A DNA stretch of 45,237 bases, the filler included, from Jimgerdemannia flammicorona (lineage: Eukaryota), in the NCBI GenBank assembly GCA_003990765.1. It is 2 parts of 2 records of this genome, joined end to end, with 100 filler letters (N's around TTAATTAATTAA, not from the genome) between each part and the next. Parts side by side here need not be neighbours in the genome. Positions count along the whole stretch, not along the records: positions 1 to 22,570 come from RBNJ01001246.1; 1 more part is not named here. One strand, written 5' to 3'. Below, in pieces: positions 1 to 45,237 of this stretch. How positions within the stretch are numbered: the first letter of the stretch is position 1; the number at the start of each line of letters is the position of its first letter. Both the position numbers and the translations under genes were made by a program. The notes beneath the pieces are model-generated. The model saw only the letters and a program-made list of their open reading frames with translations, was not told where the DNA came from and searched no databases.

Positions 1-31
<31 letters not shown>

Positions 32-955
32 GTCACTTGGACTTCTCTTTATTACCTCAATCTATAATAATAATACAATTTCACCTGCATCCCCTCAACC
101 AATACCCCTCAGATCCCCTTTTCCATCCTCTATTCCTTTCTGTCAAAGGATAACTCAGTCACCCACTACCCAAATTCTCCCTCCACTTTTCCTGCAAATA
201 TGATTTACTAAACTTTGTCAGCTCCTCTCACCCAGCCTCCACCCTCTCTACCAGCTGTTCAAAATGTCCAGTAACAGCCATTCCCACCATGCCACCCTAG
301 TCTCAACCCCAACCTGCTAGCTCTCCTTGAATACATATAATCAATACTCAGTCAGCTCAATCCAAAGTGCCAGAGTCTAACCCAGGGTCAGCCATTTATC
401 CCCAATCCCTCCCACTAGCTTTCAGTGGAGGTCTCCCCATCTCCCCCCTTCCCCTCTCACCAGGGCTTGTAGCCCTAACTGGCCTGCAATGTAGCATCAA
501 AATTCCCCTAAGACATCATACTTGCCAAGCCAGTACTCAGGCATTTGTACCACTCTCCCCTCCTGTCCAACATCCATACATTTCTCACACTTAAACTTGC
601 CATCTGCCACCAAGTGCCCAGACTGATAGTTCAACATCACATTCCACCTCAGAAACTGCCACCAAATCACCCAGAACTTGGGGGAAGTTACTGCATCACC
701 TGCTTGCTCTAAAGCCAAATACCATTCCAGTCTTACTCCTTGTCAATCCCCACCCTCTGTCATGCTTCAGGCCACAGATCCCCCCCTAAGCTCTGTATGC
801 AATCCATTCTATCACTAAGCTAGAAATCCTCCACCAATGTACCACCCAGCAGTAACCTGTCCCATCTCTACATCTGTAGTCCCCAATCTACCTCTCCCTC
901 ATCTCTCTGCCACTAAAGTCCAATTCTCCTTGTGCCATCCACCACCTCCCACTAG
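1..955 (-). mobile_element. 5'-truncated L1/Tx1-like LINE 3' end (ORF2 C-terminus, 3' UTR, poly(A))
   Basis: Poly-T at 1-28 with a minus-strand AATAAA..AGTCCAAGTGACTAT tail. ORF 497-718 (PKFWVIWWQ..CEKC..EYWLGKY) matches the ORF2 C-terminus of the full LINE at 36602-37075. Confidence 0.9.
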
Positions 956-2960
956 TTAGACCTTATGTCAGAATACCACTAGATCTGAATCAAGCCAGAA
1001 GATATTCCCAAGACTGTGTTCATGACCTCTTTTGGACTCTATGAATTCCTGGTCTTAGTATTTGGTCTCACCAATATACCCACCATATTCCAGACTCTGA
1101 TAAATAAGATATTCAAGGACTAACTATTTATTTTCCTATTGATATATCTTGACAACATCCTGATCTTTAGTACAACTAAAGAAGAATATCTCAAATATAT
1201 TCAAATAGTTCTGGAGATTCTGTGAAAATACAAGCTTTATGCTAAGCTCAAGAAGTGTGAATTCTTCAAGGAATAAGTCAAATACCTTGGCCACATTATC
1301 TCTGCACAAGAAATTTAAGTAGACCTATACAAGATAGAAGCAATTGAAGAATGGCCCATTCTGTCAAACCTCACAGAACTCTGATCCTTTCTTGGTCTAG
1401 CTGACTATTACTGCTGTTTTGTCAGAAACTTCTCTAATATTGCTGAGCCACTGACTAACCTCATGAGAAAGGCCCTGCACTCAGACCACTATATACCCTA
1501 CACCTGAGACCTCTTCTGTCAATAAGCCTTTCAAGAACTTAAGAACTATCTGACCCATGCTACAGTCCTGCATAATGCAGATCAAGGCCTAAAATTCATA
1601 GTCACCACTGATATATTGAATTTTGCCATTGGAGCAGTCCTATCACAAGATGATGGCAAAGAATATCACTCTATTGCTTTCAAGTCCCATAAGCTAGCCC
1701 CAGCTGAACAAAAGCTAGCTACTTATAAGAAGGAACTATTAGTAATAATATATACACTAGACCACTGGCAATGCTATCTAGAAGGTATTGAGTTTGATGT
1801 CATTACTGATCATCAATCTCTCAAGTATATCAACACCCAATCTACTCTGTCATGTCTACAAGCCAAGTGGAGTCTCAAGCTTCAAACCTTCAATCCAATG
1901 ATCATCTACAAGCCTGGCAAGATACTTATAGTATCAGATACCTTATTAAGATACCCAGACCTTACCACAATCATATAAGTTATCTTGGCATCAGAATTTC
2001 TAGACCAAATCAGGCAAGCTTACAAAGAAGACATAGTTGCCACTAGAGTTTTCTCAAATGAACTCAAGGATATATATACTATCAAGAACAACCTGATCTA
2101 TCATCAAGATCAAGTTTATCTATCTGAAAACATAAACCTATACTATAAGGTTTTGCAAGAACACCATAACTTCCCTCTTACTGGTCACCTGGGAATTGAG
2201 AAGACTGTCAAGAACATCCAATGCCACTACTATTGGCCAAATATGGTCAAGGAAATCAAGAACTATGTTGCCAGCTGTAATCTATGTCAGCACAACAAGT
2301 CTACCAACCAAGCATCTGCCAGTTTGCTACAACCACTGTCAATTCCTACCAAGAAGTTTGAGCAAGTCACCATGGACTTTGTAACTCAACTACTACAAAC
2401 TTAATCTGGTACTGATACTATTATTATATTCATTGACCACCTGACCAAGACTATGGTTGCTGAACCAACCACTACCAATGCTACTGGACTTGAGATTATA
2501 AGAATCTTCTTCAAGTCTATCTTCTGTTACTATGATCTACCATAAATAATTATCAGTGATTGTGACCCCAAGTTTACCAGTCACTTCTGACAAACTCTCT
2601 TCAAGACTCTAGGAACCCAATTGGCTATATCTACTGCCTTTCACCCACAAACTGATAGACAAACCAAGTATATGAACAAAACTCTAGAACAAATACTTAG
2701 AAACTATGTTTCTTATAAACAAGATGATTGGGACATCTATCTGACTTATGCAGAGTTTGTATATAATAATGCTATCCAATTATCTACTGATCTTTTCCCT
2801 TTCTGGTTACTCTATGGTCAAGATCCCAAGACCCCTGCAAGTCTATTCTCTTTTAAGAAAACCAGTCAAATACAAGTCCCAACCACCAAGAACCTTATAG
2901 ACAAAATGGATGAACTACTCAAGATTACTACTGTGAATCTTCAGAAGGCTCAACAGCATC

Positions 2961-3367
2961 CCTGTCATCCATGCACCTCTGTCCCCTTCCTTACCTCCAT
3001 ATCCAAACACTAATCCTATTCAACATAATATGACTTTCCATAGTCCCTGTGCTAATGTGTGCTACTATTATAGTGAAGCCAGTCATCAGGCTTGTGAATG
3101 TGGCAAGTCTACCCCCATATGGTAAGGAGAAGAAGCTGAAGGATTGTGAACATAATCATGCCATTACTAAGAAGTCAAGAAGATGAAGATGTTGTGTAAA
3201 GAGAAGGTTTGGTGTACTATGAGTATAAAGAGTTTGTTACAATGTCTGATGAGTTTTCCACCAATGTTACTCTATTCCTGGGTGTAATTCCCTTCTGAAA
3301 TAAGCTACAACTGCAATGAGAAGGGCCACTTGAGCAAAGAAACAAAAAAAAAAAAAAAAAAAAAAAA
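2961..3367 (+). pseudogene. Retroposed, unspliced 5' fragment of a GIS2/CNBP/Byr3-like CCHC zinc-knuckle gene
   Basis: 15-bp TSD AG(G/A)CTCAACAGCATC at 2946-2960 and 3368-3382; poly(A) tail. ATG at 3030 reads MTFHSPCANVCYYYSEASHQACECGKSTPI-C, interrupted by a GTAAGG...AG intron (3122-3304), then YNCNEKGHLSKE. Confidence 0.8.
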
Positions 3368-4171
3368 AGACTCAACAGCATCAAGTCAAGTATACTGACA
3401 AGAAATGCCATGATATCACTTATACTATTGAAGATTAAGTCCTACTATCTACTGAGAACCTCAAGATATAATCTCAAGTCAACTGTCCTTTGAATAAGTT
3501 CCAACTCAAGTATATTGAACCTTTTAAGATTACTAAACAAGTCTCTGCATCCTCCTACTATCTCAAGCTACCTGAAACCATGAGAGTATATCCAGTCTTT
3601 TATGTGTCACACCTCAAGACCTGGAACCAGTCACTACCCTACCCTGGTCAAATTCCTAAGCCTTCTACCCCTGTGATTATCAAAGACCATATTGAGTATG
3701 AAGCTGAGAAAATCCTTGACAAATGAATCTACTACCATCATTCTGAATATCTAGTCAAGTGGATGGGTTATCCTAAATATGATGCTATCTGGGAACCACT
3801 GGTCAACCTCAAGAACTCTCAAGATCTAGTTCAAGACTTCAAGGCAAAACACATTACTTAATCCCTATAGTGACTTCCTTGGATTGTTGACAATCTATGG
3901 CAATGACCAGTGTCTTATGCATCAGAAGTTTACTTTGGGACCCTGGAACCAGTAAAACATTTAATGAACAAAAAGTCTACCAAAATAAAGCTACTAGCTG
4001 GGTTCAAACTCCTCCTAGTTGATTAGTCTGATAATAGGCCCTCTGCCCTATATAAGGATGGCCAATTTCCACCAATGTGCCAATTCAAGTTTGAGAAATT
4101 TTGGTTAAGTATACCTAGTCTTATATTACCTAAGAACTTAATGAGGATATTGTTTCTTAAGGAGGGAGGGA

Positions 4172-4642
4172 TGTAACAATTTCACAGTCATATTTAGTCT
4201 TAGTACATTTTTGTGTCTTTTAGTTAGTCTTTTCTTATTATTTCTTAAACATTTTACTATGTTCCATCACCTTCTACTTACTTAGAAATCTTCTCTTGGT
4301 ACCCAGACACCATCAGAATATTCTTGTCTTTTCTTGGTACCAAGCATCTTATCTTAGCTAGTTATGGAACCTTTTAGAACATTGTAGAATAGTATTAGTC
4401 AGCTTTGCTGAGAATCTATTTCTTGGCATTTCTCTTTCTTTCCAAGATCCTTCTGGATCTTTCTTTCAGATCATGTATAAATATCCTTATTCTCTATCTG
4501 AATAAAGCTCAGAATATTTTCTCCCAGAAATTTCTCAAGTATATTTGAACCTTTAAGTATCTCTTCAAGCTATATACATACTTAGACCAACTAGAGCTTC
4601 TAGATTTAGCTACTTCTTCTTAAAGAAACTAGAACCATTACA
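4172..4642 (+). repeat. Chromovirus 3' LTR (TG...CA, 471 bp)
   Basis: Starts TGTAAC right after the PPT and ends ATTACA; has internal TATAAATA and AATAAA; clearly homologous to LTRs at 39574-39980 and 28536-28617. Confidence 0.92.
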
Positions 4643-7600
4643 CCCTATACCAGTCTTACCAATCTCATCTATAGAACCTTTATCACCAGCCCTTACAGAA
4701 TTGAAAATAGCTCCTATAAGAATACCTAAACTCATTCTACTTCATCTAAGATCCAGAACACTATCCTCAAGATACCCAAGCACCCCCATCTCCAGTGACA
4801 GTTCAGAAAGCAAATCAGAGTCAGAATCCAAATCAGAATCTGGACCAGAACTAGAATCAGAAGAAAGAGATAATAAAATAGCCACCTTATTACCAACCTT
4901 TGCAGGATACCCAGAGAAAGACTCCAGAAAATTTCTTAATAGAATTGAAGGAATCATAGTCCTGAGGAATCTCTCAGATAAAAGAAAAATCACCATCTAT
5001 AAGACCCAGCTCAGAGAACCAGCCAAAGGAATTTTCCACCAAACAGCAAATGACCCACATTTAGAACTAGTAAAACAGATATTAGCAGTAGCATCTTATG
5101 AGCTAGAATATGTAACCATGGTTCACTGGCTTATCAAAAAATATGCAGGAAATGAAACCCACCACAAGGTCTAAGAATCTATTATGAAGATAAAGATAAA
5201 TCTCAGATAATCACCCAGAGCCTTCTTTATAAGAATCCAGAAGAGAATACATACTGCTGGGTTCAATATCACCAACTAAGACATCATAGGTTCAATGATC
5301 TTCATGAATGGGATTCTCCTGAATATTACTTAGCATGTTTACTCTCTAAGCATCAGAAGGTCTGAAGAGCAAGTAGACATAGCTCAAGAATTCTTTGATG
5401 TCAGACAAGAAACTACCTGAATTGACTATGATAAGAAGGATGATAAGGAGGACATCTTGGTCAAAGCCCTACAAGAACTCCTTCAAGGACAAGAGAGACC
5501 TGAAGAAAGAAGAGCAGCCAAAGAAGGAAAGAAGAACAGAAGTGAAATCCAAGACCTCAGCTCTAAGTTGGACTGATTGGTTTGATAGATTGAAAAACTT
5601 ACCATATGTAAAAATTGGAGTTATTAAGATAATAGAGAATATTCTCCACAAAGGAGCCAAGGTTATTCACTAAGAGATAACAGAAACTACTAGTAAGAAG
5701 AAAGAAGATACTCTGTCTGAGACAGAGCCCAAGTCCAATGCTTCCACTATAGACAATTTGGATACTATACCACTAAATGTGATAATAAAAGAAGTGACTG
5801 AAGGGACTCAGAACTACTAAACCAAAGGAATGATATTCAGTATAAGAAGACTGAAGCCCATTCTGTTGAAGATTTCAAAGAAGCAAGTAACAGTGAAGAC
5901 TACAGTGATCTAGACTTGTACTCTACCAAGATTACTATCTGAAAAACAGTCTACCCAGCAGAAAAAAGAAAGAGACCTGTAGGAAGGCTATCCAGAAACA
6001 TCAGTAGAAGAATCATCCAAGAAGAAGATAAAGAACATGAGAAAGAACAGGTAGAAATACCTCCCAGAACTCTCTCATTTTTTATCTCCAAGACAAATGA
6101 GCTACCACCAGAAGATGAAGAAATAGAACAAGAAAAACAGGAGCCTGCTGCTCTAAAGCCCAAAAGAAGTACACCCCAAAGACCATGTCTAGAGATATCT
6201 ACAATAAAGTCTGGCAGAAGATTCAAGAGGTCAAGATGAAAGTCCCTCTCCTGCAGTTCTTGCAACTGATACCAGCTGGAGTCTAAAACAAATTACTGAA
6301 AACCACTAGGTCTAGCACTGGCCAAGTTCTCATCCCACAGTAAGAGCCAGCCCCCATACTTATCTAGGCTGCAGAGAGATATATCAGCATCTATTTATAT
6401 GGAGACATTGGAGGACAAAAGGTAAAAATCCTTATAGATACAGGAGTAGCTATCTGTGTTATTGCTAAATAATTCCTAGATACTCTCCAATGACCCATTG
6501 ATGGACTATCTAATCTTAACATTATAGTAGCAGATAGAGTCTGAACTCAACCCCTTGGAGAAGTATTAAACATCACTATTTCCCTTGAACATATTCAGTT
6601 CTTTATCCCAAAAGCTATTGTCACTGAAGCTGTTACCTATGATATGATTCTTAGTACCAACTAGATGAAGGAAATGAATATAGTTATTGATATTGGTCAA
6701 TAAGTACTCAAGTTTGACTACTGAGGCAAGAAGTACAGAGTTAAGGTAACTAGCTATAAGCAATCAAAGAAGAAGAAGATCACTATCCAGGAAGAATATG
6801 CCAGTAGTGAAGAGTCTACTATAGAGGAAGAAGAAGAATCTGAAGATAAAAATGATCCCAGACTCAATTCCCAAATTAACCTGGTGGATAATAGATCAGA
6901 AGACAATATATGGACCAAGAATACTGTCCCCATTACTATCAGAGTTATTGCAGGAGAAATCAAAGGATGCCCCATCTATCTCAGAAGACACAAGTGCCCT
7001 AAGCACTCCTCCAAGATCATTGGGACAAGGAATTTACCTGGTATAGCTTGCTCTGAGTATAGAAAGAAGAAGAAGAAATACAGACATATTCCAGAAATAC
7101 CTACAGCTGAAGCTGCAGAAGTACAAGCAATTTAGAACCAAGAATCATCTGAAAAAGAGGAAGCTCTTGACCAAGAAGTCCCTGAACAAGAAGTATCCAA
7201 AGAAGAAGAAGTCCCTGAACTCATTCCCTAGAATAATCCTTGCTGGACACCACCTGAAGATAATGACCCTTGGAATATAGAAGAAGGACTCAGTACAATC
7301 TCCATCATCCTCAAGAAAGAAACTTACCAAGAAAGGGCCTTTCAGCTAGGAAGATGTCCACATCAAATGGTCTTCCACTCTCTCCAAGACTACTGCTATC
7401 AGTGTTATCTACTAGACTAACAGAAGAGACAGAGACCCCAAAGACCAGAACTCCTGAATATAGTTGCACAGTCAACTATCTTCCAAGAGATTACCACTAA
7501 GTTACAAAGTCAATTCAGAGGACAAGGCCTCTTCACCTGAACAGAAGTATATCCATTGTTCACCCTTCCTCCAACTTATGACCAAGATGGATACCAATTC

Positions 7601-8041
7601 CTAAAATAACAAGAAATCAACAACTGGGAACATTATTTCCAAGTAATGGAATATTGTAATCATAGAAGACACCCAGACTGCCAAGACTGCAGACATTAGA
7701 AGATTCACCTCAGTCATGATGTTGCAATCTATACCTTAAAGAGAGGAGATAACAGAGGTCAGATCTGAAAAAGCCAGACCAAGAAGCCAGAGAGAAGAAC
7801 TCTCAAGATCTACAATTTAGAAGAAGACATTCTAGCTCTCATCAGACATATAACCTACTAAAGATGAGTAGAAGATGCCATCAACTTCATGGAAGCCCTA
7901 GACCCTACAGGAAGAAGAGAGATCAACTATCTCCAAGACTCTTCTACTGGAGCCAGATAGCTACACCTCAACCTCAGAGCCTGGAGGCTCTCTACTAGTG
8001 GAGCTTCTGCCCAAAGATAGTCCAAACTCAGTAGGAATATT

Positions 8042-8438
8042 GTCCAGTATATCTTGCTACATCCCAAGACCAAACCCCCAACCAAAGCTCACCCATAAGA
8101 TATAGAATATGATCTTCACAGTCTGGAGGATAAATTCATCAAGTCTGAAAAAACATTCATAATCAGAACTGGACTAGCCATATAGCTACCTCAAGGAACT
8201 TATATCCAACTGACCTCAAGGTCTGGACTTATCAGACAAGAGATAACTATAGAAGGAGGAACTATTGACCCAGGATACATAGGTGAAATCAAGGTCATTC
8301 TACATAATAGCAGTACAGAATAGTACTGAATCATTAGAGGACAGAAGATTGTCCAAGCAGTCTTTATGAAGGTCAAGACTCTATAATTACAAAAAGTCTC
8401 TGAACTGACTGAAGGAATAAGGATTTGAAAGTTCAGAT
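8042..8438 (+). pseudogene. dUTPase domain within gypsy pol (between protease and RT)
   Basis: Manual translation shows all five dUTPase motifs in order, degenerate: IEYDL, TSRSGL, GTIDPGYIGEI, GQKIVQ, GFESSD. Confidence 0.9.
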
Positions 8439-11288
8439 AAGAAGGAAGTACATCTCCTTTAAGTCAATTACCTCAAGAGGAATGCTCTCCAGCAAGTATA
8501 CCACCAACTAGTTATGCTACACAAGAACCTCATTCTGAAATCTGGAGAACAAACCACCTTCAAAATCTTTGCACCACCTGATCTCAGAAATCTCTTCTTT
8601 GAACCCAATGAAGACATCCTATACCTAGACATAGAAGGGCACACCTTCCCTGACAAGATGAACCCAGTATACTCTTGAGCAATCAACCAAAGTTGAAAGA
8701 CTATCATCTTGCTAAAAGAAACTATCATAGGATACCTGGTGTCTTTTCTCAACTGAACTCATAGAGAAGTTTATGAACTAAACCTCTTGGAAAACAGCAA
8801 AAGGTCTCAGAAGAAAGAAAAGGTCCCTCTGCAACCCAGGAGACAGTGAAGCATTCTACCAACATTGAAGAAGAATTGACACCTCAGTAATAGTAATAAC
8901 TAGTAGAACTCCTCAAAAAATATAAAGATATCTTTACTACTGATTATGGTAACCTACCATATAACCCATCATATCACTACAGCATAAATACAGAAAATGC
9001 AATACCTATCTGACAGAAACCCTATAGAATACTCCATTACTTAAAAATATTCAAAAAGAAGTACATTCAAGAACTCTTAGACAATGGAGTCATCTGACCC
9101 TCTACCAGTCTCTGGGCCAGCCCTATACTTGTTGTACCAAAGAAAGGAGAATGGAGACTCTGTATAGATTACAGGAAACTCAATTCAGTCACCAAAAAGG
9201 ATGTCTATCCTTTGCCCAGAATTGATGACCTTTTGGATCAGTTATAAGATATCAGATACTTCAACAGTATAGACCTTTTCACAGGATTCTATGAGATCTC
9301 TATAGACCCCAAAGATATTCAAAAGACAGCTTTTCTTGCTCTAGAAAAACTGTTTGAATATCTCTAAATATTCTTTGGATTTTGTAATGTACCCCCCACC
9401 TTCCAGAGGATGATGAATTCAGTCTATACCTCCTTGATTTACTACTGTCTGATTGTATATATGGATGATTCCAACATCTATTCAGTAAATTTTGAAGAAT
9501 ACCTATACTACTTAGAAGAATTCTTCAAGTTCACCCACAAGAACTATCTGAGACTCAATGTCAAGAAATGCTATTTTGGAAAACAGAAACTTGAATTCCT
9601 TGAATTTATAGTTTCAAAAGAAGGAATCCATATAGACTCAAAGAAAACTAAGAAGATCAACAATTGGCCAGTACCCAAGATCCTGAAGGAAATACTATTA
9701 TTCCTGATGCTAGTATCCTACTATAGAAGGTTTATCAAGAACTTTACCCAAATCACTGTCCCAATCTGAGTTCTTCTCAAGAAAGAAGTACCTTACAAAT
9801 AGACAGAATCATAAGAGAAAGCCTTCAAAGAACTCAAGAACTATATGACCATAGTACCAATTCTTGTATGCCCCAATCTATAGAAGCCATTCATCTTATA
9901 TATAGATGCTTTCAAAAATGGCCTAGGAGTGGTTCTAGCCTAAGAAGGATCTGATTAATAATACCATATGATAGCTTATATAAGCTGAGCTACCAATCAG
10001 CAGCAGATGAACTATAGTAGCACCAAACTGGAATATCTTGTAGTTATATGGGCAGTCACCCTATTCAAGCATTATCTCATCAGAAAAAAATTCACCCTAA
10101 TTATAGACCATGCAGCCCTCAAATGGCTATTCAACCATAAGGAACTCACTGGAATTCTAGTCAACTGGATTCTTATTCTCTAAGATTACAAAATCATCAT
10201 CATCTATAAAGCAGAAAAAGCTCACAATAATGTTGATGTACTTTTTTGCCAGCCCCAATGAACCAGAAGGGTGTCTCAAGAAACTATACCCTAAAGGAAG
10301 CTCCTCAGACCATCAAGGTATAAGAAGATCTCATCTGAAAAGAATATCAGAAAGCCCACCAAGGATAAGCAAATATAGAGGAAAAGTTGTAAATAATATA
10401 CCAACATTGGCCCAATCTTAGAACACAAGTCTGAGATATACTTAAGAAATATGACATCTATTAGAAGTATCAAGAAAGAAAAAATTACCAAGCACCACTG
10501 CAACCAATCATACTACTATATAGCATCTTTCAGAGATGGAGAGTAGATATAATTGGACTCCTACCAGTTACACCAAAAAGAAAGAATATTTGACCAAGTG
10601 GCCTGAGGCTTTCTCAATGGAAATTGCAAATGTCTTGACCATTATAGGTCTTCTTCATAGACTTACACTCAGATATAGACCCCAGAAGAACTCATCTCTA
10701 ACTGAGACATGGAATTCATTAATAATATAATTATAAGTTATATCTGAATTCACAAGATCCACCTCAAATGGACTATATAATACCACCCTCAGATGAATGG
10801 CATAACAGAAAGAATGAACCAGACTATTAAGAAAGAACTTGCCTGAGTCAATTCTGCTAACTGGGATCTTTGTTTATCTGAGATCTTATGGGAAATTCAG
10901 AATACCCCTATCACCTCTATTAAAAAAAGCCATTTGAAATGATATTTGCTAAGAAAACCAGAACTACTAATCATGAGAATCTTGGAGACCTTCTTGAGAA
11001 GACAGAATAGTTATATAATGTCCAAATTCAAATTACCAAAGCCCAAGAAAGATAAAAGAAGTACTATGATCAGAAACAGAAGGACCAAAAGATCAAGATT
11101 GGAGATCAAGTACTAGTTTGGAGAAATATAATTGAAATAAACTTTGCTATCAAATTGGAGCCTAAATGAGAAGGACCTTATCTTATATAACATTAGAGAA
11201 ACCAGCATCTATTTAAGAGATATAAATAGATAAATCCTAAGGACACTAGTATATATCAATTGTCTCAAGATATATCTTGCCCCACATC

Positions 11289-11801
11289 ATGAATCAGAGA
11301 GTTAACAACTATCTTCAGACTCTTATCCTCAGCTCATTTCAATTACTGTCAGTTCCCCTACTCTAATTCCAAGAAGTCAATGGAAATATCCTCTAGAAAA
11401 TCCAGATTCATCAAGAGAATCTTGTCCTGGTCAGACAATTGTTACAGATCCATCAACTTCAGACCCACTATACAATTGGAGAACAATTACAGAACCTTCC
11501 AGCCCCAGAACAAATATATATCAGAAATACTATAAGACTATCAAGAAGAGATATTACTGCTGCAGACAGGCTCTACACTATTTATAAACATAACTCTGTA
11601 GTCTTATTATAAGTACAATTCCCCTAGTATGATATATAAAGAATGAACCTAACCACCTACCTGAGTATCATCAATGCTGTCGAAATCCTATTCTCAGAAG
11701 AAGAAGAACTCTTGGAATAGAGCAACCATAGTATAGATGATGAAGATAATAGAACAGGTATTGATTCAGAAGATACTTATTCATACTGAGATAATAACTA
11801 A
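11289..11801 (+). pseudogene. Extra ORF3 between integrase and PPT (~170 codons, unknown function)
   Basis: One continuous frame, MNQRVNNYLQTLIL..THYTIGEQL..TAADRLYTIY..EEEELLE..DDED. Its stops are all compatible with C>T changes from Gln/Arg codons. Confidence 0.6.
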
Positions 11802-11978
11802 AGAACAGTCTGAGGACAGACCATTCTTTAGTAGGGGTTGATTTGATAAACCAAAATATACCACCTGAATTATAACTTAACTAGATGATATAAATAATTA
11901 GTATAGTAACCAAACACAGCAACCATTGCTGCAGAAAACTGTATAAATAGCCAGACTACCAGATAAGGTATATCTGTG

Positions 11979-12071
11979 TAGGACCTACATACCTATACTA
12001 GATCTGCACATCTGTGCTAAATCTGCATACTTGTGCTAGACCTGTACACCTGTACTAAACTAGTATATCTG
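11979..12071 (+). repeat. ~5 tandem 19-bp repeats in LTR U3 (CTAGATCTGCACATCTGTG-like)
   Basis: Units visible directly upstream of the TATA box. A 9-bp TTATCTGAG tandem array also lies at ~12536-12585. Confidence 0.8.
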
Positions 12072-12639
12072 CTATAAATAGTAATCTATAGTTAGCAATA
12101 TAGTAACCAGATAGCAACCATAATATATAAAATACTCCAAAGACAAGAGTGAATAAACCTTAGTCCAAAAAGTCTGAATTCAAAGCAAAAGACAAGTCTG
12201 CCTATTATACTTCAAGAGATATGTCTGCCAAAAGTCACTTGATCCAGGAAGAATTGTAACACTTAGGAGAAATACCCATTCTAAAGCCACTACTAGGAGA
12301 TTGTAAGCATTGGTTTTCTTTTTCACTCCAGTCCACTTTTCAATACAAAGCCTTAGTTCACTTGTCAGATAAGCCTGAAGTTTGCTGTCAAGTTTAAGAA
12401 AGAACTTCACTACCATTTGAGAAATCTGCTACTTAAGGAATAAGCTACTATATTTTTGGTTTGCTTGCCAGATAAGCCTGAAGAATCCTAGTTACCTGCA
12501 TTTCCAGAGAGCCACTGATTCAGAAAGAATCCACATTATCTGAGTTATCCAAGTTATCTGAGTTATCTATACTATCTGAGTTATTAGTTTATTCTCAGTG
12601 AGTCTAATTTAGGAAGAATTCACCACCAGTATTATTTCC

Positions 12640-13826
12640 TTTTTTTTTTTTTTTATGGACTCATGTCCTGTGGAATTTTATTGGAAGGGAACCTAGACTA
12701 TATAGGTCAAAACCCTCTCCCACCACCCATCAAGCACTGTCCCCCCATTAACCTAGGCTAGCTATTATCCAGCAGCTCAACTATACCAGGCACAGCAGGG
12801 CCTATGTTGGCCCACACCTCATTCTGCATACCATGCTCTCCCTACCACCAAGGGAAACTCAACTATATGCCAATAACTGAAAGCACATGCCTGAGAACTC
12901 AATATATATACAAGGCCATGCTTGAGCTGAATAGAATAACCCCTGCCACTCTAAAGAGAATGACAGGTAAAGAAAAATTCTCATCAAAGTACAACATAGT
13001 GGATAGGGCCTGGTTCTTTCAGTTGAGGTGAGTAAAGGACTTATACATGAGGTAGGAAGAAACCCCCAATACCCCACTACTCAAGCCTGTGGGCCTCAAT
13101 CATATTGCCATGTCAGCTCCTGGTTCCAGTTGAGTACAGCCAAGATGCCTGAAATGGGTAGCCTCAGGCCCCCTGACCCTCTCTGATGACTGGGGCCCAA
13201 CTCTGCTGACCGCCAAAAGAAGCCGAGAGTGATATCTACCACCTAATCATGCCATACCAATCAAAAGGCCCCACCAAAGCAGTACCTGCCCCAGCCCTGA
13301 TGACCACCCCCAGCCTGGCATCCTACTGGTTTATCGTTATCACCCTTCTTTCTATCTGTGATAGCCATCTCCCCTCCCATTCTGACAACACTTAAAAAGC
13401 AGTCACCTACACCAGAACCATGCTTGCCAGGAAGCTTGCCAAAGCCAGAGGGCCTCACCACAGACACCAAAGACCTACAGGTAACCTATACTGAGCACTT
13501 GATGCCCAAGGTCAGCTGACTCTCTATGTAGCCTAAGACATATCGAGACACTACCTTGTTGGTGATAGCAAAAGGATGAAGGTGCTGCACCAAAACAGAT
13601 ATATATACTCCAGATGTAGCCGAAGACACCAGAAACTGTGAAAAAGTGGAGAAGACACTGATCTGACACCAATAAAGAGGCAACTCATCACTATTGCCCT
13701 CCTCCCACTATACCTATGCAGGCACAGCAAACCAACCCAAGGTAGAGGGGGTAATAATAGGGGAAAGGGGACTCGGAAGATTGCCTACCAAACCTTGTGA
13801 CTAGTAAGGTAGCAGAGAAAGGACTG
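12640..13826 (-). mobile_element. ~1.19-kb non-autonomous poly(A) retroposon (SINE-like), copy 1
   Basis: Poly-T at 12640-12654; 15-bp TSD ACCAGTATTATT(T/C)CC at 12625-12639 and 13827-13841; end-to-end homology with 41065-42268. Confidence 0.9.
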
Positions 13827-14123
13827 ACCAGTATTATTCCCAGTAAGAAGGATCTATATCATCCTTTATTCTTAGAAGCCCATTAATTCAGGAAGAATCT
13901 GCCACTAGTATAATTTCCAGTGAGCTGATTTAAAAAGAACCATATCAAATTAAGTTATCTGCTAGAAATTATATACTTTTGGAGATCATTATACTATATA
14001 AAAATTATCATGCAGCAATTGCATACTTTTGGAAATAAGACTGTTACTCAGAAATCATATACTTTTGGAGATTACCTATTACTTAAGAAGAAAACTACTT
14101 ATACTATACATAAAATTTTACCA

Positions 14124-14992
14124 ATTCTCAGTTGACCTAAGAAGGAAACCCATTCATACAAATTAATACTATACTCAGAGAACTGTCCCAATAAGAAAAC
14201 TGACAAAATTGATCATTGTATTCAGAACTTGACTATTATATCACTAAATACCAATAAGGACCTCAGAAATCTTAGAACATTTTGTTACTTTTGACAAAGT
14301 AACTAGGGGCTCAAGCCAAACTATGTCAACTCTCGGCCTTGTAATTTGCCTCTATTGAGCCAGATATATTATAATGCCAATGAGACTATCAGAGCCAAGA
14401 ATTACAGAAATTACAGATGAGGATAATGATGAGGATACCTCTTTGAAAGATAAGAAAAAATATAAATCTAAACTACAAAATGAAGTCAAAGCAGATTTAG
14501 AAGATTATTGAGATCTTAAGATATCTCATTATAAATATTATATAAACTATATCTATAAGTATACCTATATAACAATAACTGGTGAGCTAGTAAACTATAA
14601 TAAAGTCATACACTTAGATGATAAAAAGAAGTAGAAAAAAACTATAGATAAGAAATATAATTTACTTATTGAGAATAATATATAGAATTTAGTCTTTTTT
14701 TCAGTAAATTAATAAGCTATAAGATCCTGCTGGGTATATAAAATTAAATATAATAGTAATAGTAATATAGAGTAGTATAAGGCCCAATCTGTAGCAAAGG
14801 AGTATTTATAAGAATATGGTGTAGACTATGATGAGACCTTCTCACTGATATTCAAGCTTACTTTGCTTAGAATACTTCTTGCAATTGAAGTCAAATATGA
14901 CTATAAAATTCATTAAATAGATGTTAAGATAGTCTTCTTGAACAATAATATAAATATGGAGCTATATATTTATCAATCATAGAGATACAAAA
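14124..14992 (+). mobile_element. Ty1/copia relic (integrase-RT linker and RT N-terminus)
   Basis: AIRSCWVYKIK..YKAQSVAKEY..GVDYDETFS..IDVKIVFLN are copia RT motifs; heavily mutated. Confidence 0.88.
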
Positions 14993-16224
14993 TATATATA
15001 CTGGACTTACTATATATGCTGACCATAATGCAAGCAATTAATTCTTATTGATAATATATTAATAAAAGCTTGACCAGATGTACTACTTATTAATATAAGC
15101 TTGCTATACATATATTGAGTTTACTATATATATAGGCTATATATGTACTGAGCTTACTAGTACTACTTATCATATGCTAGCTATAATATAAGTAATTTGA
15201 TAATATATATATTGAGCTAAATATGTACTGCTTATCAACTTATAATAAGATCAATACAACATATATATGTTGAGCCTCTTAATAGGTCTCAAGCTTCTTG
15301 AATTATTACTTGGAGCTAAATTGTACAGCTATGATCAGAAATTAGTACATTTCAATCTTTTAAGCTATAATTATACAATATTTATATATATTTTTACTGA
15401 ATTCTATAGATTTCTCTACAATATGAACTCATGAAGACATTATGATATTTCTAGTAGTGAATAGCATAATTACTATATGTATAACTATACTGAAATTTAT
15501 CACTCTTTGTACTTTGTTCTTCATTTATATAAAATTGGTATATCTTAATTTTTTAAGCTATAGTTATATAATATTTATATATATTTTGCTAAGTTTTATG
15601 AATTTCTTCATATACTGAACTTATGAAGACATTATGATATAAATATATAACTAGGTTTTATATTTTTTTTTTTCATAAATCTGTATCAAACTATTAATAT
15701 AGATATTGCCTCAGGAACTTGAGAATATGCTTAATGTGTTTATTTTCATTAATATGGATTTTTGGTTATAAAAATGATAATAGAAGTCAGTATACCTCAG
15801 TTGTATATATACTTTGGTGGAAATAATCTTATATAACTTTTGTTGAGATACACTTAATCTGCTTGAATGTGACTTTTTCTTAATATCTTAAGACTGACAA
15901 AAATTGCTTATTTTCATTAAGATTCCATATTTTTCTGCATTTTTTCTAGGTGGAGTTTTGCATTTTTTCCATATAGAAGTAACTATTTTTCCTCATCAGC
16001 AAATTTGCTTGCCTGATCCAATTGGCTAGCTGCAGTTAGCTCATTGACCCCTGGTTCATCACATTCAGCCCACACAAAATTTTGACTCGGGACCACATAC
16101 CTCACTGCGAGTTAATCCCAAATTATATAATGATTTTTGCAAAAAAAAATTTGCTAAAATATTTAGCCAATCAGAAGCCACCATGGTTCAAATATTTCTG
16201 CAGCCAAATTTGGCTGCCTTACTA
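14993..16224. mobile_element. AT-rich relic, probably one end of a DNA transposon
   Basis: CpG-depleted; short repeated motifs (GTACTACTTAT); ~110-bp direct repeat at 15339-15448 and 15532-15640; ends in the palindrome GCAGCCAAATTTGGCTGC plus CTTACTA at the boundary with CpG-rich DNA. No partner end found. Confidence 0.35.
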
Positions 16225-16529
16225 TCTAAGAGATCTGGTGGAGTTTTTTTTTTACCAATAAAAACAGCCACTCATGTTCATCGCTTTTTATTCAAACATC
16301 CACTCCATGCAAGTGACAGGGATTTTTTTTTTTGTCAACCTCAACCGCCGACAAACAACATTACAAAACAAATACAAAATAGACAACACTAACGTAACGT
16401 TCTACGACGGAATTATAAACATAGCCCAATGGGCGAAACCACAAAATCCCATTAAAACCGATACCAACGTCGCTCACCGAATGAGATTAATAAATAAAAC
16501 GGAGACAAGTATATAAATTATCCGTCCGC

Positions 16530-19500
16530 CTACGACTTTATACACGACCCCGACGGTCCCCTTGGATCATTCTCATTATAAGTGCACACCTCCACTGTTA
16601 CTCTCGCTGGCGACAACCCACCCGACATCTCCCTTGCCTCAGGTAAGAAGCTTGCGACAGGGGACGTCGGTTCCGATGAAACGGGTGACGATGCGGGCGT
16701 CAGTGCCGGGGTCCGGGTGATGGGAGAGATAGCCGCGGGAGCTGGGGTGGCGGCGCGATTATGCTGCATGTGGGACTTGACAAGATGACCTGCCGCTAGT
16801 GCGGCACACAGGCTGAGCTCTCCGGCCATGCAAGCCGCGCAGATGATCCTCGCGAGCCGTTGGGCGTTCTTCCCAGGCTCTGTGGGGTGCGGTCCGCGGA
16901 CGCCAAGGAAGTCGAGCATGGACTGCTGCGGAGGAAGGATGGTTCCGCCGCCGATAGTTCCGACCTCGATGCTCGGCATGGTACATGAAATGTGCAGGTC
17001 GCGACCCTCGTTGACAGCAAACATGAGGGTGATGCAGTTTGAGCTCTCGACGTTCTGCGCCGGGTCCTGTCCTGTGGCGAGGTAGATGGCGGTGAGGATG
17101 TTGGCGGCGTGTGCGTTGAAGCCCCCGATGGATCCGGCCATGGCAGAACCAATGAGATTCTTGGAGATGTTGAGCTCGACGAGCGCGGCGACGGTGGTCT
17201 TGAGCACCTTCTCGACGACGTGACCGGGAATGACGGCCTCGGAGACGCACGACTTTCCGCGTCCCTCAATCCAGTTGACCGCCGCAGGCTTCTTGTCCGT
17301 GCAGTAGTTGCCCGAGAGGGAGATGATCTGCATGTCCGGGAAGTGATCCGCCATGACTGCCAGCGCTTTCTCGCACCCCTTGGAGATCATGTTCATGCCC
17401 ATGGCATCACCGGTCGTGGTTGAGAACCGGATGTATGCCAGTTTGCCGGCCAGCGCGACCTTAAGCTTTCGTAGCCTGGCGAAACGGGATGTGGAGTTGA
17501 ACGCGTCGCGCACAACCTGGCTCCCCTCCTCCTCGACCCACCGCTTGGCCGCGGCAGCGCGCGTGATGTTCGGGAACTCGACGCAAGGCCCGCGGGTCAT
17601 ACCGTCCTGCGTAATGACAGTGATGGCGCCGCCACCTGCATTGATGGCCTTGCACCCACGAGCTGTGGAAGCGACGAGGCAACCCTCGGTGGTGGCCATT
17701 GGGATATGGACAGACTCTCCGTCGATGTCTATTGGCCCGGCGACGCCCACGGGGATGGGCATGTACCCGATGACGTTCTCGCAGCAGGCGCCTATGACCT
17801 TGGAGTAGTCGTAGCTCTCATACGGGAGCAGGCTGCTCTCGAGGGATTTTGTGCGGGACCCGCGGGAAATCATGGCGCGACGTATGAAGACAGCGCGTTC
17901 AAGATCCCCAAGGACCTTCTCGAGGGCGTAAGGGGCGATTTTTCCGACATTGGCGAGAAGGAGAATCTCGTCGTCGATGAGGGTCGGGGCACCAAGGTCG
18001 GGATTCTTGAGGATCGCAACGCAATCTTCCACGCTGCGGCATTCGTCAGAGACGGGGATAGGCTCCGGCTTAGGCGCGGACTTGACTACGGGTTTGAGGG
18101 TGGGAACAGTGAGGTGTTGCTGTTGCTTGGGGAGTTCCTGGGCAGGGCGAACGGCGACGGGGGCGGCATGGGCGATGTGTGCGATATGGGCAACGGCCTT
18201 CTCTGACGGCTCAGCGGCTACCGTTTGCTTATTGAGCGACGCGGCACGAGATTGCTCGACGACGACTTGTTTGGGTTGCTTCGCAACGTTGAAGAGGTAG
18301 ATGTTGAGGAAGAGCGAGACAGACAGGCCTAGGGTGATCCATTTGGATATGATGGGATCCTGGACGTAGACGTCGTAGATATGCAACAGGGACCCAAACA
18401 GGGACCCAAACACCTTCGGCACGAACCCAGTCAGCAACCGATGCTGGGACGACATGACATGGAACAACAGTGGCGGCGTAACCTCGACGATGAGCGGCAA
18501 CTGCGCGCGCGCGCTCTGCTTATGCTGGTCGAGTAGCAGCTGCAGAACGGGGTTGATGGTCGGATCGCCGATATCGACGCGTGGGTGGATGTCGACGTGG
18601 GCCAGGCTCGGGGCCGTGGCGGCGCCCTTGACCTGGAGGGTCGTGGTGATGTTGAAGACGTGCATGATAACAAACCCGACGATCATGAGCAACTTGACGC
18701 GAGCAATGGCCGGGTTCTCGACATTGTCCTTCTTCGACAACTCGTAATTGCTATCGCTAAACGCCTTGTTCATGATTTGCTTGAAGTATGCCGGGCTCGA
18801 CGCTCTTTCTTTCTCTTTTTCAACGATGGCGGTCTTCGGGTCGCTTCCATTGATATCGCGGATGCGACGGAGCTCGAGTTTGAGAGTGAGGACGGCGGTG
18901 TAGAAGGTGAACATGAAGACGAGATCATAAAAGAGGAGGAAGGCCGACAGGAAACAGAACTCGCGCAGGCCGGGAACGCCCGAGGCGGCGCCGGCGAGGA
19001 GGACGAGGATTTCAAAGAAGACGTCGCGAGCAATGTTGCCCCCTACGGCGGAGACGGCCTCCATTACAGACTGATGCACGCTGCTCTGAACGCTCGCGGC
19101 GTCGGCGAAAGTCTGCTGTGATGCCGCCTCGGAGCTTCCCTGGAGCACGCGCTTGGTCAGGGTGTAGGGGCGATCAAAGCCGATGGTGATGACGAGGAAC
19201 GGAATCGCTTCGCTTTGGTGGGAAGAATGTGTATAGGGGGGTTTTTTTAAAAAAAAATATGTATATGTGTGTGTGACGAATAGATGGCTAAAAGTCAGCA
19301 AACAGTGGAAGATTCGACGGATTCAAGGAAACAAAATAATAGATCACCCACCTCAAAAGAACGGGATTAACAGTGCCACCGAGTAGATGGACGGTTAAAA
19401 CCGAGAGCAGGAAGGCAAAGAAACCACCAGCAAGGACGGCAGTGGCTACAATAGTAAAATGCAAGGAAAAAGAAATCCAGGACAAAAGGAATTAGATTTT

Positions 19501-20788
19501 GTATCTTTCAAAGAACAAAAATCCAAACTTTCACCTATTGCTCAAAACCACCATTTCACTCTGCAGCATCCAACCAAATCACCAGTCCCCTCCCCCTCGC
19601 CACCTATCACTTTCATGATCCCCCCACAACCCATCTCCTACCACCCAACCTACCAAGCGACGTCCTAGATCCAATTGCGCCCATGTTAACATACAGCGAT
19701 GCGAACGTGAAGATCATCATGACGTAGCCCATGAGTACCACGAAAATGTCGATACTCTCCGCATTCTGTGGAGGAGAGATCGTACACGAGTAGGGTGAGC
19801 AGGTGAGCGTCGATCATGGCGAGGGGACAAAAGATGCAAATGGCGTGAAAAGGTCGACAAAATGGGGTGAGAACGAAAAGAGGACAGGCGAAGCAAGCAA
19901 ATTAGAAGGAAAAATAATACCAGAAATACATACATCAATAAGCTCTTTAACCTTTAACACGACGTTCGCAGCAATCATGGCCAACCACGCAATGGTGCTC
20001 TTCTGATGGTGTTTCCCGCTCGATTGGCTGACGAGGCCACCGGTGTTAATGGACGCGACCTTATCCTCCCATAGATTAGCCAGCTGGGACCTGTACGGGC
20101 CGTTGGCGTCGAACGCATAGCTCAGGATGAGGGACAACGCCGAGTTAACGTTCTCCGTGGTGTTAAGTCTAAGATCCTTGAACAGGAACGAGGACGAGTC
20201 GACGTTCCGCGCGATCGTCGCGAAGATATCTCTGTCGGCGGCGAGTTTCGCCGGGTTCTTACCCCAGATCTGCAACGGTGTTTGCGTGAAGCATGGATCT
20301 TCGTCGGAGAACAGCGGATTGGAGCGGGGCCGCTTATAGCAGAGGTTGTCATTGTAGAGGTACTTGTTCACGCCGTCGGCGACAAAGAGTTCCTTCTCGA
20401 TCATTTCTTGGAACTGGAGGACAGAGGTGAGGACGGGGCGAGTGAGGACACCCGACGAGGGTTGACCCAGGGCGTTGGGCTCTACGGGGTTGGAGATGAC
20501 GATCTGTTTGAGCTTGAGGCGGACGGCGTTGGTTGGGGGGTTGGAGAGATTGTGGTCGTAGGGGAGGAACTGGTCTGTTTCGCGAGTTGCCGAGACGAAG
20601 GCAGGGTCAACGATGGACTGGGAGTTATCGACAAAGATTTCCGAGTTTTTGGCAAGGTGGAAAAGGTAAAAATAGCAGAAGGAAGCGAGGATGAGGGTGG
20701 CGACAATCATCTCGATGGGGTTCTTGGATGAGCGCTTGGCTGCGTTGTGAAGCGTACGCCTCGTGAAGCTAGAGAGTTGGCCGGACAT
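16530..20788 (-). CDS. HMG1: Class I HMG-CoA reductase, ~1247 aa; exons 20788-19934, 19765-19654, 19445-19352, 19212-16530
   Basis: Catalytic motifs CENVIG, PMATTEG, DAMGMN, CTDKK, GQDPAQN; sterol-sensing segment LLSEAIPFLVITIGF; N-terminal HPIH-like NPIEMIV. Three GT-AG introns give an in-frame 3744-nt CDS. Confidence 0.97.
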
Positions 20789-21149
20789 GCTGAGAATGTC
20801 GGTCGTGGTTGCCTTTTGGTGGTGGTGTTGTATTTGGGGGGGGGATATATAGTTCCCGGCTCTGAGGAGTGGAATGAAGGGGGGATTAGCAAATGCCAGT
20901 AGGTCTCTGATGGGTTGCGGAATAAGTAGCAAGAGGTGTCTGTACCTAGTTATGCTGGGCAAGGGGGATAGAGGTACTATTTGTGGGTCTATGGCACGCT
21001 TGTTGGGGGAGGAAGTGGACGGAAGGGCTGGAAAATACACAGAACGGGGGGGTTCATATTATCCTTAACCAAGATATGCGTACAAAGCACGGGGGGTGGG
21101 GCATGCTCGAGCCCTGGATTCAGAACGCGCCCAAAAAGAATTATAAAAA

Positions 21150-21400
21150 AAAATGGAAAGTTTTGAATCACTTGGGACTTTCCGAATCAGACCCGTTCGT
21201 CATATCCGGCCGACCGAGTGGACGACAAAGGATCCATTTGATCGGTGTGGGCCGTGATTGGCTGGAAAAGGAAGCCCGCTTCGCTGAATTGCCCGCCCCC
21301 ATTCCTTGGAGCGATAGAATCCATGTCTGACGTGACATTTAGTCCAAACGCGGTGCGATACAGCAAACCTTATCAAATTTCATCTTCCGACACTAGCACA
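21150..21400 (-). promoter_or_regulatory. Putative HMGR promoter (CCAAT box ~21257-21261, CRE/E-box-like TGACGTGA ~21328)
   Basis: CpG-rich sequence 400-600 bp upstream of the ATG with minus-strand CCAATC and TGACGTGA; function not testable from sequence. Confidence 0.3.
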
Positions 21401-21684
21401 GAGCATCCATGAGATAGGCGCCTCCCTTATGTCGGCCGCACAACGACATAATCGCACACCTTCTCCCATAATGGTAGAAAAATGGTCAGGGAATGGGACC
21501 AGGAAAAAAGGGCATGGAAACGCTTTTTTCTCTTTCGTGTGTCACCTCTTTTCTCCCACCCCCGCCACGCGTCGTGCCGTCCAGGACTTTCTGTAGAAAC
21601 CCCAAAAAATCAAATCGACCGCTTTATACGCACCCAGAACGGCTAATCGCCGTATCTTTCGTCAGTCGCATCCTAGAGATTACG

Positions 21685-22475
21685 TTATCGTATATACCCA
21701 TATACTTCATGGTCGCTGATCCACTGTCGGATTGCATTTGTCATCTTGAACCCCGCCCATACGTGCGGCATTAGTCGCGCCACATGCGAATGCATTGCTC
21801 CGGATATGAATGAGGTTCAACGAATGGGCAGAGTCGAACTCGAAAAAAGTAAGAATTGACAGAATTGGAACGGATCCAAGAGCCAGATCAAACGCAGCTG
21901 CCACGAACTCAACCTTAAAACACAGCACCACATACCCGAGACCACCCGACGCGCAGACGATCCATCTGGAATCGATCGCGGTTTAAAGGGGAGTTTCTGA
22001 GAACCTAGTGAGAACCCTCCGGCGGCCACCGGAATGGACAGGAGGCAGTTGCTTTTTTGCGGGGTTTAGGTTGATGGCAAGGGGTGTGTATCAAACATGA
22101 TTTTGACTTTGCTAGCATACGTGCTTGTATGTTACAGGTGTCAAAAAATTAAACTACATACGCCCATGCAGTGCAACCACACCCCACACATGGAACCAAA
22201 TAATAATACGACGACACAAACCCGGCATCCGAGAAACATTTGACGGTTCCATTTCATCCAGCGTTACCTCGTGGCCAAAGGGACTCTCCATGTATGAATT
22301 ATTACAAAGACGGACAGAACCCTTCTTACGAAGGGGCACACGACTCACACTCATGTTGGATGTATCATGCATGTCATGCATGAAAATAGCAGGGAAGCTC
22401 GATTGGGCATACGTCGTGGCACAATATATTGAGCCCCTTTAGGCCACTTTGGCGTTCGCGCACGTCGGTCATGAA
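21685..22475 (-). CDS. Probable last three exons of an unidentified gene cut by the contig end (22475-22413, 22324-22268, 21744-21685)
   Basis: GCTAAC..TACAG acceptor, GTATGC and GTAACG donors, ACTAAT..CAAG acceptor; phase-0 joins read FMTDVRERQSGLKGLNILCHD-KGSVRLCNNSYMESPFGHE-MTNAIRQWISDHEVYGYIR*. Region retains CpG. Confidence 0.45.
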
Positions 22476-22570
22476 CTGTACGACGGTATATCGTCCGTTA
22501 GCAGTTCGGCCTCTGGCTGGTTTCATTGTCATTCAATTGGGCAGAGCATTCCTGCTATTATGCCCCCCCC

Positions 22571-22670
22571 NNNNNNNNNNNNNNNNNNNNNNNNNNNNNN
22601 NNNNNNNNNNNNNNTTAATTAATTAANNNNNNNNNNNNNNNNNNNNNNNNNNNNNNNNNNNNNNNNNNNN
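22571..22670. other. Artificial contig-joining linker (44 N + TTAATTAATTAA + 44 N)
   Basis: Six-frame stop linker in a 100-bp spacer; flanking pieces are 22570 and 22567 bp and end in homopolymer runs. Confidence 0.95.
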
Positions 22671-24041
22671 CCCCCACCCCTTCTTAATAAAAGACCACTT
22701 TGTCAAACACCATCTCTATCTACCCACCACTCTGTTCACAGATTCCTTCTACTAGCCAGTAATATCACCCACCCTGGGGACCCCAACCAACCCACCACCC
22801 AGTTATCAGATCTCCCAACAACTCCTTCCACCTTAACAACTTCTCTTGCATATCTATCTGTTACCCTTTCTCAAAAACAAAGAGCCAATAACTAGCTAAC
22901 CCTACCCATACTGCTAAAACCCACCCTATAGTGAGCCACCCATTGCTGACACCTCCCACTAGTTGAGATTACAAATTCTCCCAGCAACCTCTCTCTCCAT
23001 ATGGTCTCCTCTCTACACCTAGCCAGTCTCCTATAGCTATCCAAAAGTCCCCCAGAACCTTATATTCTCCCAGCCAATGTTCTGGCATTTGTACAAATCC
23101 CCCAACTTGCCCTACATTATAATACTCCTCACAATATAGTCAGCCACCATCTACCAGTTACTCAGTATGGAAATTCAACATGATATTCCTCTACAGTATC
23201 TACCATCATATTACCCAGAACTTGGGAGAAAGCCACCTCTGCACCTTAGTACTCCAGGACCAGATTCTGGCCCAGTCTCACTCCTCACCAATCCTCACTG
23301 CCTGCCAACTACTTGGCCAAAGATCCTGGTCAAGACCCTGCTAACACTCCACTCCATCACTAATATCAAACTCAGCAAGTAGAACCCCCCCCAGTAGTAG
23401 TCGGTCCTATTGCTACATAGCTGGGCCCTACATTACCTCTCCCTCATTATCTCATCAGCACAGACCTATCCAGTGTACTCCATCCACCACCCCCCACCAG
23501 AAGCCCTTATATGTACTATAGCTGTTGGCTTCCATTCAGATCCACCAGAGAGAGCAAATTCCCTGAAGACTCCCAAGAGGAGAATCTCATCTCTCACACC
23601 TTCTGTATCAGTGGCACCCAACCTTCTCTCTGTAGTTCAATAGTTCTTTTCAACCACCAAGTTTGCAAGCAGTGTAGCTGCTTAGGGAAATCCACCAGGC
23701 CTAGTCCTCCCCTAACTATCAGTATTGCAAGAGTATTCCAACTGATCTAGGACCTTCTCTCTGCTCAAATCCAATCTCTAGCCAGTTTTGTCAGCCTCTT
23801 TACCACCTAAGTCAGAAAGTCTGAGTGATAGGCTACATACTAGAGCTTGGGAAACTAGTAGACATTCAGAATTGACATCCGCCCTGCCAGGGAGATATGG
23901 CAACCCCCCCAACCTCTAAGGATCTCTCTCCAATTGGCCACCTTCCTCTTCTACCACACTTGTGGTAAGATAGATCTATATACAGAAAGAAAGATATCTA
24001 GATACTATATCACCTCTCCTGTAGGGACAATTGTTCCTTCA

Positions 24042-24111
24042 GGTAGGGGTGGGGCACTGTGTAATATATAGAGAATAGATGGGTATTAATAAAGAATGGA
24101 GTCCAATTGAC

Positions 24112-24142
<31 letters not shown>
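24042..24142 (+). mobile_element. Very short 5'-truncated LINE 3' tail inserted antisense into a LINE
   Basis: AATAAA..GAGTCCAATTGACTAT plus poly(A); the host frame LMGGDI|EGTIVPTGEV resumes across it; same tail family as 28407-28535. Confidence 0.8.
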
Positions 24143-24145
<3 letters not shown>

Positions 24146-25193
24146 CCCCTCCCATAAGCCTATTACTCAATACCATTATCTCACACTTATGCCAGTTGAG
24201 TTTCACCCCAGAGTATACCTCATACCATTCCACTATCTTCTTAAATATCTCTATGTCTGCTACTGATCTAAGGCCAACCACTATATCATCTGCAAAGGCC
24301 CCCACCTTCTACACCACACCATATATAGAGAGCCCTACTACCTTCTGATATATCCTGTCCATCAAAAGTTCCAATGAAAGGGCATAAAGGATAGGAGACA
24401 GCAGGTCTTTCTGAGGAACTCCTCTTCCAAAGGGAAATGCCAAATCTCAGTAACCATTACACATCAGTGCTACTCTACTACCCCCCAATAAATTCAATAT
24501 AGAAATCTAAAACTGTAAGGGTACATCAATTCTGTCCAGCACCTTGTCCAGCCACACCTGCTGAATATGGTTGTAGGCCTTCTCTTGATCCAAAAAGACC
24601 AGTCTACCATTCAGTCTACAAGCCTGGGCCCCTTCAATGATGCTATGCATCCAGACAGTCCTATCTCTGATAAGCCTGCCTCCTACAAAGCTCTGCTGCT
24701 CCTCACCCAGCACCTGCTGGGCAACCTTCTGTAGCCTCACAACAATCACCTTAGTCACCATCTTCCTGTCCATATCCAGAAGCATGATTAGCCTCCAGTT
24801 CTTCCAGTCCTCACACCTCCCCTTATCTTTATATAATAAGGCTACCAGCCCTAAATCCTACTCTCCAACCCACTTGCCTTTCAGAAGAACATGGTCACAG
24901 AGGGCAGCCATCTCTCCTAACACTCCAGGGACCTTTGTCATCTTCTTCCAGAAGTCTCAAGGTAACTCATCCTCCCCTGGTGCTGTCCCAAGCTTAGTTG
25001 CTGCAAGGACTCTCTGGATCTCCTCCTCTTGCACTGATAAGATCAAGTCACTCAGTCCCTCTACCTGTAGCAGCTTCCACTCCTCCAGTGTGTCTCCAAT
25101 TGCCTCTTCATCAGCACCCCCTTCCTCCTCACTCCACAGACCCCACTAACTCTCCTTCAAAACCCCCAAGATCTGCTGCATACCATGCACCAT

Positions 25194-25584
25194 TAGTACT
25201 CCCAAACAAGTTGAATCAATTTGAATCAAATCGAATTGAGGGTTAAACAAGTCGAATTGAATTGGGGATTTTTCAATTTGAATCAATTTGAATTGAATCA
25301 AAAGTCGAATCAAATTGAGGGTCTGATTTAAACCCTAATTTTCAAAATGCAATAACTCAGCGTAAACTCACCCAAATCTAATTTACTTTAGCTTGTTAGA
25401 ATCACATTAATACGGTGAATCTAACAAGCTAAAATATGTTAAATTTGGATGAGTTTTCATCGAGTTATTACATTTTGAAAATTAAGGTTCAAATCGAACT
25501 TCGAATTGAATTGGACCCTTGATTCAATTGAATTGAATTGAGTTTGGGCCAAATTCAATTCAATTCAATTCATTGAGAGCACTA
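25194..25584. mobile_element. hAT-type MITE, copy 1 (391 bp)
   Basis: 8-bp TSD TGCACCAT; TIR TAGT(A/G)CTC(C/T)CAA; GAAT(C/T)-type pentamer arrays; long internal palindrome. Confidence 0.93.
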
Positions 25585-28406
25585 TGCACCATAACCCCCT
25601 CAGCCCTCTCCTACTGATGTCTCACCCTCCTAGCTTTAAGGAGCCTAGACAAGTACTTAGTAGGCTACTCTCTCTCCTCCAGCCCCTGCCACCATAGTCT
25701 AGCAGCCATTCCTTTCATATGAATCTCCTCCTCCTCTTTCAATACCTATCATAGCTCTACTACCTCCAATTTTGCCCACTCTAACCTCCAATCCTCCACC
25801 TCTTCAGAAGAAAGCAAATCAGCCCATTCTATCTGCAATCTCAATAGCCTATTAGAAGCACACCATACATGCTTCCTTCTCTGTCTCCCAGCCTCCCTAC
25901 CAGCCCCTCTCCAATAGATCCTTGCAGCCTCCTTCAACTTTATCCAATAGATACTCACAGCCAAACCCTCATACCTCTATATAGGAATCTTCACCTAGAT
26001 ATCCTCCACTCATGAGTCTTACAACATCTTCTCAGCTAGTAGAGAGGAGTTAAGGTGCCAATGTCTGGGTCCATCTCCACTCCCCCCAAACTGCCCCTGC
26101 CCTAATAGCCCCCAGTGATCAGACCATGGGTACCATACCACTCTAAAGTCTTCCAAACATCAACACCCCAGCATTTGGCCATCAGAATCCAGTCAATCCT
26201 CATATCTAAGCCATCCACTCAATATATGTAGACCCTTATGTTGCCCCACTGTATTCTGCCTATATCTCCTAAGGAGCTAAGATTCTCTACCTCCTCCCAT
26301 GCATCCAGACCCCCACTCCTCCTACTTACATTTCTCTCTCCATTAGTTCTATCTAATTGTGGATCTCTAACTATATTAAAATCACCACCCAGAATATTGA
26401 CACCTTTCTCCAAGAGAATACTCCCCTCTAGCAGATCCCAAATCTATGTAATCCTCTCACTCCTAACTGCAGAGCAGTAGCAGGAGCCAACCCTCACTGG
26501 CTCTCACCCTGGCTGATGCCAGTCTCCCCAGACCAAGTGGTTACCCCAGTTCTTAACTCCACCCAAGTATCCTTTACCCTTCTTCACCAGAATCACCACT
26601 TTGCCAAACCAAGCAGTATCCCCTCCCCATTCTCTAGTCCACTCTACCTGATTGTCCTCATCCTCATACTATATATCCTGCAGTAAAAAGAGATCAGCCT
26701 CCAATTCTTTAAGCTAAGTAAAATGTTCCTACACTGCCCAGATCCCCTCAACCTATTCACATTCAGAGAGAAAATGTTAGTTGTACTATTCATAAGGAAT
26801 AATGTTGATGTTTGATCATAATCTCTACAAATCCACATTCAACTCCTCCTGTGCCAAGTCCAAATCATGCTCTATAGCCAGAGTCTTCTCTTCAGCTGCC
26901 TGTGCCTCCAATTCTACCAGAAGTTCAGCCAATGCCCTATTCTCTTTCTCCTTGAAGTCCTCATGATACTCCAGGCATGCCTCCTGCCAGAGTTGCAATC
27001 TATGCTGCTCTGTCCAACAGTAGGTAGCTAACTCACCAGCAATAACTGCCAGCTCAGCCTCTCTTACCTTATCAATCTCATATTCCTCCTCCTCTAGGAA
27101 AATCACAAGAATCTCTACCTTCAGTGCCTCCACCACTCTATTATCATGCAGAATCCACACCTAATACTTCTCCAGCATCACATACAGGTCTACTTCCCCA
27201 ACTCCTCAGCTATGAAGTTATCCATCATCTTGCTCATCCACAGCAGATTCCCCACCTCCTTCCCTCTCAGCATCCCCAGCCTCCCTGCATTGAGCATTAT
27301 GGTGTCAGCCCCTATACTGACAGTCTCATTCCACCCCTTCTCCAGGACATCCACCAGCTCATTCTTGCTAACTACAACCACCCAACTGCCTTTTGTCACA
27401 TCAGAAACTCCAAAGTGAACCCTCTGAGCACCCTCCATCAACACATCCTCCTCTACTTGACCCCTTGCAGCTGGATCCTATCTGATCAAAGAGAGAGTAT
27501 CCTCTATGACTGGGTCTCATACTTCAAATGTACCATCAGTGAATGAGTCCTTATGCAGTACCTTCTCAGCCCCTCTCATTCCCTCCTTTCTATTACTTCT
27601 ACTCTTATTAGTCCAGACACTCGCCTCTATACTCTTAGACTTCCTAGTACCCTCAGCCTTTATCTTTGTCCCTCCTTTCATACTTGCCAGCAGCTCCCAC
27701 TGTCTCTTATACCCTTGAGCCCTCTCCCACTGCCTCTTGTCAGTATGAATATGCTTCTCATCAATAATCTCTAGGTACATCAACTCCTTATATAGCTTCC
27801 AGGCCTTCAACCATTGCTTGACTGCATCACTAAACTCCTCTAGTATCTCCAACAAGTCCTCCTCCTCCTCTTCACTTCCCTTCACCCTCAATACCTTACA
27901 GACAAATGCCCCCCACATCAATACTGAGGGCCAGTCACTCATCTTCTCTATGGCCTCCCTCCCAGCCAGTCTAATCCTGATATCAACATCACCTGTTCTA
28001 AAGATAGTCTCCTCCTATATCTGGAAGCTGATATCCACTACATTACTATACTCTACCATTACCTCCTTCACCCTCCTCCTAGTCTCAGCCTTCATCACCA
28101 TAGGTACTCTCTTTACTAGCAACTGTACCACTCTGGGGTCCCATCTAAGGCAGTGCACCATAGAGACCACCACTTCTCCTATCACTACTCTAGTCTTCAG
28201 AGCCTCATCTAGCAGGCCCACCTCCTCAAAGTCCACCTCAACCCCCTCCAGCCCCTTCAGGAACTTTACTGAGGCTGCTCTAGCCACCTGCTATAAGATA
28301 AGCCCTAGGACCATCCTTGCCATCACTGCCAAGCCCCAGAAGCACAAGATAGCTGCAAACTCTGAAATCAACTTCTTGAGTAACAGTGCCACTACTAGCC
28401 CCATCA

Positions 28407-28535
28407 TTTTTTTTTTTTTATAGTCACTTGGACTCCCTTCCTTTATTAATACCCATCTATCCCATATAATTACAATGATCCCACCCCCTATCCAATCCCC
28501 CTAGGGGGGCCCCCCCCCTACCCCTTCCCTGTGAA
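28407..28535 (-). mobile_element. Short LINE 3' tail at a deletion junction
   Basis: Poly-T followed by TATAGTCACTTGGAC..TTTATT; joins truncated LINE ORF1 to a truncated LTR, with no TSD. Confidence 0.85.
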
Positions 28536-29663
28536 TTGAACCTTTAAGTATCTCTTTAAGCTACTTTAGGTCAACCAGAACTAGTCACTTCCTCATTTAG
28601 AAACTAGAACCATTACACTTGGTAGTAGTTGTTAAGTTACACCTAACCTTATCAAGACACCTCTCAAGATATCAGTTACAACACTATAGAGGATAATGAG
28701 TAAAATTCTTCATACAGTATCTATAGTCCAGACAATGTCTCTTATCATTAGCAAGAAGAAGAGGAACAGCCAATCTCCACTCAGTCAACTGGGTCCATTG
28801 AGAGTCTTTTGTAGACTGCATTAGCTCAGATTGCCTAACTTCAAGAACACATAGAAAGAAAGGAAAGCAAGGCTCCTGCCCATATCTCCATACCTCTACC
28901 AATATCAATACATCTGACAGTAGTCACTATCAAGCCCCAGAAGCCTGATACCTTTGACAGTCAAAGAGGAGGACTGTCCACTGATGCTTGGTTTTTCCAA
29001 TTGGAGCAATATGGAGAACTGACCAATTTGCTGCCACACTCCTCTGAGGGAATACTGTAATCTGGTGGTGAAATCATATCCAGAATACCAGATTCTCTGG
29101 TCAAATCAAGACCTAGAATGAATTCTCTGATGCTATTCAAGGCCACACAAGACCATCTGGTAAATATCAAACAACTCAAGTCTGTACAAGTATACAATGC
29201 ACAATTCCTATCAATCTTACTAGAATTACCACATGTCACTGAAGACAAGAAGATTGACAAGTACATCTGAGACCTAAAAGGTCAAACCCAAGTTTTTGTT
29301 GAACTAGAAGAACCCAAGGACCTAGATACAGCAATGAAGATTACTGATAGGTTTGATGTTATCACCTATAGTCACTGCTTTGAATAGAAGAGACTGCCTT
29401 TCAACAACAACAACCACAGAAGAGAGGAACCCAAAGTCAGAACTGTTGGACCTGCCCCCATAGACCTAGACACCATTGACAAGAACAAGAAAGGCAAGCT
29501 TACATCTGAGGAAAAGGAGTATCTCAAGAAGGCTAGAGTCTACTTCTTTTGCCATTAACCTGGTCATATTGTAACCAAATTTCCCAAGAAAACCACTGAA
29601 CCAAAGAGGATTCTGGTCCTGTCCAAAGACACTTAAGATCAACTAGTTGAACAAGAAGTTATA

Positions 29664-30075
29664 CTCAATTTCATATAAGTCAACCCCAAGGCCCAGATCT
29701 CTCAAGCACAGTCAGAAGGAGCCATTGGTTTAGACCTTCAAGTAGTACAATAAGTCACCATTCCTACACATGAAAGAAGACTCATTCCAACTAGCCTCTC
29801 AGTTGAAATCCCCAAGGAACATTATGCAAGAATTGTACCAAGATCTGGCCTCAGTTTCAAGCACTCATTGGATATTAGTACTGGAGTCATTGACCCTAAC
29901 TTTCAAGATGAAATGTAAGTCCTACTGGTCAACCACAAGAACCAACCTTATACCATCAATGAAGGTGACAGAATTGTACAGCTCATCTTGGAGCAAGCTA
30001 CTCTACCAGTCATCAAAGAAGTCACCAAGTTGTCTTCAACTAAGCAAGATCAGAAAGACTTTAGCAGTACTGACA
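29664..30075 (+). pseudogene. dUTPase domain between the gag zinc knuckle and protease
   Basis: Motifs AIGLDL, VPRSGL, GVIDPNFQDE, GDRIVQL, DFSSTD; in the same frame as the upstream knuckle and the downstream protease. Confidence 0.92.
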
Positions 30076-31746
30076 AAGTTGCAAGCATAGCCAAGAACTG
30101 AGTCAATTCAATACTCATCTTCAAAGATCTAGTCAAGGGACAAGAACTAGATGTTCTCATAGACAGTAGAGCTGTTGGAAACTTCATCAAACAAGAACCT
30201 CATTAATAAGCTCAAGATTCTCACCAAACTAGCTAGCAAGAATGGTAGAGTTGTCACTGCAGATGGCACCACCTTACCAATCGACTCAATTGCTGCTAAA
30301 CTTCCCCTCAAGATCCAGAAGTACTGGGAATATTTAGATTTTGAGGTAGCACCACTAGGAGACCATGATCTGATTCTAGGCAAACCCTGGCTTACATGAT
30401 ACAACTCTCAGATTAATTGGATCAAGAATGAAGTCACCTTGATTCAGGATAGAGCCAACATTACCATCAAGCCAGACAAGACTCAGATGAGAATCCCAAT
30501 TGCTACCCTTTCAGCAATTCAGTTCAAGAAGGCTCTCAAGAAAGCTATCTGTGCCTTTATGGTACTGATCTGCCCAAAGAAAGAAGACAAGAAGCTATCA
30601 ATTAGTGAAAGCATTACATTACTGCTGAATAAGTACAAGAATGTCTTTCTGGACAAACTATCTGGTCTACCACCTTCAAGAGATCATGACCATAAAATCA
30701 AGTTGGTACCTGATATAGCCATACCCAAGAAGAAAATGTACTACATGTTCCTACTCAAAATTGAAGCAGTTAAGAAGAAACTCAATAAACTTATTGAGCA
30801 AGAAGCCATTCAGCCAAGCAAGTCACCCTTTGGCTCCCCAGTCCTATTTGTTAAGAAAAAGGATGACACTCTGCAAATGTGTATAGACTACCAAGCACTC
30901 AACAAGATAACAGTCAAGAACCATTATCTATTACTGCTCATAGATCAAATCTTTGATGCCCTCAAGAATGCAAAGTACTTCACTGAGATTGATCTCACCT
31001 CTTGGTATCACCTAATTCAAATCAAGTCAGAAGATATACCCAAGACTGTCTTCATGACCCCCTTTGGACTCTATGAATTCCTAGTCATGGCCTTTGGTCT
31101 CACTAATGTGCCAGCAACCTTTCAAGACCTCATGCAAACTATTTTCAAGGATCAGCTCTATATCTTTGTACTTGTATATATTGATGACATTCTGATCTTC
31201 AGTAGTACTGAAGAAGAATACCTCAAGTACATCAAACAAGTCCTCAAGATCCTCTGCAAGAACAAGCTCTATGCAAAGCTCAAGAAATGTGAATTTTTCA
31301 AAGATCAAGTCAAATATCTTGGATACATTGTATCAGCTAAAGGAATTCAAGTAGACTCAAGGAAAATACAAGCCATTGAACAGTGGTCTATACCAGCAAA
31401 CCTCACTGAACTCAGGTCCTTTCTTGATCTGGCTGGATACTACCATCGATTTATCAAGAACTTCTCTAGTATTGCAGAATCTTTGACAAACCTCCTGTGA
31501 AAGAAACCCAACTCTGACCTCTGACCTCTATGTCCCCTACATCTGGGATGCTTTCTGTCAACAAGTCTTTCAAGAACTCAAGAACTGCCTAACCCATACA
31601 TCTGTCCTTAGAAACATGGATCTAAACTTGAAGTTTATGGTCACTACAGATATATCTAACTTTGTCAAGATTATTAGCATCTTTCACCAGTAACATTTGG
31701 GTGACACAAGACTCAGACAACACTTTTACAACGTTTTTGGTGTCCG

Positions 31747-33663
31747 ATGACTAACAACATGGATGGCAATGATCGAACTGGTGAGCATACTGGCCAGGGG
31801 GGTGATGGTGCCTTTGGCTGGCAATAGGTAGGGAGGAGGGGAGATGGTTTGGGGATACCAGGGGCCTCGATGGCTAGCCGAGGCCTGGGTGGCGGAGGAA
31901 GGGGCAGTCTGAGGCAGAGAGGAGGGGAGAGGTTGACCTTTGCTGACAAGGTCAGAATGGGGAAGATGGCTTCTGGGCTAGATGGCTGGCTGGGACTGGG
32001 GAAGGCGTCGATGGCTACTGCTGGGGGTCAGGGAGGTGCAACCCGGGATACCTCTGGTGGTAGAGAAGGGACTGGAGTAGGGGCTGGAGATGTGACTATT
32101 GATGGGGCTGTGACTGGGGATCTGGCAAAAAATCCAGATGTGACGGCGGTTGGCAATTCGGGACTTGGAGTGGGTACGAGGCCTGGGGACCTGGCTGATG
32201 GGGTGACGGGCATGGTGTCAGCCCTGTTACTCAAGAAGTCAAGGTCAGAATTCGCAGTCATGATGTGCTTCCGGGGCTTGGCAGTGACAGCGAGGATGAT
32301 TTTGGGGCTGGTGGCACAGGAGGCTAAGGGAGCAGCATCGGTAAAGTTCTTGAGGGGGAAGGAAGGGGTTGAGGTGGAAGATGCCTTGTTGGCAGCCATG
32401 AAGAAGGGGGTGATGGTGGGCGGAGTTGTGGTTCCTATGGCCCGGTGCATGCGCTGGGACCCCCGAGTGGTGCAGTTGATGGTGTTGGACCTCCCGACTG
32501 TGTCGAAGGAAAGAACCAGGGAGTTGGTTGTAGAGGCAGTCAAGGAGTATGGGGAGATTGTGGATGTTGGGTTCAAGGTCTGGGAGGGCACGGAGCTCCG
32601 AACTGGCGATGTTGATGTCAGGGTGCAGCTGGCTGGGAAGGAGAATACAGGGAAGTCGAGGGACTGGCCAGCAGCGCTGAGGTGGGGACCAGTGGAGTGT
32701 AAGGTCACCAGGGTGAAGGGGACTCCAGAGGAGGAGGAGGACCTGTTGGAGGCACTGGAGGACCTGGAAGGGGCAGTGGCAAGGAGGAGATTGGCCTGGC
32801 AGGAGTTTGAGGCCAGGATGGTGGTGGGGGAGGTAGATGGGAAAAGGATCTGGATGGAGAAGGGGGCATATGAAAAGATGCAGGGAAGGAGGATCCAGAA
32901 GGAGCTGTTGGTGAAGCTGAGTGGGGGTGGGGCTGGTGGAAGCTCAGGAGAGGGGGTTGCAGGGTCACGGGAGAGCACCTGGGCTGAGGGGGGAGAGATG
33001 GCCCAGGGCAGAGTTCGGATCGGAGGTGAGGAGGGGAGGGAGGGCTATTTGGAGGTGGATGCCGAAATGGGTGAGGGTGTGCACTCTCAGTATAGTGTTC
33101 CAGATGGGGCAGAGGGAGAGGAGGAGCTGATGGATGTGCCAGATGAGGAGTGGGATGAGTCAGTGAGAAGGAGCATACTGTTGGACCCTGAGGTGAATGG
33201 AGGACAAATTGCTCAGGGGGCGGTAGAGGCAGTGGATGAGGAGAAGTAGATGTGGAAGACCTTGGAAGGGGTAGTGGCTGAAGAGCTGGGGGGTGAGGAC
33301 TTCAGGGTGTTGGAGGAGAAGCATTGGGAGGAGATCCTATGGGGGGAGGAGGTGCCAAGGAAGATGAGGAATGAGATCCTGGCAGTTCTCCTGGAGTCGG
33401 TTGAGTATCAGGTTGATGATCAAAGAGAGGAGGAACTTAGGAGGATTGTGAGTGACAGAGCGACTTTCTTGTGGAATTCGAGGAAGGGACTGGAGAAGTG
33501 GCATACTGTCTGCTTAGACTATAGGACTGATATGGAGGAAGTGGACAGGGTGGAATGTCAGGAAATCTTGGGAGCACTGAATGCTCAGGATAATGCAGAG
33601 GGTGAATTGGAAGCTGAGCAGCACTTGGATCTGGCGGGAGATGGGATGAGCATGGAATTATAG
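31747..33663 (+). pseudogene. LINE ORF1 (RRM-like core, acidic C-terminus), two premature TAG stops
   Basis: ATG at 31747 is in frame with ORFs 31849-33249 and 33250-33663; TFADKV and YGEIVDV motifs typical of ORF1 proteins. Confidence 0.85.
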
Positions 33664-33694
33664 GTTGGGGTCTCTATTGTAACATTTCTTCAAT

Positions 33695-36600
33695 ATGAAC
33701 AGTACAACTAGGATTTTCTCATTGAATATTAATGGGCTATGGGGGTCGGCTAGGAGGAAGTATATATTTGGTTGGCTTAAGGGACTGAATGCAGACCTGT
33801 TCTTACTGCAGGATGTTTGTTATGAGGTAGATGTGGACTTACAGGATTGGACTAAGGAATGGGGGGGCACAGCAGTTTGGAGGGGGAAGGTGTGTATTCT
33901 CGTTCGGAAAGGGATGGGGGACATTGGGAATATTGGACATTGGGGGTCTCAAGTGGTGTGGGGAGTGTGGAAGAGGCCTGGATGGGGCCCGCTGATGGTC
34001 GGGTCCTGTTACTGCCCAGCTGAGAGAGGGGAGAGGGTGGAATGGATCTGTGGATTGAAAGAGGCTGGTGTGCTGGGAGAAGTTGGGTTAGACTGTATGG
34101 GGGGTGACTTCAACATGGTACGAGATAAGGAGTTGGACAGAACTGATAGAGGGAGAGGAGTGCGAAGTGAAAGTGGTGGGTTGGGTGACTGATTGGAGAT
34201 GGAGAGGTTGTGTTCTCTAGTAGACTTGGGAAGACATTTTTGGGCTGATTGGTGGAGGTACACCCACTGGGCGGCAGGACTGGGCTCCAGGATTGACTGG
34301 GTGCTAATGGCAGAGTGTTGGGGAATGGATGTCTGGTCGGCACTGGAAGTCATATGGTGTCCATGGTCTGATCACTGGGGGCTGCTTGGAGGGGGGAGGT
34401 TTGGGGGTAATGAGGATGGGCCTGGATATTGGCAACTAAATTCTTCTCTGTTGGAGGATAAGGTGTTGTGGGAGGGATGGGAATCAGAGGTGGTTGGAAA
34501 TATAGGCAGGTGGCGGGAACAAGGACTGGAGATTGGAGACCACTGGAGAAGGCTAAAGGTGAAGGCTCAGGAGTATTGGAGGGAAGCTGAGAAAGGGAAG
34601 TGTGCCCAGTGAAGGCAGCGGGTGCTGTGGGCCTCGCGGCATCTGGCAGCACTCATGGGGAGATGGGCAGGTGTGCTGGAGAATGGGGCCATGACTGATT
34701 GGCATACTGCGAGGATCTGGCAGGAGGTGGAGAAGCTCAAAGGGATACTATGTAGAGAGGAGGAGGAGCAGTTACAGGGAATGGTGGCCCACCTGCGGTG
34801 GCAGGGGCTTGAAGAGGGGGAGAGGCCTATCAGATTCTTGTCACAGTTATTACAAGCATGACGAACAAGGCAGCAGTGGGAGGGGGTGTTGGATGAGAAT
34901 GGCGAGCTGGTGGTGGAGACTCCGGTGATTCTGGACCTACTGCGAACCCGGTAGGGGAATCTTTGGAGTGAGGAGGATGGAGGATTGGATGCCCTAAACA
35001 TTGAAAGACAGCTGGGGAATTGGTACCCGGACCCTGTGATGGGACTTGGGGCATTGGGGGACCTGGTGAGTGGTGAGGAGATTTGCAGAGTTGTGGCCTC
35101 AACAAGTAAGGGAATAGCTCCGAGAGAGGATGGGCTTCCCTGGGATTTTTGGCAGAAGATGACTGGGGTGGGTGAGGTGCTAGAGGAAATGATGGCTATG
35201 TGTGATGGGGTTCTTCGGTCTGGTGCCTGGATTGGGGGACAGTGCTTAGGGCTGGTCTCTTTGCTCTTTAAGGACAAGGGTAGGCAAGAGGACTGGAGGA
35301 ACTGGTGGCCAATTATGCTTCTTGACATGGACTGCAAATTGGTGACAAAAATCTTGGTGATGAGGTTGCAAGGCATCGCTCAGCAGGTTCTTGGTGAGGA
35401 ACAATGTGGGTTTGTCGGTGGTCGGTTGATTCGAGATGGGACAGCCTGGGTTCATGGAGTGATTGAAGGTGCCTGGGTGACTGGAGTGGATGGCAGATTG
35501 GTGTTTCTGGACCAAGAGAAGGCTTATGATAGAGTGCAGAGAATATGGCTGGAAGGAGTGCTGAAGCAGATTGACATCCCGCCAGGGGTCTGAAGATCAT
35601 TAATCAGCCTCTTGGAGGACAGTCAGGTGGTATTGATCATCAATGGCCACCGGGGGGTGACCTTCCCCCTGGGCCGTGGAGTACTACAAGGGGACTCCTT
35701 GTCGCCAATATTGTATGCTCTTTCCCTGGAGCCACTACTGGACAGGATTCGGCGCAAGATTGGAGGCTTGGACATCTTAGGGGTGAACTGGAAGGTGGGG
35801 GCCTTTGCTGATGATATGGTGGTCGGGCTGGGCTCCTTGGGAGATGTGGGAGAGTTGCAGAGGACTGTGGAATGGTACAAGCAGGGTTCTGGTGCTAAAC
35901 TGAACTGGCACAAATGTGAGACACTGGTGCTGGGTGCTGGGATTATTGGTGGCAATGTTATTGGGATGGTGGTACTGGCAGGTGAACCAGTGCGCTACTT
36001 GGGGATCTACTTCTCGGTGTTTGGATCTCTTCTTCCCTGGGCATAGTGGGACCATAAACTTCTGGAGTGGGGTAATGTCTTGCTGAGATGGAGAGGCCGG
36101 CATATGTCCCTTGCTGGAAGGATGATGGTGTTGAATGTGTACTGGATGCCGAAGCTGTGGTATGTTGGATATCATTTGGATTTCCCATCCTGGGTAGTTA
36201 AGGCATTGTTGAAGATGGCGAGGTCATGGATCTGGGGAGGGCAGCGAAGCCAGGTTGGTTGGGAGGTGCTCACACTGCCCTTGGAAAGAGGTGGGCTGGG
36301 CTTAGTGGACTTTACTAAGCGACTTCTATGTCTGAGAGTCTGGTGGCTGCGGAGGGCGAGCGAGCTCAGGGGGCGGGAGTGGGTGCCACTCATGCAGAGG
36401 TTGTGGGAGGTTCGGTACTCCCCATGTGGTGGCTCCGGTGATCTGCTTGCGATGGTGGCCATGGATGAGAGCAGGAAGATGTGGTTTACTGGCTTTTGGT
36501 GGGGAGTGGTAGATGGTGCTAAGAAGATTGGACTTCAGTGGCGAGGTGATGAAGCTGAGGAGGTTTGGGGACCATGGATGTGGCAGTGAGACAGGCTTCT

Positions 36601-37357
36601 ATTGGGTGGGGTCCTGGTGGAGGACTTTCAGCTTGGCGAGAGCTTGGAGTATCTGCAAGGCCTAGGTGGGGACCTGTGGCCAGAAGCCTGGCAGAGAGTT
36701 GGAATTGGAGAGGGGTGGGACTGGAATGGACTCTGGCATTGGAGCAAACAGGTGCAGCAGTGGCTGCCCCCCAAGTTCTGGGTGGTGTGGTGGCAAGTCC
36801 TATGGCAGAATATGATATTGAACTATTGGTCTGGACACTTGGTGGATGGTGGGGTGTTTGAGTGTGAGGACTGTTTCAATGTTGGTCAGGAGGGAGGAGT
36901 GATACAAACGCCTGAACATTGGCTTGGTGAATGCAAGGTTTTGGGGGAGTTTTGGAGAAGTATTGTGGACAGGGTAGGGCCAGGTGCTAGGGAAGGAGAG
37001 GAAGGGGGACGATGGGGAGTGCTCCGCCGGCGACTGGTGGGTGGGGTTGGGGATGAATGGCTGACCCTTAGTTAGGCTTTGGCTATGTGGATTGGACTAG
37101 CTGGGCATTGGGTTTATGTATTTGAGGAAGGGCACCGGGTCGGGGTTGGTGACAAGATGGCCTAGTGGGAATGGTTGATGTTGGATATTTTGAATAGCTG
37201 GTGGCAGGGTTGGGGGATAGGTGGGGGGTACCACAGGGGTCTGGTGTAGCGTATTGCCCAGAAGAGTGGTGGGAGGGTGCAGGTAGTGGGTAACTGGGTG
37301 GTGCTCAGGCAGGGGGAGGATGAGGGGGGGGGTTTGGGCCCCTGGGGCATTGGTTGA
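33695..37357 (+). pseudogene. LINE ORF2 (APE endonuclease, RT, C-terminal Cys/His motif), 10 premature stops, no frameshift
   Basis: SLNINGL, LLQD, GGDFN, SRIDW, SDH (APE); DQEKAYDRV, GVLQGDSLSP, FADD (RT); CEDC..HWLGEC. All ORF pieces share one frame; the true stop position is approximate. Confidence 0.92.
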
Positions 37358-39573
37358 GGATAGGGGTGACATTGTATTGTTTACATTATAGACTTCAGTA
37401 ATAAAGAGCAGTCCAAGAGAAAAAAAAAAAAAAGATATATCTAACTTTATCATTGGTGCAGTCATCTCTCAAGATGATGGTCAAGAATACTGACCTATTG
37501 CCTTCGAGTCAAGAAAATTGTCCCCTGCAGAATAAAAGCTAGCTACTCATGAAAAAGAACTTCTAGAAATTATGCATGCCCTCAAGACTTGGCAACACTA
37601 TCTAGAAGGAGTTGAGTTCGACATGATCACTGATCACAGATCCCTTCAGTATATCAATACTCAACCAACCCTTTTCTGCTAATAAGCCAAGTAGAGTCAA
37701 CTGCTTCAGGCCTTTACCCCAAACATTATCTACAAGTCTGGCAAAACTCTAGTTATACCAGATATACTTTCAAGAAGACCTGACCTTGCTACAATCTTAC
37801 AAGTCACTGTGGCACCCAAATTCCTCAATCAGATCAAGAAGACATATGAATAAGACTCTCTAGTTCTATAAAAGAATACTAAGGAATTTAAGAAAAAGTA
37901 CACCATTAAGGATAACCTCATGTACTATTAAGATAAAGTATATATTCTTGCTGACCCTGAACTATGGTACAAGATCCTTTATGAACATCATGACTCTCCA
38001 CTAACTTGTTACCTTGGAATTGAGAAGACTGTCAAGAATATTCAATGAGACTACTACTGGCCAAACATGCTCAAAGAAATCAAGGAGTATGTCCAAAGCT
38101 ATGATCTTTGTCAAAGAAACAAATCAAGCAACCAAGTATCTACCGGTCTTCTACAGCTCTTACCAATTCCAACCAAGAAGTTTGAGTAAGTCACAATGGA
38201 CTTCATTATACAACTCTCACAAATAAAAACAGGCTATGATGCTATTGTTGTGTTTGTAGACTGTCTTACTAAGATTACAATCACCAAGCCAACTACAACC
38301 AATGCTACTACCTCAGAAAATGCCAGAATCTTCTTCAAGACTGTCTTCTACCATTATGGACTTCCTTGAGTAATTATTAGTGACCATAACCCCAAGTTTA
38401 CAAGTCACTTCTAGAAGCACTCTTCAAGACTCTTGGAACCCAAATCACTATATCTACTACCTTCTACCCTCAAAATGATAGACAGACTAAGTGAATAAAC
38501 AAAACACTTAAACAAATACTCAGAAACTATGTGTCTTATGAGCAAGATGATTGAGACCACTATCTGACCTATACTGAGTTTGTCTACAACAATGCCATCC
38601 AATCATTAACTGGCCTTTCTCCATTTCAGCTACTTCATGGCCAAAACCCCAAGACCCCTACAAGCCTAGTCTCCTTCCAGCAATATAGTTACATACAAGT
38701 CCCCACAGCCCAGAACCTTATCAACAAAATGAATTCCCTTCTTAAGATCACCACTATGAACCTGCAAAAAGCTCAGCAATATTAAGCTAAGTATGCAGAT
38801 AAGAAGCAGTGAGATGTCATATATAACATTGGTGATATAGTTCTACTCAAAGCCAATAACATCAAGGCTCAATCTCAAGTCAACCGCTAGTCAGCCAAAT
38901 TCCAGCCCAAGTACCTTGGACCCTTTGAGATTACTGAGCAAGTCTCTACCTAGTCTTACTGTCTCAACTTGCCAACAACTATGCATATATACCCAGTATT
39001 CTATATATCACAACTCAAGGCCTGGAACCAGTTACCTCCATATCCTGGCTGAATTCTGACACCATCAGCACCAGTGATAGTTGAAGACCACATTGAGTAT
39101 AAAGTCAAGAAAATCTTAGACAAATGAGTTCAGTACTATTGCACAGAATACCTAGTCAAGTAGATGGGTTACCCTGAATATGATACTACCTGGAAACCTG
39201 CTGCCAACCTTAAGAACTCTCATGACCTCATCCAAGAGTTTGAGCAAAAAGGAACTCATTAACTGCCCATGAGGTTCTCCTCTTGAATAGTAGATGACAT
39301 ACTATGCTGATCAGGCACATTAAGCATTGGGGCACTCTAAAGAATATAGCATCAGAAATAAGAGATATGAGAACTCTATAAATCTTGTAACCAATAAGGT
39401 TCAAACCAGTTCTCATCTGATCAAGATGATACTTTAGCTCTTACCTTATACAAGGATGGCTGGTCCTTACTAATGAGCCAATATATTTTATTTGAAGTTT
39501 CTTTTAGTATTATTGTTTATTATATATAACTTTGAGAATTCAACAAGAAAATTGATTCTTAAGGAGGGGGAGA

Positions 39574-39980
39574 TGTAATATTTTAGTGTAGTTTATTTCT
39601 TTTCTTTGTCTTTTTCTCAATATTCTACAATCTTCCAGTACTTTCCAAATACTTAGAAATCCTTTCTTGGCACTGAGCATCCACTAGTACTTATTTAGCT
39701 AGCCACAGAATATTCTGGAAACTTGTAGAACTTTATTTATCATCATTTGTCATCCTTGTCAAGAACTTTCCTCTTGGTATTTTCCTTTGATTTCTCAGAT
39801 CCTTCCAGATCCTTCTTTCAGATCTTATATAAATATCTCCTTCATTCTCATGAATAAAGGCTCAGAATATTTTTCTCCCAGAAATCCTTTAAGAATACTT
39901 GAACCTTTAAGTATCCCTTCAAGCTACTTTAGGGCAATCAGAACTAATCACTTCCTTATTTAGAAACTAAAACTGTTACA
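39574..39980 (+). repeat. Chromovirus 3' LTR (TG...CA, 407 bp)
   Basis: Follows PPT AAGGAGGGGGAGA; TGTAAT...GTTACA; its 3' end matches 28536-28617. Confidence 0.92.
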
Positions 39981-42237
39981 GATAGATTATATATTCATTT
40001 ATAATTACCAGAAGTACTATCTCCCTATTATCATCTACTTCATACTCCTCTGCCTCCAACAGGTCTGTCATCAGTTCATCTTAGAGCTTCTGTACCACCT
40101 TCTCTCTTTGTAGGATCTCACTTCAGTACCTCTCACTAATTATATGAAAATCTACTCTATTAAGCTCATCAGTTATAATATTTGTCAATACCTTCTATAA
40201 CTATCTCTCATTATCTATAGCCTCATCAATACTTAGAATCACCTCCTGCCTTTCAACCCTCAGCCCCTCTCAGCATCTGTCTTTACTGACTTATCTTAGT
40301 CCTCCTTTAGTATATTCTATAGTTTATCAGTTCTCTCTCCTCCTGTGGATATATCATACTGTATTTGGGCCTCCTCTACCATCACCTCATACTCAGCTAT
40401 TATACTCTATCTAGAGCCACCCTTCTTCTCTAGAATTATAGTAGAAGCTACTCTCTTCTCCTCTGCCCAAGTACTAGCTCTCAATCTAACTTCATTTATA
40501 GTATTCTCTCCCTCTGCTCTCTCTTCCAAACTCACTAACAAATCTTTCTGAAGCTGTCTCCCTTATACTCTCTTCCAGACAACCTGATCTAGTTATACTC
40601 TCTTACCATTTACTACATTTACTACTATCTTAGCCTTAAACTCCTTTCAGACTAGTCTTCTCTTCTCTACTACTCTAGTCAGATCCTCTAATATCTCTAG
40701 CAAGTTCTTCTTCTTCTCTAGTATTCTCTTCATCCTTAAGACCTTATATTCCACCAGTCTCCACTTAAGTACTACCAGTCAATCTCTTTTTTTTTCAGTA
40801 TTCTCCTTATCTACTAGTCTTACTTTTTTAGTCCTAAACTCTATATCTTCTCAGATCTGGAATTCAACATCAATCATCTCTCTATATTCCTTAATAATAT
40901 CAATAATCAGCCCCCTGACCACCTCTTTCTTCATCATAGATATATTTGCTACTATCAACTATACTATTTAGAGAGTTTCAGTATAAGCACCAAGTTATAG
41001 AAATCACTATCCTTCTCTCTATTACTCTTTTCTCCAATGCTCCTAACATCAAATCCTTCTCCTTGAGACCTTTTTCTGCTACCTTACTGATTACAATGGT
41101 TTGGTAGGTAACCTTCTGAGTCTACTTCTATAATTATTACTCCCCTTTACCTCAGGTTGGTTTGCTGTACCTATTGTAGGGCAGTGGGAGGGAGGCTATG
41201 GTGACAAGTTGCCTCTTTATTGGTGTCAGATCAGTGTCTTCTCTACTTTTTCATAGTTTTTGGTGCCTTCAGCTATATCTGGAGTATATTTGTTTTGGTG
41301 TGGTGCTTTCTTCCTTTTACCATTATCAACAAGGTACTGTCTCAATATATCTCAGGCTATATAGAGAGTCAGCTGACCTTGGGCATCAAGTACTTAGTAT
41401 AGGTTACCTGTAGGTTCTTGGTGCCTATGGTGGGGCCCTCTGGCTTTGGTGAGCTTCCCAGTGAGCATGGTTCTGATATAGGTGACTGTTTTTCAGGTAT
41501 TGTTGGGATGGGAGGGGAGATGGCCATCACAGATAGAAGGAAGAGCAATAATAGTAAACCAATAGAGTACCAGGCTAGGGACAGTTATTGGGGCTGGGGT
41601 GGGTGCTGCTTTGGTGGGGCCTTTTGATTGGTACAGTGTGGTTAGATAGTAGGTGTCACTCTCAGCTTCTTTTGGTGATTTGGTGGGTTGGGCCCTAGTC
41701 ATCAGGGGGGGTTGGGAGGCCTGAGGCTACCCATTTCAGGTATCTTGGCTGCACTCAACTGGAACCAATAGCTGATATGGTAACATGATCAAGGCCTACA
41801 GACTTGAGTAGTGGGGTATTGGGGGTCTCTTCCCGCCTTATATATAAGTCCTTTACTTATCTCAACTGAGAGAATCAGGCCCTACCCATCATGTTGTATT
41901 TTGATAAGGGTTTTTTCTCTGCCTATTATTCTCTTTAGGGTGGTAGAGGCTATTCTATTCAGCTTGGGCATAGCCTTGTATATATGTTGAGCTCTCAGGT
42001 GTATACTTTCAGTTATTGGTGTATAGTTGGATTTCCCCTAGTGGTAGAGAGAGCATAATATGCAGAATGAGGTGTGGGCTGCTATAGGCCCTGCTGTGTC
42101 TGACATAGTTAAGCTGCTAGACAATATATAGCTAGCCTAGATTAATGGGAGAGCAGTGCTTGATGGGTGGTGGGGAAGGGTTTTGGCCTATATAGCCTAG
42201 GTTCTCTTCCAATAAAAATCTGCAGAACATTGAGTCC

Positions 42238-42272
<35 letters not shown>

Positions 42273-42900
42273 AATCCTTCTCCTTAAAGTCCATCTTTAC
42301 TTCTTTCAGTCTCTTCAAGAACTTCACCAAGACTGCTCCTTTTATCTCTAAGCTAGAAGCCTCAGAACTATTTTACTATAACTATTAAACCTTAGAAGTA
42401 CAATATGATGACAAATTCAGATACTGATTTCTTAAATAATAGTATTACTACTAGATCTATTATATTATCAGCCAGATCTCTAGGCCTCATGCCCAGCCTC
42501 ACTATTAGCTATTATATCTGGATTTTTATTCAGATTAGTAGTCTCTTCTCTATTAGTAATCTCACTCTCTCTAGTCTTTACTCTCTAAGCTCTACTATTA
42601 CTACTGCTATAGGCCTCTTTATTAGGCTCTATAGTTTTTTTATTCTTCTTGCCCTTCTATAGCCAACTTTTCAATCTAGTTATTAGATACTCTGTCTTGA
42701 TCTTATCAGCAAAACTCATTCTTCTAGACCCCTATCTGCTAGTTTTATCTCTTCTATCTCTTCATCTATCAGAGAGAGTATCCAATAGACTTCTCTTTAA
42801 GTCATGACTCTTTCTTATATACTGCCAGTCAAATATACTAAGGCTACTTTACTCTGTATACTCCTTAGATTATTTATTAGTTACTATGTTATTATTATCT
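39981..42900 (-). mobile_element. Older, heavily mutated LINE ORF1/5' relic (host of the chromovirus and of retroposon copy 2)
   Basis: Minus strand reads MSFADK, SEFVII, VKFLKRLKEVKMDF, LKWRLVEYKVLRMK..LLEIL, homologous to ORF1 of the full LINE. The 5' boundary is approximate. Confidence 0.8.
41065..42268 (+). mobile_element. ~1.19-kb non-autonomous poly(A) retroposon (SINE-like), copy 2
   Basis: 17-bp TSD ATCAAATCCTTCTCCTT at 41048-41064 and 42269-42285; poly(A); colinear with copy 1. Confidence 0.9.
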
Positions 42901-42995
42901 TTTCTTCAAAAATAATATTGAAAATATTATCAGAAGTTTGTATAATCTAAATTATATTAGAGAAAAGTGATAATAATATATTTTATTATTATAAC

Positions 42996-43409
42996 TAGTG
43001 CTTCCAAATAAGTCAAATCAATTCGAATCAAATCAAATTGAGGGTTAAATGAGTCAAATCAAATTGGGGATTTTTCAATTCGAATCAATTCAAATCGAAT
43101 CAAAAGTCGAATCAAATTGAGGGTCTGATTCAAACCCTAAATTTCAAAATGCAATAACTCAGCGTAAACTCATCCAAATCTAACGTACTTTTGCTTGTTA
43201 GAATCACATTAATACAGTGAATCTAACAAGCTAAAATATGTTAAATTTGGATGAGTTCCTGCCGAGTTATTACATTTTGAAAATTAAGATTTGAATCAAA
43301 CTTCGAATCGAATTAGACCTTTGATTTGATTCGAATCGAATCAAATTGGACCCTTGATTTGATTGAATCGAATCAAGTTTGGACTAAATTCGATTCATTG
43401 GGAGTACTA
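42996..43409. mobile_element. hAT-type MITE, copy 2 (414 bp)
   Basis: 8-bp TSD ATTATAAC; TIR TAGTGCTTCCAA...TTGGGAGTACTA; colinear with 25194-25584. Confidence 0.93.
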
Positions 43410-43417
43410 ATTATAAC

Positions 43418-44800
43418 TCTCTTTGAAATTTTATTACTAAAATCTATTATTAAATTATATTTACTTATTATTAAAACTTTATTACTATATTATTATTTTA
43501 TAATCTTACTGATAAATTTAAAAATATAGATAAATTTGTTTATTAAAATATAATTAGTTATAATATTATATATTATAGTATATAAAATAATATTTTAAAA
43601 TTTAATATAAATAAGTATTAGCTAAGATATATATTATAGTTTTTACAAATATATTTATTTATAATATAGATTAAAAAAATAGCTATATAATTTAATAAAT
43701 TATAAATTATAATAATTAAAATTTAATTATTAATTTAATGTAATTTATTTTTATTTTTATTTTTATTTTTAACTATTTTATTATTAAAATATAAAAAATT
43801 TTAAAATAAATAATTAGTTAAAAATTATAAAGTAACTAAAATATATCTCTTATATAAATTATATTATATATATCTCTTAAATTATAGAATAAATAAATTT
43901 AGATAGATAATATATAAAGTTATTTATAAAAAATTTAAATTTATATATAAAATCTAATATATAATAATATATATTTATTTAAAATTAAAAATTAAATTTT
44001 AATAAGTAACTTATATAAAAAAATTACATATATTTATATACATATTTTATTTATAATTTAAGAGATATATTTATTAAATTTTAATACTTATTTTGTTATA
44101 TTTTTATTTGAAAATTATTTTTTTATATTTAATATTAAATTATTTAGTAAAATTTTATTTTACTATTTTAAAATTTATTTATATTTATCTTATAAATTAT
44201 GAAATAAGTAAAATTTATATCTTTTTAATATACATATAATATTAATTATATCTTAATTATTAAAGATTATTTATAACTATAATTTAAATAAATTTATTTA
44301 TAATTTATAATATTTTCTATTTTCTATTTTAATTATTTATTAATTTATTTAATATATTATAATTTTTTACTTCAATAATCTTTAAATTATAAGTAAAATA
44401 TTAATAAAGAAAAATATCTATTTATAATATGTTTAAAATAGTTAAAGAAATTTATATTTATATTTATATTTACTTATCTTATTATAATTAAACTAAATAA
44501 ATATAATAAAATATAATTATCTTTATTTTAATTTAATATTACTATTAAAAACTATAAAGATAACTATAGAGTAGACTTAAATTCTATTTCTTTTTAATAT
44601 AAAAATAATACTATATATTATACTAGTATTCTATAATATAAATTTAATCTTTATTTATTATAATTATAAATTTAAATAATATTATAAATATTATTGAGTT
44701 ATAGTCTAAAAATATTTAAAGTAGAAATTAAAATCAATTAAAATCAATTAAATAATAGTTATAGTGTAATATTAATTAAAACAAAAAGACAAATATATAT
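43418..44800. repeat. Extremely AT-rich low-complexity tract, probably a mutated repeat relic
   Basis: G and C are very rare; contains a perfect 19-bp inverted repeat (43868-43886 and 44052-44070). Confidence 0.6.
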
Positions 44801-45237
44801 ATTATTTGTAAATATCAAAACAAAAAGAGGGATTGTATAATGCCAAAATAAACAATAGAACCATACTTATGGCAGGTATTTATTAGCTCTTGTGTAGGTC
44901 CTCTTACGCGGTCTTATACGACTTTATGCATAGCGTAGTACGCGAGAATTGGGGATATTGTATCATTAATCAGAAATCCTTGAACAGTAGCACCCTCGCG
45001 ACGGATCCCGCAAGTTGGGACAAATATAGCATCCATTCAAAGATGTAGCAGGCGCCGTATTACCCCGTATGGGCTGACAAGCGCCGTATTACCCCGTGTA
45101 TTTGAGGTGTAATACTTGGAAAGTAGGTTTTAGTTTACATACATATCCCTTTGTTGGTATCGCACCTATATTTAGAAGAAACATAAAGTTTATTATAAAT
45201 TTTGTGAATATAATTTTTTTTTTTTTTTTTTTTTTTT

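Follow-up and report, generated by a model that had tools for sequence, protein, structure and literature searches.

How did part of a cellular gene, with an intron still in it and a run of A's behind it, come to lie inside a transposable element (TE) of Jimgerdemannia flammicorona, and from what kind of RNA was it copied? The insert occupies positions 2961-3368 of the window (the whole stretch of 45,237 nt analyzed here), within a decayed Ty3/gypsy element, in its integrase region (Integrase_H2C2 match, E 1.2e-20); the element has dozens of copies in the genome at 81-94% identity. Other copies of this element were found by searching the genome with the flanks of the insert, and all 15 of the 15 loci fetched carry the target once and without the insert. 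Because these empty sites accompany a flanking repeat, the insertion and its duplication are real, as a reading made before any database search (the sequence-only reading) had claimed, with coordinates that hold; up to two A's are common to repeat and tail, giving the duplication a range of 14-16 nt. The components are collected in Table 1. This Gypsy family has been hit by a LINE as well: one with A28 (L019:2030-2057) is inserted in a different copy, ~60 nt upstream of the site taken by the insert.

Table 1. Parts of the insert, its host element and the LINE of the same window, in window positions.
Feature	Position	Strand	Remarks
Host: decayed Ty3/gypsy pol (integrase region), split by the insert	1526..3860	+	limits approximate
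Left target-site duplication	2947..2960	+	14 nt; AA at 2945-2946 possibly included, hence 14-16 nt
5' leader of parent	2961..3029	+	69 nt; starts at G000:C4063:7105, a C in a pyrimidine run
Exon 1, coding part	3030..3078	+	ATG at 3030; fused exactly to exon 2
Exon 2	3079..3121	+	43 nt; completes CCHC knuckle 1
Retained intron 2	3122..3304	+	183 nt, GTAAGG..AAG (GT..AG); in-frame stop at start
Exon 3 minus its final 2 nt	3305..3341	+	37/39 nt kept
Tail	3342..3368	+	A, C, then A25 at 3344-3368; untemplated at that parent position
Right target-site duplication	3369..3382	+	one G>A change vs left repeat
Decayed full-length L1-like LINE	31649..37452	+	A tail, about 15-20 nt duplication; beyond the N gap, off contig C1246

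The genome offers a single source for the insert, G000:C4063 from base 7105, which corresponds to it in two matching pieces (92% and 91%) with E values (3.6e-104 and 3.9e-36) that exclude chance. The gene at this place consists of eight exons separated by seven introns; its product, 201 aa long, contains seven CCHC knuckles together with a Gly/Arg-rich stretch. Proteins of the CNBP/Gis2/Byr3 family are defined by about seven tandem CCHC knuckles and an RGG-like stretch, and on these features the parent is assigned to that family. Exon 6 matches zf-CCHC at E 4e-15 and has 77 homolog matches, most of the named ones fungal, with Mortierella and basidiomycete proteins leading and some carrying the names cellular nucleic acid-binding protein or Byr3. 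Whereas the parent shares the seven knuckles of CNBP/Gis2/Byr3 proteins, the insert spans under two, with the intron stop and C>T changes disrupting it, and its mutated peptide alone gives no Pfam or BLASTP signal. The peptide restored by reverting such changes, which had been likened to Gis2/Byr3/CNBP, agrees with the real parent at 39 of 43 residues, and the finding of one cellular parent in the genome search upholds the claim that the insert is a retrocopy of a CNBP/Gis2-like gene and not TE gag.

A second CNBP-like gene lies on C11308. The whole-gene search of the genome returned no further copy of the parent, so that the only retrocopy found of the C4063 gene is the odd one described here; three weak extra matches are Gly-rich stretches or a paralog (L026 and L027 were read at the match, L025 not). 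Splice joints for all seven parent introns are present in the X1 and X2 contigs (both runs are RNA only by guess), and intron 3, seen among them, is normally spliced. Contigs cover the interior of intron 1 in runs X1, X3 and X4; the insides of introns 2 and 3 have no covering contig in the RNA runs, which is not evidence of absence since contigs drop rare forms. The GC-AG intron 1, contig-covered in three runs, may often be retained (L002:1078-1533), and run X1 also contains a second allele or relative of the parent gene.

Set against this parent, the insert lacks intron 1 (398 nt, GC-AG) exactly, at 3078/3079, and the resulting exon 1/exon 2 joint is identical in the RNA contigs of X1 and X2. 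The exact loss of intron 1 means that the template was RNA, and the term "unspliced" in the sequence-only reading has to be given up, intron 1 having already been removed. The remainder of that description is visible in the comparison with the parent: an ATG, a complete first knuckle, a 183-nt GT-AG intron splitting the next Cys codon (the first of knuckle 2) and a tail joined in mid-knuckle. The parent has the same intron 2 at the same position and no A-tract where the tail begins. Intron 2 is whole in the insert, and the X1/X2 contigs show it spliced out. Exons 4-8 are missing, so the copy is not a fully processed pseudogene, which would have lost all introns and kept its own 3' end; with some introns lost, some kept, a tail and repeats, it has the makeup of a semi-processed retrocopy. 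Its templated end, at 3341, is 2 nt short of the intron-3 donor, or up to 4 if the last AA belongs to the tail.

The 381 templated bases align to the parent without gaps, and 35 of the 36 differences are C>T or G>A. By context, insert versus parent, decay has affected 20/36 CpG sites, 10/55 CpA, 5/50 CpC and 0/46 CpT, and all 18 CpG of the template are gone from the insert. The loss of all 18 points to long residence as genomic DNA in TE chromatin, and the presence of only one difference of any other kind suggests that the insertion is young and was probably struck later by cytosine-directed decay.

We conclude, with very little room for doubt, that the insert is a dead semi-processed retrocopy, copied from an RNA with intron 1 out and intron 2 kept, ending at the exon 3/intron 3 border, bearing an A tail, a target duplication and C>T decay, and made by the target-primed reverse transcription of an L1-like LINE. 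Semi-processed retrocopies are a known kind; what is unusual here is the end beside a donor. Rodent preproinsulin I, as described in two sources (PMC3449122; PMC5470649), is alike in its partly spliced pre-mRNA source, kept intron, A tail, direct repeats and new location; it reaches the 3' part of its gene and is functional, whereas the insert ends in exon 3 of 8 by a donor, is dead and is fungal. Retroposition is described as little studied in fungi (PMC5470649), and LINE-made chimeras have been reported in Magnaporthe (PMC2104539).

Machinery for such copying is at hand. The reverse transcriptase of the window's own LINE has human L1 ORF2p as its only PDB matches (5/5) and the endonuclease match is weak; this is the kind of element that could supply enzymes for the insert. 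(The gap before it, at 22571-22670 of the window, shows two runs of 44 N, and bases past 22570 are off contig C1246.) One related LINE family has 1,394 exact 3' ends. Thirty tails of that family measure 5-60 nt, with AATAAA 17-22 nt upstream in 29/30, and the flank behind the tail begins with G in 18/29, the same as at the insert. Host mRNAs have been copied as well: two RPL25 copies and one UbL40 copy, each compared with its parent, have lost all their introns and have ordinary 3' ends (3/3), and clear 15-16 nt duplications are present in two of the three. Both RPL25 copies have AATAAA about 20 nt before the end and one common pyrimidine-rich start; the UbL40 copy is fully spliced yet ends without AATAAA. 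The start of the insert's leader is probably a transcription start.

U6 snRNA retrocopies are abundant and mostly tailless (G000 loci L267-L296, L350, L351). We scored 48 copies, and at least 78 exact 3' ends are present in the genome; flanking duplications of about 15 nt were seen at 26 of the 29 loci parsed and an A tail at 0/30. Behind the U tract of 2/78 ends stands an A tract (A21, A6), both with duplications. These counts indicate that the machinery copies nuclear RNA without needing a tail and rarely gives tailed copies, and, tailed copies of nuclear RNA being rare here, the A25 of the insert was more likely already on the RNA than borrowed from a LINE. We assume from duplication size that the U6 copies and the insert come from the same LINE family; the insert's duplication resembles those of the RPL25, UbL40 and U6 copies. 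The hallmarks of a LINE retrocopy are present at the insert, namely an exactly removed intron, a duplication with an empty site, an untemplated A tail and an L1-type reverse transcriptase in the genome, and the earlier proposal that LINE machinery captured a nascent, cleaved or aborted transcript is supported to the extent that the RNA copied was incompletely processed and truncated at its 3' end.

Why intron 2 stayed may be written in the intron itself. Of the 15 introns examined, from five genes, it alone has an AAG acceptor (in that list one donor is mis-anchored and branch points are motif guesses, 7/15 having no motif match); it has no pyrimidine tract, and its best branch motif lies 55 nt from the acceptor, overlapped by a 9-bp stem (1/150 shuffles, post hoc). 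On such features slow splicing of intron 2 is plausible, but the retained form in contigs is intron 1, and deep joints span intron 2. The 9-bp stem is closed by motifs resembling a C box and a D box. A snoRNA in intron 2 gained no support, there being no Rfam match and folding z-scores of +1.43 and -0.12; five parent pieces had no match in 53 related (distant) metagenome loci, and the C/D-like boxes are not conserved there. A snoRNA in the retained intron, the mark of a snoRNA-host retroposon, was thus not found, though intron 2 may hold a lineage-specific one.

What RNA, then, ended just before a splice donor? The likelihoods that we attach to models of the 3' end are judgements and were not computed. 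The reading we prefer, possible though short of probable, is that the template was the 5' piece set free when intron 3 underwent the first catalytic step of splicing. The spliceosome would have skipped the weak intron 2, engaged intron 3 first, cut at its donor and released the 5' piece; this, shortened by 2-4 nt and given an A tail by nuclear surveillance or through an early switch off a LINE tail, would have been copied in the nucleus by an L1-like LINE, as U6 RNA often is here. The windows of 0-4 nt before the seven donors make up 2% of the pre-mRNA (a post hoc computation). Within 60 nt upstream of the templated end there is no AATAAA, which is weak evidence, the UbL40 copy being likewise without it. 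Intron 3 has the donor GTGGGT and, by motif guess, a branch site at best 52 nt before its acceptor, although one RPL25 intron has an even longer distance, 65 nt, which counts against the reading. For fission-yeast telomerase RNA, a long branch-to-acceptor distance is reported to favor release after step 1, and trimming back from the donor is described there too (PMC4299874); a long distance has also been tied to Prp43 discard of native introns (10.1101/224170), and in mouse cells 7% of nascent long reads are reported to have such step-1 ends at donors (10.1101/2020.02.11.944595). The U6 loci support copying of nuclear, non-polyadenylated RNA by local machinery, and the tailed U6 ends are a precedent, from this very genome, for A's behind an RNA end other than a poly(A) site. 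Surveillance tailing has been proposed for snRNA copies (PMC4476161) and may apply to the insert's RNA too.

A released intermediate has its difficulties. It is one event; it requires intron 3 to be engaged before intron 2; and since the copy stops slightly short of the donor, the model has to include trimming as a further step. Of three tests for a step-1 product, one gave a positive result, the end lying at the donor or trimmed back from it (2-4 nt short). The fuller proposal is that the insert preserves, as a fossil in the genome, a splicing intermediate of the first step, adenylated by surveillance and copied by a fungal L1-like element that works on nuclear, spliceosome-associated RNA, as the many U6 copies suggest; it is put forward more tentatively still.

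Known systems resemble parts of this picture. The Groups II/III snRNA retropseudogenes of Doucet et al. 2015 (poly(A)-extended, 3'-truncated) are nuclear RNAs captured by LINEs, with an A tail not at a poly(A) site and the same two explanations for it, a surveillance tail or an early template switch (PMC4476161); their substrate is a small RNA, whereas that of the insert is a piece of protein-coding pre-mRNA. Spliceosomal cleavage and discard, as in fission-yeast and Aspergillus telomerase RNA (PMC4299874), BDF2 (PMC3792478) and the Prp43 pathway (10.1101/224170), likewise gives 3' ends at or trimmed from a 5' splice site and is linked with a long branch-to-acceptor distance. Unlike the tailed insert, the mature telomerase RNA product is reported not to be polyadenylated (PMC4299874); the accessible part of the work on BDF2 spliceosome-mediated decay gives tailing no support (PMC3792478), and the available portions of all three sources describe no retrocopy. 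Human copies that are 3'-truncated are reported usually to lack tails (10.1101/2020.06.07.139212; 10.64898/2026.06.26.734816).

Cleavage and polyadenylation at a cryptic site, a possible if doubtful source of the end, would have turned exon 3 into a 37-nt last exon with intron 2 left in place, the capped, tailed RNA being copied like an mRNA, and this single event would account for both retention and truncation. The candidate parts are AATAAG at -37, at the intron-2 acceptor, as the signal, AATGAG at -21 and the GU/U-rich start of intron 3, just downstream, as the downstream element; their fit to cryptic cleavage counts against a released intermediate. The normal RPL25 end is also cut after G, a tail of at least 25 suits poly(A) polymerase, the UbL40 end shows AATAAA to be dispensable, and human poly(A) clusters are reported to peak at exon ends and intron starts, although their authors suspect mapping artefacts (10.1101/2022.05.27.493724). 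However, AATAAG lies too far upstream for the 17-22 nt spacing seen at LINE tails, AATGAG differs from AATAAA at two positions, and an end within 2-4 nt of the donor is less sharply predicted. "Prematurely polyadenylated", the wording of the sequence-only reading, names only one of three live routes.

The third of these, which we consider unlikely, takes its cue from the first letters of the tail. The RNA would have extended into intron 3, with either polyadenylation or internal priming at the ACAAAAAA that lies 31 nt (or about 80 nt) in, and a template jump, or a deletion afterwards, would have removed the stretch between. The tail begins AC followed by A's, the same letters as the parent's ACAAAAAA 31 nt further on in intron 3, and the 132-nt intron has this motif twice, where 80 kb of CpG-rich DNA gives a background of 0.1 per kb per strand. 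Among the 100 LINE tails listed, C is rare (3/100, at positions 2-5 never), and the unusual C and the motif in intron 3 also count against a released intermediate. In one fungus, LINEs are known to jump between templates (PMC2104539). Yet a second event without microhomology must land 2 nt from the donor, A6 would need growth to A25 if priming was internal, and a non-A base at tail positions 2-5 does occur in 6/100 of the LINE tails listed.

Quite improbable is a randomly broken or aborted nascent transcript that was adenylated and copied, its nearness to the donor coincidental: intron 1 out and intron 2 in is the simple 5'-to-3' order, and adenylated nuclear RNA has been copied in this genome, but the chance for that window is about 2% and nothing would make a polymerase halt there before intron 3 has been transcribed. 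A DNA-level duplication, a TE gag fragment or an assembly artefact, for which the likeness of zinc knuckles to retroviral nucleocapsids and the presence of an intron might speak, is scarcely credible: the exact exon 1/exon 2 joint refutes all three, the partly spliced state of the RNA rules out DNA duplication, the single cellular CNBP/Gis2 parent with its fungal homologs refutes gag, and the duplication with empty sites and the loss of all 18 CpG weigh the same way. Of the observations named beforehand as fatal to a retrocopy (no intron-bearing parent, a best match to TE gag, an A-tract in the parent at the tail), none was made.

A released splicing intermediate, if that is what the insert records, should have left others, and a screen for further intron-retaining retrocopies had been suggested; it was carried out in part and yielded no second case. 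Four partial genome screens gave three parent-matched ordinary mRNA copies, one parentless methyltransferase copy and two ubiquitin fragments, and no second intron-keeping or exon-end copy. The A-run screen, drawn from about 90 of 1,408 SC+A22 matches and 30 of 71 BCAG+A20 matches, covered 160 A-runs of at least 18 in 119 loci, 10 with a flanking repeat and one a host-gene copy. Within at most 1.5-1.7 kb upstream of 70/71 BCAG+A20 matches there was one RPL25 copy and no exon-end or intron-keeping copy. The seven L7Ae family matches included no copy, and 30 of 42 ubiquitin family matches, as read, comprised one full copy and the two fragments. The literature covered, itself incomplete, listed no retrocopy ending at a donor.

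Several loci met in these screens deserve mention. L045 (G000:C56:12339-13389, minus) is a copy of about 1 kb with an 18-nt duplication, A59 and AATAAA, which its motif suggests to be methyltransferase-like. It has no close parent (best 79%) and about 40 related places at 65-79%, and was therefore excluded from the parent-checked controls; its family possibly spread by retroposition. At L183/L224 (G000:C7133:6599-7219), a spliced RPL25 copy lies ~34 nt behind a LINE A tail; no duplication is apparent, and the two may have inserted in tandem or as a chimera. A tail-only insertion, nothing but A37 flanked on both sides by the same 15-nt target, lies at L157:1486-1557 (minus strand numbering). 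A spliced UbL40 mRNA fragment at L255:1490-1612 (minus strand numbering), with no tail or duplication seen, lies just downstream of a Gypsy chromodomain-like frame and may represent capture by an LTR element.

The insert itself does nothing, and its value is as the record of one molecule, with intron 1 out, intron 2 in and a cut at donor 3. It demonstrates copying of pre-mRNA in mid-processing by a fungal LINE. Should the splicing-intermediate reading be true, discarded 5' exons, once tailed, would live long enough for retroposition, retrocopies here would record splicing order and discard, more donor-ending copies should exist, and a genome with abundant U6 and mRNA copies would be a place to count such events. 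If cryptic polyadenylation made the end, the insert would be one more semi-processed pseudogene, notable mainly as fungal.

Elsewhere in the window, a 1.2-kb element with an A tail is present twice (83% identity), at 41069-42269 and 12640-13918; the copies have 17-19 nt duplications and no long ORF, and are SINE-like or non-autonomous. On the minus strand, at 16530-21058, an intact-looking HMG-CoA reductase gene (PF00368, E 2e-146) lies between TE nests.

Follow-up and report, generated by a model that had tools for sequence, protein, structure and literature searches.

A long, non-coding poly(A) retroposon in the fungus Jimgerdemannia flammicorona: two decayed copies and a likely L1-like partner

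The 45-kb stretch of Jimgerdemannia flammicorona (Endogonales) DNA analysed here, which we call the window, holds two copies of a poly(A) retroposon, one on the minus strand at 12640-13826 (C1) and one on the plus strand at 41065-42269 (C2). The window consists of two contigs joined by a run of N at 22571-22670, so the initial annotation was correct in placing the two insertions on different contigs. The copies are made up as follows:

12655-13826, minus strand: body of C1, 1172 nt, with its 5' end at 13826 (CAGTCC...) and its 3' end reading ...GAGTCCAT
12640-12654, minus strand: poly(A) tail of C1, seen as T15 on the plus strand
12677-12682, minus strand: AATAAA polyadenylation-type hexamer of C1, with the tail 22 nt downstream
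12625-12639: target-site duplication of C1, copy on the 3' side in element orientation, ACCAGTATTATTTCC
13827-13840: target-site duplication of C1, copy on the 5' side in element orientation, ACCAGTATTATTCC
41065-42240, plus strand: body of C2, 1176 nt, with first letters GAGACC... and last letters ...GAGTCCATT
42211-42216, plus strand: AATAAA hexamer of C2, with the tail 24 nt downstream
42241-42269, plus strand: poly(A) tail of C2, A29
41048/49-41064: target-site duplication of C2, 5' copy, (A)TCAAATCCTTCTCCTT, its initial A indistinguishable from the tail
42269/70-42285: target-site duplication of C2, 3' copy, (A)TCAAATCCTTCTCCTT, 16-17 nt

The second contig also carries an autonomous-type element, which we call E5:

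31664-37433, plus strand: full-length, L1-like LINE, a candidate autonomous partner
31828-33249, plus strand: ORF1 of E5
~33683-37075, plus strand: ORF2 of E5, with APE endonuclease and reverse transcriptase (RT) and 7 internal in-frame stops
31649-31663 and 37434-37448: 15-nt target-site duplication of E5, GATATATCTAACTTT

Both retroposon copies were inserted by a mechanism that leaves a poly(A) tail and a target-site duplication, and both begin at a fixed 5' end. The poly(A) tract (A15 in C1, A29 in C2) adjoins the target DNA directly. The two duplication copies of C1, ACCAGTATTATTTCC and ACCAGTATTATTCC, match at 14/15 positions with one T indel, and they are unrelated in sequence to the 16-17-nt duplication of C2; the distinct duplications and tails described earlier are thus confirmed. 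The copies begin CAGTCCTTTC and GAGACCTTTT, their starts agreeing to within one base, in line with the common first position that had been proposed, for what is a thin sample of two copies. Both open with (C/G)AG(T/A)CCTTT, and the first 120 nt are 60-65% pyrimidine.

Aligned end to end, C1 and C2 are identical at 952 of 1160 aligned bases (82%) and differ by 184 transitions, 24 transversions and 10 gap columns. Homology ends exactly at the target-site duplications, and the outer flanks of the two copies neither align nor resemble each other. Two LINE paralogues in the window, one in the reverse complement of E5 (~32372-32386) and one at ~28199-28222, join the flanks of C2 without interruption; these are empty sites, and they prove independently that C2 is an insertion. 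A solo LTR, a DNA transposon and a Helitron were ruled out because the copies have a poly(A) tail and 14-17-nt duplications and lack terminal repeats, a search of the element having returned no inverted repeats and just two internal direct pairs of 15-18 nt, each in two copies.

The duplications carry no substitution, although C1 and C2 diverge by 18%, and part of this divergence may therefore predate insertion. Behind such early divergence there may be either separate subfamilies of sources or a source gene that was itself evolving. It would also suit processed pseudogenes, that is, retrocopies that a LINE made from a single Pol II transcript of the host (either an lncRNA of high abundance or an mRNA with an erased ORF) and never themselves sources, since intact duplications suggest that some of the 18% arose in the source lineage. 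A full-length RNA, an AATAAA, an A tail and target duplications are, moreover, hallmarks of any L1-type retrocopy.

CpG has been almost wholly lost to TG or CA in the two copies, as in all other transposon DNA of the window. At 21 sites one copy has CA where the other has TG, and 6 and 1 CpG survive. A de-mutated reconstruction, built from C1 and C2 only, comes to 54% GC with at least 28 CpG, which bears out the CpG-rich ancestor suggested at the outset. This ancestor, not being CpG-depleted, resembles the unmethylated genes of the window, a point in favour of a processed pseudogene. In LINE and gypsy paralogue pairs the C-to-T rate is 0.19-0.28 in CA, CC and CT contexts alike and CpG alone stands out; for this reason a dinucleotide-specific signature like that of repeat-induced point mutation (RIP) was rejected.

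The element is without coding capacity. No RT, endonuclease, ORF1 or long ORF was found in it: Pfam gave no match at E <=0.01 for any of 20 stop-free ORF pieces of 40-89 aa (best E 0.092), LINE ORF1 and ORF2 proteins set against both copies and the reconstruction by tblastn reached a best E of 0.8, and the protein atlas returned no match of 0.8 or more. When C or G is chosen at every transition difference, the longest ORF is 84 aa, below the mean of 121 aa in 200 shuffles, and the differences between copies show no codon-position bias (50/46/42, p 0.71). Both results count against a processed pseudogene. On the other side, stops are unusually sparse in one frame of the reconstruction between positions 114 and 926 (4 in 271 codons, compared with 9 and 12 in the remaining frames), and a peptide from elsewhere, P0121, runs through two of these four stops. 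From these two observations the loss of a short ORF is conceivable.

The search for relatives started from a 74-aa ORF of C1, which as a protein query retrieved one relative, P0121; P0121 as query retrieved P0122. An exhaustive HMMER search with P0121 gave 5 matches at E <=0.001, of which P0122 and P0125 map onto the element; the other three are long proteins matched in 7-14 stretches and were judged to be composition matches. P0121, P0122 and P0125, which come from other public contigs, map onto C1 and C2 only (E 2e-6 to 3e-35, composition-corrected), with 63-76% identity at the peptide level. P0121 has Arg and Trp codons where C1 and C2 both have stops, a pattern that would fit a less decayed copy of the element. 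Its recognition score in the protein atlas is 1006, a low value next to the 2300 reached by 91 of 100 proteins of known families, and this too weakens the case for a host gene as parent.

Scans for further copies were negative in the collections covered. Among metagenome contigs, a degenerate 27-nt pattern had no match, and a peptide-profile scan matched 157 stretches, none of them confirmed by tblastn; two scans each of genome-collection contigs and of viral contigs gave no further copies. The word "family" in the initial annotation therefore stands for two DNA copies and three short peptide-level relatives.

High abundance would nevertheless follow from density. For two copies per 45 kb to arise with a probability of at least 5% under random placement, about 1,900 copies are needed in a genome of 240 Mb, the size being taken from the cited part of PMC10386755, where Endogonales genomes are given as among the largest in Mucoromycota (~240 Mb). 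Just three relatives turned up among 5.8 billion clustered proteins, so the abundance inference has no independent support. Thousands of copies would be unusual for a family of processed pseudogenes; in addition, neither Pfam, Rfam nor the atlas identified a parent gene, and no parent locus lies in the window. On balance, we regard the processed-pseudogene account as unlikely.

Nor does the element look like a Pol III SINE. ARAGORN found no tRNA gene in the copies, Rfam gave no family at the gathering score and nothing relevant at E <=10 in either copy (best exploratory E 0.67), and a tRNA, 5S or 7SL head with A/B boxes was not found in either. The absence of RT, endonuclease, ORF1 and a tRNA or 5S head, as read from the DNA at first, is accordingly upheld by these searches. 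The sense strand has 8 runs of T4-5 common to both copies (8 in total in C1, 11 in C2), which argue against Pol III transcription. The AATAAA noted earlier is kept in both copies at the expected distance of 22-24 nt from the tail. The 5' hairpin that had been considered possible fared less well: CUACC/GGUAG can form in both copies, yet the first 100 nt of each copy gain no folding stability over shuffles (z +0.25 and +0.70). A structured 5' or 3' end was rejected (z-scores +0.25, +0.70, -0.07 and -0.41).

The canonical nuclear AATAAA at cleavage distance also bears on whether an exogenous polyadenylated RNA, mycoviral or satellite, was integrated twice by a LINE. The single point in favour of such a capture is that an RNA of unknown origin, with defined ends, has been retro-inserted. 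Against it, in addition to the hexamer, an ORF is missing, Pfam gave no match of RdRp or capsid type, and the 18% divergence together with relatives 63-76% identical fits long residence in genomes better than episodic capture. We consider this origin highly improbable.

An autonomous LINE of matching kind resides in the window. E5 contains the Pfam domains Exo_endo_phos and RVT_1, and its ORF2 aligns to residues 5-876 of human L1 ORF2p (E 5e-34). Its 3' end has AATAAAG, followed 13 nt on by an A14 tail, and it has an empty-site paralogue in contig 1; three further tails of its LINE group lie in the window. E5 stands on the same contig as C2, and its tail type and duplication length match those of the element. 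We also observed, post hoc, that AGTCCA occurs in the 20 nt that precede the tail in 4/4 tails of the LINE group and in both copies of the element.

Sequence similarity between the element and these LINEs was not found. A nhmmer profile of the four LINE tails had no match to the 3' 200 nt of the element at E <=10, and homology of these 200 nt to the LINE tails was rejected on this ground; the reverse profile, of the element against the window, matched the element alone (next best E 4). By blastn, nhmmer and tblastn, no continuity was found with the 3' end of ORF2 or the UTRs of the LINEs in this window. A weak tblastn match with the N-terminal part of LINE ORF1 (E 0.01 uncorrected) disappeared under composition correction and was discarded. 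As there is no similarity to the window LINEs at either end, the assignment of a partner is based on the type of tail, the length of the duplication and co-occurrence, and on these an E5-type, L1-like LINE is the likely driver of the element.

The same data bear on whether the element derives from an autonomous LINE absent from the window, either as a 3'-terminal piece from a truncated, transcribed master or as an internally deleted unit of 5' UTR plus 3' UTR. Internally deleted non-autonomous LINE derivatives are known from other organisms; the last 30 nt of the element are built like the resident LINE tails (AATAAA, AGTCCA, A tail); and its sense strand is G-rich (G 316-328 vs C 204-231) as in LINEs, whose regions have a GC skew of +0.33 to +0.52. 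This descent is made quite unlikely, in our judgement, by the lack of nucleotide or protein similarity to any LINE of the window, full-length E5 with both UTRs included, by the loss of the ORF1 match on correction, and by the shared 5' end of two independent insertions, which is not expected from random 5' truncation.

Several known systems offer a frame for the element. Hominid SVA elements and processed pseudogenes made by L1 are Pol II transcripts with AAUAAA and poly(A), mobilised in trans by L1 ORF2p via target-primed reverse transcription and flanked by L1-type duplications. The setting here is comparable, with a window LINE that aligns to human L1 ORF2p over endonuclease and RT. SVA, however, joins a hexamer repeat, an Alu-like part, a VNTR and SINE-R into one composite, whereas the element has no tandem or composite structure apart from its two short repeats, and processed pseudogenes have an identifiable parent gene, whereas none was found for the element by Pfam, Rfam, the atlas or in the window. 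With classical Pol III SINEs the element would share non-autonomy and LINE dependence, and it shares an A-rich tail and target duplications; it differs in the missing tRNA, 7SL or 5S head, in its 8 conserved T4-5 runs, in having its own AATAAA, and in its 1.17 kb, well above the usual SINE size.

The closest descriptions come from plants and mildews. The cited passages on Sadhu of Arabidopsis (PMC2848041) describe elements of ~0.9 kb that do not code for protein, have a 3' poly(A) tract and 7-16-bp target duplications, and show neither Pol III A/B boxes nor any resemblance to tRNA, 5S or further small RNAs. As far as these passages go, the element is alike in size class (1.17 kb), in having no ORF and no small-RNA head, in its A15 and A29 tails and 14-17-nt duplications, and in its fixed 5' end and pyrimidine-rich first 120 nt. 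The likeness is one of description; the host belongs to a different kingdom, so that sequence homology is not expected. Sadhu is low-copy in the same source (~16-21 full-length copies per genome; PMC2848041), whereas two copies in 45 kb suggest far higher abundance for the element. The duplications of Sadhu are described there as starting with A runs, and those of the element start GGAAAT and (A)TCAAA; the Sadhu 5' motif is CAATCGTTSC (PMC2848041), against (C/G)AG(T/A)CCTTT in the element.

Eg-R1 and Egh24 of Blumeria graminis/hordei are presented, in the part of PMC6022598 drawn on here, as SINE-like, non-autonomous fungal non-LTR elements with no Pol III A/B boxes and with internal T runs that would terminate Pol III. 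They have a functional AAUAAA, expression as polyadenylated RNA, presumably through Pol II, dependence on LINEs and more than 3000 insertions (PMC6022598). The element agrees with that account in its AATAAA, its 8 internal T4-5 runs, the absence of RT and endonuclease, and the LINEs alongside. Genomic insertions of Eg-R1 have no genomic poly(A) stretch and carry a short peptide ORF, ROPIP1 (same source), whereas both copies of the element have genomic poly(A) and a conserved ORF is not seen. Here again the likeness is by description; Blumeria is an ascomycete without RIP, and the present host is a member of Mucoromycota whose copies of the element have lost virtually all CpG.

The proposal of a long non-autonomous LINE parasite, with a retrocopy of an abundant RNA as the alternative, fits every feature that was tested. 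Measured against these precedents, "new system" was an overstatement: as far as the cited parts of PMC2848041 and PMC6022598 extend, poly(A) retroposons that are long, non-coding and LINE-dependent and have no Pol III head are an established kind, with Sadhu and Eg-R1/Egh24 as examples. The element makes up a new family, of a kind described before in plants and powdery mildews, and it reveals no new mechanism. A literature search on Jimgerdemannia and Endogonales, judged partly by titles and passages, found no description of genome repeats or CpG, and a search on Mucoromycota with SINE and non-LTR found no report.

The reading we favour, and consider probable, is that both units are old copies, now inactive, of a non-autonomous non-LTR retroposon that is non-coding, transcribed by Pol II and dependent on a LINE, with a ~1.17-kb body and an A tail. 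From the features of the two copies, we infer Pol II transcription, an internal promoter, the identity of the driver LINE and a high copy number, and the life cycle of the element may be outlined in five steps:

(i) RNA polymerase II would transcribe a source copy, starting at the first base of the element, under a promoter that is presumably internal or downstream.

(ii) The RNA would be cleaved after ...GAGUCCAU and polyadenylated, 22-24 nt past its own AAUAAA.

(iii) A resident L1-like LINE, for instance that at 31664-37433, would supply the ORF2 protein (APE endonuclease and reverse transcriptase), which would capture the polyadenylated RNA in trans.

(iv) Target-primed reverse transcription at a staggered nick would yield a full-length copy between 14-17-nt duplications.

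(v) After insertion, the copies fare like all other transposon DNA of the window: nearly every CpG turns into TG or CA, and more C-to-T and G-to-A transitions build up.

A bolder version of this reading is tentative, and we think it rather unlikely. In this version no "long SINE" of early-diverging fungi would have been described before the element, a non-coding retroposon transcribed by Pol II that would number thousands of copies, contribute substantially to the inflation of Endogonales genomes to ~240 Mb and reach its L1-like partner via a short 3'-terminal box, not poly(A) alone. The proposed box consists of AAUAAA, 5-20 nt, AGUCCA and then the tail, and is common to the element and all four tails of the main LINE group in the window. 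If this were true, here would be a LINE with a poly(A) tail that recognises a specific 3' end.

A defined non-autonomous family with a candidate LINE partner would be useful for the repeat annotation of Endogonales genomes and for dating bursts of transposition, and it would provide a neutral ruler for the striking, transposon-specific loss of CpG in the window.

The poly(A) retroposon is real and the initial annotation described it accurately. We confirmed the coordinates of its two copies, C1 on the minus strand and C2 on the plus strand, together with their poly(A) tails and differing target duplications:

12625-12639 and 13827-13840: C1 target duplication, ACCAGTATTATTTCC and ACCAGTATTATTCC
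12640-12654, minus-strand copy: C1 tail, T15
12655-13826, minus strand: C1 body
41065-42240, plus strand: C2 body
42241-42269, plus strand: C2 tail, A29
either side of C2: target duplication, (A)TCAAATCCTTCTCCTT

C1 and C2 align end to end, with 952 of 1160 bases identical, 184 transitions and 24 transversions, and their similarity stops at the target duplications. The 5' starts, CAGTCCTTTC and GAGACCTTTT, lie within one base of each other, in keeping with the shared first position proposed earlier; a transversion distinguishes the two copies at the first base itself, possibly an untemplated addition. The flanks of C1 bear no relation to those of C2. The latter derive from a LINE ORF1 fragment, decayed and in antisense orientation, and lie joined in two uninterrupted paralogues within the window (39995-41063 with 33455-32372 and 42290-42583 with 32378-32075; 40684-41036 with 27836-28199 and 42280-42466 with 28222-28410), which is independent proof that C2 is an insertion. 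C1 is surrounded by short tandem repeats, and its duplication matches at 14 of 15 positions, far above the 76% similarity among neighbouring host repeat units.

A protein-coding element is rejected: 20 ORF pieces of 40-89 aa that are free of stops, drawn from both strands of both copies, gave no Pfam match at E <=0.01; differences between C1 and C2 show no preference for any codon position (50/46/42, p 0.71); and in an ancestor reconstructed from the two copies, with C or G chosen at every transition difference, the longest ORF is 84 aa, below the 121-aa mean of 200 shuffles. LINE ORF1 and ORF2 proteins likewise failed to match either copy (best E 0.8), and the reported absence of RT, endonuclease and ORF1 thus stands. 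The reconstruction has one relatively open frame, in which 271 codons hold just 4 stops (9 and 12 in the other two frames), and P0121, a related peptide from another public contig, reads through two of these four; the peptide is Gly/Trp-rich and was scored not protein-like (protein-atlas recognition 1006). We regard the open frame as a composition effect, and a short ORF may once have been present and since lost. A Pol III SINE is rejected as well, since neither a tRNA search nor Rfam gave a match, in keeping with the annotated lack of a tRNA/5S head, and eight T4-5 runs are kept in both copies. A piece of a LINE in the window was sought by blastn, by nhmmer with an element profile and with a four-LINE-tail profile, and by tblastn, all negative. 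No terminal repeats were found in the element, and the 5' hairpin suggested earlier does form, with a stability no greater than that of shuffled sequence.

Three short peptides encoded on other public contigs, P0121 (121 aa, source jgi), P0122 (68 aa, source ena) and P0125 (53 aa), map in the window only onto C1 and C2 (E 2e-6 to 3e-35, composition-corrected), and therefore relatives of the element exist elsewhere, some of them less decayed. Two copies fell in a 45-kb sample, on two unrelated contigs; with the genome size of 240 Mb given in PMC10386755, random placement requires ~1,900 copies per genome for a probability of at least 5%, an abundance that we infer from the placement model rather than from a count. 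The element is probably a family that propagates itself, and less likely a group of retrocopies derived from a single host RNA.

The candidate autonomous partner is E5, an L1-like LINE on the contig of C2, nested in a gypsy-type pol gene:

31664-37433 (31649-37448 with duplications): E5, full length, 5.77 kb
1-28 (minus), 24115-24142 (plus), 28407-28419 (minus): further tails of its LINE group
1-952 (minus), 23915-24142 (plus), 28407-28619 (minus), 37238-37433 (plus): four LINE 3' ends with a conserved 200-nt tail region
988-4572, 9368-9766, 30400-31663, 37434-39926: decayed Ty3/gypsy-type pol fragments (RVT_1, RT_RNaseH, Integrase_H2C2)
2961-3368: second poly(A) retroposon, ~0.4 kb, unrelated to the element (tail A25; 12-nt duplication CTCAACAGCATC)

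E5 has a 15-nt target duplication, GATATATCTAACTTT, and an A14 tail, and its empty site is preserved in a paralogous gypsy copy on contig 1, uninterrupted at 1610-1628 (988-1628 matches 31020-31667; 1610-2955 matches 37434-38778); the gypsy copies on the two contigs are 70-77% identical. Its ORF1 is open (473 aa) and matched nothing in Pfam or PDB. ORF2 has seven internal in-frame stops, mostly TGA, and when read with X at these contains Exo_endo_phos and RVT_1 domains (APE and RT); it resembles residues 5-876 of human L1 ORF2p (E 5e-34), with R2 proteins far behind (E 9e-13). LINE sense strands are strongly G-rich (GC skew between +0.33 and +0.52 over 31.5-38 kb).

The four LINE 3' ends share their tail region at nhmmer E 4e-30 to 3e-43 and finish in AATAAAG..AGTCCAA(G/T)TGACTAT-An (in E5 ..AGTCCAAGAG-An), while the element finishes in AATAAA..GAGTCCAT-An. 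AATAAA and the AGTCCA hexamer thus lie just before the tail in 4/4 LINE tails and 2/2 element copies; apart from this motif the two sets of tails are unalignable. AGTCCA is not found in the tail of the 0.4-kb retroposon, which sits in a gypsy element whose paralogue is uninterrupted at ~38766-38778 and which occurs just once in the window. The motif, spotted post hoc, is a lead only, and an E5-type L1-like LINE is the likely driver of element mobilisation.

L1 ORF2p mobilises polyadenylated RNAs in trans, including Alu, SVA and mRNAs. The simplest account of the element is a scheme in which Pol II transcription would begin at base 1, polyadenylation would follow 22-24 nt past the RNA's own AAUAAA, an L1-like ORF2 protein would capture the RNA in trans, and target-primed reverse transcription would insert the copy and create 14-17-nt duplications. 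LINE machinery is described as generating 7-20-bp duplications and as being hijacked by non-autonomous elements (PMC2848041). The same source describes Arabidopsis Sadhu as ~0.9 kb, non-coding and poly(A)-tailed, with 7-16-bp duplications, a defined 5' end, LINE-type target sites and no small-RNA head, and Eg-R1/Egh24 of Blumeria is presented as SINE-like yet Pol II-type, with AAUAAA and very abundant (PMC6022598). As these sources describe them, both are like the element in function and anatomy, sequence homology not being expected; the element differs from both in its Mucoromycota host, its greater length (1.17 kb) and its extreme CpG decay, and its genomic A tail is absent from Eg-R1 as described (PMC6022598). 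Our literature search turned up no report of comparable elements from Endogonales or Mucoromycota; the element is a new family of an already known kind.

The CpG-rich ancestor proposed earlier is borne out by 21 sites at which one copy reads CA where its counterpart reads TG, and by a reconstruction with 54% GC and at least 28 CpGs; only 6 and 1 CpGs survive in the two copies. The copies lost CpGs after insertion and, as other transposons in the window did, picked up C-to-T and G-to-A changes more generally. Bases 1-10500 hold no CpG against 270 GpC, and across transposon-derived DNA (1-15000, 22671-31500, 37500-42000) CpG is near absent, with an observed/expected ratio of 0.00-0.12 outside 1-10500. 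The younger LINE at 31.5-37.5 kb stands at 0.24-0.31, and the gene island at 16.5-22.5 kb at 0.98-1.21. The island contains:

16530-21058, minus: HMG-CoA reductase gene
16530-19322, minus: its uninterrupted 930-aa ORF, with sterol-sensing and catalytic domains

This ORF is 100% identical to the NCBI HMG-CoA reductase of Jimgerdemannia flammicorona, which places the DNA in an Endogonales fungus (Mucoromycota); an upstream 414-aa ORF, which matches HPIH and SCAP_N weakly, probably represents the N-terminal exon of that 1247-aa protein. Elsewhere, ~1.4 kb of low-complexity, extremely AT-rich DNA (43420-44800; GC 0.11 in 43501-45000) adjoins a short CpG-normal stretch (44850-45110), the second contig ends in T24, and the junction (22571-22670) between the two contigs of the window (1-22570 and 22671-45237) consists of two 44-N runs with 12 called bases between them. 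We found no literature on CpG in Endogonales; the pattern in this window suggests that CpG methylation in this Endogonales fungus is dense and confined to transposons, or that a mutator targets CpG.
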